Source of the DNA: Akkermansiaceae bacterium
Lineage (GTDB): Bacteria > Verrucomicrobiota > Verrucomicrobiia > Verrucomicrobiales > Akkermansiaceae
Direction: 5' to 3'
NCBI GenBank assembly: GCA_049889715.1
Contig: JBMHCW010000062.1
Coordinates: forward strand, 6,858-70,857
Length of the DNA stretch: 64,000 nucleotides
Part shown: piece after piece, positions 1-64,000 of the stretch
Layout: every line of letters starts with the position of its first letter
How positions within the stretch are numbered: the stretch's first letter is position 1
Position numbers and translations under genes: made by a program
The notes under the pieces: generated by a model
Seen by the model: the letters and a program-made list of their open reading frames with translations, nothing else
Told to the model about the DNA's origin: nothing
Databases searched by the model: none

Positions 1-1855
1 GGTAAAAGTCATTCTTCACCATCGGGAGCAGGACGTATTGGAGTGGATCCCAACCGGTTAGTTGAACGCCTTCCCGATTGAGAGTACGGACATGGTCGAA
101 GGCCTCTTCGGTCACCTTGTCGGTGAGCCGGACCCGTCCCGAAAAGAAGCCGTCGGGTTGATAGAAGACCCGGGCCATATCATCCAATTCCGGAGGTCCC
201 TTGGCAAACTCCTCCAAAACCAGCTTGGCGAGGGTTCTTCCCTGTTCGGTGAAGCCCTGCTCCTCCATCACGGTCAGGATTTCCTCCGAGCGTTCGGCCA
301 CCTTTTCCCATGGTTCGCGATTCAATTTCCGGGCCTCTGGATTTGGCAGCAATTCGAGAGGAAGCTCGGAGCTGGCGAGGAATCCTTCCTCGATCATTTT
401 CTCGGCATCCTGGCGGGTGACTTCGAGTCGCTCGCGGATTTCTTCTGGCGAGTCGCCAACCACGAGAACGCTGACGTTCTTTTTGGACCAGGCATTGAAG
501 AGTTCCTGAATGGATTGAAGGGTTTCGGCGGCCTCGCTGGTTTCGGGTTCGATCATGCCAAGATCGAAATTGATTTTTGGAAGCCCCTTGATGGTGAACA
601 CGCCGAGGGAGGCCGCCACCACGAAGGCCAGAAGACCACGGGCGGCCCGGGCCTTCAGGAAGGGAGGGCGGATGAGGGACTTCGATTGCTTCTGGGGAAA
701 CTTCGCGGTGGCCCAGGGCATGATCCAGAGGCAGACGATAGCTCCGACACAGAGACCGATGGCAATGATGCTGCCCAGTTGGGCGACACCCCGGAAGGTG
801 CTGAAGGTCAGCACTGCGAAGACAGCCGTGGTGGTCAGAGCAGCCCAAAGAATGCTGGGTGCGAGATGACGTCGGGTCGAGGCAGCCGATTCACCGGCTT
901 TTGATTCTCTCGCAATGACCACTCCATAGTCGATGACGAGCCCGAGGAGGATGGCCGCGAATCCCACGCTGACCAGATTCAAGGTGCCGTAGAGCCAACC
1001 GGCGATACCCATCGTGATGAGAAAGACCAGTCCCATGATGGCCGCGAGAAAAACAAGGTGGATGGGATTTCGCTGGATCAGAAGAAAGAGAAGCCCGACC
1101 AGCACCGAGGTGATGGTGACCGTGCCGCCCATGTCTTTCTCCATTCCTTTGCCCAGCTCGGCACTGAAGACGGGGCCCCCTGTCAATCGATAGGAAAAGC
1201 CCTCTTCGATCCATGAGTCCATGGCGCCACGGACTTTCTCCACCCACGCCGCGTGGACGCGGTAGTCGGGGACCAGCTCGGGATTGCCGATGGTGATCAG
1301 CCAGTATTTGCCATCGTCACTCTGGAAACTGAAATCGTTCCCCTGGAGATTGAGCACGGCGGGATGATTGAGGAATCCAAGGGGGTCATAGGCGGTCTTG
1401 GTCGACTCCTGTTGATCGATCGAAAGTTCAATCGTGCTCTTGGATTCCTTGAGGAGCGTTTCGAGAGATTCGCGGGAGGCGAGCTTTTCGCTGAAGCGTT
1501 TTACTTCCTCCGGGTCGGCATCCATCCAGAGCCGGGCGAGGCTTTCGGCGACGGCCTCAGGGGCTTCCTCGGGACCGGATCGGGCTTCCACCCGTGCCAT
1601 CGGGAGGGCCTTGCCCAGATGCTCGGCGAGGTCGGTGACGTCCTCCTCGAAGATTTCCTCCTCGTGCTTGAGAAGAAGGATGACCTGTTCGCTGTCGTCG
1701 AAGTGGGTGCGGAGGGCCTGTAGGGCCTCGACTTCGGGCACGCCGGTGGGCATGACGCCGAGAATATCGGTAATGAAGGTCAGCCGCAGGAGCCCCGGAA
1801 GGGAGAAGGCGATGAGGAGGAGGAGAATGAGCCCTGTTCGAAGTCGCTTTGGCAC
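1..1855 (-). CDS. MMPL/RND-superfamily membrane transporter (3' end runs off the window)
   Basis: Not in the ORF track because it has no stop in the window. My minus-strand translation from GTG 1855 reads VPKRLRTGLILLLLIAFSLPGLL...GGPVFSAELGKGMEKDMGGTVTITSVLVGLLFLLIQRNPIHLVFLAAIMGLVFLITMGIAGW...VSVGFAAILLGLVIDYGVVIA. This is the periplasmic loop plus TM bundle typical of MMPL/HpnN-type exporters. The + strand ORFs 62..904, 201..509 and 555..869 are its antisense shadows. Confidence 0.8.
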   Translation of the reverse strand, partial: MPKRLRTGLILLLLIAFSLPGLLRLTFITDILGVMPTGVPEVEALQALRTHFDDSEQVILLLKHEEEIFEEDVTDLAEHLGKALPMARVEARSGPEEAPEAVAESLARLWMDADPEEVKRFSEKLASRESLETLLKESKSTIELSIDQQESTKTAYDPLGFLNHPAVLNLQGNDFSFQSDDGKYWLITIGNPELVPDYRVHAAWVEKVRGAMDSWIEEGFSYRLTGGPVFSAELGKGMEKDMGGTVTITSVLVGLLFLLIQRNPIHLVFLAAIMGLVFLITMGIAGWLYGTLNLVSVGFAAILLGLVIDYGVVIARESKAGESAASTRRHLAPSILWAALTTTAVFAVLTFSTFRGVAQLGSIIAIGLCVGAIVCLWIMPWATAKFPQKQSKSLIRPPFLKARAARGLLAFVVAASLGVFTIKGLPKINFDLGMIEPETSEAAETLQSIQELFNAWSKKNVSVLVVGDSPEEIRERLEVTRQDAEKMIEEGFLASSELPLELLPNPEARKLNREPWEKVAERSEEILTVMEEQGFTEQGRTLAKLVLEEFAKGPPELDDMARVFYQPDGFFSGRVRLTDKVTEEAFDHVRTLNREGVQLTGWDPLQYVLLPMVKNDFY

Positions 1856-1952
1856 GCGGAGAGATGTAGGCAGGAAATCAAGACTCCGAAAGAGAGAAGA
1901 TCGCCTTCTGATTTTTATTGGAGGATTGGAAAGCGGGGTTAGGGTTCCCGCC

Positions 1953-2594
1953 GTGAAATTGCCTTTCCTGCTTGTCGCCGCCTTTCTGGTTCTCCAGCCG
2001 GTTTTCGCCCAAAATGTCGAGCCCCTGAAGCAGGTTCTGGCCAAGCAGAAGGAGCTGCGATCGGTGAAAGTGAAATTCCGTCAGACCAAGGAGGCTCCTG
2101 CCCTTGCCGATCCCATCAAAACGATGGGCCAACTCTGGCTGGTGCCCGGAAAGGCCTTTCGCTGGGAGTTGGGGACCCCAAAGAAGAAAACGGTGGTTTT
2201 CAACGGCCAGAAGGTATTTGTGATGGATGAGGTCAACAAGACCGGTGAGAAGCTCGATCCCGATGACCGCAAGATCAAACCTCTCCTGCTCACTCTCGGG
2301 ATCGGGAAGGAAGCCAGTTACGAAGGGCTGAACAAGATGTTCACCATCACGTCGACCAACCAGGATGCCGAACGTTACTTGGCGGTAATGGTTCCGAAGT
2401 CGCGACGGATCCGCAATGCCATCAAGTCGATGCTGATGCAGGTCAATCTTTCCACCTCGTTTCCCGAGCGGATCGGATGGACCCAGAAGGACGGGACCAA
2501 GTCGATGACCGAATTTTTTAAGCCCACCTTGAATGGCCCGATGGAGGCCTCTCTCTTCCAAGTCAACGAAGCGGGCTATCAATGGAAAAGGTAA
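1953..2594 (+). CDS. LolA-like outer-membrane lipoprotein carrier fold protein, secreted
   Basis: GTG 1953 gives VKLPFLLVAAFLVLQPVFAQ (signal peptide). It is followed by VKVKFRQTK...MGQLWLVPGKAFRWELGTPKKKTVVFNGQKVFVMD, the LolA-family core pattern. The track ORF 1434..2594 has an R/S-rich N-terminal extension that is antisense to the MMPL gene. Confidence 0.7.
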   Translation: MKLPFLLVAAFLVLQPVFAQNVEPLKQVLAKQKELRSVKVKFRQTKEAPALADPIKTMGQLWLVPGKAFRWELGTPKKKTVVFNGQKVFVMDEVNKTGEKLDPDDRKIKPLLLTLGIGKEASYEGLNKMFTITSTNQDAERYLAVMVPKSRRIRNAIKSMLMQVNLSTSFPERIGWTQKDGTKSMTEFFKPTLNGPMEASLFQVNEAGYQWKR

Positions 2595-2608
2595 CTCCGT
2601 GACGCGGA

Positions 2609-3547
2609 GTGATATCATCTTGTCCTCGTTTTCTCGCAGGAAAGATGTTAGGGTGGGGGATGCCCAAGATGTTTGTCTCCCGCTTGATCAGGATCGATGC
2701 TCCCGTGGAGCAGGTCTACGCGGAGGTCCGGAATTTTGAGACCTGGCCCAAGTGGTCGCCTTGGTTGATTGCCGATCCGGGTTGCAAACTCGACATCCAG
2801 AAAGACCGGTATTCATGGGCCGGCGCAGTTTGCGGAGCCGGAGGCATGGCGGTGCATGAGGAGGATCAAGGGAAGTCCATCGATTACGATCTCGTCTTCG
2901 AAAAGCCGATGCGTTCGAGAGCCAAGGTCAGAATGACCTTTGCCGGGAAGGACGGAGCCACCGAGGTGACCTGGACCATGGATTCCAAGCTGCCGTTCTT
3001 TCTCTTCTTTCTTCGGAAGATGATGGAGGGTTTCATCGGGATGGATTACGAGCGCGGGCTGCTGATGTTGAAGTCATTGGTCGAAGAAGGCGTGGTTCCC
3101 TCCCGTCTCGAGTTTCCCGGGAAGGAGATCGTGCCGGAGTTTCATGGTGTCGGGATCCGGATGACCTTCCCGATGGACATCATGCCCGAGACCATGTCCA
3201 ACAATATGGAACGGATTCAGAAGGATGTCCCCGAGGGCCTCGGCTTCAGCGTCTACTACAAGTGGGACGTGGTGAAAAAAGAGGTGACTTATTTCATCGG
3301 GATGATGGTCGATGAAATCCCTGCAGACCTTCCCGATGACCTCGAACCCATCACCATGCCTTCGCGGGAGGTCTACGTGGTGAGGCATACCGGCCATTAC
3401 CGTCATCTCGGAAACGCCTGGGGCGCAGGCATGATGCATGGGCGCTCAAAGCAATTCAAACACTCGCGCAAGCTTCCACCCTTCGAGATCTACGAAAAAC
3501 ACGATCCTGAAAATGCCGAGGTTAAGATTTGCCTGCCGGTGGGGTGA
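2609..3547 (+). CDS. SRPBCC (START/polyketide-cyclase-like) domain fused to a GyrI-like small-molecule-binding domain
   Basis: The N-terminal half (FVSRLIRIDAPVEQVYAEVRNFETWPKWSPW) looks SRPBCC. The C-terminal half (...EVYVVRHTGHYRHLGNAWGAGMMHGRSK...PPFEIYEKHDPENAEVKICLPV) looks GyrI-like. The start is uncertain (GTG 2609, ATG 2645 or ATG 2660). Confidence 0.65.
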   Translation: MISSCPRFLAGKMLGWGMPKMFVSRLIRIDAPVEQVYAEVRNFETWPKWSPWLIADPGCKLDIQKDRYSWAGAVCGAGGMAVHEEDQGKSIDYDLVFEKPMRSRAKVRMTFAGKDGATEVTWTMDSKLPFFLFFLRKMMEGFIGMDYERGLLMLKSLVEEGVVPSRLEFPGKEIVPEFHGVGIRMTFPMDIMPETMSNNMERIQKDVPEGLGFSVYYKWDVVKKEVTYFIGMMVDEIPADLPDDLEPITMPSREVYVVRHTGHYRHLGNAWGAGMMHGRSKQFKHSRKLPPFEIYEKHDPENAEVKICLPVG

Positions 3548-3564
3548 GCGGGCATTCTCCCGTC

Positions 3565-4575
3565 ATGAAAGTCCTCGAGCTCACTGCTCCCTCCCAGTTC
3601 GCTGTCTCCGAAAAGCCCAAGCCTCAGCCCCAGGCCGATGAGGTTCTCATCAGGGTCTCCTGCTGCGGAATCTGCGGCAGCGATGTCCACGGCATGGATA
3701 ATAGTAGTGGCCGACGGATTCCGCCCATGATCATGGGACACGAGGCGAGTGGCGTGATCGAAGAATTGGGCTCCGAGGTATCCGGTTGGTCGGTCGGAGA
3801 TCGTGTGTCTTTCGACTCAATGGTCTATTGTGGGGAGTGCGAGTTCTGCCAGCGTGGGGAGACCAATTTGTGCGAGGAGCGTCAGGTCATTGGCGTGTCG
3901 TGTGAGGAATTCCAACGGGATGGTGCCTTTGCCGAGTGGGTTGTGATACCGGCTCGTATCCTTGAGAAGATGCCCGAAGGACTGTCTTTCGAGGAAGCTG
4001 CTTTCACTGAACCCCTCGCGGTGGCCTTGCACGCTGTCAATCTGGTCAAGGTCCAGCCGGGGGAACGGGCCACCGTGGTTGGTTCCGGACTGATCGGCTT
4101 GTTGGTCATACAGGCTCTCAAGAGGGCCGGCTGTTCCGAAGTGGTGGCGATTGACACCGATCAACGACGTCTCGATCTCGCGCTCGAGCTGGGCGCGACC
4201 GGCGCCTTCCTGCCCGACGGTGATTGTGGGGCTGAATTCGACATTGCGATGGAAGTGGTGGGTGCTGCTCCCACTCTGGAGAAGGCGGTGAAGGCCGTTC
4301 GCAAGGGAGGTCGGGTTGGTTTGGTGGGGAATGTCGTGGCCGAAGTTCCCTTGGCGTTGCAGTGGGTCGTGACGCGCGAAATTTCCCTCATCGGGTCCTG
4401 CGCGGCTGCCGGGGAATGCACCGAAGCGCTCGATGCAATCGCCGCCGGAGAAATTCAGGTCAAGCCGTTGATCTCGGCTGTGGTCCCGCTCGAGGAAGGC
4501 GCGGATTATTTCCGTCGATCCCGCGAGGGCAAAGAGGGCTTGCTCAAAGTGCTCCTCAAGCCTTCGCAGGGCTAG
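3565..4575 (+). CDS. Zn-dependent medium-chain alcohol/polyol dehydrogenase (MDR family)
   Basis: MKVLEL...VLIRVSCCGICGSDVHG...GHEASGVIEELG...CGECEFCQRGETNLC...VVGSGLIGLLVIQ. This covers the catalytic and structural Zn ligands and the GxGxxG Rossmann motif. ATG 3565 chosen. Confidence 0.85.
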   Translation: MKVLELTAPSQFAVSEKPKPQPQADEVLIRVSCCGICGSDVHGMDNSSGRRIPPMIMGHEASGVIEELGSEVSGWSVGDRVSFDSMVYCGECEFCQRGETNLCEERQVIGVSCEEFQRDGAFAEWVVIPARILEKMPEGLSFEEAAFTEPLAVALHAVNLVKVQPGERATVVGSGLIGLLVIQALKRAGCSEVVAIDTDQRRLDLALELGATGAFLPDGDCGAEFDIAMEVVGAAPTLEKAVKAVRKGGRVGLVGNVVAEVPLALQWVVTREISLIGSCAAAGECTEALDAIAAGEIQVKPLISAVVPLEEGADYFRRSREGKEGLLKVLLKPSQG

Positions 4576-5123
4576 TTTGCCATCACCTCGTCCGGGGCGT
4601 TGGCGAGGATGCGGTGGAAGGGGGAGATGGCGACCATCAGCTCCTTCCACAGGAAAATATCGTGGGGAAAGCCCAGTAGGCTGGGTTCGGGAGGAACGAC
4701 GGTCCACGATTCCTGGTCGAGCTCGTTTTCCAGCTGGTCCTTGGACCATCCGGAGTAGCCGATGAAGGCCCGAACGACCGTTCCCGGACGGTCGACATGC
4801 GCCATCGCCTCTTCGGCGGAAATACGGACGGCAAAATCAAAGGAGCCGTCTTTCTCCATCAAGGCGGCAAATGTCAGGTGCTCTCGGGAGACCGGACCGC
4901 CGAAATGGACTGCGACGTCTGCCAGCGATGAGAATTTAGGGTCCTTGAGGAGATCGCCCACGTTCTGACCGGTCGGTTGGTTCAAGACCAGCCCGAAGGC
5001 CCCGTCTTCGACCGAATGCTCGGCGAGGAGGATGACCGACTTGTTGAAAGTCCCGTCCCGGAGGGTGGGATCAGCCAAAAGGAGCTTGCCCTTGAGCTCG
5101 GGCAGGGGGGGGTGGGGATTCAC
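4572..5123 (-). CDS. YqgE/AlgH family protein (UPF0301)
   Basis: LLLADPTLRDGTFNKSVILLAEHSVEDGAFGLVLNQP...VHFGGPV...GYSGWSKDQLENEL..SW is the family signature. It is convergent with the dehydrogenase and their stops overlap (CTAG). Confidence 0.85.
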   Translation of the reverse strand: MNPHPPLPELKGKLLLADPTLRDGTFNKSVILLAEHSVEDGAFGLVLNQPTGQNVGDLLKDPKFSSLADVAVHFGGPVSREHLTFAALMEKDGSFDFAVRISAEEAMAHVDRPGTVVRAFIGYSGWSKDQLENELDQESWTVVPPEPSLLGFPHDIFLWKELMVAISPFHRILANAPDEVMAN

Positions 5124-5277
5124 CCCGTCAGCATCGGGGCATAACTCGCTATGGTCAAGGAACCATCAGAAATGATGAATTTGACTCATGATTTCCAACG
5201 AAACCCCGGGGGAAAGGGGGATTCAGGTTGTATTACGGCTTGATTGAAGTCCGCGAGTTTAGTCTGTTTCGCGTCCC

Positions 5278-7260
5278 ATGAATACAGAAGCTCTCACCCG
5301 GGCCGCCACCGAGGCCCGCGGACTTGCCATCGATGCCGTTCACGCTTGCTCCTCCGGTCACCTCGGACTTCCTCTCGGTTGCGCCGAAATCGGGGCTGTT
5401 CTCTTCGGTGAAGGCCTCAATTTCAACCCTTCCGCGCCCAAGTGGCTCAACCGGGACCGCTTCATCCTCTCTGCCGGACACGGCTCGATGTTCATCTACA
5501 GCTGGCTCCACCTCGCCGGATACAAGGTCAGCAACCAGGACGTCGCCGATTTCCGCAAGCTCCACTCGATCACTCCGGGCCACCCCGAATTCGATGAAAC
5601 CGAAGGAGTCGAAGCCACCACCGGTCCGCTTGGTCAGGGAGTTGGCAATGCCGTGGGATACGCTCTTTCCGGCAAGCGCGCTGCGGCCCGCTACAACACC
5701 GCCGAACACACCATTTTTGATCACCACGTGGTTGCCCTTGCCGGCGACGGCTGCCTCCAGGAAGGGGTGGCTCAGGAAGCGATCGCCTTTGCCGGGCACA
5801 ATGGCCTCGATAACCTCATCCTGATCTACGATTCAAACGATGTCACCCTCGACGCCATGGCCGAAGTGTCCCAGGGATGGGATACCGAGAAGTATTTCCA
5901 GTCCCTCAATTGGGATGCCGTCACCATCGATGGTCACGATCTCGCCGCGGTCCTTGAGGCAGTGACCAAGGCCAAGGCTGACGACAATGGAAAGCCCAAG
6001 GTTATCATTGCCAAGACCGAGATCGGACGAGGCATTCCCGAAGTGGCCGGAACGGCTGCCGGTCACGGAGAAGGAGGCGCCAAGTTTGCCGAGGCAGCCC
6101 GTGCCGGACTTGGACTTCCCGCCGACCAGCACTTTTACGTGTCCGATGAAACGAAGGCCTATTTTGCCGCCCAGACCGAAGCCAAAGTGGCCGCCTTCAA
6201 CGAATGGCAGTCCACTTACGACGCCTGGGCCGCTGCCAATTCCGAGCTGGCCAGCGAACTTCAGGACGGCGTGGCCAAGGCCGTGCCCACCAACCTTTCC
6301 GAGCAGATCCCGGCCTTCGCCGACGATTACGCCGACGCCACCCGCGGATCCGGCGGGGTGGTCATCAATGCCGTGGCCAAGGCCATGCCTCAGGTCATCA
6401 CCGGGTCCGCCGACCTTTACGGATCGACCAAGAATTACCTCAAGGAAGAAGGCGACTTCTCGGCCTCCGATGCTTCCGGCCGCAACATCTGGTTCGGAAT
6501 TCGCGAGCATGGCATGGGCGCGATCTGCAATGGCGTGGCTTACGACGGCCTCTTCCGCATCAGCGGAGCCACCTTCTGCGTCTTCGCCGATTACCTTCGT
6601 CCCTCGATCCGGATTGCCGGTCTCGCCAATCTGCCCGTGACTTACATCTTCACCCACGACTCGGTGGGTGTCGGTGAAGACGGCCCGACCCACCAGCCGG
6701 TCGAAACTGTTTCCGGACTGCGCGTCATTCCGAATCTCGATGTGATCCGTCCTGCCGATCAGGAGGAAGTTGCCGGTTCCTGGATTGCTTCCATGGAGCG
6801 CACCGACGGACCGACCGCGCTCATCTTCAGCCGCCAAAAGGTTCTCCCGCTCAACGACTACGCCTCCGTCGAGGCTCGTCGCGATGGAGTTTCCAAGGGA
6901 GCCTACATCCTCAAGAAGGAAGAAGGGGACCTCTGCTGCATCATCCTCGCCACCGGTTCCGAAGTGGAGCATGCCCTCAACGCCGCCAAGGAACTGGGCG
7001 CCGGATGTCGTGTGGTTTCCGCTCCTTGCCTCGAGCGCTTCGACCGCCAGTCCGCCGACTACAAGGAGGAGGTTCTTCCATCGTCCTGCACCAAGCGGGC
7101 CGCCATCGAAGCCGGAGTCAGCGGACTCTGGTATAAGTATGTCGGTCTCGAAGGCACTGTCATCGGCATCGACCGCTTCGGCATGTCCGCTCCGGGCAAT
7201 GTGGTCATGAACGAGCTTGGCATCAATGCCGAGAGCCTGACCAACGCCCTCAGCTGCTAA
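5278..7260 (+). CDS. tkt: Transketolase
   Basis: 660 aa with [18 protein letters not shown], the GPLGQG TPP-binding motif, and the pyrimidine-binding and C-terminal domains, all colinear with bacterial Tkt. Confidence 0.95.
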
Positions 7261-7277
7261 GCTGCAATCAATCAATG

Positions 7278-7318
7278 CAAAAGCGGCCTTCGGACTAATC
7301 CGAAGGCCGCTTTTGTTG
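7278..7318. terminator. Bidirectional intrinsic terminator between convergent tkt and sulfatase
   Basis: A perfect hairpin, AAAAGCGGCCTTCGG-actaa-CCGAAGGCCGCTTTT, flanked by A-run/T-run so it works on both strands. Confidence 0.7.
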
Positions 7319-7333
7319 AGACGAGGAGGGTGG

Positions 7334-8770
7334 CTATTTCTTCTTGCGCGCCCCTGGAAACCTCGGACCGCCGCCTCCGTACGGCTGGACATCGAAGTCG
7401 AAGGCCGGTCCTCCGTGGCGGGGGTCGCCTGCTTTGGTCAGCTCGGCTGTGAGCAGGGAGGCATACTTCCTGGTGACCTCCGGCTTCTTCGCGGCGAGGT
7501 TGACCAGTTGATCCGGATCCTTGCTCAGATCGTAAAGTTCTTCAGCGGGACGTTTGGCAAAGCAGAGGTCATAAGACTCCGGATACTTCTTCTTGTGATC
7601 GATGATGTAGGATTTGGTCGGTCCGTTATCGGTGTCCCCATACCAGGTGTTCTTGATCGCCGCCTTCTCCCAATTCGGGGTCCCGTTGGGCCAGCGGTCG
7701 ATGACGTAATTCCGGATGTAAAGATACTGGTGGTCGCGATACATTCGCGAAGGATAGCCACCCATGTCGGGCGCTTCCTGACTGGGGACATGACGTTCCT
7801 TGCCGGCGATGATGAACGGGCGGAGGGCCTCGTCGCCTCCGCCGGTCAAGGCGGGGAGGAGATTGCGTCCGGTCATGTCGGCGGGGACCTCAACACCAGC
7901 GGCAGCAAGAAAGGTCGGGGCAAGGTCGATGAGAGATGCGAAGTTTTTGAACTGTTGACCGCCTTTGATCTTTTGACCCCAACGAATGGCGAGGGGAACC
8001 TTGGTGCCGGCGTCGTAGAGGTTGGACTTGCAGCGGGGAAAGGGCATGCCGTGGTCGCCGGTGATCACGATGATGGTCTTGTCGAGCTCGCCGATCCTTT
8101 CGAGCTCGGCGATGGCTTTGGCGACATCGGAATCGAAACGCTGGACCTCAAAGTAGTAATCCGCGATGTCGCTGCGGACTTCTTCGGAATCGGGGAAGAA
8201 GCGGAAGGGTTTGATTTTTGAGAGGTCCATTCCCGAGGCCTTGCCCGATCCCTTCTTGTAGCCCCGATGGGGATCGGAGGCGCCGAGCCAGAAACAAAAT
8301 GGCGTGTTCTTGTCAGGACGGTCTTCGAGAAATTGGGAGAATCCTTTTCCGTAAATTTTGCCAGCGGGATGGTCTTCCAGGAACTTTCCCTCCAGCTTGC
8401 CGGGTCCGAAGGACTTCCGCCACGATCCGGTGTGGTAACCGGCCTTCTTCAAGAGGCGGGCGTAGGACTCCACTTCCTGCGGCAGTGTGCCGTAAAGACT
8501 GGCTCCGGCCTTCAAACGCCAGTGCCACTGCCCCGTCATCAGGGAGTTCCGGCAAGGCGTGCAGGACGGCGATGAGACATAGGCATTCCAGAAGAGCGCT
8601 CCTTCCTTCGCGATACGATCGAAGGCCGGCGTTTTCACGACTTCATCGTTGCCATAAATCGAGGCATGGGGCGCACCCCAGTCATCGGCGATACAGAAAA
8701 GAACATTGGGACGTTCCTCGGCTTGGACGGCTAATGATAGGAGAAACAGGGAAAGAAGGGACCTGAGCAT
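7334..8770 (-). CDS. Cys-type sulfatase (formylglycine-dependent), secreted
   Basis: MLRSLLSLFLLSLAVQAEE signal peptide, NVLFCIADDWG, and the sulfatase signature SCTPCRNSLMTG (C-x-P-x-R). The track ORF starts at 8827; ATG 8770 is preferred because it places the signal peptide at the N-terminus. Confidence 0.9.
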   Translation of the reverse strand: MLRSLLSLFLLSLAVQAEERPNVLFCIADDWGAPHASIYGNDEVVKTPAFDRIAKEGALFWNAYVSSPSCTPCRNSLMTGQWHWRLKAGASLYGTLPQEVESYARLLKKAGYHTGSWRKSFGPGKLEGKFLEDHPAGKIYGKGFSQFLEDRPDKNTPFCFWLGASDPHRGYKKGSGKASGMDLSKIKPFRFFPDSEEVRSDIADYYFEVQRFDSDVAKAIAELERIGELDKTIIVITGDHGMPFPRCKSNLYDAGTKVPLAIRWGQKIKGGQQFKNFASLIDLAPTFLAAAGVEVPADMTGRNLLPALTGGGDEALRPFIIAGKERHVPSQEAPDMGGYPSRMYRDHQYLYIRNYVIDRWPNGTPNWEKAAIKNTWYGDTDNGPTKSYIIDHKKKYPESYDLCFAKRPAEELYDLSKDPDQLVNLAAKKPEVTRKYASLLTAELTKAGDPRHGGPAFDFDVQPYGGGGPRFPGARKKK

Positions 8771-8921
8771 GCGGCGAGAATGTCTCGTAAGTCGGTCGAT
8801 GCAAAGTAATAGTCGTTTTTGGGTCATGGTTGAACTGTTTGCCGATTTAAGTTGACAGATTTGTCACATCATATTTGCTACGGATTCCCTCAGAGAAAAT
8901 TTGGGGGATAACCATAATATT

Positions 8922-9587
8922 ATGAAGAAAACCAAGTTAACATCTGCATTTGCCCTCGTTCTCGGAATGTCGGCTGCACACGGTGCGGTGATTTCCTGGG
9001 ATGCACCCATTGTCAACACGACGGCTGCTGATATTCTGACTACCGGAAGCCTTGTTGTCGCAGTGGACGCCGGAAGTTCTGATAATTCAGTCGTCAACGG
9101 TGTGACCTTCGTGCCAGGAGTCACCGGAACGACCCAGCTGGGAAGTGCCGCTGAAGGTACGTTCTGGACGACCGGCGGCGGTGTCAATACCACTGGAGAC
9201 GCCGGACTGGATGCATTGCTGGATAGTCACAGCTGGCAGGGTGGGACTCCATCGAATGGTTCGTTTGTCATTGAGGGACTGACCATTGGTCAGGCCTACG
9301 ACGTTCAAATCATTGCCGTGGGTGACACCCGGGGATGCTGTGCTGGAAGGACCCAGAACTTCGGAGGTGACGGCGGCAGCTTTAGTGCCGACCTGCTCCG
9401 ATCTGATCCGTCTTCGGTGACGGGAACCTTCGTCGCTGATGCGATCACCCAGACCATTGTGGTGAACGGATCGCAAGATGGTGGTATTTCCGGATATCAA
9501 GTGCGGACCTCCGCTATCCCCGAGCCAGGTTCGGCCATGCTGCTCCTTCTTGGAGTGGCCGGAGCAGGACTGCGCCGCCGTCGTTAA
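8922..9587 (+). CDS. PEP-CTERM sorting-signal protein, secreted
   Basis: MKKTKLTSAFALVLGMSAAHG signal peptide. The C-terminus IPEPGSAMLLLLGVAGAGLRRRR is the PEP motif + TM + Arg cluster. The N-terminal domain is not recognised. Confidence 0.8.
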   Translation: MKKTKLTSAFALVLGMSAAHGAVISWDAPIVNTTAADILTTGSLVVAVDAGSSDNSVVNGVTFVPGVTGTTQLGSAAEGTFWTTGGGVNTTGDAGLDALLDSHSWQGGTPSNGSFVIEGLTIGQAYDVQIIAVGDTRGCCAGRTQNFGGDGGSFSADLLRSDPSSVTGTFVADAITQTIVVNGSQDGGISGYQVRTSAIPEPGSAMLLLLGVAGAGLRRRR

Positions 9588-9612
9588 ACGGAGTGTAACC
9601 CGTCAAGTGAAT

Positions 9613-9647
9613 CAAACCGCGTTCTCTTTGGGAGGCGCGGTTTTTTC
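9613..9647 (+). terminator. Intrinsic terminator after the PEP-CTERM gene
   Basis: AAACCGCG-ttctctttgggagg-CGCGGTTTTTT. Confidence 0.55.
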
Positions 9648-9882
9648 GTGAATGCAAGAGGCGACAGTTCTTGGAAGCCATTGATTTGGTGGTTCGAGTT
9701 TTGATTCAATCCAAAACAGTTGGGATGTATCCATGTCGAAGACACCGAAGGACCAAGGGTGGAAGCATTCGGGGATTTCAGCAGCGATAGAGAGGGCTGT
9801 AGATTCTCCGGTTGTATCTGCTCTGAGCGGATTGGACAAGGAGCTGGGTGAGTAGAAGGTTGAATGGCGGTTCCTGTCTCGC

Positions 9883-10140
9883 TTGAACCGGGAGAGTTTG
9901 ACTCCGCGTCAGCCCATCGATAGTCTGAATGGCACCACGGCAGGAGTAGGGAAAGCAGCGATCAAGGGTAGCCTCGGATGCTTGGTGACATTTGGGATTC
10001 TGGCAGTCATCGCTGTCGTGGCCGGAGGACACGCCTATATGGATGCGGGAGGATTGCTTCTGCTTCTGGTCATCGGGGCTGTCATTGGTTTGATTGCGAA
10101 TTGGATCTACCAGAAAGGAAAGCGCGACGGGGAGTCGTGA
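9883..10140 (+). CDS. Hypothetical small membrane protein (2 predicted TM)
   Basis: Hydrophobic stretches LGCLVTFGILAVIAVVAGG and LLLLLVIGAVIGLIANWIY. TTG start, no homology recognised. Confidence 0.3.
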   Translation: MNRESLTPRQPIDSLNGTTAGVGKAAIKGSLGCLVTFGILAVIAVVAGGHAYMDAGGLLLLLVIGAVIGLIANWIYQKGKRDGES

Positions 10141-10287
10141 TCTCCACGCTTCTCGATGGGAGTTTGACTGCTGACTATCGAAAGTTCATATTACGTCGAT
10201 CGTGAATCGATCTGTCGCTTTGGGATGCCTAGCCCAGCGGAGTTTGCAGGTCGCCGAAATCCCATAATCCAACCCCTCAGAATTTCA

Positions 10288-10506
10288 ATGTCTCACACCA
10301 TCTCCGGGATCCTCCTCATTCTGGCAGGTTTGTCTTTGTTTCTTTGTGGCCGCCTGAAAAGCGAGGGAAGGATCTATGGCCTCCTCGTGGCCCGGTCTCG
10401 GATACTGTGGGGGGACAAGGTTCATGTTTTTCACCAAGTTGCCGGCGTGATGGTCATCGTGTTCGGGGTCTTGGTGGCTGCCGGCGTTTTCCAGCGACTG
10501 GATTGA
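10288..10506 (+). CDS. Hypothetical small membrane protein (2 predicted TM)
   Basis: MSHTISGILLILAGLSLFLCG...VAGVMVIVFGVLVAAGVF. No homology recognised. Confidence 0.3.
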   Translation: MSHTISGILLILAGLSLFLCGRLKSEGRIYGLLVARSRILWGDKVHVFHQVAGVMVIVFGVLVAAGVFQRLD

Positions 10507-10636
10507 AGATCGCTCCGGTTGCCAAAGTCGAACAGCGCGGGCTGCGAGGTGCTGACGTCGTTGGATAGTTCCGGCCCCGGCAGAGGAGCAGAGGGTGACG
10601 ACGGGAAGGAGATGAAACAGGGAAGAGGATCCTCGT

Positions 10637-12076
10637 TTAGCGAAGTTTGTTCAGGGTGTAGGTGGTGGCGCGGGTGGACATCTTGGTGCCGTCTTTGGCG
10701 CGGATGGAATCGGCGAGCTCGAGGCCGTAGTTGCGGCCTTCCTTCAGGTCACCGTCGGCAAGCTCGATACTGAGCTTGGTGCCGTCGGGAGAGAGGGTGG
10801 TGCTTTGAACATTGATTCCTTTGCGATCCTTCTGGCCGGAGCCGTAGTTGGGTTCGTACGGATAGAAGAAGCTGTGGCCGCTGATCTTGATGTCTTCCGC
10901 CGCGGCGGGTTTGGTGAAGGTGATGTCAAAGCCGGTCTTGGTGAGGCGGACGGTCTTCATCTCGAAGGGGAGGGTCTTGCCGTCCCACCTGATGCGTTGT
11001 ATGCCGAAGGTGGCAGGGCCGACGCTGCCCCAGCCGCGTCCGGTTTGGCCGACCCAGAGCGAACCGTCGGGGTCGAAGGCGAGGCGGATGCAGCCGGACT
11101 GCAGGTGTTGGATGAAGTTGATCACCGCGCCCTGGTAAACGCCGTTCACTTCCTCAAGATCGATGCGGAAGATGTTGGAGCGGGTCTGGTCGCCGACGAA
11201 TAGGTTGCCTTCGAAGGGACCGAATTTTCCGCCGGTGAGGTCGAAGATGGGGTTGCCCGGACTGTTGGCAATTTCGCCATGGGGGATCCAGGCCGCGGGT
11301 GGGGTGCGGATCTTTCCGTAGTCCTTCATGCTGATTTCGTTCAGGTCCTTGTTCTGGTAGTTGGGATGGTAGCGCAGCGAAGCGGGGTGGCCGTGGAAGG
11401 CGTCCTGCGTGATGTGGAAGAGGGCTGAGGTGGCCACGAAGTCACCTTGGTTGTCAGTGTAGAACAGCTCGTCGTTGCGTGGATCAATGCAGATTCCGGC
11501 CGGAGAGCGGAGGCCCCAGGAAATCGTGGAGTAGGTGCCATCGGGAGTGACCTTGAAACTCGTGCCGCGGTGTTTGGCATCGCAGCCCATGATGGCGCCC
11601 TTCACGCGGAAACCGTTATCGTTGTGGCCGAGGTTGAGGGTGCCGTAGAGGTTGCCTTTCGAGTCACGGACCGGGCCGTAGGTATACTCGTGGTAGTTTC
11701 CAGAGAAGCCCCAGCCGGAAGCAATCTCCATGAAGGCGTCGGCAGTGCCGTCCTTGTTCGTGTCGCTGACGCGAGTGAGCTCGGGGCGCTGGCCGATGAT
11801 GACGCTGTTGGGGTGTTCGGGATCAATGAGGAGTCCGGTAATCTCGTGCAGGCCGGTGGCAAAGCGCGACCACGATTCGCTGCCCTTGGGGAGGCGCCAG
11901 ATTTCGCCATAGCGGGTGCCGGCGTAAACCGTGCCGTCCGTGGCGACGTCGAGACCGGTGACATCGAAGCCGGTCTTGGGCGGGTTGGGAATTGTCTCCA
12001 CCGAGTAACCGGCCGGGAGGAGTTCCGGATTCGCGTGGAGCGTGCCAGCGAGAAGAATGGGAATGAGGAATCGCAT
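10637..12076 (-). CDS. Secreted beta-propeller protein (soluble quinoprotein sugar-dehydrogenase-like fold) with C-terminal beta-sandwich
   Basis: MRFLIPILLAGTLHA signal peptide, then repeated blade-like segments (DGTVYAGT, GLLIDP, KGNLYGT, GICIDPRNDELFYTDNQGD, DGSLWVGQTGRGWG). The start ATG overlaps the upstream stop as TAATG. The family call is by pattern only. Confidence 0.7.
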   Translation of the reverse strand: MRFLIPILLAGTLHANPELLPAGYSVETIPNPPKTGFDVTGLDVATDGTVYAGTRYGEIWRLPKGSESWSRFATGLHEITGLLIDPEHPNSVIIGQRPELTRVSDTNKDGTADAFMEIASGWGFSGNYHEYTYGPVRDSKGNLYGTLNLGHNDNGFRVKGAIMGCDAKHRGTSFKVTPDGTYSTISWGLRSPAGICIDPRNDELFYTDNQGDFVATSALFHITQDAFHGHPASLRYHPNYQNKDLNEISMKDYGKIRTPPAAWIPHGEIANSPGNPIFDLTGGKFGPFEGNLFVGDQTRSNIFRIDLEEVNGVYQGAVINFIQHLQSGCIRLAFDPDGSLWVGQTGRGWGSVGPATFGIQRIRWDGKTLPFEMKTVRLTKTGFDITFTKPAAAEDIKISGHSFFYPYEPNYGSGQKDRKGINVQSTTLSPDGTKLSIELADGDLKEGRNYGLELADSIRAKDGTKMSTRATTYTLNKLR

Positions 12077-15009
12077 TACTCTGATGTTCTGAGGGTGAGG
12101 GTGAGGGTGAGTTTGGAAGGAACGCCGGAGAGGTGCAGTTCGTGATCGCGCCAAGTACCGGCCGAGCTGATGCGGATGAGGTCTGCCTTGGGATCGGTGG
12201 TGACGATGAGGGGAGATTCATTGGCTTTGTGAAAGGTGAATTCGTGGGTCAGGCCATCTTCACCGGCCTTGCTGATGGTGTGCTCGATTTCCATCGCCCC
12301 GTAGCGGTAGAGGAAGGCCGGAGCGCCGTTTACCAGACGGTAGCCTTGGTAGTCGTAATTCGGAGTCTTGTCAGTGGCGGTGAGCTTGAAGGGGAAGCCA
12401 GCGAAGCCGCTGGAAAACTTCTCGCCGAGGATCTGGCACATCCCGCCGCCGCGATGAATCCCTCGACCGCGGTCGGGCCCGATGTCGAGGAAGCCACCGG
12501 ACCAACCGTAGGGGACGAATCCGTTGGCGGCGTCAAAGGCGTAGTTGGTGCCGCCGGGAAGGCCGACCGCAATGGACCGCGGGGAGGTGTCCGGAATGTT
12601 GGCGCGCTGCACCACTGGTGACTCGCCGACCTTGAGGTGAAACTCCTCCTCCTTGTGCGGCACGCCGACCCGGCCGGTGCGGTTGAGCTTCACGTGACCA
12701 AAGAAGCCGTGCTCGGAGGTGAGGTTGAGTTCGGGATCACCGTCGTGGTTGAAGAACTCGAGGCGCAGCTTCCGTTGTCCGGGCTTTATGCGGTGCGTGC
12801 CCTTGCGCTCCTCCCAGGCGTCGTGGAGGCCGTCGTGGTCAATGACCAGCTCGTCGTCCAGGTAGAGCCGCGTGCCGTTGTTCGACTGTATCTTGAAGGG
12901 TTGGGCATCCCATTCACGGACCGTGGTGTGGGTGGCTTCGAAGACGAGAGCGAAGTCCTTCTCCCGTTTTGCGGCACGGAGATCGAGAAACTCGCCGGCG
13001 ATGCGGCCTTCGTAGGCCGGTTTGAGCTGGGAGAAGTCGGGCAGCTTGTCCCAGACGCCTTCGTAATACTTGTAGGTGATGTTGCTGAGCCCGCGTTTGC
13101 CGATCACCATTTCGCCCCGCATGACTTGGGCGTGGCCCGGATAAGTGCAGACGAAGGGGTAGCGGTTGATGTCCTCGGGGGCGGTGAATGTGATGGTCTG
13201 CGATTCGTGGGGTTTCAGCATGCTGGTGGCGTGCCGGATGAACTCGTGCTCGGGCAGCCAACCCTTTGCTTCTCCTTCCGCGCCGAGTTTGAGGGCGGCC
13301 TCGGCGACGCGCATTTCGCTGTCGTGTTGCGGAGCGCAGATGACGAGGTTGTGGGCGAGCTCGTCGGGGTTGGCGAGGGTGAGGTTGATCTTCTCGCCTG
13401 GGAAGACATGGAAGCGCGTTTGGTCGAAGGAGAGTTTGCCGGGGACGGCATTGATGAGGATGTCGCGGGTGTTGCCAGCGGCGGTCTTGGGGATTTCGCC
13501 ACCGGTCGGGCCCTTGGGCAGAACCCAGATGTTGCGGAAGCGGACCGGGTTGCCGTGGTCCTGGAGGTGGAGCGGGCCGAGCGGCCCTTCATCGCCGAGT
13601 GGGGCCGCGGTGGTGGGCGTGGGGACTTCGACGTCGTCCTGCACCAACACGCCATTGAGGTAGACCGTCATGCGGGCATTGGCGGTCTTCTTGCTTTCGG
13701 CATCGAAACGCGGGGCGGTGAAGTGGACGTCGTAGGTTTGCCAGGTGAGGGGAGGAAGGCACATGTTGAGCTTCGGCTTGGAAGTGCCGTAGATTCCTCC
13801 GGTGTTGCCTTCGTTGAGATCGGAGCCAAAGGAATCGAGGACCTGGACTTCGTAGCGGCTCTGCAGATAAACTCCGCTGTTGCCACGACCTTGACCCCGC
13901 TCGAGGGGACGGTAGGGAGTGCGAAACTCGAGGTGGAGGTGGTGGTCGCCGAAGGTGAGGTGGCCGATGTTGCCTTCGCAAAGATGGCCGTTGCTGTCGA
14001 CCCGGGCGTTCTTGAAGGCTCGGGAATCGAGCCCGTCGTAGAGGTAGATCGCATCAATAGGAGGTTCCTGGCCGAGGGTTTTGCTACCGCGCTCGACGCG
14101 CTTGAGTTCTCCCTGGTTGTCCGCCCCGGCGGTCTGGCGGCGGACGAGGCCGTCTTCGAGCGTCCAGGTTTCGCCGTTCTCGCCGAAGACCACTTGGTCG
14201 TCGTTCCGGGTGGCGCTGTAGCCGCGCTTGGCGAGGTTGCCGCCGGCGCCGGGGAGTCCGCCGTCGTAAAGGCGGGCCTCGAACTTGCCCTGACCCATGG
14301 CGATGATCTGAAGTCCGTAGCGTTTTCCATCGATTTCGCCGGCATACTCACCTTGGACGAGGAAGTCGGGATCGTGTTTGGCTGCAGCCTCGGGGGTGAG
14401 ATAGGTTTGCGGGTATTTGGGATCGACGCCGGGATCAGGAAGACCGTGCTTGGAAGGCGGCTCGCCAGCGGTTTCCTGACCGGGGTTGTTTGGCGTGACC
14501 GAGCCGTTGAGTTCCTGGAGAAAGAAGCCGGGGCCGCTCCACTTCACCTCGAGCGATTCGCCGTGGAGGTTTTCGAAGTATTGAAGCTCGAGCGCTCTCT
14601 CGCCTTTGGTGAGCTTGATCGTGTTCGTCTTCGGATTGTTTCCACCATGCACGCCGTCGTGGTCGACGATCACCTCGCCATCAATGAGCAGGCGCGTGCC
14701 GTCATCGGAGTCGAGGGAGAAGAGATACTCGCCATCGCTTGGAACGAGCAGTTTGGAGCGAAAGCGGAGACCAAAGTGGTTGCGATCGCCCTCGGACTCG
14801 AGGACGAAGCGCCCCTCGGGGAGACTGGCGTTCTTGGTCGGTTTCAGCTCATCGAAGTTCGGCAGCTTCTCCCAGACGCCCTTGTAGTGTTCATACTTCA
14901 GTTCGCGCAGGCCGGCATCGGGGAGCGGTTCCTGGGCGGGGAGGGTGGAAGTGAGTGCTGCCGCAAGGAGCGTAATGGCAAGAAGGTGAGTTTCAGGATG
15001 CATGCGCAT
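12076..15009 (-). CDS. Large secreted multidomain protein: PA14 - DUF1080 (3-keto-disaccharide hydrolase-like) - azurin-like cupredoxin - PA14 - C-terminal domain
   Basis: There are two PA14-like blocks (YKGVWEKLPNFDELKP...DDGTRLLIDGEVIVDHDG and YEGVWDKLPDFSQLKP...NNGTRLYLDDELVIDHDG). The DUF1080-like block is HLHLEFRTP...GNSGVYLQSRYEVQVLDS...LHLQDHGNPVRFRNIWV. The type-1 copper site is YPFVCTYPGHAQVMRGEM, compared with azurin CTFPGHxxxM. The start is at one of the Mets of MRMHPE. Confidence 0.85.
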   Translation of the reverse strand: MRMHPETHLLAITLLAAALTSTLPAQEPLPDAGLRELKYEHYKGVWEKLPNFDELKPTKNASLPEGRFVLESEGDRNHFGLRFRSKLLVPSDGEYLFSLDSDDGTRLLIDGEVIVDHDGVHGGNNPKTNTIKLTKGERALELQYFENLHGESLEVKWSGPGFFLQELNGSVTPNNPGQETAGEPPSKHGLPDPGVDPKYPQTYLTPEAAAKHDPDFLVQGEYAGEIDGKRYGLQIIAMGQGKFEARLYDGGLPGAGGNLAKRGYSATRNDDQVVFGENGETWTLEDGLVRRQTAGADNQGELKRVERGSKTLGQEPPIDAIYLYDGLDSRAFKNARVDSNGHLCEGNIGHLTFGDHHLHLEFRTPYRPLERGQGRGNSGVYLQSRYEVQVLDSFGSDLNEGNTGGIYGTSKPKLNMCLPPLTWQTYDVHFTAPRFDAESKKTANARMTVYLNGVLVQDDVEVPTPTTAAPLGDEGPLGPLHLQDHGNPVRFRNIWVLPKGPTGGEIPKTAAGNTRDILINAVPGKLSFDQTRFHVFPGEKINLTLANPDELAHNLVICAPQHDSEMRVAEAALKLGAEGEAKGWLPEHEFIRHATSMLKPHESQTITFTAPEDINRYPFVCTYPGHAQVMRGEMVIGKRGLSNITYKYYEGVWDKLPDFSQLKPAYEGRIAGEFLDLRAAKREKDFALVFEATHTTVREWDAQPFKIQSNNGTRLYLDDELVIDHDGLHDAWEERKGTHRIKPGQRKLRLEFFNHDGDPELNLTSEHGFFGHVKLNRTGRVGVPHKEEEFHLKVGESPVVQRANIPDTSPRSIAVGLPGGTNYAFDAANGFVPYGWSGGFLDIGPDRGRGIHRGGGMCQILGEKFSSGFAGFPFKLTATDKTPNYDYQGYRLVNGAPAFLYRYGAMEIEHTISKAGEDGLTHEFTFHKANESPLIVTTDPKADLIRISSAGTWRDHELHLSGVPSKLTLTLTLRTSE

Positions 15010-15217
15010 TGATCTACCCATTACTGGGGGGATTGCGCTGGTTTTTCAGGCGACAGGGTCTGCCAATGGTTTCTGCTTGGGGTGGCCAGAGTGGAGAGGG
15101 TGACAGGGGGGCTTGGAGAGATTGGAGGTGGGAAGAGCACCCATGAGCAAGCTTTGTTGCCGTGGCCGAAGGGGATCTTGAAGTTTGATCCTTTCTATAG
15201 CAGGCTGGAGAGTAGCC

Positions 15218-15700
15218 ATGAACCGCCTTTTGACCCCTTTGTTGATTCTCAGCCTGTCGGTTCCGCTGGTCCATGGTGATCCGGCTATTCATTTGAAGCC
15301 GGGATTCTATGCGGGAGATGATCCAAGGTTGAAGACCTTGAGTGCTTTGAGAAAGAAGGCAGACCTTCACATCAATCTTTCCTGGTATGCCGGGATTTCG
15401 ATTGGAGATGAGTCCAATTTGACCTTGAAACAACTCAAGAAGGCTGTGGGGAAAATGGAGAAGAAGGCGTTGGCTTCGGTGATGCTGGAGAAGAACTACA
15501 CTGACCAGAAGCTTCATTTGGATGTGGAGAAAGTCCTGCTTGAGTCGGGTTTCAAGGCGGTTCTCATCGTGGGGGCCCATTCGAGTGGAATGAATCTTGA
15601 GAAGTATTCCGTCCGAAATGGAAAGAAGGAGTCTGGGAAGTCCAAGCCAAGGTCGAAGAAGCACGAAGGTGAGAAGAGTTCTTCCCCCGAGCGGCAATAG
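15218..15700 (+). CDS. Hypothetical secreted protein with Lys/Ser-rich tail
   Basis: MNRLLTPLLILSLSVPLVHG signal peptide. No domain recognised. The antisense ORF 15014..15697 looks like noise. Confidence 0.5.
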   Translation: MNRLLTPLLILSLSVPLVHGDPAIHLKPGFYAGDDPRLKTLSALRKKADLHINLSWYAGISIGDESNLTLKQLKKAVGKMEKKALASVMLEKNYTDQKLHLDVEKVLLESGFKAVLIVGAHSSGMNLEKYSVRNGKKESGKSKPRSKKHEGEKSSSPERQ

Positions 15701-15736
15701 TTATCCCATTGATCCAAGTGATACGTTCCTTCCTCA

Positions 15737-15958
15737 TTGATCGCCAGTGGTCTGATGATCCTGGTTGGAAGTTATGTCGCAGGAAATCCGCGTGTGTTGT
15801 CGGAGGGAAGTCTTCCCTTGCTGGCGCTTGCCCTGCTGGTCTGGTTCGGAGGGTGTCTTGTTCTCGCTGGGTATCACAAGGTTTCTAGACAAACGAGCAG
15901 GGGCAGCGGCGATCACTTGTTGGAGGGTTCTGAAGCAGGTTCGAATCTACCCAGTTGA
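15737..15958 (+). CDS. Possible small membrane protein (2 TM)
   Basis: MILVGSYVAG...LPLLALALLVWFGGCLVLAGY. It competes with the N-terminal extension of ORF 15765..16523. Weak call. Confidence 0.25.
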   Translation: MIASGLMILVGSYVAGNPRVLSEGSLPLLALALLVWFGGCLVLAGYHKVSRQTSRGSGDHLLEGSEAGSNLPS

Positions 15959-15992
15959 TTCGTTCAGGCCGGGAGCTTCAACTTATGAACTA

Positions 15993-16523
15993 ATGATGAA
16001 GACTTTAGTGATAATGATTGGGCTCGTGGCAGCCAGTTTTTCGTACGGTGGTGAATCAGCCCTGACCACGACCTATCAGCCGATGATGGGACTTCGTTCG
16101 GGAGGAGTGGTTGTGGTTCCTGTGACTTGTCATCATTGGTATTCCAGTGGTGTTGGATCAGCGGTCGATTTGATTCATTTGAGAAACGTTCCTCCGACGG
16201 ACAATCCCAAGGGGGCGACGGAGGATTTGAATCTCGCGTCTCGATGCGGATTGAAGTTTTCCACCAATGATCTCGGTTTGAGGGATTCCACTCCCATGAT
16301 TCTTTTGGATGCTTCGCGGTTCGATGAATCGAAGTTGGCTGGTTACGATAAGGAGGCAACCATCAAGGCCTCACTCGAATGTCTCCGTCGATGTCTCCCG
16401 GCAGTGTTGGTCAATACAAAGGTCACTTTGAAGTGCAAGGAGGTCGACAAAGGTTGGCTTTCGAAGATTGTGGATCAATTCAATGCGGCTCCGAGGGGGA
16501 AGCCATTCTATAAGAACCTGTGA
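15993..16523 (+). CDS. Hypothetical secreted protein
   Basis: MMKTLVIMIGLVAASFSYG signal peptide at an internal ATG of track ORF 15765..16523. No domain recognised. Confidence 0.5.
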   Translation: MMKTLVIMIGLVAASFSYGGESALTTTYQPMMGLRSGGVVVVPVTCHHWYSSGVGSAVDLIHLRNVPPTDNPKGATEDLNLASRCGLKFSTNDLGLRDSTPMILLDASRFDESKLAGYDKEATIKASLECLRRCLPAVLVNTKVTLKCKEVDKGWLSKIVDQFNAAPRGKPFYKNL

Positions 16524-16865
16524 ATTGGCAGATCGGATGGTCTGAACTGAAAGTAACCTGAAGTTCCGCTCATCATGGAACAGCATTTTTGAAAGCCCCG
16601 GGCCTTTCTGGTTCTGAGTTCTTTGTTCTTCGGAATCTTCGTTGCCCTACTTTTCTCCTTGCTCTGGTTTGCTGTTCCTTTGCTGAGAGAGTTTCCCCTT
16701 GAGGTGTGATTCGCCTCACGTCGTTGGCTTGTTTCTTGGGTTTGTGGTGGGAGTCGACGGAGGGATCTTGTTGAGCAGGGGAAATCTTGTTCATGGAATG
16801 GACAAAATTGAGGATTCCCATGAAGTGACTCGCCACCCTGGGAGTGGGCCCTATGATCAAAGGCC

Positions 16866-18527
16866 ATGCGTTTCTTCAGTCGAACACAATCCCTCTGTCG
16901 ATGGGCTGCGGTGTCATTCCTCCTCATGGCATCATCTGCCGTTGCCAGAACCAACGTGGTCCTGATTCTGACCGATAACCAGAGTTACCATGAGCTTGGT
17001 TGCCATGGGCATGAATCGGTCAAGACTCCCCACATCGACAAGTTGGCCGGGGAGAGTGTTGATTTCACCAACTTCCATGCACCGCCTTATTGTTCGCCCA
17101 GTCGTGGGCTGATGTTGACGGGGCGCTATGCCCTTCGATTCGGGATCCACAACACTGTGGGAGGCGTTTCGATCCTTCACAAGGACGAGACCACGATTGC
17201 CGATCTTTTGGCAAAGGCCGGATATGCCACCGGGATTTTTGGGAAGTGGCATCTGGGGATGTCTTATCCTTACTCACCTCGTTTTCGGGGTTTCCAGGAG
17301 ACCTTCATTCACGGCGGGGGAGGGATCGGGCAATTGGAGGACTTCTTCGGGAACGATCATCTGGATGCCACCTATTGGGCCAATGGCAGGGAGGTGGCGT
17401 CCGAGGGGTTTTCGACCGACGTGCTCTTTTCGCGGGCCCGTGATTTCATCGGCCGGAACAAGGAGAAGCCGTTCTTTTGTTTCATCTCGACTCCGGCCAC
17501 CCACAAGCCGTGGCAGTCACATCCCGAAGTGGCGAAGCGGATCACGGCCCGGTCCGGGGAGAGCAAGATGCTTCCACTTCTTTCGATGATCGAGAACATC
17601 GACGACAATGTAGGCCTCGTGCTGAAGCAGCTGAACGATCTTGGCTTGCGTGACAAGACCTTGGTGATCCTGGCCAGTGACCAGGGGATGACGAATCGCG
17701 GGGCTCCGGCGAATTCGCCGGAGAATCCTCCGTCGCGTTCTTTCGACAGCCGGCATCATGTGTTTTGCATGATGCGTTATCCTCCGGTGACGAAGAAGCC
17801 CGTTCGTAGCGACGCCCTTGCCGGAATGGTGGACATGGCCCCTACGATTTTGGATTTCTGTGGGGTGAAATCTTCCAGCGAGCTTGATGGGCGAAGCTTG
17901 CGACCTCTGTTGGAAGGGGCGAAGCGATGGGCGGACGATCGTGAGTTAATTGTCCAGTGTCCCCGGGGTCGGGAACGAAAGAAGTGGCACAATGCCTCGG
18001 TCAAGACCCAGCGATGGCGCTTGGTGGGTGGTGAGAAGTTGTACGATCTGGAGAACGGGGATGCCGAAGTGGCTGCCGATCATCCGGAGGTGATCAAACG
18101 ACTTGCGACCAGTTATGAAAAGTTCTGGAAGAGTCTTCCTCCAACCGAGGAGGTCTTGAGCAGGCACATCCTCGGGGTGGAAGACACCCGCCTCAACGGG
18201 ATGGATTGGTATCAAGGAGGATCTCCCTGGAATCCGAGTCACTTCAAGCGTTTGTCCTCCGGAGTTTGGGCGATCGAAGTGGCCAAGGCGGGTCGTTATC
18301 GGCTTGAGCTCCGCCACTACCCGCGAGAAGCCGGCAAGGCGATCGGGGCCACTCTGGCGCGGGTGCGGATTGGCGAACAGACGGTGGAGAGCGAGATCAG
18401 CAAGGACGCCGATCATGTCATCGTTGAACTTGATTTGAAGCCGGGGAACTATGACTTCGAGGCCACCTTCTCCAATGATGAGAAGAAGTGGGGATCGTAC
18501 TTCGTGTATGCTTCGCTGTTGAAATAG
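16866..18527 (+). CDS. Cys-type sulfatase (arylsulfatase family), secreted
   Basis: Signal peptide, NVVLILTDNQ, and the signature CSPSRGLMLTGR (C-x-P-x-R). 553 aa with a C-terminal extra domain. Confidence 0.9.
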   Translation: MRFFSRTQSLCRWAAVSFLLMASSAVARTNVVLILTDNQSYHELGCHGHESVKTPHIDKLAGESVDFTNFHAPPYCSPSRGLMLTGRYALRFGIHNTVGGVSILHKDETTIADLLAKAGYATGIFGKWHLGMSYPYSPRFRGFQETFIHGGGGIGQLEDFFGNDHLDATYWANGREVASEGFSTDVLFSRARDFIGRNKEKPFFCFISTPATHKPWQSHPEVAKRITARSGESKMLPLLSMIENIDDNVGLVLKQLNDLGLRDKTLVILASDQGMTNRGAPANSPENPPSRSFDSRHHVFCMMRYPPVTKKPVRSDALAGMVDMAPTILDFCGVKSSSELDGRSLRPLLEGAKRWADDRELIVQCPRGRERKKWHNASVKTQRWRLVGGEKLYDLENGDAEVAADHPEVIKRLATSYEKFWKSLPPTEEVLSRHILGVEDTRLNGMDWYQGGSPWNPSHFKRLSSGVWAIEVAKAGRYRLELRHYPREAGKAIGATLARVRIGEQTVESEISKDADHVIVELDLKPGNYDFEATFSNDEKKWGSYFVYASLLK

Positions 18528-18742
18528 GGGCGGCAGGTTGAGACGTCGAGAATGGCTCCGACTTCCTCATCATAGAACTGGCATCTCCATGCCGGGCATC
18601 GCCATGCTATCGTTCGTTCTTGCCCGGGTATTCATTTCCAGGAAATGACCTCGACCGGGCAGTCTCATCGTATCGAGGAGATCAATGCTTCGATCACGAC
18701 AATCGATTTCCCGAACAGTCAAAGAATCCCCAGTCTGGCGTC

Positions 18743-19183
18743 ATGAAATGTCCGGCTTTGTCCCTCATCTTATTCTTGCTGGCCTCTCTCATCCCGGCCA
18801 TGGCCGATGATGATCTTGAGAGGAAGAAGCTAGAGGGATTGTGGAAGGTTGTTGATCTTGAGTTTGAGGGGAAGAAGGCGAACAAGGCTTCGATCTCAAA
18901 AATGCGCATCCTGTTCAAAGGAGAGGCGGTATCGGTAACGGGCGAGGAAAAGGACCTTTTCCTTTATCGGGTCGATACCTCCACCAAGCCGAGGGAGATG
19001 GATCTCGCGACTCTCAAGGAAGGCTTTCTGGCGATCTACCAATGGGACGGGGAGACCTTGAAACTCTGTTTATCCCAGAAGGAAGGGGAGGAGAGACCAA
19101 AGGGTTTCGAGACTCAAGGGACGAAGAATTTCGTGCTGACGATGAGGCGGGATAAGTCTCCTTCGAAAGAGGATGTTGATTAA
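18743..19183 (+). CDS. TIGR03067-type lipocalin-like secreted protein (Planctomycetes/Verrucomicrobia family)
   Basis: Signal peptide MKCPALSLILFLLASLIPAMA. The pattern LEGLWKVVDLEFEGKK...FKGEAVSV...PREMDL...AIYQWDGETLKLCLS...RPKGFET matches the family consensus as I remember it. Confidence 0.65.
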   Translation: MKCPALSLILFLLASLIPAMADDDLERKKLEGLWKVVDLEFEGKKANKASISKMRILFKGEAVSVTGEEKDLFLYRVDTSTKPREMDLATLKEGFLAIYQWDGETLKLCLSQKEGEERPKGFETQGTKNFVLTMRRDKSPSKEDVD

Positions 19184-19239
19184 TGTCCGGCTACGATCGC
19201 TTTTGACTTCGGCTGGCCCCGGGTGTTAGGAATGGCGCC

Positions 19240-19884
19240 ATGTCGCATGGATATTCTGCCGCGAATCTCCTTTCCAAGTTTGGGGAAGAGGGAGTGAAGC
19301 TTGGTGATCTCAAGAAGATGGCCAAGGAGATCAAAAGGGATCATGAGCTGGCGGTGGAGTTGTGGAAGGACGGTGGGTTCCGGCCCCGGATGCTGGCGGT
19401 CTTGATCATGGACAAGCGCCTGTTGAGCCAGGAAGTGCTTGATGGATTGGCCCATGATCTAGCGTCGAATGAGCCGGGCGAGAGAGAGCAGATTGCCGAT
19501 TGGTTGATGGCAAATCAACTGATGAAAGACCGGAAGACCAAGGCATTGCTTGAGGAGTGGGAGAATGAGGATGCCCCTGTTTTAAGAAGATTGTTCTGGT
19601 ATCATCAGGCCCGCCTTCGTTGGACCGGGCAGACGCCTCCGGACAATTCGGTAGAGTTGTTGGATTCTCTCGAGGCCAAGATGGAAGGGGCGGAGCCGGA
19701 GGTCCAATGGGCCATGAATTTTGCCGCCGGGCAGATAGGGATTCACGAGCCGGAGCATCGGTCGCGTTGCTTGGCTCTGGGAGAACGGTTGGGCCTCTAC
19801 AAGGATGAACCGGTGTCGCGCGGATGTACGCCGAATTACTTACCCGAGTTCATCCGCATCGAAGTGGCCAAGCGCGAGGGATAG
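19240..19884 (+). CDS. DNA alkylation repair protein (AlkD/AlkC-like HEAT-repeat family)
   Basis: ELAVELWKDGGFRPRMLAVLIMDK...VQWAMNFAAGQIGIH...GCTPNYLPEFI resembles COG4912-type proteins. Pattern-level only. Confidence 0.6.
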   Translation: MSHGYSAANLLSKFGEEGVKLGDLKKMAKEIKRDHELAVELWKDGGFRPRMLAVLIMDKRLLSQEVLDGLAHDLASNEPGEREQIADWLMANQLMKDRKTKALLEEWENEDAPVLRRLFWYHQARLRWTGQTPPDNSVELLDSLEAKMEGAEPEVQWAMNFAAGQIGIHEPEHRSRCLALGERLGLYKDEPVSRGCTPNYLPEFIRIEVAKREG

Positions 19885-19977
19885 AAGGCGGGCCGGAAGC
19901 TTGTGTTCTGAGAGGGGAACCTGCATCGTCAAACTAGCTGTCTTCTGCGGCTTTACGACTTCAACCGATTCCACATC

Positions 19978-20661
19978 ATGAAATTGCTCTCATATTCTTT
20001 GGCCGTGCTGGCCTTTCTTTGGGTGGCCCAAACGTCCCGTGCGGACGAGAAGCGGTTCGATGACGCCCAGCGATTTCTTTTTCACAGTATTCTCGAAGGT
20101 CTCTATGAGGATGGCGTGTCGACCGAAGACGTGGACCGAATTCTGTTAAAGCGCGAGAAAGAGGATTACTTTCATTTCATCCATGCCTGCCCGGTCTGCA
20201 TGGGGTCGGTGTGGGCCTTTGAGGCTTACCGTCATCGTCCTAAGAATTTTCATTGTGTGAAAGTGGCCGGGTCGACCTTCGGGTGGGGGTTGAAAAAGAA
20301 ATTACGCGAGGATCTGCATGGTGAGGATGTGGAGAAGCGGTTGGCCGTGATCAACACCTTGATCGGGCGCTGGGTGACCGAAAGAATGGATCGCTTGCGA
20401 TTGACCGAGGAAGAGCGCGCCAAGTTGGTTGATACCTTGGAAGGGAAGCGTGAACTGGGACTGGCTCGCCTGAAGGAGCTGCGGAATCAATCGAATAATG
20501 GTGAGGGGGCGCCGATTTCCATTTTTGCGCCGGCCTATGCTGGAAGAAACCAGCTGGAGTGTGGGGTATGTCGGGCGGCGGTGGGCAAGCCGATGGGATT
20601 TGTTGGTGGAAAGAAGGAGGCCGCGGAACAAGAGGGAGAGAAAAAAGGCGGGGAAGAATAG
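19978..20661 (+). CDS. Hypothetical secreted protein with two CxxC pairs and a Lys/Glu-rich tail
   Basis: Signal peptide MKLLSYSLAVLAFLWVAQTSRA, then HACPVCMG and LECGVCRA. No family recognised. Confidence 0.55.
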   Translation: MKLLSYSLAVLAFLWVAQTSRADEKRFDDAQRFLFHSILEGLYEDGVSTEDVDRILLKREKEDYFHFIHACPVCMGSVWAFEAYRHRPKNFHCVKVAGSTFGWGLKKKLREDLHGEDVEKRLAVINTLIGRWVTERMDRLRLTEEERAKLVDTLEGKRELGLARLKELRNQSNNGEGAPISIFAPAYAGRNQLECGVCRAAVGKPMGFVGGKKEAAEQEGEKKGGEE

Positions 20662-20684
20662 GCGGTCCTCAAAATCGCAAGGTG

Positions 20685-21419
20685 ATGACAGAAGCAAAGT
20701 TCGTTTGGGTGGATCTATCGACCTTTGATGTTGGGGAAGCGAAAGGTTTTTACGAAAAGGCGCTGGGGTGGAAGTTCTGGGATGATGGGTCGGGATACCA
20801 CTATGGATCGGTAGGAGGGATGGACTGCGGGGGTGTTTATGAAATGCCGGCCTTCTTTCAGAAGATCCGGATGCCCTCGTTCTGGATGACCTACATTGCG
20901 GTGGAAGATCTGGATGGCGTGGTGGCCCGGGCCCGGGAGGGTGGAGCCAAGGTGGAGTTGGAGGAGGAAAGTCTTGGAGGTCGGATTGCCTTGATCCGCG
21001 ATCCTGCCGGGGCGGGATTCACCTGTTTCGAGGGGGACTTGCCGGCGGCCCGGCGGGGATTCGAAAAAGAAGGGCAGTGGTGTTGGAGTGAATTGATGGT
21101 CTCGGAGATCTCTCTGGTCGAAGAGTTTTACCGTGATGTCTTCGGTTGGACCTTGATGGAGGATTCGCCCGGCCGGTATTTCATTCATGTTCCGTCCGGT
21201 GAGCGGATCGGAGCGATCCAGATTGCCGACGAGTCGGTCAAAGGCAGCAAGGAGTTCTGGGCGGTGTATTTTTCGTTCAACGATTTAGAAAAAACGAGGG
21301 CACGAGTCGAATCGGCCGGTGGGCAATGGGGTGGAAGTTTCGAGCATGAGTTTGGTCAACAGGGACTGGCCTATGATTCGCAGGGAGCGGCCTTTTTTCT
21401 GATGCAGGCGGGTGCTTGA
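20685..21419 (+). CDS. VOC (glyoxalase/bleomycin-resistance/dioxygenase) superfamily protein, two-module
   Basis: Two repeats of the beta-alpha-beta-beta-beta module (FVWVDLSTFDVGEAKGFYEKALGW... and CWSELMVSEISLVEEFYRDVFGW...). ATG 20685 chosen inside track ORF 20559..21419. Confidence 0.8.
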   Translation: MTEAKFVWVDLSTFDVGEAKGFYEKALGWKFWDDGSGYHYGSVGGMDCGGVYEMPAFFQKIRMPSFWMTYIAVEDLDGVVARAREGGAKVELEEESLGGRIALIRDPAGAGFTCFEGDLPAARRGFEKEGQWCWSELMVSEISLVEEFYRDVFGWTLMEDSPGRYFIHVPSGERIGAIQIADESVKGSKEFWAVYFSFNDLEKTRARVESAGGQWGGSFEHEFGQQGLAYDSQGAAFFLMQAGA

Positions 21420-21466
21420 CTGGAAGAAATTTGAGAGGTGTAACTTGCTCCCGGCGTTCAAGATTC

Positions 21467-22432
21467 ATGAGAGTCCTGAGATTGGTATTGGCGGGTTGGA
21501 TGATGACGGTAGGGCTTTCCTCTGCGGAAAATCCCCTTCCGGAGTTTGAGCTCAAGGGGGAGCTTTTGAGTGCCGACAATCTTCGCTGGCTTCCCACTGG
21601 AGAGCTGGAACATCCCGGAATCATCAAAACCGAGGGATTGCCCGGGGACACTCTTGGAAAGTATTACTTGTATTATGGCCCGCACAACCATGAGGGGATC
21701 GGGCTCGCTTATGCTGATTCCCTCGATGGTCCCTGGAAAGAGTTCAAGGGGAATCCAGTGGTGAAAGGGGTGGCTGCTCCCGATGTCCGTTGGATCGAAG
21801 AAAAAAAGAAATTCTTCCTCTGGGGACATGCCAAGAATGCGCAAACCGAGTTGTGGACGAGCGACGATGGTATTCGTTTCGAACATCAGGGGGTTAGCAT
21901 CAAGGCCTCAACGATCGGGACCAAGAATGCCACTTACACCAGGTGTTATCGGTATCCTCTTGAGAGGTTTGGGAGCAACTATCTCATGCTGTATTCGGGC
22001 TATCGTCCCAAGAGTGGGAAGCGGAGTATTTGGCTGGCTCATTCGAAAGATGCGATTCAATGGACACAGCTGGAGACACCATTGGTTGAACCGGTTGAGG
22101 GCGAGAATCTCCAACTCTATTGCCCGGCCTTTTTGCGATGGCAGGGGCGGAACTATGTGGTGTATGCAGATGGAACAGGCTGGCGGGGAGGAAACCTGAA
22201 GTATGTGGAGGTGGACCCGCATTTTGCGTCTGTCGGAGCCGGAGGAGAACGCCGGCTGCTGCTCGCTCCTCCTGAGGAACTCGCTCATCGTTTGCGTTCC
22301 CCGGAGTTTTTATTGGAGGGAGATCTGCTCCATATGATTAGCGGGGGAGGGCGGCATCCGAGGCGAATTGTTCATGCCACCGCACCGGTAGCGGGAGGAA
22401 AAACGAAAACAGGGGAGAAAGGGAAAGATTGA
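21467..22432 (+). CDS. Secreted five-bladed beta-propeller glycoside-hydrolase-like protein (GH43/32/130 superfamily, family unresolved)
   Basis: Signal peptide MRVLRLVLAGWMMTVGLSSA. GKYYLYYGPHNHEGIGLAYADSLDGPWKEF and SNYLMLYSGY...IWLAHSKDAIQW are typical blade motifs. Confidence 0.5.
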   Translation: MRVLRLVLAGWMMTVGLSSAENPLPEFELKGELLSADNLRWLPTGELEHPGIIKTEGLPGDTLGKYYLYYGPHNHEGIGLAYADSLDGPWKEFKGNPVVKGVAAPDVRWIEEKKKFFLWGHAKNAQTELWTSDDGIRFEHQGVSIKASTIGTKNATYTRCYRYPLERFGSNYLMLYSGYRPKSGKRSIWLAHSKDAIQWTQLETPLVEPVEGENLQLYCPAFLRWQGRNYVVYADGTGWRGGNLKYVEVDPHFASVGAGGERRLLLAPPEELAHRLRSPEFLLEGDLLHMISGGGRHPRRIVHATAPVAGGKTKTGEKGKD

Positions 22433-22499
22433 TCAGAGAGAAGCCAGAATTCCGAGAATCGATTCACGACAGAAGAGGAAACATGGTATTCATTGTGCC

Positions 22500-22931
22500 A
22501 TGAAACGACTGACTTTTCTGATGCTCTTTCTCACGGCGGCCCTTGGTTTGGCCAAGCTCCCGGCGGTGTTTACCCAGGAAGCGCGGAGCTGGAATTTTAT
22601 TCAGGCTGTGGGAGGCATGAAGATCTCGGCCAAGGACAAGCAGTTGTTTGTAGATTGCAACGTGTCCGGGACGAAGACGATCACGGTCAAACCGACTCTG
22701 GTGAATTCGGGAATCGGGGTCCGCAAAGTCAAAGTCAGAAGGGATGGCAACAAGCTCATGCTGACGGTCGTGACGAGTGTGATTGGAAAGGATGTGGGGC
22801 CGGTGCCCAAGCCGGTGGACCTTTCCTCTCTTCCGGATGGGAGATACCAGGTGGTTTATCTTGATCCCAAGGGGAAGGAGACCGCCCTCGGAAAGATTTC
22901 GCTGGAGCTCTTGGAGAAGGGGGAGAAATAA
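22500..22931 (+). CDS. Hypothetical secreted protein
   Basis: Signal peptide MKRLTFLMLFLTAALGLA and beta-rich composition. No family recognised. Confidence 0.5.
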   Translation: MKRLTFLMLFLTAALGLAKLPAVFTQEARSWNFIQAVGGMKISAKDKQLFVDCNVSGTKTITVKPTLVNSGIGVRKVKVRRDGNKLMLTVVTSVIGKDVGPVPKPVDLSSLPDGRYQVVYLDPKGKETALGKISLELLEKGEK

Positions 22932-22973
22932 GACTTGGGATTTTCTCCAAGAAATCCTCGGGTCTGGAGTCTC

Positions 22974-23384
22974 ATGGGTATGACCAGAGATCTGCAACGA
23001 ATGGCCCTGATTGTGGCCGGATTGGCTTTGATGAGCTTTCTGCCCTCGGCTCAGGCCGCTTCGGCTGCCGGAGCCGGAATTGAATTGGACGGGAAGTATG
23101 TGGGGGGATACACCACGACGTGGAAGAAGGAATCGAGAGCAGAGCTTCTTCGTAAATTGCCCCGCCACTACCTTTTTCTTGAACGTACTTTCAAAGTCCC
23201 CGTTGATCCCAAGAATCCCGACAGGGCGACTCTCAATGGGAAGATCAGGTTGATGACCAAGATCAGAGGGGACCGGGAGGTGATGGCGGAAACCAAGGTC
23301 CTCCATCTTGTCCGGATGAAGGGGCGTTGGTATGTCGACGAGAAGTCGTTGGATCGAGCTTTGAAGCCTGCGGGTAAGAAGTAG
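22974..23384 (+). CDS. Hypothetical secreted protein
   Basis: MGMTRDLQRMALIVAGLALMSFLPSAQA signal peptide. The start is one of ATG 22974, 22980 or 23001. No family recognised. Confidence 0.5.
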   Translation: MGMTRDLQRMALIVAGLALMSFLPSAQAASAAGAGIELDGKYVGGYTTTWKKESRAELLRKLPRHYLFLERTFKVPVDPKNPDRATLNGKIRLMTKIRGDREVMAETKVLHLVRMKGRWYVDEKSLDRALKPAGKK

Positions 23385-23467
23385 GACGCGCTGCCAGGGC
23401 GTCATTCTTCACAGGAAATTCACCTTCGTCGCATCACGTTTTCATATCGGGCAGCGAGAAGTTGCTC

Positions 23468-23884
23468 ATGAATGATCGCAGTGAGAACGATTGGAGACTT
23501 TCAGGAATTGCTTTGATCCCTGCAGTCGTGGGCTTCCTGGCGTTGATGGCGGGAATTGGCTATTGTGTCTTCAATGAATCCGGCCATTCAGGATTCGATC
23601 CCAGGATCGGAGGGGTGTTCTTCATCCCGATTCTGACCTTCGCTTTCGTCCTTGAGCGAAAGGGAAAAACGACGGAGGCCTCATTGACCGCCGCCGTGGG
23701 CCTCTTGGGAATGGCCTTTGGTTTTTTTGTGCGCGGCTTCGACATCATGCAGCCCTACGAAGTCTGGGTGCGAACGGGGCTTCCGGTGAGGAGTCCGGAT
23801 TCGCTTTGGTATCTCATGTCGTATGCGGTCTTGTCGATTCTGGTGATGTTGTTGGCGTTTGGAGCCACTCAAAGGAGACCGTGA
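23468..23884 (+). CDS. Hypothetical integral membrane protein (4 predicted TM)
   Basis: Hydrophobic segments IALIPAVVGFLALMAGIGY, VFFIPILTFAFVL, AAVGLLGMAFGFFV and LMSYAVLSILVMLLAFG. Confidence 0.45.
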   Translation: MNDRSENDWRLSGIALIPAVVGFLALMAGIGYCVFNESGHSGFDPRIGGVFFIPILTFAFVLERKGKTTEASLTAAVGLLGMAFGFFVRGFDIMQPYEVWVRTGLPVRSPDSLWYLMSYAVLSILVMLLAFGATQRRP

Positions 23885-23916
23885 CAGGGGTGATCGATTT
23901 GAGATGGCAGGAAGAA

Positions 23917-26022
23917 TCAAGGAAGGTATGATCTTGGCTCAAGATGTCCGAGATTCATAAAATCACCTTTCACGAGATTCCTCCACCCGAAGATCTCCGG
24001 GTGATCCGTGAGGGGTATGACCGGGACACCGAAAAGCTGATCGGTGAAGAAGGACGCCGGGAGCCGGCCTTCTTTGTTCGTGATGGTGACGGGGAAGTGG
24101 TTGGCGGAATCAGTCAGGACCCCGATTTCAATTTCCTCGAGATTGCTGGAGCGGCTTCCTTCGCGATTGTGAATGACGATGTGATGATGGGTGGCTGATG
24201 CGGTGTTGATGGAGTTGCTGACTCCGGCGGCGTTGGCCCGGTTGCCGACTTCCCAAAGGCACATGCCGAGAGCTCCCGCGCCGTCGTCCATAACGATGAA
24301 TTCGTAGGTGCTGTCTTCCTTGAGGGTGATGTCTCCCGAGCGAAGGTTACCTGCGAGGTTGAACTGGTTTCCGCGGGTGCGGACGTCGAAGCCATCGTTG
24401 ATTTGGTTGACGTTGAATTCGATGCCATTCTGGGTTTCCCCATACTGGCCGGCGGGGATGGCATCGCTGCGAGTGAGGATCTGCAGAAAGTCGTCGCCTC
24501 CGGAGAAGGTCCAACGACCTTTGATGTAGATCCCGCCGAGAGCGGCCGGGTCGTATTGGTCGCGGGTGTAGAGATGGCCTCGTCCGTCGATGCGGACATG
24601 ACCGTCTTCTTGAACCACCACCGCTCCCCCCTGCGGGATGTTGGTATTGGAGAGCCAGATGACTTTGTTCAGGGGATCGGTTTCAAAATCATCGGTGATG
24701 GGAAGAAGAGTGGGAGGGGGGAACGCCGAGCTGTTATTGGGGTCGGTTCCGGCGGAGACTTTAACATCATCGGTGAACTCATCCGAATCAGTATCCGCGA
24801 GATTGGGATCGCTACCGGTTTGATTCTCATCAAGGAACGGAAGGTCGGGATTTTCCACTCCGTCGAGGAGGCCGTCGCCATCGGAGTCGGGATTCTTGGG
24901 GTCGGTGCCGCGGTTGGTGGCATCTGTCCAGGTGTTGGTGGCGGTTTCAGAGCCATCGAGAGCGCCGTCGTCATCAGAGTCGTCGTCCAGTGGGTCGGTG
25001 AGACGGGTGAACTCCTCGAGGTTGGAGGAATTGTCGGAATCGGGATCACCAGAAGGGCCGAAATCCGGGTTGGTTGATCCGTTGTCCAGGTGAGCCCCTG
25101 CCCCGAGGTTGGTGATTTCCCAGCTGTCGGTCATGCCATCGGAATCGGTATCGTCGAAGTCGATGGGGCTGACTCCGCTGACCAGTTGATCGATTTGGGC
25201 CTGGGTGAGGACTTCCTGGTAGACGACAACGTCATCGATGAGTCCAACAAAGTTGGCTTCTCCGGTTGTGCCATTGAGGTTTCCCTGTCGGGCACCGACC
25301 ACGAAGTTGCCGCTGCCGTTGGGTCCGATTTTCGAGGTTGGTGAGCCGTCTTGAACTCCGTTGAGATAGATGGTGCCCGTATTGGTGAGGCCATCGTAGG
25401 TGAAGGTGACATGGGCCCATTCGGTGGTGTTCAATTGGGTGACACCGTAGTGATCGGCTGACCAATGCGCCTGGTGCGGGCGTCCGTTTTGGCGGAGGCC
25501 GTTGTGAATGCCTTGGACGGATTGGCCGAAAAAGAAGCGGTCTCCACTGAGTGATTCGGCCGATGGCAGAATCCAGCATGCCATGGTGTAGCTGAGGTCG
25601 TCCTGTTCGGGGAGACCGTCGCGTTTCCCGAGGAGTGAGGGCACGTCGAGACCGGAGACATTGATCATGCCTCTGCCATCAGTGGAGAATTGTCCTGCGC
25701 CGGCGGGCGAGGCACCACCGGGTGCTCCGGCAAGGCCAAAGATCACCGATCCATTGACGTCGCCAGTATAGCCGTTGCCGCTGAGGTCAGTGACGGTGAG
25801 GGAATCGGCGGGCTCGTCCAAGGGATAATAGAGAAGGGGTTCGGGCAGTTGGGCCGATGAGGCGGCCGTCCCGGTCGCGATCACCGCCAGCCGTGAGCAA
25901 GGAACCCGAGCTCCGGCGATCTGGATGATTTTGAGAGAGTGTGTGTGATTGCATTTGGTGGGCAGGAGGGTTGGAAAGCCAAGTTCAAACGAAGTGTTGA
26001 GTGAGTCTACGTCTTGCATCAA
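23917..26022 (-). CDS. Secreted LamG/concanavalin-like lectin domain protein with thrombospondin type-3-like Ca-binding repeats and a second jelly-roll domain
   Basis: LamG pattern (LSGNGYTGDVNG...SYTMACWI...WAHVTFTYDG...IYLNGV...NFVGLIDDVVVY). A run of Asp-rich repeats follows (DDTDSDGMTDSWE, DPDSDNSSNLEEF, DDDSDDDGALDG, NPDSDGDGLLDGVENPD, ADTDSDEFTDD). The N-terminus/start is uncertain: the h-region RLAVIATGTAASSAQ begins about 45 residues into the track ORF (first Met 26022). Confidence 0.8.
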   Translation of the reverse strand: MMQDVDSLNTSFELGFPTLLPTKCNHTHSLKIIQIAGARVPCSRLAVIATGTAASSAQLPEPLLYYPLDEPADSLTVTDLSGNGYTGDVNGSVIFGLAGAPGGASPAGAGQFSTDGRGMINVSGLDVPSLLGKRDGLPEQDDLSYTMACWILPSAESLSGDRFFFGQSVQGIHNGLRQNGRPHQAHWSADHYGVTQLNTTEWAHVTFTYDGLTNTGTIYLNGVQDGSPTSKIGPNGSGNFVVGARQGNLNGTTGEANFVGLIDDVVVYQEVLTQAQIDQLVSGVSPIDFDDTDSDGMTDSWEITNLGAGAHLDNGSTNPDFGPSGDPDSDNSSNLEEFTRLTDPLDDDSDDDGALDGSETATNTWTDATNRGTDPKNPDSDGDGLLDGVENPDLPFLDENQTGSDPNLADTDSDEFTDDVKVSAGTDPNNSSAFPPPTLLPITDDFETDPLNKVIWLSNTNIPQGGAVVVQEDGHVRIDGRGHLYTRDQYDPAALGGIYIKGRWTFSGGDDFLQILTRSDAIPAGQYGETQNGIEFNVNQINDGFDVRTRGNQFNLAGNLRSGDITLKEDSTYEFIVMDDGAGALGMCLWEVGNRANAAGVSNSINTASATHHHIVIHNREGSRSSNLEEIEIGVLTDSANHFPVTITNKEGRLPASFFTDQLFGVPVIPLTDHPEIFGWRNLVKGDFMNLGHLEPRSYLP

Positions 26023-26051
26023 AGGGGTGAGGACCTAGAGTCGGCTTCGCC

Positions 26052-26990
26052 ATGATCAAAGTCATTCTTCCGGTCGCTCTGCTTGTCTCGTCCTTCGTTT
26101 TTGCCGATGAACGTCCTCTTCCCAAGGTGAAGCACATGATCGACACCCATATTCATCTTTACGATACAACCCGGCCGAAGGGAGTGCCGTGGCCGCCGAA
26201 GGATGACAAGGTGCTCTACAAACCGCACCTTTCTGCAGAGTTTCACAAGGTTTCCAAACCGTCGGGACTGACCGGCGTCGTGATCGTGGAAGCCAGTGAC
26301 CGGCCTGAGGACAACCGTTGGGTTCTTGATCTGGTGAAGGGGGATGATTATTTCGTGGGACTCGTGGGCAATGTGGACCCTTATGCCGATGACTTCGCTG
26401 CTCAAGTGGCGGAGTTGAAGAAGGATCCGCGCTTTGTCGGTATTCGTGCGCGGAATGGCAGGGAAAAGAAGGCGATTGACTATGAAAATGAGACGTTCAT
26501 CGCCAGCTTGCGTGAACTGGCAAAACAGAATCTGACAGTTGATCTGTTGGTCAATGGTCAGGGGATCGGGGCCGTGAAGCAGATCGACCAGCTGGCGCGT
26601 AAAGTTCCCGAAGTCCACATCGTGGTGGACCATGTCATAGGTTATGATTTTGACGGGAAGGCTCCCCCGAAGGAGTGGGTGGAAGCGGTTGAGAAAATGG
26701 CCGAGAACAAGAACGTTTGGGTCAAGGTTTCGGGGCTTTATCAACGGAGTGTGCCTCAGCCCGCTCCGCACAAGTTGGATCACTATAAGAGCGTTCTCGA
26801 TATCCTTTGGAAGAACCTGGGCTCCGAGCGATTGATTTATGGGAGCAACTGGCCGTGCACCAAGAACAGCGGGGACTATACCAGTTTCGTGAAACTGGTG
26901 AACGAGTATTTCTCAGCCAAAGGGCAGGAGGCTTGCGAGCGGTATTTCTGGAAGAACGCCGCGGAAGCCTATCGTTTGAACCTTAAGTAA
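26052..26990 (+). CDS. Amidohydrolase-2 family (TIM-barrel metal-dependent hydrolase), with signal peptide
   Basis: MIKVILPVALLVSSFVFA, the metal motif IDTHIHLYD, VVDHV and LIYGSNWP, typical of PF04909-type lactonase/decarboxylase-like hydrolases. Confidence 0.8.
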   Translation: MIKVILPVALLVSSFVFADERPLPKVKHMIDTHIHLYDTTRPKGVPWPPKDDKVLYKPHLSAEFHKVSKPSGLTGVVIVEASDRPEDNRWVLDLVKGDDYFVGLVGNVDPYADDFAAQVAELKKDPRFVGIRARNGREKKAIDYENETFIASLRELAKQNLTVDLLVNGQGIGAVKQIDQLARKVPEVHIVVDHVIGYDFDGKAPPKEWVEAVEKMAENKNVWVKVSGLYQRSVPQPAPHKLDHYKSVLDILWKNLGSERLIYGSNWPCTKNSGDYTSFVKLVNEYFSAKGQEACERYFWKNAAEAYRLNLK

Positions 26991-27003
26991 GGGGAACGAC
27001 CGG

Positions 27004-27357
27004 CTACGTTGATTTCGCGGACTCGGTTTCGATTCGAAGGGCGTCTTCCTTGGTGGCGAGCCGGTCTTCGTAGGCCTCGATGGTTTCGGCGGCTTGCAAC
27101 CGGTCTTCAAGCTCGCTCAACCGTTTGGAAAGTTCTTCGATTTCCACAGAGGAGCCATTGGTGTTGGCAGGCTTGCCGAAAATCCAGACTGCCGAGATGG
27201 CAAGGGCTGAGGCGAGAATCACGGTCATCGGCAGATAGATTCCACCATTGACGACCTGACCGAAGATCACGCTGATGGCAAAAGCGCCCACACTGCATCC
27301 TGCGATTGCGCCAGTGGCTGCGGTCCTCGGGGCGGAATGGGAATTGGGATCACTCAT
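27004..27357 (-). CDS. Hypothetical membrane protein (2 TM) with C-terminal coiled coil
   Basis: GAIAGCSVGAFAISVIFG, LPMTVILASALAISAVWIF, then EIEELSKRLSELEDRLQAAETIEAYEDRL. Confidence 0.5.
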   Translation of the reverse strand: MSDPNSHSAPRTAATGAIAGCSVGAFAISVIFGQVVNGGIYLPMTVILASALAISAVWIFGKPANTNGSSVEIEELSKRLSELEDRLQAAETIEAYEDRLATKEDALRIETESAKST

Positions 27358-27557
27358 GATGAAATCATGCTAGAGAATCAGTGGAGAGAAGCGACTACAA
27401 GCTGATTGGCGCATTGTAGTTCGAAGGAGGCTTGGAACAAAGAGAATGTGGCCTTGTGGCATCACTTTTTGATTGTGCTCGAGCGTCCAAAAGGTGGATC
27501 CGATGAGCGACTGCCTGGAGAGGAGGAATTGATCTTCATTCGGTTCTGGAATAGATC

Positions 27558-27935
27558 TTGGCTGGGATGAGTATGACAATGGTGGCCTCGCTAAAGACAT
27601 TTGCCTTGGGACTGCCCGGGACGAAGACCGGAGTGGCGTGCGAGGGGACGGCCTTGGAGCGCGAGACGGTTCAAGTCGGTTCCAAGACCTTTCTCTTCAT
27701 GGGCGGAGGGGAACTCAAATTAAAGTTGGGGCCGAATCTTGAGGAAGCGCAGAATTGGGCAGATGATGGTTCGGCGGTGAAGACGGGCGGATCGGGTTGG
27801 GTGACGGTGATGTTGGAGAAGGCGGATGGGCCATCGAAGAAAGAGTTGGAACGCTGGGTGGGGGAAAGCTTCCGGCTTTTAGCGCCCAAGACCTTGGTCA
27901 AGCAACTGGATGAAGCGCTAAGACACTTGAATTGA
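27558..27935 (+). CDS. MmcQ/YjbR family protein
   Basis: LKTFALGLPGTKTGV...VGSKTFLFMGGGELKLKL...SGWVTVMLEK...ELERWVGESFRLLAPK fits the YjbR pattern. The start is ambiguous (TTG 27558 or ATG 27567-27579). Confidence 0.6.
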   Translation: MAGMSMTMVASLKTFALGLPGTKTGVACEGTALERETVQVGSKTFLFMGGGELKLKLGPNLEEAQNWADDGSAVKTGGSGWVTVMLEKADGPSKKELERWVGESFRLLAPKTLVKQLDEALRHLN

Positions 27936-28816
27936 TCGAGATCCTCGAAGACGGGACTCCGGCCCGGGAGATTCCGGAGTTGTCGGTGATTGCCGGGGAG
28001 ATCCTGGAATACACCGTGACGATGTATCGTGAGAAAGGTTTTGAATCGCCTTGGTTGGCCTATCTTGCGGTAGTCGATGGGAATTGTGTCGGGACCTGTG
28101 CCTTCAAGTCTGCTCCGGTGGATGGTCAAGCCGAGATTGCTTATTTCACCTTTCCGGGACGCGAGGGGCAGGGGGTGGCCACCGCGATGGTGGAACGATT
28201 GATCGAGCAGAGAACTGCCCACGATCCATCAGTGGTGTTGGTAGCGCAGACTCTTCCAGAGTCCGGGGCTTCCACCCGGGTGCTTGAAAAATCAGGATTC
28301 ATGCGGACGGGCGAACTGTGTCACTCGAGTGATGGTTTGGTCTGGGAATGGATCTTTGAGGCGCCTGGCAAAGAGAGGCGAGTCCGTGAGTTGCTGGCGG
28401 AAGATCTCGCAGAGATCGTCGAGGTGAGAGTGGCGACCTGGCACAATGAGAGTGGAGCTGAGGAACTGGAGTCCATGGGAATTACCATCGACTCGGTGAG
28501 CGCGATGTTGGAGGCAGGGAGTCATCGCGGATGGTTATGCCAGGTGGGGGATCGGATTGTCGGATTCGCGATGGGTGATCGTCGGTCAGGTGAGATGTGG
28601 GTGGTTGCAGTGTTGGAGGAATTCGAAGGCCGGGGAATCGGGAGGCGACTGCTTGCAGAGGTCGAGTCGTGGTTGGGATCGTGCGGGTGGTCGGAAGTCT
28701 GGTTGACGACTGATATGGATGAAAGTTTGAGAGCGGTTGGGTTTTATCGTCATCTCGGATGGACGGACTGGAAGTTCGAGGATGGGGATCGCTTTATGAG
28801 AAAAGTGTTGGGATGA
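27932..28816 (+). CDS. Tandem GNAT N-acetyltransferase (two acetyltransferase domains)
   Basis: Domain 1: AEIAYFTFPGREGQGVATAMVERLI...LEKSGF. Domain 2: MWVVAVLEEFEGRGIGRRLLAEVESW...FYRHLGW. These carry the Q/RxxGxG/A acetyl-CoA motif. The TTG start overlaps the upstream stop. Confidence 0.8.
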   Translation: MIEILEDGTPAREIPELSVIAGEILEYTVTMYREKGFESPWLAYLAVVDGNCVGTCAFKSAPVDGQAEIAYFTFPGREGQGVATAMVERLIEQRTAHDPSVVLVAQTLPESGASTRVLEKSGFMRTGELCHSSDGLVWEWIFEAPGKERRVRELLAEDLAEIVEVRVATWHNESGAEELESMGITIDSVSAMLEAGSHRGWLCQVGDRIVGFAMGDRRSGEMWVVAVLEEFEGRGIGRRLLAEVESWLGSCGWSEVWLTTDMDESLRAVGFYRHLGWTDWKFEDGDRFMRKVLG

Positions 28817-28932
28817 CCGAAAAGAAAGGAACGACCTGGAAGAAGATCGTCCTGATCGTGGTGGGAGGTTTTCTTCTTCTGGGGGCTGTGGGCTATGGGG
28901 GCTCTATGTATCGGGGTTTTGTCGCTATATGA
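28813..28932 (+). CDS. 39-codon ORF encoding the membrane-anchor segment of a signal-peptidase-I-like protein (below the ORF-track size cut-off)
   Basis: My translation is MTEKKGTTWKKIVLIVVGGFLLLGAVGYGGSMYRGFVAI*. Its ATG overlaps the GNAT stop (ATGA) and its stop overlaps the next ATG (ATGA). See the finding. Confidence 0.4.
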   Translation: MTEKKGTTWKKIVLIVVGGFLLLGAVGYGGSMYRGFVAI

Positions 28933-29342
28933 TTCCGGCCAGAAACATGGAGCCGACGATGCCGGCCAATGAACAAGTCATTGCCCGCTTGACTCCCAAT
29001 TATGCGGCACAGCTGAGTCGGAACGAGGTGGTCGTCTTCGAGTTTGAATCGAAAAGGGCCACCGAAGTCGGGGGGCTTACCAGCACCTATGCCATGAGGG
29101 TGATTGGATTTCCCGGCGATGAAATCAGGTTTTCTCGGGAGGGCCTGTGGAGCGATGGGGAGGAGTATCTCACTCCTAGTGGGAAAGTGGTTTCAATGGC
29201 GACCCTGCCTTCACAGAAATTCGTGGTGCAGGAAGGTGAATACTTCATGATCGGAGATAATCCTCGGGTGTCTCTGGATAGCCGATTTTTCGGCACCGTC
29301 AGGGCGAGTGAAATCAAAGGGAAGATTCTCTTTGTGGAGTGA
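28929..29342 (+). CDS. S26 signal peptidase I homologue, catalytic Ser and Lys both substituted (predicted inactive)
   Basis: IPARNMEPTM compared with canonical IPSxSMxPTL. RNEVVVFEF compared with RGDxVVF. YAMRVIGFPGDEI compared with xxKRVIGLPGD. YFMIGDNPRVSLDSRFFG compared with GDNRxxSxDSR. The boxes are colinear with LepB, but the nucleophile is Asn (AAC 28944..28946) and the general base is Met (ATG 29094..29096). Confidence 0.7.
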   Translation: MIPARNMEPTMPANEQVIARLTPNYAAQLSRNEVVVFEFESKRATEVGGLTSTYAMRVIGFPGDEIRFSREGLWSDGEEYLTPSGKVVSMATLPSQKFVVQEGEYFMIGDNPRVSLDSRFFGTVRASEIKGKILFVE

Positions 29343-29465
29343 GGAACTATTTTTGAAGTTTTTTGGAATAGAATCGAGTGGGGTTTCTCTTATCGAGCGA
29401 TGCCCTCCTTCATGGGTTGGCGTCGCTCAAAGCACCTCAACCAACAACAATGAAAAATCGATTCG

Positions 29466-30206
29466 ATGACAAAAATGAAAGGCCTTGTCTTGGGCCTCCT
29501 CGCGACGGGCTCCGCCAGTGGAGAAACGATGATCAAGGTCCAGTTTGAAAGCAAGGGGCCGACAGGAAACGCACCGGTCGCCGGGGTGTTTCATGATGGA
29601 AGTTTTGGAAACTTCGCAACCGGAAGCGCCGCTTCCGCAGGGCTGGAGACTCTCGCCGAAGTCGGGAATCCCGCTCCTTATCTGGCTGAGGCTGGATTCA
29701 ATGGCGGGACCAATGGTGCTCCCTTTGCCACAGGAAATACAGTGGACTTCATTGTCACGGTGGACCCGGTCAACACATCGTTCAGCTATGCCTCCATGGT
29801 GCCGGCCAGTAACGATTGGTTTATCGGCAACTCTTCTGCGGTCGATGTGTCATCCCTGGTGGGCGGCATGAATGGCACTACGTTGAGCTGGGACGTCACC
29901 CGGGTCTACGATGCCGGAACCGAGTTGGAGGATTTTGCCTTCTCGCCTGGAAACGGAATGCTCGGAGTAACCACTCCGGCCGACCTCGCCGGAGGAACAG
30001 ATCAGAACGGCGTGGTTTCCCTGGTGACCGGACCGGATCCCTTCGCGGCTTTTGCCAATCCCTCGCCAGGATTTGATTCCACCGCGTTTGACTTCACCCA
30101 ACCGGATACGGTGCTGGGAACATTTACCCTGACGGTGGTCCCCGAACCTTCGACTGCGATGATGGGGCTCTTGGCAATCCTACCCATGCTTCGTCGTCGA
30201 CGATAG
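29466..30206 (+). CDS. Spondin_N-like domain protein with PEP-CTERM anchor
   Basis: VAGVFHDGSFGNFATGS...FSYASMVPASNDWFIGNS...YDAGTELEDF resembles bacterial spondin_N domains. The C-terminus VVPEPSTAMMGLLAILPMLRRRR is PEP-CTERM. Confidence 0.75.
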   Translation: MTKMKGLVLGLLATGSASGETMIKVQFESKGPTGNAPVAGVFHDGSFGNFATGSAASAGLETLAEVGNPAPYLAEAGFNGGTNGAPFATGNTVDFIVTVDPVNTSFSYASMVPASNDWFIGNSSAVDVSSLVGGMNGTTLSWDVTRVYDAGTELEDFAFSPGNGMLGVTTPADLAGGTDQNGVVSLVTGPDPFAAFANPSPGFDSTAFDFTQPDTVLGTFTLTVVPEPSTAMMGLLAILPMLRRRR

Positions 30207-30331
30207 TCTGATGAAATGACGCCACGGCTCCCTGACGAGCGGTCGGGGAGTCGTGTTCTTGTGCCCGCGTGGTGTAAAGGAGAGCGGGATTTGTAGAAGT
30301 CAGCGGGAGAGGATGAGGTCATTCTCTACTC

Positions 30332-30600
30332 ATGAAATGTGCTCAGTGTCAGGGCACCAACCTCATCGACAACGTCCGCTTGTGTGAAAATGGAGCGGGG
30401 GTTCGGGTATATAGTTATCGTGAGCCGGAGGCCATGATTTTCAAGGGGCCATCTCAGCTTCCATACGAGCCAGGGTGTGCGCTGACTGTGGTGACACGAC
30501 ACTGTATGTCAGCCATCGTGATGCCCGGAAGCTGTCATACGGTGAAGGGTTGCCGGACTATTCCACGGCTCAGGACACAACCACTGCGGAATCGTCCTGA
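30332..30600 (+). pseudogene. Small zinc-ribbon protein, apparently frameshifted (second CxxC knuckle lies in another frame)
   Basis: Frame 1 reads MKCAQCQGTNLIDNVRL...EAMIFKG, then R/T/P-rich nonsense. The frame reached by adding 1 nt reads ...ARVCADCGDTTLYVSHRDARKLSYGEGLPDYSTAQDTTTAESS* (stop 30598..30600). A G4 run at 30445..30448 is a plausible indel site. Confidence 0.35.
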
Positions 30601-31622
30601 TGACTGAGCACGCCGATGTCGGCCACGATGTGGGCTCCGTTGGCGAGAAGAATTTCCTGGGCGTCGTGGAGGTGGTCGGGATGCACGGCGAGCAGAAGAC
30701 CACCCGAAGTCTGGGCGTCGGCAAGGAGAATTTGTAGTTCCTTGGGAACATCCGAAGCAAAGGTGGTGAATTCCTTGGCGAGCTCGAGGTTCTGGCGCGA
30801 CCCTCCCGGGACACAACCTTGTTTGATGAATTCGAGAACTTCGTGATCGATGGCAGGCACTGCGTGGGAATCGATGCGCGCGGTGAGATGCGACTCGCGG
30901 CACATATGGCTGAGGTGCCCGAGCAGGCCGAAGCCGGTGACGTCGGTTCCGGCGCGGGTCAGTCCGGTGGTGGCCAGGGCGGCTCCGGCGGTATTGAGGG
31001 CGGCCATTTCCTTGGCGGCCTTGGCTGCCAGCTCCTCGGAGGCGAGGCCTCGTTTGATGGCGGTGGAAATGATGCCCGTTCCGAGAGGTTTGGTCAGGAC
31101 CAGATGATCGCCGGCGGTGGCTCCGGCATTTGAAATGACCCGGTGAGGGTTGACCAGTCCGGTGACCGAAAGGCCGTAGAGAGGTTCGGGGTTTTGGACG
31201 GTATGACCCCCGGCAAGAGCGCAGTTGGCTTCGGCCACCTTGTCGGCGCCTCCTTTGAGAATCTGGTTGATGGTCTCAAGCGAAAGTAGATCGGTGGGAA
31301 CGGCCACGATATTCATGGCCGTGACCGGCTTGCCACCCATGGCGTAAACGTCCGAAAGCGAATTGGCGGCCGCGATTTGGCCGAAGAGATAGGGGTCGTC
31401 GACGATGGGCGTGAAGAAGTCGAGGGTCTGGACGAGGGCGAGATCGGGGGCGACGCGGTAAACAGCGGCGTCGTCCGAGCTGGCGGAACCAATGAGAAGG
31501 TCGGGGTCCTGGATGTTGGTGATGCCACGCAAGACTTGCGTGAGTTCGGCTTGGCCGAGCTTCGAGGCTCACCCTCCGCAAGAGGCCATTTCGGTCAGGC
31601 GTTTGATATCTTCGCGACTCAT
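30570..31622 (-). CDS. selD: Selenide, water dikinase (selenophosphate synthetase), selenocysteine-containing; in-frame TGA at 31569..31571
   Basis: The track ORF (30570..31532) lacks the N-terminal catalytic loop. Upstream in the same frame I read ATG(31622) MSREDIKRLTEMASCGG-TGA-ASKLGQAELTQVLRGITNIQDPDLLIG... The U-A-S-K aligns with C17-G-C-K20 of E. coli SelD. The rest (DDAAVY, DFFTPIVDDPYLFGQIAAANSLSDVYAMGG, AGGHT, LTKPLGTG, TDVTGFGLLGHL) is canonical SelD. Confidence 0.9.
31525..31560 (-). promoter_or_regulatory. Candidate bacterial SECIS hairpin(s) downstream of the selD UGA
   Basis: mRNA +12..+28 reads GCUCGGC-CAA-GCCGAAC. mRNA +29..+47 reads UCACGCAA-GUC-UUGCGUGG, an 8 bp stem with GU in the apical loop. 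I cannot tell which one, if either, is functional. Confidence 0.3.
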
Positions 31623-31708
31623 ATGGAAAAACGTTAGCCCATCGCAGGAATTTTTAAACCCTTTCCCGGTTTTCAAGAAAGGAAAGTGAGTGTTAGGCTA
31701 ACGGCACC

Positions 31709-33061
31709 ATGGCGCAGAAACCGGATCCATATTCCCTGGAAGGTGTGAAGAATCGGGAGAAATCCGGGTTCCCGTGGGTGACGATCTTTTTTGCCTTGGG
31801 ATTCGTCGCCGCGGCTTTGGCGGTAGGGGCGTTGATTCTGACCCCCTATGCCGAGAAGGTGCGTCGCAAGGTTGGGCTGTCAGAAGAGAAACCGGTTCCC
31901 GAGCCTCCCGAGCCGAAAGTCATCGTGGAGGAGAAGATCGTGGAAAAAACGGTCGAGAAGACCGTGAAGGTTCCGCCGCCGTTTTACCAGGCAAGGTCGG
32001 GCTCCCAGGTTGCCAAGACGTCGAAGGGGTATGACTTCAGGACAACCTTCAAGGAAGAGGAGGGGAAGCTCGCTTCGTCTGAACGGGTGCGGGAAGGAAG
32101 CTATGAAGCGGGCATTACCGTGACGGTGAGCCGACCCAAGGCCGCCACCACGTTGGAAGAATTGAAGTCGGTGAACCCCAAGCTGGACAAGATCCTCCCC
32201 GGTCTTCCCGAGTTGGTGAAGACGGCCAAGGTGTCCGAATTTTTTGGCAAGCTCTACGAGAACAAGGCGAAGCGATTGAAGTCGAAGGCGTATCAATTGG
32301 ATGATCTGCTGACGAAGCACAACTACTACGATTGCCAGACGATGCTGGAAATGGAGTTTCCCGGATCGAAGAGAAAAGTGTTTCTCATGCAGGGCGACAT
32401 GGATGTGGTTTCGGATGGGTCGGATGGAGACCGGCTTCCCACCATGCCAGAGAAGATTGTCAATTCACACTACTATCAACCATTCACGAGCTATGGCTGG
32501 AAGAAGACAGGCGATGTCGAGAACCCCATGATTGCGGGTTGGCGGAAGTGGTTGGCGGAAGAACGGGCCAAGCCCGAGCCCAAAGAGTCGGAGATCAAAC
32601 GCCTGGAGGCCGGGATCGAGGACATGAAGAGGAGGAGTTTTTTGATCGCGGACCACGATCCCTTTATCGTGATTCCCATCGATGTCATCGGCGACCGTGT
32701 CAGTCCTTATGGTCCCAATGTCGGAGACTATGTCGTGGTGATTCACGAGGAGAGGATCTTCCCGGCCATTGTGGGTGATGGCGGGCCGACCTTTAAGATT
32801 GGCGAGGGGAGTCTGCGCTTGGCCAAGGAGATCAACGAAAAGGCGTCGCCCTACAGTCGGCCGGTCTCTGATGTGAGTGTGACCTACATTGTTTTTCCCC
32901 GGACTTCGGGCAAGTGGAAGGCACCGGATTACGACGATTGGCGGGCGGAATGTGAGAAGCTGCTCGGGGAAGTCGGTGGATTGGGGGCGGGATACTCGCT
33001 GCATCAGTGGATCAACACCCTGCCGGAGCCGGTGGTCGAGGAAGTGGTTCCCGAACAATAA
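31709..33061 (+). CDS. Membrane-anchored protein with C-terminal glycoside hydrolase family 75 (chitosanase-like) domain
   Basis: N-terminal TM WVTIFFALGFVAAALAVGALIL and a Pro/Glu/Lys-rich linker. The C-terminal blocks GDMDVVSDGSDGD, DPFIVIP and FPAIVGDGGPTFKIGEGSLRLAKEI parallel MDIDCDG, YVVFG and GIWGDTNG..GEASISLA of fungal GH75 chitosanase (from memory). Confidence 0.55.
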   Translation: MAQKPDPYSLEGVKNREKSGFPWVTIFFALGFVAAALAVGALILTPYAEKVRRKVGLSEEKPVPEPPEPKVIVEEKIVEKTVEKTVKVPPPFYQARSGSQVAKTSKGYDFRTTFKEEEGKLASSERVREGSYEAGITVTVSRPKAATTLEELKSVNPKLDKILPGLPELVKTAKVSEFFGKLYENKAKRLKSKAYQLDDLLTKHNYYDCQTMLEMEFPGSKRKVFLMQGDMDVVSDGSDGDRLPTMPEKIVNSHYYQPFTSYGWKKTGDVENPMIAGWRKWLAEERAKPEPKESEIKRLEAGIEDMKRRSFLIADHDPFIVIPIDVIGDRVSPYGPNVGDYVVVIHEERIFPAIVGDGGPTFKIGEGSLRLAKEINEKASPYSRPVSDVSVTYIVFPRTSGKWKAPDYDDWRAECEKLLGEVGGLGAGYSLHQWINTLPEPVVEEVVPEQ

Positions 33062-33093
33062 AAAAGCCGGACTCCAGAAGGAGACCGGCTTTG
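33059..33093. terminator. Bidirectional hairpin between convergent genes
   Basis: AAAAAGCCGG-A-CTCC-agaa-GGAG-A-CCGGCTTTGG. The A-run upstream gives a U-tract for the minus-strand transcript. Confidence 0.55.
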
Positions 33094-33114
33094 GAGAACT
33101 GAGAGAGGAAGGGC

Positions 33115-33846
33115 TTACTTCTTCATCTTGAAGATCGAATCATCGATCTCCTTGTTGTGTTCGATGGAGCTAAACTTCATCACCATGTTTTGCGGGCCAG
33201 CCTTGATGTTCATGGTGAAGGGGATTTTCACTCCATCGATCTCCTTGTAATCGGAGAGCTTGGTTTCGGCGGTCATTTCGCCTCCGGGACCCACGGCCAG
33301 CTTGGTGACGATTTTGGCCAGCAATCCGGTGGACTGATCAAAGAAGAGGGTCTTGGCATTGCTGTCCTTGGACTTGGCTTCCACCACGCTGTAGGTTTTG
33401 TCGCCTTCCTTGCTGTCGTCCAGAAGTTTGGCGGAAACGAGGTCTTTGAGGAGTTGATCTTCCATGAACATCGAGGCTCCTTCCTTGGCTTGTGCCAATT
33501 CAGGTCCGGCGAGCTTGCGTGCTCCCTGAATGCTGTCCTTGGACCAACCTTCCTTGCCATCGTATCCCTGTTCGACCGTCATGATATCGGGGATGACGGA
33601 TTTGGAGTAGAAGAAGCTGGGCGCCTTTTGTTTGACTTCGACCGTGAGGGTCATGCCTTGAGCGGGAAGATCCACCTTGCCGATGGAGATCCGCGATTTG
33701 ATCTTGTCGAGAGCGGCTCGTTCGCCGGTGGCTTTGACGCTCTTTTCGAGAATGGCCTTGGCCTTGGGGTCGATGGTGTCCTCCGCGAACAACGGAGAGG
33801 CTGCCATCAGGGCGAAGGAGAGAGGGAGGAGTAACTTGGGAGTCAT
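33115..33846 (-). CDS. Secreted LolA-fold / outer-membrane lipoprotein-sorting-like protein
   Basis: Signal peptide MTPKLLLPLSFALMAASPLFA and a beta-rich 220-aa body of the 'outer membrane lipoprotein-sorting protein' type. The ATGA overlap with the upstream S41 gene implies co-translation. Confidence 0.55.
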   Translation of the reverse strand: MTPKLLLPLSFALMAASPLFAEDTIDPKAKAILEKSVKATGERAALDKIKSRISIGKVDLPAQGMTLTVEVKQKAPSFFYSKSVIPDIMTVEQGYDGKEGWSKDSIQGARKLAGPELAQAKEGASMFMEDQLLKDLVSAKLLDDSKEGDKTYSVVEAKSKDSNAKTLFFDQSTGLLAKIVTKLAVGPGGEMTAETKLSDYKEIDGVKIPFTMNIKAGPQNMVMKFSSIEHNKEIDDSIFKMKK

Positions 33847-35129
33847 TGTTTCTTTTTGGTTTTCTGTTTTTTGATCCAGCGGAGCGCTGCTTCGAGATCA
33901 GGGTCTTTTCCCTGTTGAAGGACGGCGGGGTCCAGAGGGATGAGATCGTCGGGAGTGACGCCCTGACCTTCGAGATGCACCTTGTCGACGGCTGTCACAA
34001 AATCTCCGATGGCGTACTGCAAGCGGTCGCCATTGGGGAGATTGTCTAGAATCGAGGGAAGAACGGCGGCCATGGTGGGGCGGCCGATAATGCGGGCCCG
34101 TTTGTGTTCCTGAAGGGCTGCGGCGAAAATTTCGGAAGTCGAGGCGCTGAAGGAATCGACCAAAACGGCAATTGGTCCGAGATAGGCATTTTCCTGGGGG
34201 AAGGCGTGAAAGGGGTAGTTGCCACTGGGATTGTTCATGTCGCCAAGATCGAGCTCTTCGTCGATAAGGCGGCCGATAAGGCCGGTGGCCATGATGGCCA
34301 GTCCGCCGGGATTGCCCCGCAGGTCGATGATCATTCCATCGGCATTTTCGGAGTTGGCCTGAGCCACCGCCTTGATCAAGCGGGGCATGATGGACGGGAC
34401 AAAAATGTTGAAATCGATCAACCTCACCTTTTCCTCACCGGGAACAAGGCTAGTGTTGAATTCAACCGGGTGCTCCTGCCCTTGTCCGAGGCTGCCCCAT
34501 TCGCCTTCGTAGAATCCCGGTCGGAAATTGAAGGGCTTTTTGCGCCCTTTGATGCGGAGAGTGGTTTTCCCATCCTTGGGAGTGGCTGCCAGTTCATAAA
34601 CCTCGCCCATGGCGTGGTGGAGCACGACACCTTTTGAGTCAGGCTTGATTGAATGGCTTTTGAGGAATTTGGGAACGCCCTTTTTCTCGATTTTCACAAT
34701 CTCCATTCCGGGGGTGACACCGGCCTTGGCGGCGGGGGAATCTGGAGCTACTTCGAAGACGAGAAGCTTGCCTTTGCTGAAGCGGAGTTCGAGGCCGAGG
34801 TAAGCACCATTTTCGTTTTGATCGTCATTTTCTTCGCCGCTTCCAAACACCCCGAAATGGCTGCGGCCGAGCTCGCCGAGCATCTCGTTGAGAATGGTGC
34901 GGAGTTCTTCGCGGGACCCGGCCTCTTTGACCTTCCCTTCGTATTGCTCCTTGATCTTCTTCCAATCAACCCCGTTGAAGGTGCGGTCGTAGAAGGACTC
35001 GTCCACTTTCTGCCAGACGGCGAGAAAGGTTTTCCGGGCAAGTTCGGGTGAATGCTCTTCGGCTGAAAGAGGCAGCGTGAACAAGCCCGCGGCGAGGATG
35101 GTGAGGAATGATTTGGCCATGGATTTCAA
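33843..35129 (-). CDS. S41 family C-terminal processing peptidase with PDZ domain
   Basis: PDZ block (GLELRFSKGKLLVFEVAPDSPAAKAGVTPGMEIVKI), IIDLRGNPGG, the catalytic Ser region VLVDSFSASTSEIFA and the Lys region HKRARIIG. Confidence 0.9.
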   Translation of the reverse strand: MKSMAKSFLTILAAGLFTLPLSAEEHSPELARKTFLAVWQKVDESFYDRTFNGVDWKKIKEQYEGKVKEAGSREELRTILNEMLGELGRSHFGVFGSGEENDDQNENGAYLGLELRFSKGKLLVFEVAPDSPAAKAGVTPGMEIVKIEKKGVPKFLKSHSIKPDSKGVVLHHAMGEVYELAATPKDGKTTLRIKGRKKPFNFRPGFYEGEWGSLGQGQEHPVEFNTSLVPGEEKVRLIDFNIFVPSIMPRLIKAVAQANSENADGMIIDLRGNPGGLAIMATGLIGRLIDEELDLGDMNNPSGNYPFHAFPQENAYLGPIAVLVDSFSASTSEIFAAALQEHKRARIIGRPTMAAVLPSILDNLPNGDRLQYAIGDFVTAVDKVHLEGQGVTPDDLIPLDPAVLQQGKDPDLEAALRWIKKQKTKKKQ

Positions 35130-35137
35130 GGAGTGGG

Positions 35138-37174
35138 TCAGGCGAGGCCGGATCGTTCGAGGAGGGCTTCTTGGCCGGGATCGCGTCCCATGAAGGCGCG
35201 ATAGGACTCATCGACCGGGCGCGAGTTTCCGCGCGCGAGAATTTCGGAGCGGAAGCTCATCCCGGTTTCGGCGTTGAGGACCCCTTCCTTGCGGAAGCGG
35301 GTGAAGGCGTCGGCATCGAGAACCTCGGCCCACTTGTAGGAATAGTAACCGGCGGCGTATCCCACGGGCGAAGAAAAGAGGTGGTTGAAGCGACGGGCCA
35401 TGGAAGGGGAATCGGTGGCCAGTTTCGCTTTGTAGTCGGCCAGGATTTCCCGGTCCACTTCATCCATGTCCCGGTCGAGGTATCGTGCGGAGTTGATGTG
35501 AAGTTCGAGGTCCAGCTTGCCGAGAGCGAGTTGTCTCATGAAGGCGGTGGCCGACATGTAGTTGCGCGCGGCCACCATCTTTTCGAAGAGTTCGTCGGGG
35601 ATGGTTTCGCCGGTCTCGTAGTGCTTCGCGAAGAAGTCGAGGGACCCGCGATCCCAGCAGAAGTTCTCCATGATCTGCGAAGGGAGTTCGACGAAATCCC
35701 AAGGGACATTCACTCCGGCAAGTGACTTGATGGCGACATCCGAGAGAAGGTGGTGGAGCAGGTGTCCGAATTCATGGAAGACGGTTTCCACTTCCCGGTG
35801 GGTGAGGAGGGCCGGTTTGTCGGAGGTGGGCTTGCTCATGTTCCCGCAGATCAATCCGAGATGTGGGGAACGAGGTGAGGGAAGTCCGGTTTCGAGATAG
35901 TTCATCCAGGCTCCGCCGCGTTTCGATTCACGGGGGTGCCAATCGGCGTAGAAGGAGCCGAGGTGTTCACCGGAAGAGGTGTCGTGAATCTCGTAGTAGG
36001 TGACTTCGGGATGCCAGGTTTCGGATTCGGCCGGGCTGATGGTGATTCCGAAAAGACGAGAAGTCAGCTGGAAGAGACCGTCCATCACTTGGCCGACGGG
36101 GAAGTAGGGGCGCAGGGCTTCGTCATCGAAGTCGTAGAGTTCCTTGCGGCGTTTTTCGGCCCAGTATGAGACATCCCAGGGTTCGAGCGGAGCAACTTCA
36201 CTGCCGGTCTTCTCCGCTTTGTAGGCCTCCAGTTCTTCCACTTCTTTCCGGAACTGTTCGGCAATCTTGTCGTGGAGGTCTTCGGTGAAACCGAGAGCAC
36301 CCTGGCCGTCTTTGGCCATGCGGCGATTCAGCACGTGATCGGCGAAGTTGTCATGTCCAAGCAAGGCGGCTTTTTCTTTTCGCAGCTTGAGGATGTCCCA
36401 GATTAGTGCGGTGTTGTCGTTGTCGCCCCCGTGCCCGATGGTGCAACCACCTTCCCAGAGCTCTTTGCGCAACGAACTGTCATCGGCATATTGCATGACG
36501 GGAAACATGGACGGGTATTGCTGGGTAAAACGCCACTGACCTTCCTTGTCTTTGCCCTTGGCGTCTTCGGCTGCGGAGGCTTTGGCTGAATCAGGGAGCC
36601 CGGCGAGGCGGGATTCGTCTTCGATGAAAAGTTCCCACGCGTTGGTTGAATCGAGAACGTTCTCGCCGAACTTCTGGGTGACCTTGGCAAGCTCGCTGTT
36701 GATTTCGAACATGCGTTTCTTGGACTCGGGGTCGAGGTCCGCTCCGGCGGATTTGAAGTCATCGCAGGTTTCCTCCACGAAGCGTTTTTGAATCTCAGTG
36801 AGAGTCGAGGTGGCTTCAGATTCAGCGAAGGATTTCAGCACGGCCCAGAGTTCGTCATCGAGTGAGATTGAAGAGGAAAATTCCGAAACGACGGGGAGCA
36901 TTTCATTGAGGGCTTCGCGGAGGTCATCGGAGTTGGCCACGGAATCGAGATGGTTGACCCGCCCCCATGATCGGTCGAGATCTTCGGTGGCGGTTTCGAG
37001 TGCGCCGAAGGTGTTTTCGAAAGTTGCTTCTTCGGGAGCCACGGACTTGATGGCGGCAATGTTGGCCTTGCCGTTTTCAATGGCTTGCGTGACGTCGGCG
37101 ACAATGTGGTCCGGGGTCAGTCCGGACCACTTGATCTGGAAGTCGTCGCAAAGGAAAGGGTGAGAATTACTCAT
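35138..37174 (-). CDS. M3 family zinc metallopeptidase (oligopeptidase A / Dcp-like)
   Basis: 678 aa from ATG 37174 (MSNSHPFLCDDFQIKWSGL...) with HEFGHLLHHLLS (HExxH). The extra 183 N-terminal residues of track ORF 35138..37723 are rejected. Confidence 0.9.
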   Translation of the reverse strand: MSNSHPFLCDDFQIKWSGLTPDHIVADVTQAIENGKANIAAIKSVAPEEATFENTFGALETATEDLDRSWGRVNHLDSVANSDDLREALNEMLPVVSEFSSSISLDDELWAVLKSFAESEATSTLTEIQKRFVEETCDDFKSAGADLDPESKKRMFEINSELAKVTQKFGENVLDSTNAWELFIEDESRLAGLPDSAKASAAEDAKGKDKEGQWRFTQQYPSMFPVMQYADDSSLRKELWEGGCTIGHGGDNDNTALIWDILKLRKEKAALLGHDNFADHVLNRRMAKDGQGALGFTEDLHDKIAEQFRKEVEELEAYKAEKTGSEVAPLEPWDVSYWAEKRRKELYDFDDEALRPYFPVGQVMDGLFQLTSRLFGITISPAESETWHPEVTYYEIHDTSSGEHLGSFYADWHPRESKRGGAWMNYLETGLPSPRSPHLGLICGNMSKPTSDKPALLTHREVETVFHEFGHLLHHLLSDVAIKSLAGVNVPWDFVELPSQIMENFCWDRGSLDFFAKHYETGETIPDELFEKMVAARNYMSATAFMRQLALGKLDLELHINSARYLDRDMDEVDREILADYKAKLATDSPSMARRFNHLFSSPVGYAAGYYSYKWAEVLDADAFTRFRKEGVLNAETGMSFRSEILARGNSRPVDESYRAFMGRDPGQEALLERSGLA

Positions 37175-37262
37175 GGGTGGAGACTTAGACGAAGAAAGCG
37201 GAAAAAGCAAAGGCCGTCGAAGACGATCTATTCGCAGATGGAAGCTGGACGAGGTGGCGTCG

Positions 37263-39686
37263 ATGACGCAGATAGGGAGGATGATCAACTTGTTGAGGAA
37301 CGTCGGGATCAGACGGATGGGAATACTGGTGGCGGGATTTGTCCTGACGAGTGGAGGGATGGGCCTCGGAGCTCCCCAGAAAAAGGTGTCCAATCCTGAC
37401 TTCACCAAGGGAGGGAAGATTCCGGACGGGGCTGCCCATGACTGGGCTCTCGGGGCGACAGGAGCGCGAGGATGGATGTATTTCAACAAAATGGTCACAT
37501 CGGAAGCCCGCCAAATTGCGGTGACCGAGGTGGCCAAGGGTTCTCCGTCGGAAGGGGTGTTGAAGAAGGGCGATGTCATTCTGGGTGTGGCTGGACGGAC
37601 ATTTTCAAGGGATCCGAGAACAGAGTTCGGGCAGGCCTTGACGAGGGCTGAATCGGAGGCCGGAAAAGGGCGACTGGATCTCATCCGTTGGCGCGAAGGA
37701 AAGACCGAGGAGGTCTCGATCACCCTGCCGGTACTTGGTGATTACAGTGTCACCGCTCCCTACGATTGTGAGAAGTCAGCCCGGATTCTGGCGCGGGGAT
37801 GCGAGGCTCTTGCGAAGAGAATGGAGGACCCGAAGTATAAGCCGAATCCCATTCCCCGTTCCCTGAATGCCCTGGCTTTGTTGGCCAGTGGGGACGAGAA
37901 GTATCTTCCTTTGATCAAGCGGGAGGTCGAGTGGGGTCAGGAGTTCGAAGCCGATAGCTTCCAAACCTGGTACTATGGCTACGTCATGTTGCTTCTTTCG
38001 GAGTATGCCATTGCCACGGGTGATGGATCGGTCCTGCCGGGCTTGAGGCGCATTGCCCTCGAGTCGGCAAGGGGCCAGAGCATCGTGGGATCCTGGGGGC
38101 ACAAGTTTGCCGGGCCCGATGGACGGCTTCTTGGATATGGCATGATGAATTCACCGGGGGTGCCGCTCACTACTGCCCTGATCATGGCGAAGAAGGCCGG
38201 GGTGCAGGACAAGGAACTGGATGAGGCCATCGAGAAGAGTGCCAAGCTCATCCGTTTTTACATTGGCAAGGGAGCGATTCCCTATGGAGATCACCATCCT
38301 TGGATTCAGACCCATGAGGACAATGGGAAGTGCGGGATGGCCGCGGTGATGTTTCATAATCTTGGAGAGGACAATGGCACTGAATTCTTCTCTCGCATGA
38401 GTGTGGCCTCTCATGGGCCGGAGCGGGATCTGGGGCACACGGGGAACTACTTCAATATCATCTGGGCGGTCCCCGGTGTCTCCTTGAGCGGGCCTCAGGC
38501 GACGGGAGCGTGGATGAAGGAATTCGGGAGTTGGTATTTTGATCTGGCCCGTCAATGGGATGGCACCTTCAAGCATCTGGGACCTCCGCAAGCCAAAAAC
38601 GACAGCTATGTCCGATGGGATGCCACCGGAGCTTGTTTGTTGTCCTTTGCCATGCCGTTGAAGAAAATTCTTCTCACGGGGAAGGAAGCGAGTCGGATTC
38701 CCCAACTGGATGCCCGGGAGTCGAGGAGTCTCATCAACGACGGTCGCGGGTGGTCGAATCTGAATCGCAACAGCGGCTATGATCAGTTGAGTCACGAGGA
38801 GTTGATGATGCTGCTTGGCAGTTGGTCGCCGGTGGTCCGGGAACGGGCGGCGATGGCTTTGTCACGTCGCAAGCATGATTGTGTTCCCGACCTGATCGAG
38901 CTCCTCGAAGGAACTGATCTCGATGCCCGTATTGGAGCCTGTCAGGGTTTGGTCTTTCAAAAGGGAAAAGGCGCGGCGGCGGTGCCGGCCTTGCGGAAAG
39001 CCCTGGGCGCGAAGGATCTCTGGTTGCGGGTCAAGGCGGCGGAAGCCTTGTCGGGAATCGGCAAGGCCGCCATGCCGGCGATTCCCGAGCTGTTAGAACG
39101 TCTGGCCCAAGGGCCGACGGAGGAAGATCCGCGGGCGATGGAACAGCGTTATTTGAGCTTCGCGGTCTTCGGGCCAATGTTGAAGAATTCGCTCGAAGGC
39201 GTGGACAAAGACCTGTTGCGCAAAGCCATTGTTGCCGGCTTGCAGAATCAGGATGGTCGGGCTCGCTCCTCGGTGGGAGGGATCTATGGCAAGCTCACTT
39301 ACGATGAGATCAAGCCTTTGCTGCCGGCCATTCACGAGGCGATCGTCACGCCAGCTCCAAGTGGCATCATGTTTGCCAGTGGTGTCCGTCTGTCGGGAGT
39401 GGAAGTTTTGGCCAAGCATCGGGTCCGGGAAGGCATGACCCTTTGCCTGGAGATCATGGAGATTCACAAGTGGGGGAAGAAGGCCCGTATCGATCGTAGT
39501 TTGAAAATCCTCGGCCAGTATGGTGGGGCCGCGAAAGAGATCCTCCCGGAGATCCGGGAATTGCAGAGAGCCCTGCAGGCTCATCGCGAAGCCCGGATGC
39601 TGGCGAAGCAAATCGAGCAGATCGACAAGCTGATCGAGAAGATCGAATCGTCGACTGAAAAGATGGAGTTGCGTTCTCTCCGGTAA
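37263..39686 (+). CDS. DUF6288-like secreted protein (PDZ-like + alpha/alpha-barrel) with C-terminal HEAT repeats
   Basis: Signal peptide (MINLLRNVGIRRMGILVAGFVLTSGG), DFTKGGKIPDGAAHDWALGATGARGWMY, and the PDZ-like VLKKGDVILGVAG. The HEAT-like repeats are VVRERAAMALSRR, ARIGACQGL and LWLRVKAAEALSGIG. Start is ATG 37263 or 37281. Confidence 0.7.
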   Translation: MTQIGRMINLLRNVGIRRMGILVAGFVLTSGGMGLGAPQKKVSNPDFTKGGKIPDGAAHDWALGATGARGWMYFNKMVTSEARQIAVTEVAKGSPSEGVLKKGDVILGVAGRTFSRDPRTEFGQALTRAESEAGKGRLDLIRWREGKTEEVSITLPVLGDYSVTAPYDCEKSARILARGCEALAKRMEDPKYKPNPIPRSLNALALLASGDEKYLPLIKREVEWGQEFEADSFQTWYYGYVMLLLSEYAIATGDGSVLPGLRRIALESARGQSIVGSWGHKFAGPDGRLLGYGMMNSPGVPLTTALIMAKKAGVQDKELDEAIEKSAKLIRFYIGKGAIPYGDHHPWIQTHEDNGKCGMAAVMFHNLGEDNGTEFFSRMSVASHGPERDLGHTGNYFNIIWAVPGVSLSGPQATGAWMKEFGSWYFDLARQWDGTFKHLGPPQAKNDSYVRWDATGACLLSFAMPLKKILLTGKEASRIPQLDARESRSLINDGRGWSNLNRNSGYDQLSHEELMMLLGSWSPVVRERAAMALSRRKHDCVPDLIELLEGTDLDARIGACQGLVFQKGKGAAAVPALRKALGAKDLWLRVKAAEALSGIGKAAMPAIPELLERLAQGPTEEDPRAMEQRYLSFAVFGPMLKNSLEGVDKDLLRKAIVAGLQNQDGRARSSVGGIYGKLTYDEIKPLLPAIHEAIVTPAPSGIMFASGVRLSGVEVLAKHRVREGMTLCLEIMEIHKWGKKARIDRSLKILGQYGGAAKEILPEIRELQRALQAHREARMLAKQIEQIDKLIEKIESSTEKMELRSLR

Positions 39687-39707
39687 TCAACCCTTGCGAA
39701 GCTGCAG

Positions 39708-40232
39708 TTAGGCGAGGGCGGCAGCGCGGCCCGAAGGATCTCCGGGAAGTTCTTCGCGAAGAGCGTCGAGCTTTTCGAGAAGCTCGCTGCCGAGACGGTC
39801 GGTGATCATGTCTTGATAAGCGGCGGCGTGGTTGGCTTCTCGAATGTCCTTTTGCCAGGGCGCGGTGAAGACGAGATGGAGTTGGCGGTGGAGGTTTTCG
39901 CTCCGGAGGGTTTCCCACTCTCCGCCATCGATCCAGATCTCTCCGGTAACGGACCGTTCGATGTGGAAGTCGACTCCGTGTCCCACCTGATAGCGGATCA
40001 GGATCGTTCCTGATTCGGGGCAAAGCTTAACCGTGCCGTCGAGCTTCCCTGGCTGGTGTTCCGTCTATTCGGGATCAGGAAGATCCTCGGCATCCGGCAG
40101 TGAGTTCTGCCAGCGCCAATAGTTTTCGGCTGGAATCCAATGACCGCCCGAAGCGGGGCAAGCGTAGGCGACAAGTCCTCCTTCCAGAGTGGTTTGTTGA
40201 AGAGCGTACTGAGGATCGACGGGACTTTCCAT
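39708..40232 (-). pseudogene. Double zf-TFIIB-like (zinc-ribbon) gene, Cys-depleted and interrupted by an in-frame TAG (40065..40067)
   Basis: My minus-strand translation reads ATG(40232) MESPVDPQYALQQTTLEGGLVAYACPASGGHWIPAENYWRWQNSLPDAEDLPDPE-TAG-TEHQPGKLDGTVKLCPESGTILIRYQVGHGVDFHIERSVTGEIWIDGGEWETLRSENL... The track only lists the GTG-initiated tail 39708..39986. Confidence 0.45.
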
Positions 40233-40299
40233 AGCCGGATGTTTCCCGTCGGCCGGAGTTTCGTCAACGCAGGATCACAAAGAGTTCGGGGCAATAAGA

Positions 40300-41256
40300 T
40301 CAATCCGCCGGGAAGGGATTGGCGGTGAAGCGGAGTTCGGCTTCGGACATGCCGGGAACCGGGGTGGCAACGTCGGGCGACGACTCGCTGGTTGTGGGCA
40401 CGAATCGAATCAAGCTCATCGCGATGGCCGACGTGGCGGTGAGAAACACAATCCCCGGAAGGATGATGGATCCCCGGCGTTTGTTGGAGAGTCGCAGAAT
40501 GCGATCACGAAGAGGGGCATGTCCGGCCATGGCCAGCGAGAGGGCGGGCGTGGAGGCCATGCTGGCGACATCGCACAGGGCATTGGCATAAACCTTGGGG
40601 TCAGCCCCGCTTTTGAGCAGGTGGGCATCGCAGGCGTATTCGCATTGAGTCAAGAAGGTGCGGCGCATCCACCAGACGGCGGGATTGAACCAGTGGAGAA
40701 TGCAGGTGAGCTGAGCGATGAGAGCCATCCAAAGGTCGCGACGCTGTACGTGCCCGAGCTCGTGGAGCAGGGCCATGCGAAGGGTTTCGGGTGGCCACTT
40801 TTGCGAAGACATGGGAAGGTAAATGGTGGGGCGCAGCAGGCCGGCGACCACGGGGGATTGGAGATCAGGATGCAGGCGAAGCCGAACCTTCCGGGTGACC
40901 TTGAGTTGGGCGAGCGTTTCTTCGAATTCAGAGGACTGATCCAACGGGAGTGATTGCTGGCGCCATTGCTTCATGGCGCGGACATCGCGCAAGCTGCGAA
41001 AGGCAAAGAAGAGGCAACCCAGCAGCCAGAAAGCGGGGAGAATCCAGGAGCTGGTAGAAGTACCGGAGATCGGCGAGCCGTCGGTGGAATGAGCGACGGT
41101 GACCGCGATTTTGGGCGCGAAGCTCAGCAACGGAAGAACCAGCAACAGCAGGAGAGCTGCCACCGTGATGCGGGGATCACTGGCGGGATTCCGACGCGCA
41201 GTCACCCACAGCGCGGAGGCTGCGAGGAGGGAGAAGATGAGCGAAGGAACAAGCAT
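40300..41256 (-). CDS. M56 family (BlaR1/MecR1-like) membrane metallopeptidase without a recognisable extracellular sensor domain
   Basis: LHELGHVQRRD (HExxH) in a 4-TM N-terminal module. The protein is only 318 aa, and the short C-terminal tail has no penicillin-binding fold motifs. Confidence 0.85.
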   Translation of the reverse strand: MLVPSLIFSLLAASALWVTARRNPASDPRITVAALLLLLVLPLLSFAPKIAVTVAHSTDGSPISGTSTSSWILPAFWLLGCLFFAFRSLRDVRAMKQWRQQSLPLDQSSEFEETLAQLKVTRKVRLRLHPDLQSPVVAGLLRPTIYLPMSSQKWPPETLRMALLHELGHVQRRDLWMALIAQLTCILHWFNPAVWWMRRTFLTQCEYACDAHLLKSGADPKVYANALCDVASMASTPALSLAMAGHAPLRDRILRLSNKRRGSIILPGIVFLTATSAIAMSLIRFVPTTSESSPDVATPVPGMSEAELRFTANPFPAD

Positions 41257-41262
41257 GAGATC

Positions 41263-41631
41263 TTATTTGATGAGTTTGCGGATCTCCTCGATTTCGGCTT
41301 CGGTGAGCTGTTGGTCGTTGGGATCGAGAAGCGCGGCGACGAGATTTTCAGGTTTCCCTTTGAAGAAGGTGCCGAGGAGGTTTCTCAGCGCGGTGCGTTT
41401 GGCTTTCTTGGCGTTAATAAGAGGACTATAGAGATAGCGTCGCCCTTCCTTGGAATGTTTCACCATGTCCTTGTTTTCCAGGGTGGCAAGGAGGGCGCGG
41501 ACCGCCGAGTAGGAAGGTGGATCCGGGAGTTCGTTCTGGACATCCTGGGCGGTCGCTTCGCCCAGACGGTAAAGAATATCCAGGATCTGGCGTTCGCGAC
41601 GGGAAAGCTCTCCTTTTTCGAGACGGTTCAT
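41263..41631 (-). CDS. BlaI/MecI/CopY family winged-helix transcriptional repressor
   Basis: LSRRERQILDILYRLGEATAQDVQNEL...YSAVRALLATLENKDMVKH...GRRYLYSP. It lies 6 nt upstream of the M56 gene. Confidence 0.9.
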   Translation of the reverse strand: MNRLEKGELSRRERQILDILYRLGEATAQDVQNELPDPPSYSAVRALLATLENKDMVKHSKEGRRYLYSPLINAKKAKRTALRNLLGTFFKGKPENLVAALLDPNDQQLTEAEIEEIRKLIK

Positions 41632-41775
41632 GGCAGGGACGCTAGCATATGCTGGAAAAGCTGCAATGGAAATGTTGGAAAATCAGCACTGAATGATGGC
41701 GATTGAAATCGTGAGGGTGAAGGGGTAGGGATGGGAGTGATTTCGTTGGGAGGAGGCAATTCGTTTGGGGACGAA

Positions 41776-43719
41776 ATGAGGATGGTGTTTTCGGAGACGG
41801 GATTGTTGTCGAAGTCGCCGGACTTCGAGTATCGGGCCGAGCAGCAGGAGATGGCGGGAGAGGTTGCGCAGGCTTTGGAAGAGGAGCGTAGTCTGGTGGT
41901 GGAAGCGGGAACGGGTGTGGGCAAGTCGTTGGCATATCTGATCCCTGCGGTGGAGTTTGCCCTGCGCGAGGGGAAGAAGGCGGTGATCTCGACGCATACC
42001 ATCAACTTGCAGGAGCAATTGATGGGGAAGGATCTTCCCATCGTGCAGAAGTTGCTGCCGGAGCCCTTCGATGCAGCCCTGTTGAAGGGGCGGCAGAATT
42101 ATCTCTGTCCGCTGAGGTTGCGTCGGGCCATGGACAATGGAGGTGACTTGTTTACCTCGAGTGAACAGGAGGAGCTGATGGAGATCTGGAAATGGGCCGA
42201 GGCCACGAGGGACGGGACCCGTAGTGATCTGGATTTCGAACCCTCCGCCAAGGTATGGTTGCAGGTTTGCAGCGAGGCTCATTCCTGCACGCAGCGGACC
42301 TGTGGTCCGAGGGGCAATTGCTTTTTTCAGGAAGCCAGAAAGCGAGCTCAGAGTGCGCGGGTATTGGTGGTGAATCACAGCCTGTTTTTTTCGCTGCTCA
42401 ATCCGGAAGAGGAAATGCTCGAGAATGAATCGGGCTTCTTGGTGCCCAACGACTTCGTCATTTTCGACGAGGCTCACACCTTGGAAGCGGTGGCGGCGAA
42501 GTCGCTGGGATTGCGATTGAGCCAGGCCGGCCTGCGCTTCGACTTGCAGCGCCTCTATCATCCTCGGACCAAGAAGGGGCTCTTGAAGTATGCCAAAGCC
42601 GAGCGGGCGATGGAGTGGACGGAGAAGTTGCTCAACGAAGCCGATGACTTTTTTGAGAACGTCGGAGAGGCTGTCACGTTCGGGGATTGGGGAAAGGAAT
42701 GCCGTGTCCGTCAGCCCGAGTTGGTCGAGAACACGTTGGCTGGTCCCTTGCGTGAGTGCTGGGGAGCGATCGAAGAGGTGGCGGAAGAGACCGAGGATGA
42801 TTCCCGCAAGAACGAATTGATGGATGCGGCCCAACGTTTGCGCGAAATGCACGGGGGCTTGAAGATGTTTCTCGATCAGGAGGACGGCGGAAGCGTTTAC
42901 TGGGTCGAAAAGGCGGGGTTCGAAGGAACCGCCTATATTTTAAATGCCGCGCCCATCAACGTTGCCGACCGCTTGAGGTCTCTTTTGTTCGGTCCCGACA
43001 AATCATGCATTGCCACCAGCGCCACCTTGGGAACGGGAGACGAACAGCTGCGATATTTTCGGGAACGGGTGGGAGCCGGACATGTGCCGGCGGTCAAAAT
43101 CGGCAGTCCTTTCGATTACCAGAAGCAGATGGCGATCTACGTCATCAAGTCGATGCCTGATCCCCGCGATGACGATTACGAAAAGATGCTCATCCATTGG
43201 ATCGAGCGGGTGCTCATCAAGACCGAGGGAAAGGCATTTGTCTTGTTCACCAGTCATCGCCTTTTGCGTTCGGTGGCGGAGGAGATGGAGGAGTTCTTCG
43301 AGGACCGTGGATGGACCTTGCTGGCGCAGGGAATGGGAATGCAGCGCCAGAAGATGGTGGAGAAGTTTCGCGAGGATGTGCACAGCGTGCTCTTTGGCAC
43401 CGAGAGCTTCTGGGCCGGGGTCGACGTCCCGGGCGAGGCCTTGAGTAATGTCATCATCACCCGGCTCCCTTTCGGGGTGCCCGATCATCCGCTGACCGCG
43501 GCCCGACTGGAAGAGATCGAAGCGGAGGGAGGGAATCCTTTCATGGAATATTCCGTGCCCGAGGCTGTCATCAAATTGCGTCAAGGGGTGGGCCGGCTCA
43601 TTCGCACCAAAAAAGACGAAGGAATGGTGGTCATCCTGGATAACCGGGTGGTGACCAAGCGCTATGGCAAATCCTTTCTGGCCGCCCTTCCGCCGGCTCC
43701 CGTGAAAATCGTCTCCTAA
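41776..43719 (+). CDS. DinG/XPD-like ATP-dependent DNA helicase (superfamily 2, Fe-S type)
   Basis: Walker A EAGTGVGKSLAYL, a Cys cluster region (YLCP...VCSEAHSCTQRTCGPRGNCFF), DEAH box VIFDEAHTL, and the C-terminal helicase motifs FTSH...FWAGVDVPG...QGVGRLIR. Confidence 0.85.
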   Translation: MRMVFSETGLLSKSPDFEYRAEQQEMAGEVAQALEEERSLVVEAGTGVGKSLAYLIPAVEFALREGKKAVISTHTINLQEQLMGKDLPIVQKLLPEPFDAALLKGRQNYLCPLRLRRAMDNGGDLFTSSEQEELMEIWKWAEATRDGTRSDLDFEPSAKVWLQVCSEAHSCTQRTCGPRGNCFFQEARKRAQSARVLVVNHSLFFSLLNPEEEMLENESGFLVPNDFVIFDEAHTLEAVAAKSLGLRLSQAGLRFDLQRLYHPRTKKGLLKYAKAERAMEWTEKLLNEADDFFENVGEAVTFGDWGKECRVRQPELVENTLAGPLRECWGAIEEVAEETEDDSRKNELMDAAQRLREMHGGLKMFLDQEDGGSVYWVEKAGFEGTAYILNAAPINVADRLRSLLFGPDKSCIATSATLGTGDEQLRYFRERVGAGHVPAVKIGSPFDYQKQMAIYVIKSMPDPRDDDYEKMLIHWIERVLIKTEGKAFVLFTSHRLLRSVAEEMEEFFEDRGWTLLAQGMGMQRQKMVEKFREDVHSVLFGTESFWAGVDVPGEALSNVIITRLPFGVPDHPLTAARLEEIEAEGGNPFMEYSVPEAVIKLRQGVGRLIRTKKDEGMVVILDNRVVTKRYGKSFLAALPPAPVKIVS

Positions 43720-44387
43720 ACCGAGAGAGCCTGCTGCAGTAGTCCGGCGGGCCACTGGTTGGGGGCCGTCGGAGTCGCTCCCAGAAAACCGTAGTTCAAC
43801 AGGGAACCGGCCTTTGCCATCAGGGGGCGGGCAGCCGCTCCCAGGGGGCCCATCCCCATGAGCGATAGAGGAAGGTCGGGAATCGCGTCGAAAAGGTCGA
43901 GATGGCGGCGGATGCAATCCGCAGAGGTGGCCATCAGGGCGAATTTGTGGAGGTCGGCTTTTTCATTGAGCTTACCCCTCAAGTCGCCGGCGTTCGGAGT
44001 GGCCGAAAAATCGTGATAGGAGCCAACCAGAATGACCTCCTCGTCCCTGGCCGCCGAGACGATGTCATCGAGAGCATCGAAATCACGTAGTTCGATGTCG
44101 ATGGCGGAGGCCATCGGAAGAAATTCGCGATAGGCCCGGGCACGGTCGCCGAGGTCCCAGTCGGATTGTCCGCCTTCGGCCTTGCCTCTCGCCGTGATCA
44201 GCAGGGGGAGGGGACAGGTTCGGGCGAAGGAAAGGACGTCCTCTCCCGTTCCCAGCGAGTCGAGCCGGAGCTCCACCACGTCACATCCAGTCAGGTCCGA
44301 CTGGAAGGCTGAGGAATCAGCGATGGCTCCGACAGTCAATGGCTTGCGGGCCTCGAGAGTTTCCCTGAGGGTCTGGCGGGGAGTCAT
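43716..44387 (-). CDS. aroD: Type I 3-dehydroquinate dehydratase
   Basis: VVELRLDSL, ITARGKAEGG, IDIEL, GSYHDFSATP and LHKFALMA (Schiff-base Lys region), then SLMGMGPLG. ATG 44387 chosen. The stop overlaps the dinG-like stop. Confidence 0.8.
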   Translation of the reverse strand: MTPRQTLRETLEARKPLTVGAIADSSAFQSDLTGCDVVELRLDSLGTGEDVLSFARTCPLPLLITARGKAEGGQSDWDLGDRARAYREFLPMASAIDIELRDFDALDDIVSAARDEEVILVGSYHDFSATPNAGDLRGKLNEKADLHKFALMATSADCIRRHLDLFDAIPDLPLSLMGMGPLGAAARPLMAKAGSLLNYGFLGATPTAPNQWPAGLLQQALSV

Positions 44388-44554
44388 GGCGGGAGAATGT
44401 CGTGACCTCTCCCTGCTTGTCAAAAGCCTTCGCGGGGAAATCGCCAACGTTGTCAATGGCTAAAAAATATCAGCCAATTGTCACTTTTTTCCTAGCCGCC
44501 CCCCGCCTTGGTTTCCTAGCTTCGGTGAAGTTACGGTTTATCACACTTATAGCC

Positions 44555-45184
44555 ATGCAGACCACATTCAGAAACCTTCTCACCGCCGCTTGTTCTTTGG
44601 CCCTGAGCGGAAGTGCCTTCGCACAACTCGAGTTGAGCAAGCAGAACGCCTTCGACGTCGGCAAGCCGGATTTCGATAACCTCCAGTCGCCTGACGTTCC
44701 CACGGGTAACAGCAAGAAGTTCTCGCCCAAGGATTGGCTCGAGTGCGAGGTCAAGATCAAGGTCAAGAAGCTGGGCACCACCCCGGATGACAAGTATCTC
44801 GATCAGTTCAAAGTCAACTGGTATGTCGTGGTGAAGGGACAGGATGGCAAGGGTTACATGATGACCAAAACCATCACCCATGTGAACCTGCCCATCGACG
44901 AGGAGGTTCTGGTTTCCGTCTACCTTTCTCCAAATTCCCTCCGCCGAATCACCGGCAAGGTCCGTGCCGGCAAAGGAGATCTCGAAGCCATTGGCGGTGA
45001 GATCGAATACGGCGGCGAGATGGTTGGATTCTTTAGCCACGGCGAGCGAGCCGGATGGTGGCGCAAGGAGCTCAAAAACATCGAGCGCACCGAAAAGTTC
45101 CCCCTCCTCGACAAGTCGCAGACCCCGTTCGCGCCTCTTTGGTACGATCGCTACGCTGAGATTCTGCCGAAAAACGCCAACTAA
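44555..45184 (+). CDS. Secreted protein at the Amuc_1102 position of the pilus-like cluster
   Basis: Signal peptide MQTTFRNLLTAACSLALSGSAFA and a beta-rich 185-aa body. Assigned by position upstream of the PilM-like gene. I do not remember the Amuc_1102 sequence, so this is not a sequence-level call. Confidence 0.5.
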   Translation: MQTTFRNLLTAACSLALSGSAFAQLELSKQNAFDVGKPDFDNLQSPDVPTGNSKKFSPKDWLECEVKIKVKKLGTTPDDKYLDQFKVNWYVVVKGQDGKGYMMTKTITHVNLPIDEEVLVSVYLSPNSLRRITGKVRAGKGDLEAIGGEIEYGGEMVGFFSHGERAGWWRKELKNIERTEKFPLLDKSQTPFAPLWYDRYAEILPKNAN

Positions 45185-45310
45185 CGATCCTTCTTTCCTC
45201 CCGTCGGGGAGGGCAGCCTGAGGAGCTGATTTCTATAGGGTTCCGGCCTCGTGAAACCCCCCGGAGCCTTCTTGACAACTTGTTTTTGAAAGCACTTAAC
45301 ACAAACTACC

Positions 45311-47059
45311 ATGGCTGACCAACAGTCGATCATCGCACTCAACATTGGCTCCCAGCGTATCGCGATGGGGGTCTTCTCACCGACCAAATCGGGTCTGACT
45401 CTGAAAAAATACGGAGCGACCAGCATTCTGGCCGATCCTGCCACCGAGGCCGCCCGCGTTCCCCAGATTCAGCTGGCGATCAAGGAGCTGGCGCAGAGCC
45501 TAAAAGTCGGAAGCCAGAAGGCCGTCTACGCTCTTTCCGGACAATCGGTTTTCGTTCGCTTCGTCAAGCTGCCTCCCCTCGAAGCCGAGGACATGGGTGA
45601 GCTGGTGAAGTTTGAAGCCCAGCAGAACGTTCCTTTCCCCATCGATGAAGTGGTCTGGGACTGGGAAAAGCTCGAGACCGAAGGAATCGACAACGAAGTC
45701 GTTCTCGTGGCCATCAAGTCGGATTCGCTCAATGATCTCAACTCGGTGGTGTCCGAGACCGGACTGGGAACCCAGTTGGTCGACTGTGCGCCGGTGGCCC
45801 TTTACAACGCCTACCGTTACAACTACCCCGAGGCCACGGAGTGCGCTCTCCTTCTCGATGTCGGAGCCAAGACCTCCAACCTCATCTACGCCGACGGCAG
45901 CAAGTTTTTCACCCGAGGGGTTTCCATTGGTGGAGCTGTTCTGACCAGCGCGATTGCCAAGGAATACAACGTCTCCTTCGCTGAGGCTGAAAACAGCAAG
46001 CTGACCTCCGGTCTGGTGACCCTTGGGGGAGGCCACGCCGGCCAGCTCGACGAAGCCACCGCGGCCATGGGTACGGTGATTCGTAATGCCCTCGGACGTC
46101 TCACGGCCGAGATTCAGCGGACCAACACTCTCTTCCGCAGCCAGCAGGGCGGACGGGCTCCCGAGAAGATCCTTCTCGCCGGTGGCACCGCCAATCTTCC
46201 TTACCTCCGGGAATTCCTCCAGGAGAAGCTCAACCTCCCGGTGGAAACCTTCAATCCCCTCCAGCGGATTTCCGTGGGCAAGGGCGTGGATGTCGATGCC
46301 CTCGCCCGCGAAGCCCATCAAATGGGTGAGCTCGTCGGTTTGGGACTCCGGGCTGCCGAAAAGTCCGCCATCAAGATCGATCTCGTTCCCGATGCGGTGC
46401 AGGCCGAGCGCGATATCAACCGTCGCAAGCCCATTCTCATCGCTGCAGCGGCCCTCTTCCTCGGGGGACTGGGCGCCTGGGCCGGACTCAAGGCCCTTTC
46501 GGTGAACGATGCCAAGATGCACCTCAAGGATCTTGAAGGAGAGTCGGTGACCCTCGGGCCGCCGGCCAACAAGATCGAGCGCCTTCTCAAGCAGGAGGAA
46601 GAAACCGGAAAGATGATCAAGGCCTATGCCAAGGCCGAGGAGAATCGCCTCCGGATCGTCAATCAATGGAATTTCATCGCCAAGCACTTCGTGAGTGAGG
46701 TTGCCTGGATTACCGATTTCGAACCGCGCACCAACTTCAGCATGGATGGCGGCGGTTCCAGCGAGCCGGTGATCGATGAAAGCTTCTCCACCAATCCTTA
46801 CGGAAAGTCCTCGATCATGAACGAGGTGACCTCGGCCGACAGTGTCATTCTGCGTGGTCTTCACCTCAACAAGCAGAACGAAGTGACCAACCTGGTGAAG
46901 ACCCTCCGTCTCTCACCGGCCCTCAACTTCAAGTTCAACGACAAGGAGATTCCGGATAGTTCCATCATCAAGACGAACCAGGCCGCTGCCGAGGAGGGTT
47001 TTTATGCCGCTCCCTTCGAGCTCCTGATTCCTCTCAACAATCAAATTCAAGTTAAGTAA
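45311..47059 (+). CDS. PilM-like actin-fold ATPase fused to a PilN-like transmembrane/periplasmic region (Amuc_1101-type)
   Basis: IIALNIGSQRIAMGVF, LLDVGAKTSNLIY and ILLAGGTANLPYLREFL are the actin-fold phosphate/adenosine motifs of PilM/FtsA. These are followed by DLVPDAVQAERDINRRKPILIAAAALFLGGLGAWAGL, a PilN-type anchor, plus a 170-aa periplasmic part. Confidence 0.85.
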   Translation: MADQQSIIALNIGSQRIAMGVFSPTKSGLTLKKYGATSILADPATEAARVPQIQLAIKELAQSLKVGSQKAVYALSGQSVFVRFVKLPPLEAEDMGELVKFEAQQNVPFPIDEVVWDWEKLETEGIDNEVVLVAIKSDSLNDLNSVVSETGLGTQLVDCAPVALYNAYRYNYPEATECALLLDVGAKTSNLIYADGSKFFTRGVSIGGAVLTSAIAKEYNVSFAEAENSKLTSGLVTLGGGHAGQLDEATAAMGTVIRNALGRLTAEIQRTNTLFRSQQGGRAPEKILLAGGTANLPYLREFLQEKLNLPVETFNPLQRISVGKGVDVDALAREAHQMGELVGLGLRAAEKSAIKIDLVPDAVQAERDINRRKPILIAAAALFLGGLGAWAGLKALSVNDAKMHLKDLEGESVTLGPPANKIERLLKQEEETGKMIKAYAKAEENRLRIVNQWNFIAKHFVSEVAWITDFEPRTNFSMDGGGSSEPVIDESFSTNPYGKSSIMNEVTSADSVILRGLHLNKQNEVTNLVKTLRLSPALNFKFNDKEIPDSSIIKTNQAAAEEGFYAAPFELLIPLNNQIQVK

Positions 47060-47080
47060 ACACCTTTCAGACAATTCATT

Positions 47081-48088
47081 ATGACTTGGTTCAAAGAAAA
47101 CAAGTTCCTCGGAGGTCTCATCGTGGTGACGGGCCTTTTGGCTGCCGTGATCATCTACATGGGTCTCCAGTTCAGCTCCTCGCTTGAGGAAACCCTCGAG
47201 GAGGTCGCCACGGCCGAAGCAAAAGACCGGAAGTGGAGAAACCTCGATCCGTTTCCCACTCCCACAAGTGCCGAAGCCAAGAAGGACAGCCTCAAGACTC
47301 TCCTGACGGACGCCAAAGCCACCCAGGAGGTGATCCTCGCCTTCCGTCCTGAGAGTGTGGACAACATTCCACTGACCGAATTCTCGGCCGGCCTCGAAAA
47401 GTCGGTGGCCGAGATCCGGGACCTCTTCGATGGGCAAAACGCCTTGCCTGAGCGCTTCAATCTCGGATTCGAGACCTACGCCTCAAGTCCTCCCAAGGAA
47501 AGTGCCACTGGTGTCTTGAACTACCAGCGCGGAGCCCTCGACTGGCTCTTCCGTGAGCTCGACGCCGCCGGCATCAAGCAGGTCGTCAACCTTCACCGTG
47601 AGAAGCTTCCCGCCGAAAGCGGGGTGGATTGGAACGACGAGCGGGCCATGAAGCAGTTTGCAAATGCCAATCGCTCCCGTAGCAGCAGCTCGAAGGACAG
47701 AAAGTCGCGGGGACGTCGTTCCGCCAAGGCCGAAGTCCTGCCCGAAGTGGCTCATCGCATGCCTTTCGAGATCACCTTCAAGGGACCCGAGCCGACTGTT
47801 CGCAAGTTCCTCACCAGCGTGGCCAATTCCGACCAGTATTTCATCGAGGCTCGCGTGGCCCGGGTGAAGAACGAGGCTCCCATTCCTGAAAAGCCCCGCG
47901 GGGCCAGTGAAAAGAAGGAAGGGGACGACTCGGCGGCCTTTGGTCCCATCGAAGGAGACGAGCCCGAGGAAGGTGCGCCCTCCTCCCAGATTCTCAACCG
48001 GATTTCCGGTGGTGAGGACCTGACTGTTTTCCTGCGTGCCGAAATCCTGCTCTTCAAGGATAGCGCCAAGTTTGCGGAAGTGAAATAA
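47081..48088 (+). CDS. Amuc_1100-like pilus-associated protein (occupies the PilO position)
   Basis: N-terminal anchor MTWFKENKFLGGLIVVTGLLAAVIIY. The blocks LGFETYAS, MPFEITFKGPEPTVRKFLTSVANSDQYFIEARVARVKNE and LTVFLRAEILLF parallel the Akkermansia Amuc_1100 sequence as I recall it. Confidence 0.65.
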   Translation: MTWFKENKFLGGLIVVTGLLAAVIIYMGLQFSSSLEETLEEVATAEAKDRKWRNLDPFPTPTSAEAKKDSLKTLLTDAKATQEVILAFRPESVDNIPLTEFSAGLEKSVAEIRDLFDGQNALPERFNLGFETYASSPPKESATGVLNYQRGALDWLFRELDAAGIKQVVNLHREKLPAESGVDWNDERAMKQFANANRSRSSSSKDRKSRGRRSAKAEVLPEVAHRMPFEITFKGPEPTVRKFLTSVANSDQYFIEARVARVKNEAPIPEKPRGASEKKEGDDSAAFGPIEGDEPEEGAPSSQILNRISGGEDLTVFLRAEILLFKDSAKFAEVK

Positions 48089-48107
48089 CTCCAACTCACA
48101 ACACACA

Positions 48108-49151
48108 ATGTCCTGGATTAAAGAAAATTATCATATCGCCGCCCTCGGAGGCGGAGTCCTCGTCCTTGCCGGGCTGGGGTACACCGCCTACGCCGCCAAG
48201 CAGGAAGTGAACGAAGGCTTTGCCACTCCGGTCGACGGAAGAGGGAAGACCACCACTGTCGCCAATGGCGACATTCTGAGCACGTTGGATGACTCGCTGA
48301 AGACGGAGAACCCTGTGGTGATTTCCACGACTCCGACCAATCGTCCGGTTCAGCTGTTTTCGAGTGTCGATCTCTTCATCGAAGACGGGAAACCCAACGA
48401 GCTGAAGGATCTCCTCACGATGAAGGATAACGTTCATCCTCCCATTCCCAACAAGTGGTGGGTCGACAACATGCTCGATCCGACTTGGTCTGATTCTCCA
48501 CAGCGGGACAAGGACGGGGATGGATTCTCCAATTTGGAGGAATTCGAGGCCAATACCGATCCCAACGACGAGAAGAGTTTCGGTGATCTCATCACCAAGC
48601 TCAGAGTGGCTGAAGTGAAATCCACGATCTGGCGTCTTGAGTTCAACTCGGTCCTCGGAAACGGTTTTCAGCTCAATCTTCTCTTCAAAGAGCCCGGTGG
48701 TCCGGTGCAGAACAACCGCATGGGTGCCAACGATGCCATCAATCCCGGAGATCTGTTCTTCAAGGAAGGGGTCGGCAAGGACCGCTTCAAGCTCCTTAAG
48801 GTCGAGCCTCGCAAGATGAAGACATCGACAGGGGAGAAGGATGTGCCTTTCGCTTTTGTTGAAGATCAACTTGAGAACAAGAAGGGTGATGTCTATGAGC
48901 TGCAGTTCGGGATGAAGCAGGGAGAATTGCTCAAGAGCACCCGCTATGACCACACTGTGGTCTTCTATCTCGATGCCATCGGAGAGTCCGGAAACAAGTT
49001 CGAGGTGGTCGAAAATGGCACCTTTGCCCTTCCTTCAAGTGGCTCCGAAAAAAGCTACAAACTGACCGAAGTGAAGCTTGGTGCTGACAATCAGCCCGAA
49101 TCCGTGGTGGTTGAAGGACCAAACGGACCAGTCGAAATCCCCGTAGAATAA
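48108..49151 (+). CDS. Membrane-anchored protein at the PilP / Amuc_1099 position, with TSP3-like Ca-binding motif
   Basis: Anchor MSWIKENYHIAALGGGVLVLAGLGYTAY and the motif DKDGDGFSNLEEFEANTDPND. The rest is unrecognised. Confidence 0.55.
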   Translation: MSWIKENYHIAALGGGVLVLAGLGYTAYAAKQEVNEGFATPVDGRGKTTTVANGDILSTLDDSLKTENPVVISTTPTNRPVQLFSSVDLFIEDGKPNELKDLLTMKDNVHPPIPNKWWVDNMLDPTWSDSPQRDKDGDGFSNLEEFEANTDPNDEKSFGDLITKLRVAEVKSTIWRLEFNSVLGNGFQLNLLFKEPGGPVQNNRMGANDAINPGDLFFKEGVGKDRFKLLKVEPRKMKTSTGEKDVPFAFVEDQLENKKGDVYELQFGMKQGELLKSTRYDHTVVFYLDAIGESGNKFEVVENGTFALPSSGSEKSYKLTEVKLGADNQPESVVVEGPNGPVEIPVE

Positions 49152-49252
49152 AGGAAAACACTCAAACGGGTCAGGAAAAATTTAGAAATTTAAAGGTTTC
49201 TGAAAAAAAGCTTCCCAGACCCCCCACTAATCAACGAATATTCAACCAGATC

Positions 49253-51844
49253 ATGCAGAAAAGACACACACACCTTACCCATCGCACAATGTTTGCCCTC
49301 GCGGCGCTCGTTGTGTCCCCCGTCGCTATCGCCGAGGAGGGATATGGAGACGGTCTTGCGCAGCAGGAGATGATCCGACGTCAACAAAACGTCATCACCT
49401 CCGATGAGCTTCGCGACGAAGGCCGTAAAGCATACGCGGAAGGGGATTATGAGACGGCCGTCTCCAAGTATCGTGCCGCTCTCGACATTCTCCCTTACGG
49501 AACCGCCACCGCCGATCGCCGTCAGGTTCTCAATGACCACCTGCAGGACGGATCGCTGGCGCTGTCCCAAACATACCGCCGGACCGGAAAGTATGAGGAA
49601 GCCCGCGAGCTTCTGACTGCTGTCGATAAGGCCGACCCTGGTAACATGGTTGCCAAGAAGGGACTCGAGTATCTCGACGATCCCATTCGGACCAACCAAG
49701 CCCTTGATTACGCCCATACTCAGGACGTCGACAAGGTTCGCCGCCATCTTTACACCGGTGAAGGTTTCTACGATCTTGGCCGCTACGACAAAGCGGAAGA
49801 GGAATTCAAGCAGATCCTTCGCATTGACCCATACAACAAAGCTGCCCGCCGTTGGCTGGAGCGTTGTGCTGCCATCAAGTCCGACTATTACCGCTCTGCA
49901 TACGATCACACTCGTGCGGAAATGCTCGCTCAGGTGGACGCAGCCTGGGAGCTGGCCATTCCACCTCTGGTGTCGGTCGGCCCTGGCCCTGGCCCCGGAC
50001 CCATCATCGCGGGTGGAGAAGCTTCCATTGCCGGCAAGCTGAACACCATCATCATCCCTGAGATCAGCCTCAACAACTCCACCGTGGAAGAAGCGGTGGA
50101 ATTCCTCCGCCTTCGTTCGGTGGAGCTTGATCCTGAAGGAACCGGCATCAACTTCGTGGTGCGCACTCCGAAGGTGGTTGGTGAAAGTGGTGAAGACCTT
50201 GGTGACGGGGGAGACCTCGGCGCAGCTGACGATGCCCTTGGCACCGGAGCTAATCCTAACGCCATTCTCATCAAGCAGCTCAACCTCAAGAACGTCCCGC
50301 TTCGTGTGGCTCTCCAGTATATCTGTGAAGAAGCCAACCTCCGCTACAAGGTGGATGAGTTCGCGGTGACTTTGCTTTCCCTCGGTGACGAAGACGAGGC
50401 TGACATCGTGCAGCGTCGTTGGACCGTTCCTCCGACCTTTGAGACTTTCCTGAACACCACCGGTGGTGGTGGAGACGGCGGACCAGCTGAGATCGATCCA
50501 TTCGGTGGAGGCGGTGGTGACGACGACGGGGGCATCGCTCCACGTCTTGGCATTGTCGATCTCCTCAAGAACGCCGGTGTATCCTTCGGTCCTAACGCTT
50601 CGGCTACTCTTCTGTCTGCTTCTAGCACGCTCATCGTGCGGAACACTCCGACCCAGCTCGAAGTGATCGACGGAATCGTGAAGGCCGCCCAGAACAATAC
50701 CCCTCGCCAGATCCGGGTCACCACGAAGTTCGTGGAAATCAACCAGGAGAACAACGAGGAACTTGGATTTGACTGGATCGCCACTCCGTTTGGCTTCGGT
50801 AGTAACTACTTCTTCGGTGGTGGCACCGTGGGAAGCGGAAGCACCCGGACCAACCAGGACTTCATCAGCCCTGTTGACCGCGTCAACATCCCGGGGATCC
50901 CGGCCAACCCTGCTCAGGCCGTTTCGGGAATCGTGACTGCCGGTAACCGTAGTGGTGCCGCCGCGATCGACCGTAACAGCATCGATGCCATCCTGAACAA
51001 CCCACAGCGGACTGCCCAGCAGGCCAACGTGGCTCCCGGTATCCTTTCCCTTACCGGTCTCTTCAGCAGTGGTCAGGTTCAAATGATCATGCGCGGTCTT
51101 TCCCAGAAGAAAGGCGCCGACATCATGACCGCACCAAGTGTGGTGGCTCTGCCCGGACAAAGTGCAACGATCGAGATCATTCGTGAGTTTATCTACCCAA
51201 CCGAATACGAACCCCCCGAACTCCCCAACCAGGTTGGCGGTAACATCGGTGGAGGTATCGGTGGTGGCCTCGTCGGTGGTGGCGGTGGTGGCGGGTTCCC
51301 CGTGACCCCGGCAACTCCTTCGGCCTTCGACACCAAGAACACTGGTGTGACACTCGAGGTGGAAGCCCAGATCGATGCCAACGACAGCATCATTGAGCTT
51401 CGCTTCACGCCGACCATCGTTGAATTCGAAGGTTTCGTGAACTACGGTAGCCCGATTACCGCTCCGGCAACGGACGCCCTTGGAAACCCTGTGCAGATCG
51501 TGATCACCGAAAACCGCATCGAGATGCCCGTCTTCTCGGTCCGCAGCGTGAAAACCGGTCTTACCATCTATGACGGCTACACCGTGGCTGTGGGTGGTTT
51601 GATGCGCGAGGATGTCCAGAGCGTGGAAGACAAGGTGCCCATTCTTGGTGATCTGCCTCTCGTCGGACGTTTGTTCCAGACCAAGGCTGAGAACCACATC
51701 AAGAGTAACCTGATTATCTTCGTGACTGCTGAGATCATCGACGCCACAGGCCGTCGGGTGAACAGCGGAGGTGAGGCAGCAACTGGTGCCATCCCCGACA
51801 TCGGAGCTGGTGATACCGGAGTTCTCCCGACTCTCGACCAGTAA
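49253..51844 (+). CDS. Secretin (PilQ/GspD family) with N-terminal TPR region (Amuc_1098-type)
   Basis: TPR-like helices (GDYETAVSKYRAALDI, GKYEEARELLTAV, GRYDKAEEEFKQILRIDP). The secretin domain reads IRVTTKFVEINQENNEELGFDW...VPILGDLPLVGRLFQTKAENHIKSNLIIFVTAEII. A Gly-rich insert GGNIGGGIGGGLVGGGGGGGF is present. Confidence 0.9.
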   Translation: MQKRHTHLTHRTMFALAALVVSPVAIAEEGYGDGLAQQEMIRRQQNVITSDELRDEGRKAYAEGDYETAVSKYRAALDILPYGTATADRRQVLNDHLQDGSLALSQTYRRTGKYEEARELLTAVDKADPGNMVAKKGLEYLDDPIRTNQALDYAHTQDVDKVRRHLYTGEGFYDLGRYDKAEEEFKQILRIDPYNKAARRWLERCAAIKSDYYRSAYDHTRAEMLAQVDAAWELAIPPLVSVGPGPGPGPIIAGGEASIAGKLNTIIIPEISLNNSTVEEAVEFLRLRSVELDPEGTGINFVVRTPKVVGESGEDLGDGGDLGAADDALGTGANPNAILIKQLNLKNVPLRVALQYICEEANLRYKVDEFAVTLLSLGDEDEADIVQRRWTVPPTFETFLNTTGGGGDGGPAEIDPFGGGGGDDDGGIAPRLGIVDLLKNAGVSFGPNASATLLSASSTLIVRNTPTQLEVIDGIVKAAQNNTPRQIRVTTKFVEINQENNEELGFDWIATPFGFGSNYFFGGGTVGSGSTRTNQDFISPVDRVNIPGIPANPAQAVSGIVTAGNRSGAAAIDRNSIDAILNNPQRTAQQANVAPGILSLTGLFSSGQVQMIMRGLSQKKGADIMTAPSVVALPGQSATIEIIREFIYPTEYEPPELPNQVGGNIGGGIGGGLVGGGGGGGFPVTPATPSAFDTKNTGVTLEVEAQIDANDSIIELRFTPTIVEFEGFVNYGSPITAPATDALGNPVQIVITENRIEMPVFSVRSVKTGLTIYDGYTVAVGGLMREDVQSVEDKVPILGDLPLVGRLFQTKAENHIKSNLIIFVTAEIIDATGRRVNSGGEAATGAIPDIGAGDTGVLPTLDQ

Positions 51845-51861
51845 TCATCTTGAATCCTTTC

Positions 51862-51897
51862 AAAAGCGGGATCTGCCAGTCAGATCCCGCTTTTTTT
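51862..51897 (+). terminator. Intrinsic terminator after the secretin gene
   Basis: AAAAGCGGGATCTG-ccagt-CAGATCCCGCTTTTTTT, a perfect 14-bp stem plus a T7 run. Confidence 0.8.
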
Positions 51898-51938
51898 GTG
51901 ATCAGATTAGGCGTATTTTTCGAGGCGACGTGAGGGTG

Positions 51939-52532
51939 ATGGCGTTAACAGGTGGGATTGCCACCGGGAAATCGACAGCGGTGAAAATCCTGCGCGAGCT
52001 CGACGAGGGGGTTCGGATTTTTGATTGCGACGAGTCCGTGCAGGTCTTGTTGAAAAGTGGTGAAGTGCTTGAAGAGATTTCGGAAGCTCTCGGAAGCCCG
52101 GTCATGGATGAGAAGGGAGAGTTGAACCGGGAGGTCTTGAGGTCGTTGGTCTTTGATCAGCCGGAGCAGCGAAAAAAACTGGAGCAGGTCCTCCATCCCA
52201 AGGTGCGAAAGGAATGTCTTGTGAAACGGGATGAATTTCGTAGTAATCCCCGCACGACGCTGTTTGTCGCTGATGTTCCGCTGCTTTTTGAGAGCGGATT
52301 TCACTTCGGTCAGGAGCTCAGTCTGGTGGTGGCCACTTCGAGTGCCACCCAGCGGGTTCGCTTGAAAGCCCGGAGTCATTTCGAAGACAGGATGATCACA
52401 TCGATCCTTCAAGCGCAGCTTCCCATCATGGAGAAGGTCGCACGAGGGGACGTCGTTTTCTGGAACGAGGGGCCGCCGTCCATTTTGCGACGTCAGCTTC
52501 AAAGATTCCTGACCTCACTTTTGATATCATGA
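51939..52532 (+). CDS. coaE: Dephospho-CoA kinase
   Basis: MALTGGIATGKST P-loop at the N-terminus, and the typical length (197 aa). DVPLLFESG is a CoaE hallmark. The track ORF 51771.. has a spurious N-terminal extension across the terminator. Confidence 0.85.
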   Translation: MALTGGIATGKSTAVKILRELDEGVRIFDCDESVQVLLKSGEVLEEISEALGSPVMDEKGELNREVLRSLVFDQPEQRKKLEQVLHPKVRKECLVKRDEFRSNPRTTLFVADVPLLFESGFHFGQELSLVVATSSATQRVRLKARSHFEDRMITSILQAQLPIMEKVARGDVVFWNEGPPSILRRQLQRFLTSLLIS

Positions 52533-54433
52533 GCGAAGAGCAAGAGCCGATTGAATCCAGTTCTCCCGAAGAGGAGGCTGCCGAGAAGCCCCCCGTTAAG
52601 AAGGCTGGGAAGAAGGCGACCAAGAAGGTGGCAAAAAAGGCTGCGAAGAAAGCGACCAAGAAGGCTGCCAAAAAAGCGGCCAAAAAAGCGACCAAGAAGT
52701 CCTCAAAGAAGGCAGCCAAAAAGGTCGAGTCAGTGACCGAGTCACCTGAGCTGGAATTGGGACTGGAAGCGGAGAGTGATTCCGGTGAATTGGATGCGGT
52801 CGCGGAAGCTGCGGCAGCTGAATTGGCGGCGGCCAGGGCTGCCGAGGCGGCAGCGAAAGCGGCGGCAGAAGCGATGGCAGCGGTCGAGGCCGCCAAGGCC
52901 AAGCTGGCGGCGGCCAAGGAGGCTAAAAAGACGGCCAAAGTAGAGGCGGCCGAAAAAGAGGTTGAGGAAGATTTGGTGTCGACTGCCGAAGAGGTTTCTT
53001 CGGAAACCAAGGAGGTTCCGGAAGCAGACGTCGAGGAAGCAGTCGAGACTGAGATTGTCGCCAAGCTGGTGGATGACGAGGGGAAAACGGCTGAGGAGGA
53101 CAAGGCTCCGGCGGAGGAGAAGAAAGAGCGACCGAAAAAGGAGACTCCGCCACCACCACCTCCGCCCGAAGTGCCGGATGAGATTGATCTCAATGGATTT
53201 CGGGAGGAGCCGATGTCGGTTCTTTACGACGAAGCAGAGAGATTGCCGGTTCGTATTCCCAATCAAGTGACCTGCGCCCATTTGGCTTTCACCATTTTGT
53301 CCTGTTATGCCAAATATGGCACAAGGGTTGTCGGTGAGGGGGTTGTGGAGTTTTCCAAGGGGAAATTCGGTATGCTGAGGGACGAACTGAGAAGTTTTCG
53401 TCCGTCGCCCGATGATCTCTATGTTCCTGCTGAAATTATGGAGCAGTATGATTTACGGGAAGGTCAACGTTTGAAGGTGGAGATTCGTCCTCCGGGACAT
53501 CGGGACCAGTATCTAGGAGTTGCCAAAGTCCTCGAAATCGATGGTCAACCGGTCGAGGAGTATGGACAGGCCACACATTTCGATGATTTGACGTCCTTGT
53601 TCCCGGAAGAGCGATTTGTTCTCGAGGGGAGTGACGAGAGCGGAGGATTGGCCACCCGGGTTGTGGATTTGGTGGCTCCTCTCGGTAAAGGTCAGCGGGG
53701 GTTGATTGTCGCTCCTCCCAGAGGGGGCAAAACCATTCTCCTGAAGCAGATTGCGCAGGCCATTCAGAACAACCATCCGGATGCCGAGCTGGTGGTCCTG
53801 CTCCTTGATGAGCGACCCGAAGAAGTGACGGATTTCGAGGAAATGGTGGGGCAAAACGTCTTTGCTTCGACCTTCGATGAGCCGTCGAAGCGTCATGCCC
53901 AGGTGGCCAATCTTGTCTTGGAGCGGGCCCGACGCCTCGTGGAACAGGGGAAGGATGTCGTTGTCTTGCTTGATAGTCTGACTCGTCTTGCCCGAGGATA
54001 CAACAATGCGGTGCGGGGAGGGCCGATTGGATCCGGAGGAATCAGCCCCCGGGCCATTACGGATACCCGGAAATTTTTTGGGGCCGCCCGTAACGTCGAG
54101 GAAGGTGGGAGCCTGACGATTCTTGCGACCTGTCTGATTGAGACGGAAAGTCGTATGGATGACGTGATTTTCGAGGAACTCAAAGGAACTGGTAACATGG
54201 AGGTGCGATTGGACCGCGAGTTGGCGGAACAGCGGATCTACCCGGCGATTCACATTCCCCAGAGCGGGACGAGGAATGACGACCGACTCTACCACCAGGA
54301 TGAGCTCCCGCGGGTCCAGGAGATCCGGCGTCATCTCGCCAGTTTGCCCATCGGGGAGGCCATTGAGACCCTTCTTAAGAATCTGGCCCGGACAAAATCC
54401 AATACCGAGCTTCTTTTACAAGGGATGAGGTGA
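52529..54433 (+). CDS. rho: Transcription termination factor Rho with ~220-aa Lys/Ala/Glu-rich N-terminal extension
   Basis: The C-terminal 410 aa are canonical Rho: the RNA-binding CSD-like domain (GEGVVEFSKGKFGMLRD), Walker A (LIVAPPRGGKTILL), LLDSLTRLARGYN and the R-loop region. The ATG overlaps the coaE stop (ATGA). Confidence 0.95.
   Translation: MSEEQEPIESSSPEEEAAEKPPVKKAGKKATKKVAKKAAKKATKKAAKKAAKKATKKSSKKAAKKVESVTESPELELGLEAESDSGELDAVAEAAAAELAAARAAEAAAKAAAEAMAAVEAAKAKLAAAKEAKKTAKVEAAEKEVEEDLVSTAEEVSSETKEVPEADVEEAVETEIVAKLVDDEGKTAEEDKAPAEEKKERPKKETPPPPPPPEVPDEIDLNGFREEPMSVLYDEAERLPVRIPNQVTCAHLAFTILSCYAKYGTRVVGEGVVEFSKGKFGMLRDELRSFRPSPDDLYVPAEIMEQYDLREGQRLKVEIRPPGHRDQYLGVAKVLEIDGQPVEEYGQATHFDDLTSLFPEERFVLEGSDESGGLATRVVDLVAPLGKGQRGLIVAPPRGGKTILLKQIAQAIQNNHPDAELVVLLLDERPEEVTDFEEMVGQNVFASTFDEPSKRHAQVANLVLERARRLVEQGKDVVVLLDSLTRLARGYNNAVRGGPIGSGGISPRAITDTRKFFGAARNVEEGGSLTILATCLIETESRMDDVIFEELKGTGNMEVRLDRELAEQRIYPAIHIPQSGTRNDDRLYHQDELPRVQEIRRHLASLPIGEAIETLLKNLARTKSNTELLLQGMR
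52598..52723 (+). repeat. Coding low-complexity repeat (KKAxKK)n inside the rho 5' region
   Basis: KKAGKKATKKVAKKAAKKATKKAAKKAAKKATKKSSKKAAKK, encoded by imperfect AAG/AAA-GCN repeats. Confidence 0.7.
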
Positions 54434-54590
54434 TTTTACGCTTGTCGCCCCATTTCCCGGACCGCTATTCTACTGAAACACAAAACAATCTTTGTCATTC
54501 CATGATTCGGACGGGAAGGTCCGGATCGTTGCCTTTTATGGTTGAAAGGAATGAAATTACTTTGTAAATGCATTGCAGACACCTTCGAAC

Positions 54591-56081
54591 ATGAACATCG
54601 CAAAACACACCGCCGCCGCATTGGGGGCCTTCACGCTGAGTGCCACGCTGGTCCACGGGCAGGCGCGCCTCTTCTTCGAGGATATCAAGAATTTTCATCA
54701 GACCGAGCCGATGGACTCCGAGTATTTGGGTGGAAGTTTCGATGTCACCTTGATCGATGGCAGCTATACCATTCTTGGTTGTATTGCCAACGGCGGAACA
54801 CAGTTCATGGCTCCCAACCAGCTTTGTCCGGCGGGAACCACAGCATTGATCGACAGCGGTGATATCGATGGTGACGGTCTGCGTGATGGTGGAACTTATT
54901 GGTCGGTGGGGCAGGTGATCCCAGCGATTCAGGTGGAGCCTTTCTTTCCGAGTCTGGTCGAGCTTTTAGCGGCTCCTCCCTCGGATCTTCCCCGTCCTCT
55001 TGGGGGATTCAATTGGACTGACGACAGTATCGTTCTTTACTTCGATCTCGTGAACGACCCCGGTCGTTTGGTGGGATATGAGATTTCCCGCTATCTGTCG
55101 TCCCGGCAGTATGCTCCGACCCAGTTGGAGAAACATCGTCGCGAAATTGTTCCCGGAACCTACACCTTTAAGTTCCCGGCCTTGGGCAGTAATGATGTCA
55201 ACCCGGCAAACTTCTTTGTCCAGCTCGGTCACCGGGAAATGGTGGAAGCCTTTCCTGGACCCGGCGGAACAAGTGTGACCAGTGAAGGCATCGCGGTGGG
55301 CAATGACTTCCGGCTGACCAATGACGAGGATTGGAGAGGAAACAAATTGGAAATCGATCCAAGAATCGTCTATCGCCTCGAGTGGGAAGGATTCAATCCT
55401 TCCACCTTCCTTTCAGTTGACCAGGTCTTTTTCTCGGTTCTCGATCGTCAGTCCGGAGATATGATTTATCCTCCCTATCCTCCAGGGAACGCAACCTTCC
55501 CCCAGTTGATCGGAAGCGCCGAATTGGGAATTCCGACTTTCTTCGAATTGGGACCTGCCTTCTTCTCGGTGGGACAGCAAGTGGTCTGCGAACTGAACTT
55601 CAGACGGTCCAATCCTTTCGGGAACGCTACCGACGTCTCGGTGCGGAACTTCACTTGGGATATTGACTTCATCGATACCTACGAGGGGTTCATTGCCCTT
55701 GGGTTCCCCGATGGGACCTTGGACTCCCTGACCGATCCCAGTGCTGACGCCGATGGCGACGGTTGGACCAATCTTGAGGAATACGCCCTTCAAACGGACG
55801 TGGCCGATCCAGCCTCTGTTCCGAATGTGACTCCGACCCTGGCCGGTGTTCCCGGCTTCCAGCAGTGTGTTGTCGATGTTCCCAAGCGTCCTTTTGTCGG
55901 GAACAGCCTGACCTACGAAGTGGAGTATTCGACTGATCTCGAGAACTGGACAGTCATCACCGAGGACGATCCAAACTGGTATATTGAATTTGACAACGAG
56001 GCTCGCTACCGGGTCCGCAGTATCGCTCCTTTCGGGACGACGACCTGCCTTACCCGCGTGAGAATCACCCAGAACTATTAG
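54591..56081 (+). CDS. Hypothetical secreted protein with C-terminal DxDGDG-x-TN-x-EEYA module shared with the downstream S8 protease
   Basis: Signal peptide MNIAKHTAAALGAFTLSATLVHG. The ~400-aa body is unrecognised. The C-terminus reads DADGDGWTNLEEYALQTD...LTYEVEYSTDLENW... Confidence 0.6.
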   Translation: MNIAKHTAAALGAFTLSATLVHGQARLFFEDIKNFHQTEPMDSEYLGGSFDVTLIDGSYTILGCIANGGTQFMAPNQLCPAGTTALIDSGDIDGDGLRDGGTYWSVGQVIPAIQVEPFFPSLVELLAAPPSDLPRPLGGFNWTDDSIVLYFDLVNDPGRLVGYEISRYLSSRQYAPTQLEKHRREIVPGTYTFKFPALGSNDVNPANFFVQLGHREMVEAFPGPGGTSVTSEGIAVGNDFRLTNDEDWRGNKLEIDPRIVYRLEWEGFNPSTFLSVDQVFFSVLDRQSGDMIYPPYPPGNATFPQLIGSAELGIPTFFELGPAFFSVGQQVVCELNFRRSNPFGNATDVSVRNFTWDIDFIDTYEGFIALGFPDGTLDSLTDPSADADGDGWTNLEEYALQTDVADPASVPNVTPTLAGVPGFQQCVVDVPKRPFVGNSLTYEVEYSTDLENWTVITEDDPNWYIEFDNEARYRVRSIAPFGTTTCLTRVRITQNY

Positions 56082-56129
56082 ACTGAGCACCGACCCCATC
56101 CTACACACAAACCACCTACAACCTTAGTT

Positions 56130-59100
56130 ATGAGAAACTTTTCGTTGACCCTGCTGGCGATCGCCGCCGCTTCGGGCCAGGTCTTCAGTCAGACCACCGG
56201 TCTTTTGAATCCCGACCCGGGTGCTGTCGTTCCCGAGCCCGGGATCGCCGCCATCCCTGCCGGAACCCACCAGTTCCAAGTCCGGGGCAAGAAGCGGAAT
56301 TACACCATGTGCACCTTTGAGATGTGTCGCCGGGACAAAGACGGCGAGCTCAAGGTCCGTCCGGTCGCAGCGGGCTCACCTGCCGCAGTCGTGGCGCAAG
56401 CCTCGGTGCCTGATGAAGAAAATTTCATCGTCTTTTATCCAACCGGTAAAGAGGGAGTGCCAGCTGCCCGGCGTGTTTTGCGTCATCGCTATCTGGTCAA
56501 ACTGGCTGAAGGAGCTGATTTGAATGCGATTCAGAATCGCTGCGGCATGAAGACCATCAAGCGTCTTTCGCCCGGTTCTGACTATGCGGTGTGCGAAGAA
56601 GTTTCTTCCGCGCGCGTTCTCAACCAGCTTCAGGCCGTCCTTGCTGATCCCGACGTTGAGGAAACCGAGCCCCTTTTGGCGCGGAAGAGAGTGAAGAGGA
56701 TTCTTCCCACCGATCCATTCATTGAAATATACGGATTGGTCAGTAACCCTGATGGATTCCCTGATGAAGAGACCTATCAGTGGTATCTTGAGAATGATGG
56801 ATTCAACGGAGGTTCGGCTGGCATCGATATCAACATTTCTCCAGCGTTTGATTTTGCCACCGGTGACGGAGTGACCGTGACCGTGGTGGATGATGGAGTT
56901 GCGCTCGATCACACCGAGCTTGCGGCCAACGCAGCCGGAGCCAATCTTCACCTGAACCTCGTAGAGGAATCCAGGGACCCGACGACATTCGACATCTTTG
57001 CGAATCACGGAACCAATGTGGCAGGGTTGATTTCTTCCGAATCGAGCTTTGGCGGTGCCGGAATTGGAATGAGTGGTGCGGCTCCCGAGTCGACCTTCAC
57101 CGCGGTGCGCTTGCTTGGAGGATTTGTGGATGATGTCGATGAGGGAATTGCCCTCGGATGGGGATTCATTCCCGTTCCAGATCCAAGTGATCCTGATGGA
57201 GGAACCATCCTCCCCATCTCTTCTGATATTTCAAACAACAGCTGGGGTCCTGAAGATACGACTTTGAATTTCGAGGCACCCGGGGCTTCCGCAGCCGAGT
57301 CTCTTCGTTTCAGCGTGGTGGGAGATCCCGATGACCCGACGGTTCAGCCTGCTCGAGGTGGTCTGGGTGGAATCTACGTCTGGTCTGCTGGAAACGGTGG
57401 TGAGATCAATGACAACTCAAACTACGACGGGTATGCCAACTCAATCTACACCATTGCAGTCGGTGCGGTGAACGACGCCGGTCGCCGTCCGGTTTATTCC
57501 GAGCGTGGTGCCAACCTCGTTGTCAGTGCTCCTTCCGCAGGTGGAACCCAGTCGGTGTTGACCACCGCTTTTGATGTCGGTCTTGACCTTGATGGAAACC
57601 CAGTCCGGATTCCAATCTATGACACCGAGTTCGGTGGAACTTCCGCTGCGGCTCCTCTTGTTTCCGGGGTTGTGGCCCTGATGCTTGAAGCTAATCCTGA
57701 TCTGACATGGCGTGACGTTCAGGACATTCTCGTCCGCACCGCTGCTCAGAACGATGCTCTTGCCGGCGGATGGTTTACCAATGCGGCTGGGCTTCACTTC
57801 AATCACGACTACGGTGCCGGACTTGTAGATGCCGGAGCTGCGGTGCAGGCGGCCGCCGAGCGCGGCACGGGAACACCTCCCGCTGATCCTCGTCTTGGAG
57901 ACAACGATTTCCTCGGAGATCCCGCGACTCCCCAGGAGAAGTTCTTCTTCTTCCTCAGAAATGGGAATCCCGATCAGCAGTCCGGATTCATTCCTGATTT
58001 CGATCCGAATGCTCCGGTGGCTTACAATTTGACCTTCGACTTCTCGGAGGACACCAATCTCAACGTCGAGCATGTCGAGTTGAACATGACGGTGATCACC
58101 GAGAACCGGAGCGATCTTGAGATCATTCTGATTTCGCCAAGCGGTACTCAAAGCATCCTGCAGGAAGCTGATTTTGATCACACTGAGCAAGGAATCTCCA
58201 ATTGGACCTTCACGTCCATGCGCAATTGGGGCGAGGATTCCGCTGGAACCTGGGTTCTCCGCATCGTGGACCGGATCGCTGGAACCGAGTCGATCTTGAA
58301 CGATGCTACCATCACCCTTCACGGTGTTGAAGATCCCGATGGTGGAGTTGTCGGAGCACCAGTGCTGGTGAGTTCTCCGTTGATCGAAGTCGACCAGAAT
58401 CAGGACTTCTCCTATTTCATCGAAGCTGTCGGTGCTACCGAGATTGCCGTCGGCGATCTCCCTGAAGGTCTCACCTTCAATGAAGCGACGGACACCATTT
58501 CCGGTTCCGTGGAAGAAGCCGGCTTCTACCAGATCCCGATTCTTCTGAACGGCGAGGGTGGAGGCAATTCCACGCCTATCGTTTCCTTGGTGGTTCGTCC
58601 GGTGGAGGATGCTCTCGGTGATGCCCTGGGTCTTCCCGACTACGACGTGGTCACTTCCGGTGACTTCCCATGGGAATTCGAGTTCATCGATACCAATGAT
58701 CCCAATGATCCAGCTGACGAGTGGGTCGCTGCCCGCAGCGCCACCGGACTTGGTGATCTTCAGGAATCGTCCTTCGGATTTAACGGGCTTCCCAAAGGAG
58801 TGCTCCTCTTCGACTGGAAAACTTCTTCCGAGGAAGGGTTCGACCGGCTTTGGTTCAACTTCGAAGGAACTGTTCCTCAGACTTGGGAATCCTTCATCAG
58901 TGGTGAGCGCGGCTGGGGGACTGTGGCGGTAGCCATGCCCGAAGATTCAAACAACGTTCGCTGGATCTACGCCAAGGATGGTCCCAAGGGAACGGGAACC
59001 GATTTCTCCGGTGAGGACCGGGGCTTGATCGACAATGTCCGTATTGTTGATTCCGACAAGTATCTTCAGGATCTGAAGGATGCCATCGGGATTGAAGGAT

Positions 59101-59879
59101 TTGAGATCGAGATGGACAGCCGGACTCTCTGGAGGCCGATTTCCTTCCCGCCGAATGCCCCGACTCCGAATGCCTTGTTCTCCTCAAGTGTTGGTAACGG
59201 ACAGACGGTGTCACTCTCGGGATGGCTTGACGGCCCCGGAACACTCACCGTCAAAGCTCGTAACTTTGCCGAAGAAACCGATCTTTTTGAAGTTCTTCTC
59301 GACGGTATCGTGATCAACGAGGTGCAAGCCGGAGGAGGTGTCGGTAACGATCCTTTCGATGGAGTTGATCTCACTCAGGGAATTACTCCAGGGCGTCACA
59401 GGCTACAGGTGCGGATCCGCAAGGACTTCCGCGGTTCGCTCGGTCGGACGATTCTGAACCAGATCTATGATGGTGTGGTGATGACCGAACTGAAGTTCGT
59501 TCCACTTGCCAGCTTCCAGACTCTTGCTGACAGCCTCGGGGTCGGTGAGTTGGCTCCTCATGACGACTTTGACGGTGACGGTTACAGCAACCATGAGGAA
59601 TATGCCTTCGGTGGTGACATTCTTGTTGCCGACATTCCCAAGAACATTCCCCGTCTGGTGACCAAGGATGGCCGGAGTTACATCGAATACGGAATTGATA
59701 CATCCAAGACTGATTTGATCTACATTCCTCAGCAGTCGACCAACATGACAAATTGGGTGGATGCCCAATTGATGACCATGGACAGGGTCGAAGGTGATAT
59801 TCAGTTTTATCAGATTCCGGTTCTCAGCCTTCCGGGGCGGACTCATCTCTACTACCGCCTCGTCGCGGAACCCAAGTAA
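56130..59879 (+). CDS. Kexin/furin-like subtilase (S8B proprotein convertase) with P-domain and large C-terminal extension
   Basis: Signal peptide; the prodomain ends in LLARKRVKR (codons 185-190, nt 56682..56699). Catalytic Asp VTVVDDGV, His HGTNVAGLI and Ser GGTSAAAPLVSGVVALM are present. The P-domain reads VEHVELNMTVITENRSDLEIILISPSGTQSILQ...AGTWVLRIVDR, followed by ~500 further residues ending in DFDGDGYSNHEEYAFGG... Confidence 0.9.
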   Translation: MRNFSLTLLAIAAASGQVFSQTTGLLNPDPGAVVPEPGIAAIPAGTHQFQVRGKKRNYTMCTFEMCRRDKDGELKVRPVAAGSPAAVVAQASVPDEENFIVFYPTGKEGVPAARRVLRHRYLVKLAEGADLNAIQNRCGMKTIKRLSPGSDYAVCEEVSSARVLNQLQAVLADPDVEETEPLLARKRVKRILPTDPFIEIYGLVSNPDGFPDEETYQWYLENDGFNGGSAGIDINISPAFDFATGDGVTVTVVDDGVALDHTELAANAAGANLHLNLVEESRDPTTFDIFANHGTNVAGLISSESSFGGAGIGMSGAAPESTFTAVRLLGGFVDDVDEGIALGWGFIPVPDPSDPDGGTILPISSDISNNSWGPEDTTLNFEAPGASAAESLRFSVVGDPDDPTVQPARGGLGGIYVWSAGNGGEINDNSNYDGYANSIYTIAVGAVNDAGRRPVYSERGANLVVSAPSAGGTQSVLTTAFDVGLDLDGNPVRIPIYDTEFGGTSAAAPLVSGVVALMLEANPDLTWRDVQDILVRTAAQNDALAGGWFTNAAGLHFNHDYGAGLVDAGAAVQAAAERGTGTPPADPRLGDNDFLGDPATPQEKFFFFLRNGNPDQQSGFIPDFDPNAPVAYNLTFDFSEDTNLNVEHVELNMTVITENRSDLEIILISPSGTQSILQEADFDHTEQGISNWTFTSMRNWGEDSAGTWVLRIVDRIAGTESILNDATITLHGVEDPDGGVVGAPVLVSSPLIEVDQNQDFSYFIEAVGATEIAVGDLPEGLTFNEATDTISGSVEEAGFYQIPILLNGEGGGNSTPIVSLVVRPVEDALGDALGLPDYDVVTSGDFPWEFEFIDTNDPNDPADEWVAARSATGLGDLQESSFGFNGLPKGVLLFDWKTSSEEGFDRLWFNFEGTVPQTWESFISGERGWGTVAVAMPEDSNNVRWIYAKDGPKGTGTDFSGEDRGLIDNVRIVDSDKYLQDLKDAIGIEGFEIEMDSRTLWRPISFPPNAPTPNALFSSSVGNGQTVSLSGWLDGPGTLTVKARNFAEETDLFEVLLDGIVINEVQAGGGVGNDPFDGVDLTQGITPGRHRLQVRIRKDFRGSLGRTILNQIYDGVVMTELKFVPLASFQTLADSLGVGELAPHDDFDGDGYSNHEEYAFGGDILVADIPKNIPRLVTKDGRSYIEYGIDTSKTDLIYIPQQSTNMTNWVDAQLMTMDRVEGDIQFYQIPVLSLPGRTHLYYRLVAEPK

Positions 59880-59935
59880 TCGGGAATTCCTGACATCGAA
59901 GGCTTGAATATTCCTCAGCTTTCGTGAATCTCAGA

Positions 59936-59966
59936 GGAGCAGGGTGTGAAAGCCTGCTCCTTTTTT
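59936..59966 (+). terminator. Intrinsic terminator after the S8 gene
   Basis: GGAGCAGG-gtgtgaaag-CCTGCTCC-TTTTTT. Confidence 0.75.
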
Positions 59967-59967
59967 A

Positions 59968-61023
59968 ATGAGTCCCGAACCATATATGAAAGTGAAGCCT
60001 CTGGTGGAGGGGCTTCCGAAGGAGTCAGGATCTGTGGGGTTTGATTTGGAGGCGGACAGTTTATACCGCTATTCCGAGAGGATTTGTTTGATCCAGGTTT
60101 GTTTTGGTGAGGAAGTCCATTTGGTCGATCCCTTGGGGGATGATTCCATGGAGCCCCTTGTTGATTGGTTGAAGACGGCAAGAATCTGGATGCATGGAGC
60201 AGACTATGACATGTCTTTGATGTTGAGAGCTTGGGAGATGGTGCCACCGGTTCTCTATGATACTCAGATTGCCGCACAGCTACTCGGGCATGAGCGATTC
60301 GGATATGCCAGTCTGGTGGAACAATATTTCGGGGTGGAGCTTTCCAAGAGCTCTCAGAAGGCTGATTGGGGGAAGCGCCCTCTGAGTCCCAAGATGCTCG
60401 AGTATGCCTGTAACGATGTCCGTTATCTTCTTCCCTTGGCTCGCGAGGTGGAGAAGAAGCTCCGCGATTTGGGTCGGTATGATTGGTTTCTTGAATCCTG
60501 CGAAGCCTCCCGCGAACGGGTGATTTCTCGAGAAGCAGAAGAGAAGGAGCACTGGCGGATCAATGGATGCGGAAAGCTTCGTCCCCGTGGCTTGCTGTTC
60601 TTGAAATACATCTGGAAATGGCGTGATGCCGAAGCCGCTGACTGGAACAAGCCCAGCTTTATGGTGGCCAACAACAAGCAATTGATCACCTGGGCGGATG
60701 CCTTGGCCCAGAACCAGAAGATCGACATTCCTCCAAGGTTTCGACCCGACCGGAAACGTCGGTTGGAGAATGCCATCAAGAACGCACGGTCAATCCCTGA
60801 AAGCCAATGGCCCCAGCGGCCCAAGCGCGAGCGCCGGGTCAAGGATGAGAGTTTTGACAGCAAGGTCGCCGCAGAATTGAAGAGGAGGAACAAGATCGCT
60901 CAAGAGCTCGAGCTTGACCCCTCGGTGATTGCCCCTCGCGCCGTGGTCGAGCAACTGATCGGTGGAAGTGCTGAACCTGAGGATTTGCTGCTGAAATGGC
61001 AACGGAAGGTTCTCGAAATCTAG
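59968..61023 (+). CDS. rnd: Ribonuclease D (DEDDy 3'-5' exonuclease + HRDC)
   Basis: VGFDLEADSLY (ExoI), MHGADYDMSLM (ExoII), LEYACNDVRYLL (ExoIII, Y-x3-D) and a C-terminal HRDC-like region. ATG 59968 lies 1 nt after the terminator T-run; ATG 59986 is an alternative start. Confidence 0.85.
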   Translation: MSPEPYMKVKPLVEGLPKESGSVGFDLEADSLYRYSERICLIQVCFGEEVHLVDPLGDDSMEPLVDWLKTARIWMHGADYDMSLMLRAWEMVPPVLYDTQIAAQLLGHERFGYASLVEQYFGVELSKSSQKADWGKRPLSPKMLEYACNDVRYLLPLAREVEKKLRDLGRYDWFLESCEASRERVISREAEEKEHWRINGCGKLRPRGLLFLKYIWKWRDAEAADWNKPSFMVANNKQLITWADALAQNQKIDIPPRFRPDRKRRLENAIKNARSIPESQWPQRPKRERRVKDESFDSKVAAELKRRNKIAQELELDPSVIAPRAVVEQLIGGSAEPEDLLLKWQRKVLEI

Positions 61024-61066
61024 GGATTCCGGGATTGGCCTCGGGCAATATAATCGCTATTGATAA

Positions 61067-61768
61067 ATGCTTATGGAGACGGAAAAACAGGGAGAAGCTG
61101 ATTTGATTCGCTTTACGTGTTCCCATTGCGGAGCCCCGCTTACGGTTGAAGCGGAGCTTGCTGGAATCACAGGGCCCTGTCCCTCCTGCGGCCAGCCCAT
61201 CACGGCTCCCGGCACGCGGAAGGAAACCCGGCCGGAGCCGAAACCTGTTGTTGGTCTCAAGCCCGCCGGCGATCCCAAGCCGGTGGTTCAGGAGAATCCC
61301 TTTCTCGATCCCAATCCTCCACTTCAACCAAAGCCAGCGACCCAGCCGAAACCGGTGGCCCAGCCAAAGCCAGTGGCCCAGCCGAAGCCGGTTCCGGAGA
61401 TCAAGCCGGCAGCCCAGGTTCAGCCGGTGGCGGCACCCAAACCCAGCTTGACGGAGTCTCCAAAACCGGAGCCGCCCAAGCCCTTGGTCACCGAAACTCC
61501 CAAGCCCTTGGTGACCGAGTCTCCCAAGCCTGTTTCCAAATTGCCGGATGGTCCGGCCAAGATCCCGGAAAAACCTGCGGCCGGGTCTTCGTCAACGAAG
61601 GAAAAGGTCCCGGAAAAACCCGCTAAAAATTCCCGAGCCACCGAGGTCCAGCGAGAGCGTTCTGAGGTGGCGATGGTGGTCAAGGCAATGATTTTAGGGC
61701 TGATCATCCTGTCGCTCGTTCTTGCCGTTGCCTGGTGGCTCAATCAGCAGATGGGCGGGGGAAATTGA
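61067..61768 (+). CDS. Zinc-ribbon / Pro-Lys-repeat / C-terminal TM protein
   Basis: FTCSHCGAPLTV...GPCPSCGQPI (CxxC...CxxC), a ~130-aa PKP-rich repeat linker, and the C-terminal TM VVKAMILGLIILSLVLAVAWWL. Confidence 0.65.
   Translation: MLMETEKQGEADLIRFTCSHCGAPLTVEAELAGITGPCPSCGQPITAPGTRKETRPEPKPVVGLKPAGDPKPVVQENPFLDPNPPLQPKPATQPKPVAQPKPVAQPKPVPEIKPAAQVQPVAAPKPSLTESPKPEPPKPLVTETPKPLVTESPKPVSKLPDGPAKIPEKPAAGSSSTKEKVPEKPAKNSRATEVQRERSEVAMVVKAMILGLIILSLVLAVAWWLNQQMGGGN
61325..61396 (+). repeat. 4 x 18-nt coding tandem repeat (QPKPxx)
   Basis: caaccaaagccagcgacc / cagccgaaaccggtggcc / cagccaaagccagtggcc / cagccgaagccggttccg. Confidence 0.8.
61475..61522 (+). repeat. 2 x 24-nt coding tandem repeat (PKPLVTE[TS])
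   Basis: cccaagcccttggtcaccgaaact / cccaagcccttggtgaccgagtct. Confidence 0.8.
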
Positions 61769-61836
61769 GCCTGTTTTTTGACGGCTTTTTCAGTGGGAAA
61801 AAAACTCTCTGAATTGAGGAAACAACCTTGCTCTAA

Positions 61837-64000
<2,164 letters not shown>

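Follow-up and report, generated by a model that had tools for sequence, protein, structure and literature searches.

A probable non-catalytic signal peptidase I-like gene, probably disrupted recently through a single-G deletion in a marine Verrucomicrobiota strain

Gene order at the locus

Within the 64,000-nucleotide stretch of DNA analysed here (the window), two overlapping open reading frames lie between an acetyltransferase gene and a gene for a spondin-domain protein, all on the plus strand, as are the other features described below. The first is a mini-ORF of 39 codons (28813..28932, 39 aa, MTEKKGTTWKKIVLIVVGGFLLLGAVGYGGSMYRGFVAI followed by a stop codon), and the second encodes a 137-aa product with an S26 domain (28929..29342). 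A preliminary description of the locus had proposed a separate 39-codon anchor ORF whose stop overlaps the ATG of the peptidase domain, and the coordinates bear this out: four nucleotides, ATGA at 28929-28932, are common to both frames. Profile searches identify the upstream gene as a double-GNAT acetyltransferase (27932..28816), and here too an ATGA (28813-28816) joins its TGA stop to the start codon of the S26-like gene. The downstream gene (29466..30206) matches the spondin model NF038123 with 95.6 bits (cut-off 40). Its product has a C-terminus of the form VPEPS-TM-RRRR, as in PEP-CTERM proteins, but scores below the Pfam PEP-CTERM cut-off. Thus, of the PEP-CTERM/spondin cargo gene described earlier, the spondin assignment stands, and PEP-CTERM fits by the form of the tail but not by the Pfam score. 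We found no terminator-like site between the S26-like gene and 29466..30206; one is located 3' of the spondin gene (30223-30255). A YjbR-like gene completes the neighbourhood, and there is no adjoining sortase or pilin. The region is transcribed, as RNA-run contigs cover 28957-29411.

An S26 domain without its catalytic dyad

The preliminary description took the 137-aa ORF for a signal peptidase I homologue, and we reach the same assignment. The ORF scores 84 bits against Pfam PF10502 (E-value 1.6e–23, cut-off 22.9) and 88.8 bits against NCBIfam TIGR02227, signal peptidase I (cut-off 47), and therefore matches far above chance. Upstream of 28929, the frame of the domain (28902..29342) has no stop as far as 28800 at least; the ATG at 28929, where a mechanical listing starts the ORF, corresponds to Met40 inside the intact protein. 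Searches with phmmer matched S. aureus SpsB (E-value 4.3e–10), the B. anthracis signal peptidase (9.6e–9), LepA (1.5e–6) and SipA (1.8e–6). An AlphaFold2 model of the intact allele (pLDDT 90.8) contains a helix at residues 7-33 and has the fold of SpsB, SipA and LepB; the best 26 PDB hits found with Foldseek comprise only signal peptidase I and SipA structures, with SpsB among the top ones (E-value 2e–8) and SipA 4n31 at a TM-score of 0.74-0.76, normalised on the target. A tblastn search of the 64-kb window with eight S26 proteins returned no S26 locus besides this one.

Residue-by-residue alignment with SpsB (4wvh) places ARNMEPT on GESMDPT and YAMRVIGFPGD on YVKRVIGVPGD. According to this alignment, the position of the catalytic Ser in box B (IPARNMEPTM) is occupied by Asn (AAC, 28944..28946) and that of the catalytic Lys in box D (YAMRVIGFPGD) by Met (ATG, 29094..29096), which confirms the earlier claim that both catalytic residues are replaced. 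Box E (GDNPRVSLDSRFF, 29253..29291), a structural motif of the S26 family, is intact, and its residues G148, D149, S154 and D156 are invariant across 60 homologues. Given the established Ser-Lys chemistry on which S26 cleavage relies, we infer that the protein is unable to cleave by the S26 mechanism. One could still expect an active peptidase that uses other residues, as do the ER-type and SipW-type enzymes with their Ser/His catalysis. Some relatives have Ser and His at the dyad positions (P0026) or keep one dyad member, and the flanks of boxes B, D and E are well conserved. However, there is no Ser, Thr or Cys at or beside the nucleophile position of the window protein (P-A-R-N-M-E-P), the base position is Met, and close relatives have S, V, A, G, D or N at the nucleophile position, which is unlike a catalytic residue. 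We consider such an activity barely credible.

A probable single-G deletion separates the anchor from the domain

The two frames diverge in a G5 homopolymer at 28897..28901, 30 nt upstream of the ATGA overlap. This site was located by alignment with L001, a data set of the same species that has six Gs at this position and a single 176-aa ORF (P0001) with Asn and Met kept; it differs from the interval 28925..28932, where an indel had been expected. Residues 1-30 of the mini-ORF (a Lys-rich cytoplasmic tail and the transmembrane helix) are the genuine N-terminus. Residues 31-39, SMYRGFVAI, are out-of-frame read-through past the frameshift, so the proposal that YRGFVAI joined to MIPARNMEPT forms a contiguous LepB N-terminus does not hold; the junction in intact alleles reads ...GAVGYGG-LYVSGFRRYMIPARNMEPT.

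We compared tract lengths among data sets, reading them from assembler contigs, not raw reads. G6 is found in eight same-species data sets from six other studies, namely L001 and X5, X8, X9, X11, X14, X15 and X17, the latter seven with the extra G behind 28896 and with a depth of about 720x in X9. The G6 data sets carry one 176-aa ORF with Asn and Met. The extra G is not present in X1-X4, and G5 is limited to the window and these four separately assembled samples, all from one study. Anchor and domain are contiguous in all eight G6 data sets and in the distant relatives L004, L025, L026 and L028, but not in the window, where the G5 frameshift splits them.

The window lineage carries further changes. 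Codon 37 (28920..28922), a conserved basic position, is TGT (Cys) instead of the Arg37 of intact alleles. Of 134 homologues, 80 have R or K at this position, Cys is outside its eight commonest residues, and Arg37 is invariant among the seven closest relatives. Codon 114 (29151..29153) is AGC (Ser) instead of Ile114, a lineage-specific and non-conservative change in a beta-strand; homologues have I, V or L here in 148 of 156 cases and never Ser. Relative to L001, the S26 domain has 5 nonsynonymous and 1 synonymous differences versus 14 and 25 in seven neighbouring genes pooled, a contrast that is not significant at 0.05 (Fisher test, P-value 0.07). The lineage differs from L001 by only two indels in 10.6 kb. 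The second one, loss of one G from the G-run at 30445-30448, is also ORF-breaking, and leaves a zinc-ribbon gene 1.5 kb off broken in the same manner. Deletion variants of the YjbR-like/GNAT/S26-like block also occur.

If G5 were a homopolymer undercount introduced by sequencing or assembly, the genome would truly have G6 and one intact ORF. Both window-lineage indels are ORF-breaking losses of one G from G-runs, and G5 is restricted to one study, for which a chemistry-specific undercount of G-runs is conceivable, as only contigs were available. However, G5 is common to four separately assembled samples, and X1 and X3 carry haplotypes that are 12-13 SNPs away from that of the window over 26976-31553. 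A general homopolymer error was rejected, since the 40 other runs in the 10.6 kb (14 G/C runs of five, one of six and 25 A/T runs of at least five) all match L001 in length. For its RNA the study used paired Illumina libraries, a platform on which G5-G6 runs are not undercounted, and the presence of R37C and I114S in the same lineage fits a truly inactivated gene. Because four samples carry the deletion on slightly different haplotypes, it is most likely real and inherited, and we hold an artefact to be improbable.

The tract could alternatively be a contingency switch, reversibly on at G6 and off at G5. The break falls in the region's longest G-run, and both lengths occur within the species. 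Moreover, RNA contigs of the G5 study include some with SNPs of the G6 haplotype (28993T and 29062T in X27), and the interval 28863-28953 is not bridged by any RNA contig, a gap that a mixed site would produce by breaking the assembly graph. Yet G6 is short for a contingency tract, which usually has 7-8 units or more, and the off lineage has also acquired R37C and I114S. Tract length co-segregates with the linked SNPs 28920, 28993, 29062 and 29152 in 12 of the 12 data sets covering the run, and the tract therefore behaves like an inherited allele and not like a rapid switch. Phase variation appears quite improbable to us.

Finally, the two pieces might together make a functional gene, by translational coupling at the ATGA or by –1 ribosomal frameshifting in the G-run that restores the protein. 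The stop of the mini-ORF overlaps the downstream ATG, the second ORF is in the –1 frame relative to the first, the upstream GNAT gene is coupled by the same ATGA, and there is transcription across the region. Against this, the ATG is an internal Met codon and the overlap simply the first stop of the shifted frame, and a domain begun at 28929 could not reach the periplasm, the site of S26 action, because it has neither signal nor anchor. Programmed frameshifting was rejected, as no X XXY YYZ slippery heptamer is present (UAU GGG GGC has U before the G-run) and relatives, near and far, all encode one continuous ORF. A working two-piece gene is thus very hard to credit, and the split in the window is most likely a real pseudogenising mutation and no new gene architecture. 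The S26-like gene in the window strain is a young pseudogene. The preliminary description had listed a retained pseudo-peptidase, decay through a 1-nt deletion and a sequencing indel as exclusive options; the first holds at the level of the family and the second for this copy, while the third is disfavoured because four samples share the deletion on haplotypes with different SNPs and no other homopolymer differs in the 10.6 kb.

Relatives and selection

The intact gene is a member of a radiation of small S26 proteins, ~160-177 aa in length and with one helix, whose dyad positions vary freely whereas the rest of the fold is conserved. Asn and Met are also found in P0003 (57-59% identity). The L004 ORF (47-49% identity, 177 aa, continuous with its anchor) has Ser/Met, P0005 has Ala/His, and the Ser position is S, V, A, G or D in the subfamily P0153-P0162. 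The 150 nearest cluster representatives yielded 149 domains, of which 73 lack at least one dyad residue; for the top 30 the figure is 23 of 29. At the level of sequence, the family as a whole retains the residues around the dead dyad (I-P-x-x-N-M-x-P-T and Y-x-M-R-V-x-G). The dN/dS ratio between L001 and L007 is about 0.13, a rough value because dS is saturated (pS 0.73), and two members without the Ser, P0158 and P0279, give 0.15. Together with the Asn/Met pair of the 57%-identity relative, these ratios support the suggestion that the gene family is a pseudo-peptidase retained under selection.

A FastTree phylogeny of 141 domains, computed after masking the dyad columns, has poor resolution; support for the clade around P0001 is 0.65, and a dyad residue is missing from 27 of the 36 members of this clade. 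Dyad states change about 32 times on this tree versus 47 in shuffles, which, given the poor resolution, is a rough indication that the dyad may have been lost repeatedly.

A functional link of the S26-like gene to the PEP-CTERM/spondin cargo, suggested in the preliminary description, gets no support from gene order in relatives. In the contexts of P0004, P0005, P0158, P0279, P0162 and P0161 we found no kept partner gene in common with the window locus, and for this reason dropped the idea of a dedicated link. Relatives lie in a sugar-acid catabolic operon (L026, L028 and L031) or near pseudopilin genes (L025). A search of genome contigs for related loci yielded just two S26 genes, both distant (28-32% identity), but no orthologue. 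Among the matches listed in a search of metagenome contigs, for which the three closest proteins were aligned, identity was only 25-31%, with no orthologous context.

Comparison with known systems

LepB and SpsB (MEROPS S26A) have the same fold, the same framework of boxes B, D and E (IPxxxMxPT, RVxGxPGD and GDNxxxSxDSR) and the same single N-terminal transmembrane anchor as the intact alleles. However, they have Ser/Lys where the window protein has Asn/Met, so a defining feature is missing here. The window protein, at 176 aa when intact, is also much smaller than E. coli LepB, and in the window copy anchor and domain are in different frames. Like the window protein, the 'non-peptidase homologues' of MEROPS S26 have S26 sequence without one or both catalytic residues; this is a bookkeeping label with no assigned function.

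The closest known parallel is SipA/LepA, a pilus assembly factor (PDB 4n31, 4k8w). In S. pyogenes SipA, which has an S26 fold, Asp48/Gly85 take the place of the dyad; the protein lacks peptidase activity but has a conserved peptide-binding cleft (PMC4049620). As in the window protein, both dyad residues are replaced, the size is similar, there is also one anchor, and the model superposes on 4n31. The replacing residues differ, however (Asp/Gly versus Asn/Met), and by sequence SipA is not a closer relative than the active enzymes (phmmer E-value 1.8e–6 versus about 4e–10 for SpsB). The setting differs as well: SipA belongs to a sortase-pilus island of a Gram-positive, whereas the window gene follows a GNAT gene in a verrucomicrobium, a diderm.

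Discussion

Overall, we consider it likely that the locus encoded a long-lived, selected, non-catalytic signal peptidase-like protein and was recently pseudogenised by a G6 to G5 loss in this Verrucomicrobiota strain. The ancestral state would be one 176-codon gene, its product a type II membrane protein in which a short, Lys-rich tail on the cytoplasmic side precedes a single transmembrane helix and an S26 fold facing the periplasm, and the non-catalytic Asn/Met state would be old and under selection. In the window lineage, a marine Verrucomicrobiota population sampled by one study, slippage in the G6 run may have removed one G and so separated the anchor from the S26 domain. The shifted frame would then happen on a TGA overlapping the Met40 codon, which would give the appearance of a pair of coupled ORFs, and R37C and I114S would be degenerative substitutions alongside the frameshift. 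The 137-aa piece, if made, would be anchorless and cytoplasmic.

By analogy with S. pyogenes SipA, the intact protein would most likely bind signal-peptide-like or extended peptide segments at the surface of the membrane without enzymatic action; the analogy carries this proposal because no conserved neighbourhood points to a binding partner. The frameshift, the degenerative substitutions, the second broken gene 1.5 kb off and the block deletion variants suggest that the YjbR-like/GNAT/S26-like block is dispensable in this marine verrucomicrobial population. For the window itself the practical yield is modest.

More generally, the intact form passes the TIGR02227 cut-off, and pipelines would label it 'signal peptidase I', an example of over-annotation of a pseudo-enzyme. 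We tentatively raise the possibility, which we hold to be somewhat unlikely, of a widespread and undescribed family of small single-helix S26 pseudo-peptidases in diderms (Verrucomicrobiota and others), in which purifying selection (dN/dS about 0.13-0.15) would maintain the proteins and the residue at the former nucleophile position would shift between S, A, G, N, D and V. At the membrane surface, such proteins may serve signal-peptide-like segments as receptors, holdases or regulators, for instance by competing with LepB substrates or escorting them, with subfamilies recruited to different operons, here to the GNAT-spondin/PEP-CTERM unit. A literature search for inactive S26 homologues in Verrucomicrobia or Planctomycetes, or for a diderm radiation of such small proteins, found nothing specific, which is not proof of absence. 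Among the nearest S26 relatives the dyad has often been lost, and such loss can go together with purifying selection over long periods; the idea of a signal-peptidase fold acting as a non-cutting peptide binder, known from SipA, would thereby be extended beyond Gram-positive pilus islands.

A signal peptidase fold without its catalytic residues

The domain ORF (28929..29342, plus strand, 137 codons) scores 84 bits against Pfam Peptidase_S26 (E 1.6e-23) and 88.8 bits against NCBIfam TIGR02227 'signal peptidase I', which has a curated cut-off of 47. A phmmer comparison pairs its ARNMEPT with GESMDPT and its YAMRVIGFPGD with YVKRVIGVPGD of SpsB from S. aureus (PDB 4wvh). Hence, the nucleophile site holds Asn (AAC, 28944-28946) and the general-base site Met (ATG, 29094-29096), both on the plus strand. 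Box E (GDNPRVSLDSRFF) is intact. A mini-ORF of 39 codons (28813..28932, plus strand), which starts with a Lys-rich tail followed by a hydrophobic helix, shares the ATGA at 28929-28932 with the domain ORF. The preliminary description of an S26 homologue with both catalytic residues replaced and its anchor in an overlapping ORF is correct.

The sole close relative in a 5.8-billion-protein index is P0001, a 97% identical protein from a JGI metagenome contig of the same species (L001). Its length, 176 aa, equals the sum of the mini-ORF and domain ORF codons (39 + 137). Aligned at the DNA level, the run at 28897-28901 counts five Gs in the window and six in L001. The domain frame of the window (...GLYVSGFCRYMIPARN) is also free of stops 5' of 28929, as far as 28800 or beyond. 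The frames therefore diverge in the G-run, 30 nt 5' of the ATGA overlap, and not at 28925..28932, where an indel had been sought. In the mini-ORF, the final nine residues come from reading on out of frame, and the ATG at which the domain ORF seems to begin encodes Met40, an internal residue of the intact protein. The ATGA overlap is just the first stop reached in the shifted frame.

Distribution of the deletion in public sequencing runs

Tract length was read from assembled contigs of public runs (seawater and algae metagenomes) aligned to the region. We found five Gs in four samples, all from one study (X1-X4), and six Gs in X5 and X9 (study P2), X8 and X14 (P3), X11 (P4), X15 (P7), X17 (P8) and the JGI contig; depth in X9 was ~720x. 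Between 26976 and 31553, X1 and X3 are 12-13 SNPs away from the window and have five Gs nonetheless. The deletion therefore occurs on at least two closely related haplotypes and came out of independent assemblies. The 10.6 kb common to the window and L001 contain 66 substitutions and only two indels, the second in the G4 run at 30445-30448. Among the 15 G/C runs of five, one of six and 25 A/T runs of five or more in these 10.6 kb, only 28897-28901 disagrees with L001. The RNA libraries of the five-G study are paired Illumina. The single-G deletion at 28897-28901 is very probably real, and on these contigs it is unlikely that the two tract lengths reflect phase variation at the G-run. Three options had been proposed for the split locus: a 1-nt deletion in this copy, which the five-G tract of X1-X4 on differing haplotypes supports; a retained pseudo-peptidase, which fits the intact family (dN/dS ~0.13-0.15, see below); and a sequencing indel, against which the homopolymer agreement argues.

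Signs of decay in the window lineage

In the 438 nt of the S26 domain, five differences from L001 are nonsynonymous and one is synonymous, versus 14 and 25 in 9.3 kb of seven neighbouring genes, where the GNAT count is inflated by an apparent contig-end artefact in L001 (Fisher P-value 0.07). Of the first nine L001-window differences (L001:28-80, window 28710-28762), eight are G in L001, at most 43 nt from the contig end; these G-rich differences look like a contig-end artefact.

Positions 28920, 28993, 29062 and 29152 differ between every five-G and every six-G data set, and all four changes are nonsynonymous. Two of the four bring uncommon residues to conserved positions in the window lineage: Cys37, at a site with R or K in 80 of 134 homologues (Arg in 7/7 closest), and Ser114, at a site with I, V or L in 148 of 156 and Ser in none. 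The same lineage lost one G at 30445-30448 (four Gs here, five in L001, X5, X8, X12 and X28), which disrupts an 89-codon CxxC...CxxC zinc-ribbon ORF (30332..30607), intact at L001:1651-1920.

Contigs of three metatranscriptome runs of the five-G study (X26-X28, depth 8-15) connect 27694 to 29408. They omit 1713 bp (27695-29407) with most of the YjbR-like gene, the GNAT gene and the S26-like gene. A 9-bp direct repeat, CTTCATGGG (copies at 27695-27703 and 29408-29416), marks the junction; none of the DNA-run contigs examined has this join. The joined form probably stems from a co-occurring strain in which a microhomology deletion took place. X5 and X9 have a 204-bp in-frame deletion (27681-27886) within the YjbR-like ORF (27558..27935), and in X9 the deleted form has a depth of 550 versus 197 for the full form. 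This population apparently can do without the whole small block (YjbR-like, GNAT, S26-like). Near the 5' end of the large minus-strand ORF 23917..26022, X5 and X8 have a 10-nt insertion (ATGGTGAAAG) behind 25963, and X5 is missing one base at 25892.

A selected non-catalytic family

An exhaustive phmmer search of 1.84 billion cluster representatives gave 9915 matches. At least one dyad residue is absent in 23 of 29 domains from the best 30 of these, and in 73 of 149 aligned domains from the best 150. P0003 (57-59% identity to P0001) has N at the Ser position and M at the Lys position; a full ORF on contig L004 (177 aa, 47-49%), with anchor and domain continuous, has S and M; P0005 (35-38%) has A and H; P0007-P0009 (31-41%) have G and K; and P0153-P0162, a tight ~163-aa subfamily (30-34%), have S, V, A, G or D with K. 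Boxes B, D and E and a juxtamembrane LYxxGFRxYRVP motif are kept across relatives. By the Nei-Gojobori method, dN/dS is ~0.13 between two N/M genes (L001 versus L007, dS saturated) and 0.15 for a Ser-less pair that is 87% identical (L026 versus L028). AlphaFold2 models P0001 (pLDDT 90.8) as a helix (residues 7-33) plus a beta-rich domain, and the structures in the PDB that match this model best are SpsB, S. pyogenes SipA (TM 0.74-0.76 on target) and E. coli LepB. Dyad variation, dN/dS, conserved boxes and the modelled fold together indicate that the intact family derives from signal peptidase I, is non-catalytic and has long been retained by selection, as opposed to being an enzyme gene in decay. 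Two relatives have tandem S26 domains: P0010 is Ala/Lys in the first and Ser/Lys in the second, and P0006 has lost Lys in both and also Ser in the second.

Intact alleles have a single anchor, and the region is transcribed (RNA contigs over 28957-29411). The intact protein would face the periplasm and may bind stretches of extended peptide but not cleave them, a role also proposed for SipA. Without the anchor, any product of 28929..29342 in the window strain would stay cytoplasmic, and so would be non-functional.

Gene neighbourhood

In the window, an upstream double-GNAT gene is coupled to the S26-like gene by ATGA. A gene for a spondin-domain protein with a PEP-CTERM-type tail lies 123 nt downstream; no terminator-like site was found between the two, and a terminator-like hairpin lies 3' of the spondin gene. 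Relatives do not share this neighbourhood (L004, L025, L026, L028, L031 and L033 compared). The neighbours are unrelated membrane proteins in L004 and small unknown ORFs in L033, while in L025 (3999-6007) P0005 (Ala/His) is directly followed by three T2SSG (pseudopilin) genes. In L026 (6001-6495), L028 (5759-6253) and L031 (4122-4616), a ~163-aa S26-like gene of a Ser-less, Lys-retaining subfamily sits between aldehyde dehydrogenase and IlvD/EDD dehydratase, in a conserved row of SDR, FAA-hydrolase, aldehyde dehydrogenase, S26-like and IlvD/EDD dehydratase genes. The row resembles an operon for sugar-acid catabolism, where a signal-peptidase fold is unexpected. The changing neighbourhood therefore does not support a dedicated link between the S26-like gene and the PEP-CTERM/spondin cargo gene. 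The 1713-bp deletion variant keeps the spondin gene and lacks the S26-like gene.

Elsewhere in the window, an Akkermansia-type type IV pilus cluster spans 45311-51844; an Amuc_1101-family PilM-like protein (737.6 bits) and an Amuc_1098-family secretin (1048.7 bits) both score above equivalog cut-offs, which puts the organism among the Verrucomicrobiota. The window also encodes a PVC-type haem-binding domain, and selD, whose listed ORF start is 31532.

Comparison with known systems

Asp48/Gly85 stand at the dyad positions of SipA, whose cleft is conserved (PMC4049620). On catalytic grounds the window's S26-like protein falls outside signal peptidase I, and neither sequence nor context indicates specific kinship with SipA. 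The window locus is a pseudo-signal-peptidase, caught here as a young pseudogene. Non-catalytic S26 homologues as such are already known (SipA/LepA, the 'non-peptidase homologues' of MEROPS), and the window case adds one more. The large radiation of dyad-less small S26 proteins under purifying selection in diderm bacteria may deserve a dedicated study.

Follow-up and report, generated by a model that had tools for sequence, protein, structure and literature searches.

The selD gene of this 64,000-nt stretch of DNA (referred to below as the window) raised the question of whether an in-frame TGA close to its 5' end stops translation or is read as selenocysteine (Sec). The source genome comprises 4.88 Mb in 162 contigs with a G+C content of 55.7%, and its nearest named records are an Akkermansiaceae MAG (81%) and Roseibacillus persicicus (71%). 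Re-reading of the minus strand reproduced exactly the coordinates and the frame of the original prediction. The ATG at 31622..31620 is followed by 17 sense codons (MSREDIKRLTEMASCGG) and then by the TGA as codon 18 (31571..31569), after which the same frame runs on as ASKLGQAELTQVLRGITNIQ... up to a terminal TGA at 30572..30570. With Sec at residue 18 (U18), the product has 350 amino acids, plus the terminal TGA. Standard ORF calling starts selD at the TTG of codon 31 (Leu31; 31532) and yields a 320-aa ORF. As had been predicted, this call drops residues 1-30 and with them the Gly-rich catalytic loop, including U18 and K21.

The U-containing translation was assigned to SelD by two equivalog profiles, whose curated cut-offs were applied to the whole protein: TIGR00476 scored 387.6 bits (cut-off 125) and NF002098 scored 357.1 bits (cut-off 299). 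Both domains of the family were present, PF00586 (AIRS) with 96.7 bits and PF02769 (AIRS_C) with 67.2 bits. The best match among solved structures was E. coli SelD (3U0O, E = 1.3e-79), aligned over residues 4-327. The phmmer alignment to this structure placed U18 on Cys17 and K21 on Lys20 (U-A-S-K against C-G-C-K), confirming the correspondence that had been claimed for these residues, and the TGA therefore lies at the catalytic chalcogen position. If the TGA were a real stop, with selD truncated from the TTG or a pseudogene, the frame would give exactly the 320-aa ORF that standard calling reports. However, such a product would be a SelD without its catalytic loop.

Orthologs of selD were searched for in the genomes of 40 relatives, 24 congeners among them. 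Full-length selD with exactly one in-frame TGA was found in 22 of the 24 congeners; a 23rd has the TGA in a split match, and selD was absent from the 24th (77% complete). selD with one TGA was also seen in four other families of the order (five genomes), at identities down to 48%. The codons upstream of the TGA were conserved as protein, reading MSREDIKRLTE[LM][AS]SC[GA]G within the genus. Residues preceding the ATG showed no conservation in the congener alignment, which fixed ATG 31622 as the start. The TTG of the ORF track was replaced by CTG, not a start codon, in 11 of 32 aligned Verrucomicrobial selD sequences. Both the protein-like conservation of the 17 upstream codons in about 30 genomes and the variation of the putative start argue against a real stop. 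Relatives that begin at the downstream Met and have no upstream frame had been named as grounds for abandoning the prediction; the orthologs retain the upstream frame as well as the TGA.

The codon aligned to residue 18 was examined at 110 SelD loci from many phyla. It was TGA in 97, TGT in 7 and TGC in 6, with no other codon (Sec-type and Cys-type genes, respectively). Since the genome is a 162-contig draft and probably a MAG, the TGA might be suspected to be a sequencing or assembly error for TGC or TGT, as the original prediction had also considered. However, the same TGA was present in 23 congeners and in other families, and the region 31480-31660 showed zero differences among contigs from four metagenome runs of four separate studies, sampled from seawater and algae. 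Because about 30 relatives' genomes and four independent metagenome assemblies share the TGA, it is not a base-calling error, and we regard the chance of such an error as negligible.

A further cysteine was noted near the active site. Cys15 (31578-31580, minus strand) lies three residues before Sec (C-G-G-U), and a Cys at this position was seen in 51 of the 97 Sec-type SelD genes against 1 of the 13 Cys-type genes. This distribution suggests that Cys15 could be a selenenylsulfide partner specific to Sec-type SelD.

The genome was then considered as a whole. The tRNA-Sec was recognized by RF01852 (66.9 bits, GA 47) and by ARAGORN, which called it tRNA-SeC with anticodon TCA (UCA). The genes selB (TIGR00475, 305.8 bits, cut-off 242), selA (TIGR00474, 479.2 bits, cut-off 268) and selU/ybbB (325.8 bits, cut-off 220) were also found, so all four components scored above cut-off, and the lack of selB and tRNA-Sec that had been named as a possible refutation was not seen. 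No second selD was detected in the genome. The sole other match was a distant AIR-synthase-family gene (30% identity, E = 2e-6), which leaves the Sec-dependent selD as the apparent sole source of selenophosphate. The selenium genes do not form a cluster around selD, as selA, selB, selC and selU each lie on other contigs; the 64-kb window itself contains no tRNA gene, the tRNA-Sec being on another contig. The ORFs flanking selD are GH75-like, LolA-like, spondin-domain, S41 peptidase and signal peptidase I genes. The divergently transcribed neighbor (31709-33061, plus strand) encodes 450 aa with a weak GH75 (chitosanase-like) match and has no NCBIfam name.

The retained machinery bears on two readings of the TGA. 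The genome retains selA, selB, selC and selU, whose functions all require SelD, and contains no second selD; this is hard to reconcile with a real stop, which we consider very improbable. The UGA could also be read through without Sec, for example by near-cognate insertion of Trp or Cys stimulated by the downstream hairpins, and hairpins adjacent to a UGA promote such events in some systems (SRE/HRE, PMC4561486). However, the Sec machinery is complete, the column alternates with Cys codons only across the 110 loci, and Trp at the Cys17 position would not support catalysis; read-through of this kind is as improbable as the stop. Taken together, selD almost certainly carries Sec at residue 18 of a 350-residue selenophosphate synthetase. 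What supports this assignment is homology, the Sec/Cys column, the conservation of the UGA and its frame, the machinery, and the covariation of a downstream hairpin (H2, below). With a genuine Sec codon at the catalytic site, the short ORF is an annotation artefact.

Table 1. Features of selD in the window and predicted UGA-split genes elsewhere in the genome (locations preceded by a C number are on that contig; all others are window positions).
Feature	Location	Strand	Evidence or sequence context
selD full-length CDS, selenide, water dikinase, predicted Sec at residue 18	30570..31622	-	translation, family profiles, 3U0O alignment
True selD start ATG	31620..31622	-	MS(R/Q)... begins here in almost all congeners
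Predicted selD Sec codon UGA (codon 18), homologous to E. coli SelD Cys17	31569..31571	-	alignment, TGA/Cys column, four identical assemblies
Spurious ORF-track start TTG = Leu31, first codon of H2 3' arm	31530..31532	-	ORF call, relatives' codons
Hairpin H1 (+12..+28), probable spacer/auxiliary stem	31544..31560	-	folding energy, pairing, covariation
Hairpin H2 (+29..+47), best-supported SECIS candidate	31525..31543	-	folding energy, covariation, RNAalifold
H2 apical loop GUC (+37..+39) = Val30 codon, G-U expected for SelB contact	31533..31535	-	loop GUN in all 55 genes
fdhA, formate dehydrogenase alpha subunit, 913-aa open frame	C69, match 38472-39743	-	TGA in HIDNCSRA-U-HAPTVAGL
CRTAC1-like paralogues	C11, C35 (x2), C43, C60, C61, C62 (contig 84978-87350), C72, C80, C90, C122, C153 (x2)		
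Two thioredoxin/AhpC-TSA-fold proteins	C42 5581..6285; C126 16736..17707	+	TGA at first Cys of WCGPC (W-U-G-P-C)
GHP.G..U-NNG family, 366 aa	C62:74112-75209, ~3.2 kb past window end	+	..KPIYLWEMDGHPLGCV-[TGA]-NNGV..
GHP.G..U-NNG paralogue	C41:31904-32968	-	

Two hairpins follow the UGA in the places predicted for them, H1 at +12..+28 and H2 at +29..+47 (the U of the UGA is +1). H2 consists of seven Watson-Crick pairs and a terminal U.G closed by the loop GUC, in line with the predicted 8-bp stem with GU in its apical loop, and it is a perfect stem without a bulge. Folded alone, it reached -8.7 kcal/mol (z -4.8), a value matched by 0 of 200 shuffles. In an ungapped alignment of 32 Verrucomicrobial selD genes (31 distinct sequences), H2 was paired in 98.4% of cells, with compensatory changes at three of the eight pairs, two of which switch from A-U to G-C and one from G-C to U-A, and RNAalifold independently predicted it as the principal helix. 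The loop-closing pair was A-U in 20, G-C in 8, G.U in 1 and A.C in 0 of the 31 distinct sequences, the G-C count being 9 over all 32 rows. Both of its positions are synonymous sites (CAA/CAG for Gln, UUG/CUG for Leu).

The comparison was extended to the 110 loci. Whole-region folding energy did not separate Sec-type from Cys-type selD (mean -17.5 vs -16.6 kcal/mol), and position-specific stems were therefore compared instead. A stem at the H2 position (at least 5 bp, mostly 8, centred on +38) occurred in 55 of 97 Sec-type genes and in 0 of 13 Cys-type genes (Fisher p = 1e-4), and the loop was GUN in 55 of 55. As this set was selected for pairing, its paired fractions are inflated, but its pair-type diversity is not, and the latter is informative: across phyla, +36:+40 was AU in 26 and GC in 24, +31:+45 took five types, and +30:+46 was CG in 30 and GC in 16. 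The same peptide, SQVLR, is specified with other codons by two Cys-type genes of Virgibacillus, and these do not form the stem. H2 is thus not a by-product of the protein sequence, and its covariation argues that it is likely to be the SelB-binding element, a putative SECIS.

The bSECISearch criteria ask for a stem-loop about 16-37 nt 3' of the UGA whose apical loop contains a G. In H2, the GUC loop begins 33 nt past the UGA, on a covarying stem of 7-8 bp. To our knowledge, bacterial SECIS elements have no Rfam family; a permissive Rfam scan of 31300-31750 returned chance matches alone (mir-3960, H19_3, E > 4), and no family matched H2. Longer folds of the selD region did not stand out from shuffles (z -0.5 for 81 nt, z -1.65 for 47 nt). 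A hairpin enclosing the UGA (H0, GGAGG/CCUC) was rejected, being 75% paired with no compensatory change and a by-product of Gly, Ala and Ser codons.

The original prediction held that either hairpin could serve as the SECIS; the two are not on a par, and H2 is the well-supported candidate. H1 has 5 bp and an outer G-C closed by the loop CAA (-6.6 kcal/mol, z -2.5). Its loop starts at +19, nearer to the geometry of fdhF; in about 40 other Sec-type selD genes the loop of the best hairpin is G-rich and lies at +19..+24; and three H1 pairs show compensatory change. However, the CAA loop offers neither G nor U, and H1 was paired in 86% of cells and broken in several relatives, whereas H2 is near-invariant in position, has the GUN loop throughout and covaries strongly. 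It is unlikely that H1, and not H2, binds SelB. In the other 42 Sec-type genes, the hairpins have G-rich loops that lie at +19..+24 (about 40) or at +31, implying that selD uses more than one SECIS geometry. A spacer hairpin of at least 5 bp within +6..+29 was seen in 38 of the 55 Sec-type genes with H2 and in 2 of the 13 Cys-type genes (p = 0.001), with arm sequences unrelated between phyla. At most, H1 would be an auxiliary stem that compacts the spacer.

On these grounds, a hairpin inside the CDS would recruit SelB·GTP·Sec-tRNA(Sec) when the UGA is reached. The recruiting hairpin would be H2, presumably bound by SelB at its GUC loop, while H1 probably folds the long spacer and sets H2 near the mRNA entrance. 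Sec would then be inserted at the UGA in the A site and translation would not terminate. The product of SelD, selenophosphate, would feed SelA for Sec-tRNA synthesis and SelU for tRNA 2-selenouridine synthesis. Because the sole selD needs Sec and its product feeds SelA, SelD synthesis would depend on its own product.

The original prediction further held that this organism decodes UGA as Sec and that other genes are probably mis-split. The latter was borne out when the genome was searched, on the basis of codon usage, for read-through ORFs accompanied by a SECIS-like hairpin. The candidates comprised fdhA, 13 CRTAC1-like genes, two thioredoxin-fold genes and a family without a profile match (Table 1). 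In fdhA, the active-site TGA is followed by the hairpin CGCC-GGUCU-GGCG, and the gene is predicted to encode a second classical selenoprotein; standard callers would split it. The 13 large paralogues with FG-GAP and UnbV_ASPIC domains (CRTAC1-like) have the TGA at one column (..DL-U-S-x-x-W-R-x-V-V), followed at +21 by the GGUC(G) loop of a 6-bp hairpin; the arms of this hairpin covary from one paralogue to another. This family is among the selenoprotein candidates of Kim et al. 2016 (S9 Table, PMC4807772), and 13 copies in one genome represent a large expansion. The two W-U-G-P-C proteins are predicted to be typical selenoproteins of the thiol:disulfide oxidoreductase type.

The GHP.G..U-NNG family gave no match in Pfam or NCBIfam. 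Its TGA was kept in every homologue found, in 25 relatives and down to 24-30% identity, and the gene has a hairpin of 8 bp whose GGU loop lies at +23. These proteins may form a selenoprotein family not yet catalogued. By eye, the N-terminus of the 366-aa protein looks thioredoxin-like. Two small, apparently exported paralogues (C39 69266..69994 and C36 20325..21068, both on the plus strand) contain [TGA]-x-x-C (MTAT-U-VDC and LQPS-U-PTC) and SECIS-like hairpins, and likewise matched nothing in Pfam or NCBIfam. A fragment of a NapA-like molybdopterin oxidoreductase (C90:15182-15463, minus strand; LPAAL-[TGA]-VEKSG..) lacks the N-terminal part, and its TGA falls on what we take to be a conserved Trp of the family. 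Recoding is disfavored for this fragment, which looks like a pseudogene. Read-through candidates within the window scored weakly: no SECIS-like hairpin follows TGA 61746, and the marginal one at TGA 61422 has its loop at +46, farther out than expected.

Among 301 genomes sampled evenly across the phylum, selD was found in 22, and three of these, the source genome included, carried the TGA form. The Sec form of selD is therefore clade-specific within the phylum. In one genus of the same family, with genomes of 2-3 Mb, selD was absent. FdhA and SelD are the most widespread bacterial selenoproteins (Peng et al. 2016, PMC5029168). SelD is often a selenoprotein itself, with a bSECIS, and its Cys-to-Sec conversion has been documented in Pasteurellales (Mariotti et al. 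2015, PMC4561486). Both reports agree with the claim that Sec at this site is well documented in bacteria. Since SelD is one of the two most widespread bacterial selenoproteins, its Sec form here holds little novelty, and biology gains little from it because a Sec-containing SelD with a SECIS in its CDS is textbook knowledge. The main value lies in annotation. All selenium use of the organism would depend on an enzyme whose catalytic loop is lost in the 320-aa call, and at least 17 further genes of this genome are split through the same blindness to UGA. The result also marks a marine genus of Verrucomicrobiota as a Sec user whose selenoproteome is sizeable, in a phylum in which 22 of 301 sampled genomes have selD. 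In addition, Sec-type and Cys-type selD genes form a clean comparative set from which the selD SECIS can be defined.

Compared with known systems, the protein resembles E. coli SelD (3U0O) in family, domain order, the Gly-rich N-terminal loop and the catalytic Lys three residues past the chalcogen residue. It differs in that E. coli has Cys17 and Cys19 (C-G-C-K), whereas here there would be Sec18 and Ser20 (U-A-S-K), with a Cys three residues upstream (C-G-G-U). The SelD chain of Aquifex aeolicus (2YYE/2ZOD), which we take to be natively a Sec protein, aligns SSG-C-AAK to SCGG-U-ASK of the present sequence. Other Sec-type bacterial SelD proteins, such as those of Pasteurellales, have the UGA at the same catalytic column and a bSECIS within the CDS; the lineage alone differs.

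The RNA element shares with the E. coli fdhF SECIS a stem-loop in the CDS just 3' of the UGA and a G-U in the apical loop, which the C-terminal domain of SelB presumably recognizes. In fdhF, the minimal upper stem-loop begins about 11 nt after the UGA and has a GGUC loop, at about +22..+25, and a bulged U. In contrast, 25 nt separate the UGA from the H2 stem (base +29), the GUC loop of H2 lies about 14 nt farther out than the fdhF loop, no U is bulged, and the spacer is occupied by a small hairpin of its own, H1. GGUC(U/G) loops do occur in this genome, at about +21..+23 in its fdhA and CRTAC1-like genes. A tentative reading is that selD of at least four or five phyla (Verrucomicrobiota, Bacillota, Chloroflexota and others) shares a fixed two-hairpin SECIS, with a variable H1 at about +12..+28 and an H2 of invariant position. 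In this shared arrangement, the GUN loop of H2 would be the Val codon of a conserved Q-V-L motif, and the SelB-binding loop would lie about 14 nt further out than in fdhF, a detail we propose with equal reserve. If H1 were needed to fold the spacer, this would constitute a distinct, protein-coupled class of bacterial SECIS, and, equally tentatively, a single-copy, Sec-dependent selD could also gate the whole selenoproteome (at least 17 genes) and SelU-dependent tRNA modification through positive feedback on selenium supply. Judged from its covariation and position, H2 would work like a bSECIS but without the geometry of fdhF.

Follow-up and report, generated by a model that had tools for sequence, protein, structure and literature searches.

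The five-gene operon described here, carried by an uncultured and probably aquatic Akkermansiaceae bacterium, is with near certainty the orthologue of the MUL2 operon of Akkermansia muciniphila, which the published accounts equate with the Amuc_1102–Amuc_1098 cluster (Ottman 2017, Davey 2023, Wilkie 2026). It lies at positions 44555–51844 of the window, that is, the whole 64-kb stretch of DNA that was analysed, and consists of five co-directional open reading frames on the forward strand, whose coordinates and lengths agree with those of an earlier note on this DNA; the intergenic gaps, from 5' to 3', are 126, 21, 19 and 101 nt. Each of the five products scores above the curated NCBIfam cut-off of its family (Amuc_1102, 1101, 1100, 1099 and 1098, respectively), every gene of the locus is named by a dedicated NCBIfam model, and the exact proteins are already held in GenBank under Amuc-family names. 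These five equivalog matches, together with significant alignments to the sequences of the Amuc_1100 and Amuc_1102 crystal structures, confirm the earlier proposal that the locus is the counterpart of Amuc_1102–Amuc_1098. Since it has been annotated and published, the locus is ordinary and already known; what is new is limited to a small RNA structure, conserved and located between the first two genes.

The order 1102-1101-1100-1099-1098, on one strand, is the same in 70 related Verrucomicrobiota loci wherever the flank was covered, and the five genes are conserved together there. Among the flank-covering loci of this set, those of Akkermansiaceae and Luteolibacter also keep the wider order helicase, aroD (minus strand), 1102-1101-1100-1099-1098, coaE and rho, and those of Chthoniobacterales keep 1102 to 1098 followed by coaE and rho where the flank is present (tblastn synteny). 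The neighbours found here by Pfam searches of adjacent open reading frames and by tblastn are the published ones, namely 3-dehydroquinate dehydratase (aroD) upstream and dephospho-CoA kinase (coaE) and Rho downstream. The operon is closed upstream of coaE by an intrinsic terminator on the forward strand (51862–51901), whose 14-bp stem (51862–51894; seven of its pairs are G-C) encloses a 5-nt loop and is followed by a T-run, so that the strong terminator noted previously is real. The recurrence of this order and these flanks was already reported in a 2026 ISME J paper, in which synteny in aquatic Akkermansiaceae is published. The view of the locus as an under-described system has therefore to be abandoned, given this synteny, the GenBank names and, in the MUL2 literature, genetic evidence for a role in mucin acquisition. 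The wider interest lies with that published work, according to which the machine that makes the immunomodulatory Amuc_1100 of A. muciniphila is an ancient, syntenic glycan-acquisition apparatus of Verrucomicrobiota.

The first gene (44555–45184, forward strand) encodes a 209-aa protein of the Amuc_1102 (MUL2A) family (NF042424, 206.5 bits against a cut-off of 55), which is GenBank entry MGC6465891.1, 'Amuc_1102 family pilus-like protein'. Across two orders, the leading gene of the operon is invariably 1102-like in the flank-covering loci among the 70. The protein possesses a Sec-type signal peptide ending in SGSAFA/QLE, with cleavage between A and Q, and no class-III prepilin signal, and shares homology with the Ig-like fold of PDB 7DSZ (phmmer to 7dsz_A, E 4.3e-29). 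The fold of Amuc_1102 has been likened in the literature to that of an archaeal type IV pilin.

The second gene (45311–47059, forward strand; 582 aa; NF045709, 737.6 against 650) encodes an Amuc_1101-family protein in which a cytoplasmic PilM actin-like domain (aa 1–348) precedes a PilN-type IDLVP motif (aa 356–360), one TM helix, a helix of approximately 95 residues and a C-terminal alpha/beta domain, the TM and long helices being seen in the AF2 model. The PilM assignment is supported by TIGR01175 (172.7 against 133), by PF11104 (135.4 against 27, E 2.9e-39) and by the match to 3jc8_Ma in the PDB (E 6.5e-38). The region downstream (aa 349–582) has no Pfam match to PilN (PF05137) at E ≤ 0.01, and Foldseek searches with the model of aa 340–582 (pLDDT 77.8) returned PilO and GspL as the best named matches, neither of them significant (E 0.13–0.29). 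The N-terminal PilM-binding motif of PilN ([IL]-N-L-L-P) followed by a single TM helix is nevertheless recognizable, as KIDLVP is aligned with RINLLP in the 5EOU chimera of PilM and PilN, and IDLVP is invariant among 21 sequences. It is this invariant, alignable motif, together with the PF11104 match, that supports the earlier suggestion of a PilM-PilN fusion, and the sequence evidence identifies Amuc_1101-family proteins as natural PilM-PilN fusions that retain the PilN docking motif.

The third gene (47081–48088, forward strand) encodes a 335-aa Amuc_1100-family protein (NF038287, 203.4 against 180) with an N-terminal MTWFKENK motif and a TM anchor. Its single sequence aligns significantly to Amuc_1100 in PDB 6KNY (6kny_A, phmmer E 1.3e-7), and the family profile, for which Amuc_1100 is the sole PDB match, does so at E 7.7e-24 over residues 33–323. 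The blocks that the earlier note gives as shared with Amuc_1100 reappear in the 6KNY alignment (LGFETYAS/LGFQVYST, MPFEITFKG/MPLEIAFQG and YFIEARVARVKNE/YLFTVNSIRIRNE). The basic, low-complexity linker at aa ~195–220, containing NANRSRSSSSKDRKSRGRRSAKAE, is likewise present, but as a family-wide feature of variable length found in most aquatic homologues rather than the local peculiarity it had been taken for; between aligned blocks it measures ~43 residues here and ~15 in Amuc_1100. No Pfam match to PilO (PF04350) was obtained for this protein, the fold of Amuc_1100 being described in the literature as resembling PilO/PilN.

The 347-aa product of the fourth gene (48108–49151, forward strand; NF042425, 291.9 against 50) belongs to the Amuc_1099 family, starts with an MSWIKEN motif and a TM anchor, and carries DKDGDGFSNLEEF. 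Within it, a TSP3-type DxDxDGxxNxxE motif is invariant (D134, D136, D138, G139, N142 and E145) and probably binds Ca; the TSP3_bac model PF18884 scores 21.2 bits, under its cut-off. In the AF2 model (pLDDT 75.4), most of the beta-rich C-terminal region (aa ~160–347) exceeds 85. Foldseek against the PDB returned nothing with E <0.05 (best E 0.056), with neither PilP nor GspC among the matches listed, and PDB sequence and profile searches were empty. No match to the PilP model PF04351 was found in Pfam, which, with the result for PilO above, upholds the observation that the O and P slots are filled by proteins devoid of the canonical signatures. A PilP-like identity was accordingly rejected by sequence, profile and fold. 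The Amuc_1099 family, with a confident predicted structure, is the least understood part of the operon; as it is not PilP-like and has no solved relative, it is the best target for structural work.

The last gene (49253–51844, forward strand) encodes an 863-aa outer-membrane secretin of the Amuc_1098 family (NF042912, 1048.7 against 750), with N-terminal TPR repeats (aa ~57–203) and a secretin domain (aa ~600–830). Matches to PF00263 (E 3.5e-28; 98.7 against 27.5) and to several TPR families bear out its designation as a TPR-secretin, and the best PDB sequence matches are the secretin cores of GspD and PilQ. A Gly-rich loop is indeed inserted at aa 662–682, between the blocks IREFIYPTEYEPPELPN and FPVTPATP; its position is kept in more than 50 loci, so the insert belongs to the family and is not, as had been supposed, a local peculiarity.

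These observations make it likely that the operon, as an orthologue of MUL2, encodes the scaffold by which a type IV pilus or type II secretion-like machine spans the envelope, a machine that serves glycan capture and uptake. In such a scaffold, the cytoplasmic PilM actin-like domain would be covalently linked to a PilN-like, bitopic protein of the inner membrane through the PilN-type IDLVP motif, and this protein may pair with the bitopic, PilO/PilN-like Amuc_1100-family protein. The bitopic 1099-like protein, in the PilP position, probably connects the platform so formed in the inner membrane with the TPR-secretin of the outer membrane; its bridging role is suggested by gene position, since the Pfam, PDB sequence and profile, and Foldseek searches revealed no similarity to PilP. 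The Sec-exported Ig-fold 1102-like protein would be a machine-specific periplasmic or surface component, and the motor ATPase, platform protein, prepilin peptidase and class-III pilins would be expected at other genomic sites, as is the case in A. muciniphila. The substrates may be complex glycans, here probably sulfated and fucose-rich, as genetic work on A. muciniphila and the 2026 study of aquatic Akkermansiaceae would suggest by analogy; in the A. muciniphila literature, the MUL2 cluster is important for mucin acquisition (on genetic evidence) and the MUL genes are needed for the accumulation of mucin products. On the other hand, Amuc_1100 has been described experimentally as located at the surface or in the outer membrane, which sits poorly with a PilO-like role in the inner membrane and counts against the proposed mechanism.

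Comparison with A. muciniphila MUL2 reveals the same five families, gene order, strand and neighbours, whereas the sequences are distant (the pairwise E-values are those cited above for Amuc_1100 and Amuc_1102), and the host is uncultured and probably aquatic, with sulfatase genes nearby. With the PilMNOPQ systems of type IVa pili (P. aeruginosa, M. xanthus, T. thermophilus), the operon has in common the PilM domain, the N-terminal PilN motif (IDLVP here, INLLP there), bitopic coiled-coil and alpha/beta partners, a C-terminal secretin domain, and an operon set apart from the motor and pilin genes. It differs in the fusion of PilM to PilN, the lack of PilN, PilO and PilP Pfam signatures, a P-slot protein of unrelated predicted fold, a secretin whose N-terminus consists of TPR repeats with no AMIN domain in the Pfam scan, an additional Sec-dependent Ig-fold protein that leads the operon, and a score under the PilQ model TIGR02515 of 84.5 against a cut-off of 284.

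Genes for pilins, PilB/T, PilC or a prepilin peptidase were found nowhere in the 64-kb window, either by Pfam searches of all sizeable open reading frames or by a six-frame regular-expression search for prepilin motifs, in agreement with the earlier note. In P. aeruginosa and Neisseria, the pilin, ATPase and platform genes reside in operons separate from pilMNOPQ. PilC of A. muciniphila (Amuc_1584) is likewise unlinked to Amuc_1102–1098, and other pilus proteins of this species are also expressed from unlinked loci. Because of these precedents, the absence of such genes here is not anomalous. The window also encodes two sulfatases, one PA14/3-keto-disaccharide hydrolase protein and one PEP-CTERM protein, which fit a glycan-degrading lifestyle.

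An alternative, which we regard as unlikely, is that the operon specifies the scaffold of a T2SS-like exporter rather than of a pilus, with the fused protein as GspL, the 1100-like protein as GspM, the 1099-like protein as a GspC analogue and the secretin as GspD; its cargo would be proteins that degrade or bind glycans, the 1102-like protein possibly among them, and the defective uptake of mutants would be an indirect effect. In the T2SS, GspL fuses an actin-like domain in the cytoplasm, through one TM helix, to a ferredoxin-like domain in the periplasm, an architecture shared by the 1101-like protein, whose model has XcpY/GspL among its weak fold matches. The secretin core is also nearest to GspD chains in NCBIfam and the PDB (TIGR02517, 105.8 bits; 5wln, E 5.4e-15), and several secreted-type glycan enzymes are encoded in the window. 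However, the GspD score is far under its cut-off of 351, no GspL, GspM or GspC family is matched at E ≤ 0.01, no gspE–K genes are nearby, the cytoplasmic domain passes the PilM cut-offs (TIGR01175 and PF11104), and the fused protein bears the PilN-type INLLP-like motif.

Less likely still is a broader proposal in which MUL2-type operons represent a separate type IV filament branch devoid of class-III pilins and of a PilB-type motor, with 1102 displayed or assembled through the TPR-secretin by the fused PilM-N/1100/1099 scaffold, 1099 as a new fold replacing PilP, polysaccharide import in place of fibre export, and stoichiometry set by the three-hairpin RNA. Only a small chance is given to the related explanation that the five genes suffice to build a machine, one that dispenses with a motor and class-III pilins and in which that scaffold would use the secretin to assemble or display Sec-exported, Ig-fold 1102; this would make it a branch of its own within the type IV filament superfamily. 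The invariable first position of the 1102-like gene across two orders, its Sec rather than prepilin signal, the pilin-like fold ascribed to Amuc_1102 and the lack of pilin, ATPase or platform genes in 64 kb are all consistent with such a machine. PilM serves to dock the PilB/PilT/PilC motor, and the retention of a full PilM domain therefore argues for a cytoplasmic partner; moreover, model type IVa systems normally keep pilMNOPQ apart from the motor and pilin genes, and in A. muciniphila the loci that express PilC and further pilus proteins are not linked to the cluster. A competence pseudopilus of the PilMNOPQ/HofMNOPQ kind is very improbable: DNA is taken up by means of PilMNOQ-type proteins in Thermus, Neisseria and others, and the secretin core has weak NCBIfam HofQ matches, but these lie far under the cut-off (65 bits against 554), the published phenotype of the A. 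muciniphila locus concerns the acquisition of mucin, and the locus proteins rank among the most abundant envelope proteins, which would be unusual for a competence apparatus.

The operon also differs from A. muciniphila MUL2 in a structured RNA in the 1102-1101 spacer, a previously undescribed element seen only in some aquatic species. The element (45190–45273, forward strand) consists of three hairpins, H1 (CCTCCC-GTCG-GGGAGG, 45197–45212), H2 (CAGC-CUGAGGA-GCUG, 45214–45228) and H3 (45237–45270, with a loop starting CCUC). H1 is the hairpin that had been noticed after the first gene, and this idea fared better than expected, as the hairpin belongs to a covarying three-hairpin element. A covariance model built from five other species matches the spacer at 32 bits (E 1.7e-5), with no other match in 1.18 Mb, and the second-iteration model scores 58 bits. 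Covariation supports the structure across 10 species; 92.7% of alignment cells are paired and double changes occur in 12 of the 18 pairs, values reached by none of 500 shuffles. Rfam yielded no match with E ≤ 1 across 43500–53000, and the folding-energy z-score, taken by itself, is not significant for the window sequence (-0.33). The element is absent from the closest species representative (L001) and from many clade members, and is therefore dispensable. Lying after the first gene, the element probably makes the amount of the 1102 product independent of that of the other four, and it could account for differential expression within the operon.

The five plus-strand ORFs at 44555–51844, which consist of 209, 582, 335, 347 and 863 codons in order, are separated by gaps of 126, 21, 19 and 101 nt and followed, between the secretin gene and coaE (Pfam match from approximately 51936), by a G+C-rich terminator-type stem of 14 bp at 51862–51894 with a subsequent T-run. 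The five co-directional genes, the terminator, the hairpin and the sequence motifs described in an earlier note on this DNA are all present in the window. The plus strand upstream of the operon showed no sigma-70-like promoter, a result that is uninformative for this phylum. When the products were scanned against NCBIfam with curated equivalog cut-offs applied, each exceeded the cut-off of exactly one equivalog, from the first to the fifth Amuc_1102_rel (206.5 bits versus a cut-off of 55), Amuc_1101_fam (737.6 versus 650), Amuc_1100_fam (203.4 versus 180), Amuc_1099_fam (291.9 versus 50) and Amuc_1098_fam (1048.7 versus 750). The first protein also aligns with the solved Amuc_1102 chain 7DSZ (E 4.3e-29), and the third with Amuc_1100 (6KNY), both as a single sequence (E 1.3e-7), which reproduced the Amuc_1100 blocks given in the note, and as an 18-homologue profile (E 7.7e-24, residues 33–323). 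On the basis of the five cut-offs and these alignments, the earlier identification of the locus as the counterpart of Amuc_1102–Amuc_1098 of Akkermansia muciniphila, a pilus-like locus named MUL2, is near-certain, and its products are referred to here as the 1102-like to 1098-like proteins. The five exact protein sequences are deposited as GenBank MGC6465891.1 to MGC6465895.1, from a 106 kb contig of an Akkermansiaceae MAG, under the PGAP names 'Amuc_1102/1101/1100/1099/1098 family ...'.

The A. muciniphila Amuc_1098–1102 cluster was described by Ottman 2017 as encoding envelope proteins of high abundance, which may assemble into pili-like structures. Later work refers to the cluster as MUL2, calls it 'important for mucin acquisition' and regards Amuc_1100 as structurally similar to PilO/PilN. 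A review states that mucin products build up inside cells and that the MUL genes (pili and a periplasmic complex) are required. Wilkie et al. (ISME J 2026) reported that, of 352 non-muciniphila Akkermansiaceae genomes, 266 encode MUL2A (the Amuc_1102 family) and MUL2B, the synteny being conserved among aquatic members, and proposed a role in attaching to fucose-rich glycans and taking them up; the neighbours in their figure, namely secretin, dephospho-CoA kinase, Rho and 3-dehydroquinate dehydratase, are exactly those of the window locus. Because of the published MUL2 work, including that of Wilkie et al., the locus is already known, also in aquatic relatives, and, being curated in NCBIfam and named in GenBank as well, it can no longer be called an under-described system. 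Its interest is therefore low, although the interpretation in the note was correct, and only the RNA element in the spacer between the 1102-like and 1101-like genes and the fold of the 1099 family are worth carrying forward.

A 1100-like protein profile, run against one genome per GTDB species, returned 70 loci (numbered from L001) in Akkermansiaceae, Luteolibacter, other Verrucomicrobiales and Chthoniobacterales. Synteny was assessed by tblastn of the window proteins, and the patterns apply to every locus whose flank was present. The order in Verrucomicrobiales is DinG-like helicase (+), aroD (−), 1102, 1101, 1100, 1099, 1098, coaE and rho, and in Chthoniobacterales 1102 to 1098, coaE and rho; the question raised earlier of whether the five genes are conserved together is thus answered affirmatively at every such locus among the 70. 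The closest species representative, L001, is 77–90% identical to the window. The aroD gene (43716–44456, minus strand) is the divergent neighbour of the operon (44555) throughout Verrucomicrobiales. In Proteobacteria, pilMNOPQ/hofMNOPQ adjoin aroK–aroB, and shikimate-pathway genes beside PilM–Q-type operons constitute a curious recurring link.

Pfam assigns PilM_2 and FtsA to the second protein, secretin and several TPR families to the fifth, and a sub-threshold TSP3_bac repeat to the fourth; none of the five products matches the PilN, PilO or PilP families, in agreement with the claim that the O and P positions lack canonical PilO and PilP. Residues 4–348 of the 1101-like protein match Myxococcus xanthus PilM (3jc8_Ma, E 6.5e-38), and in the alignment to 5EOU, an engineered P. 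aeruginosa PilM–PilN(1–12) chimera, 'KIDLVP' (aa 355–360) falls on 'RINLLP' of PilN, I-D-L-V-P being invariant in 21 family members. The AlphaFold2 model of aa 340–582 (pLDDT 77.8) comprises a disordered linker, one unbroken helix of approximately 95 residues, within which the TM segment lies, and an alpha/beta domain. The top named Foldseek matches of this C-terminal half, PilO (3jc8_Oa, probability 0.66; 2rjz, probability 0.60) and XcpY/GspL, were weak, with no significant PilN/PilO fold among them, and the case for the fusion is consequently based on motif and architecture. Together with the PilM match, these support the earlier reading of the protein as a PilM–PilN fusion, but not at the level of the PilN/PilO fold.

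The 1100-like (47081–47170) and 1099-like (48108–48200) N-termini share an M-[ST]-W-[FI]-K-E-N motif and, after it, a TM helix, and the Amuc_1100 NCBIfam model even matches residues 1–36 of the 1099-like protein (E 0.0026); the common motif may serve in cytoplasmic docking or be a sign of paralogy. The 1099-like protein contains an invariant DxDxDGxxNxxE motif, and its C-terminal region, which was modelled with confidence, is beta-rich. Neither sequence (phmmer), profile nor fold (Foldseek) searches identified a PDB relative for the protein; with Pfam also negative, its identity as PilP was rejected. Two features that the note had considered local are family traits. In the 1100-like protein, the basic insert corresponds to a variable, low-complexity linker that most aquatic homologues in the alignment of this family have. 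The poly-Gly insert of the secretin is a Gly-rich loop between two highly conserved blocks, found in every family secretin examined, and its position is the same in all loci from Akkermansiaceae to Chthoniobacterales.

The best-supported reading overall, and a fairly probable one, is an envelope-spanning scaffold. We infer that the PilM–N, PilO-like, 1099 and secretin components would form one such scaffold, working with motor and pilin genes encoded at unlinked sites and serving glycan capture and uptake. A T2SS-like exporter is suggested by the resemblance of the fusion to GspL and by a secretin core nearest to GspD, yet the 1101-like protein passes PilM models and no Gsp families were matched, and an exporter of this type appears unlikely. 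Pfam analysis of all sizeable window ORFs detected no T2SSE, T2SSF or prepilin peptidase, a six-frame regex found no prepilin cleavage motif in the window, and approximately 4 kb of further sequence contained no pilus genes; the window thus lacks pilin, ATPase, platform and prepilin peptidase genes, as noted before. In model organisms, pilMNOPQ is usually separate from pilABCD. The lack of such genes near the locus also matches A. muciniphila, in which the platform protein PilC is Amuc_1584 and other pilus proteins are unlinked. The missing motor genes are not evidence for a motor-less machine, and a motor-less, pilin-less apparatus built around the Sec-dependent 1102 protein is distinctly improbable. 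A competence apparatus is scarcely credible.

The 126 nt spacer between the 1102-like and 1101-like genes carries a three-hairpin RNA element (45190–45273, plus strand), which is a new detail of an otherwise known locus. The CCTCCC-GTCG-GGGAGG hairpin reported earlier after the first gene (H1, 45197–45212) is accompanied by H2 (45214–45228) and H3 (45237–45270), and in related species whose spacer is long, hairpins occupy the same places but differ in stem sequence. RNAalifold on a MAFFT alignment recovered helix 2 alone because loop lengths differ, and a seed covariance model from five other species was therefore needed. It matched the window spacer (32 bits, E 1.7e-5) as well as four more species that were not in the seed, always in the 1102–1101 spacer on the plus strand, with nothing else in 1.18 Mb except one weak opposite-strand match in L017 (E 0.24); a second-iteration model recovered the same ten spacers, with no match elsewhere. 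The element occurs at this position only, in 10 of 71 sources (the window; L002:8116–8196; L003:8117–8197; and the L024, L025, L027, L028, L030, L031 and L032 spacers). In the model-derived alignment, which is itself fitted to the structure, pairing covers 92.7% of cells, and both sides have changed in 12 of 18 pairs; none of 500 shuffles reached these values, and slid controls gave 36–50% pairing. Folding-energy z-scores were mostly unremarkable (window −0.33; 12 sequences +0.29 to −3.9), and since this thermodynamic evidence is weak, the case relies on covariation and positional specificity. Rfam gave no match for the element (43500–53000, E ≤ 1). The closest relative, L001, retains H2 but not H1 and H3, the element is absent from the 50-nt spacer of many clade members, and some Luteolibacter-clade loci have a hairpin and T-run after the 1102 gene instead. 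Most members have complementary loop sequences, GAGG in H2 and CCUC at the beginning of H3, which makes this a candidate pairing. The element could reasonably act in attenuation, processing or stabilisation and so uncouple expression of the first gene from the rest, in line with the suggestion in the note.

By Pfam, the window contains housekeeping and glycan-related genes. Two sulfatases (7334–8827, minus; 16866–18527, plus), a PA14 and 3-keto-disaccharide hydrolase protein (12076–15021, minus), a PEP-CTERM protein (8901–9587, plus) and a Laminin_G_3 protein (23917–26022, minus) fit the lifestyle of a polysaccharide-degrading aquatic Akkermansiaceae member. Further matches include M3 and S41 peptidases, an RNase D-like gene, gyrB and, upstream of the helicase gene, a gene pair (40300–41631, minus) encoding a BlaI-type repressor and a BlaR1 (peptidase M56) sensor. 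Rho (52529–54433, plus) has an N-terminal extension of approximately 230 residues before the RNA-binding domain, which is Lys/Ala/Glu-rich and of low complexity. It is followed by a 502-aa protein without a Pfam match (54573–56081, plus), the C-terminal end of which, DADGDGWTNLEEY, is the same TSP3-type motif as in the 1099-like protein, and by an S8 subtilase of 1249 aa that has a P-domain (56130–59879, plus); both are syntenic downstream of rho only in the closest (marine) Akkermansiaceae loci. Regardless of gene strand, GC skew has clearly positive values over approximately 8–44 kb (about +0.10 to +0.26), falls to about −0.01 to −0.06 over the five-gene locus (44001–52000) and returns to +0.19 over rho.
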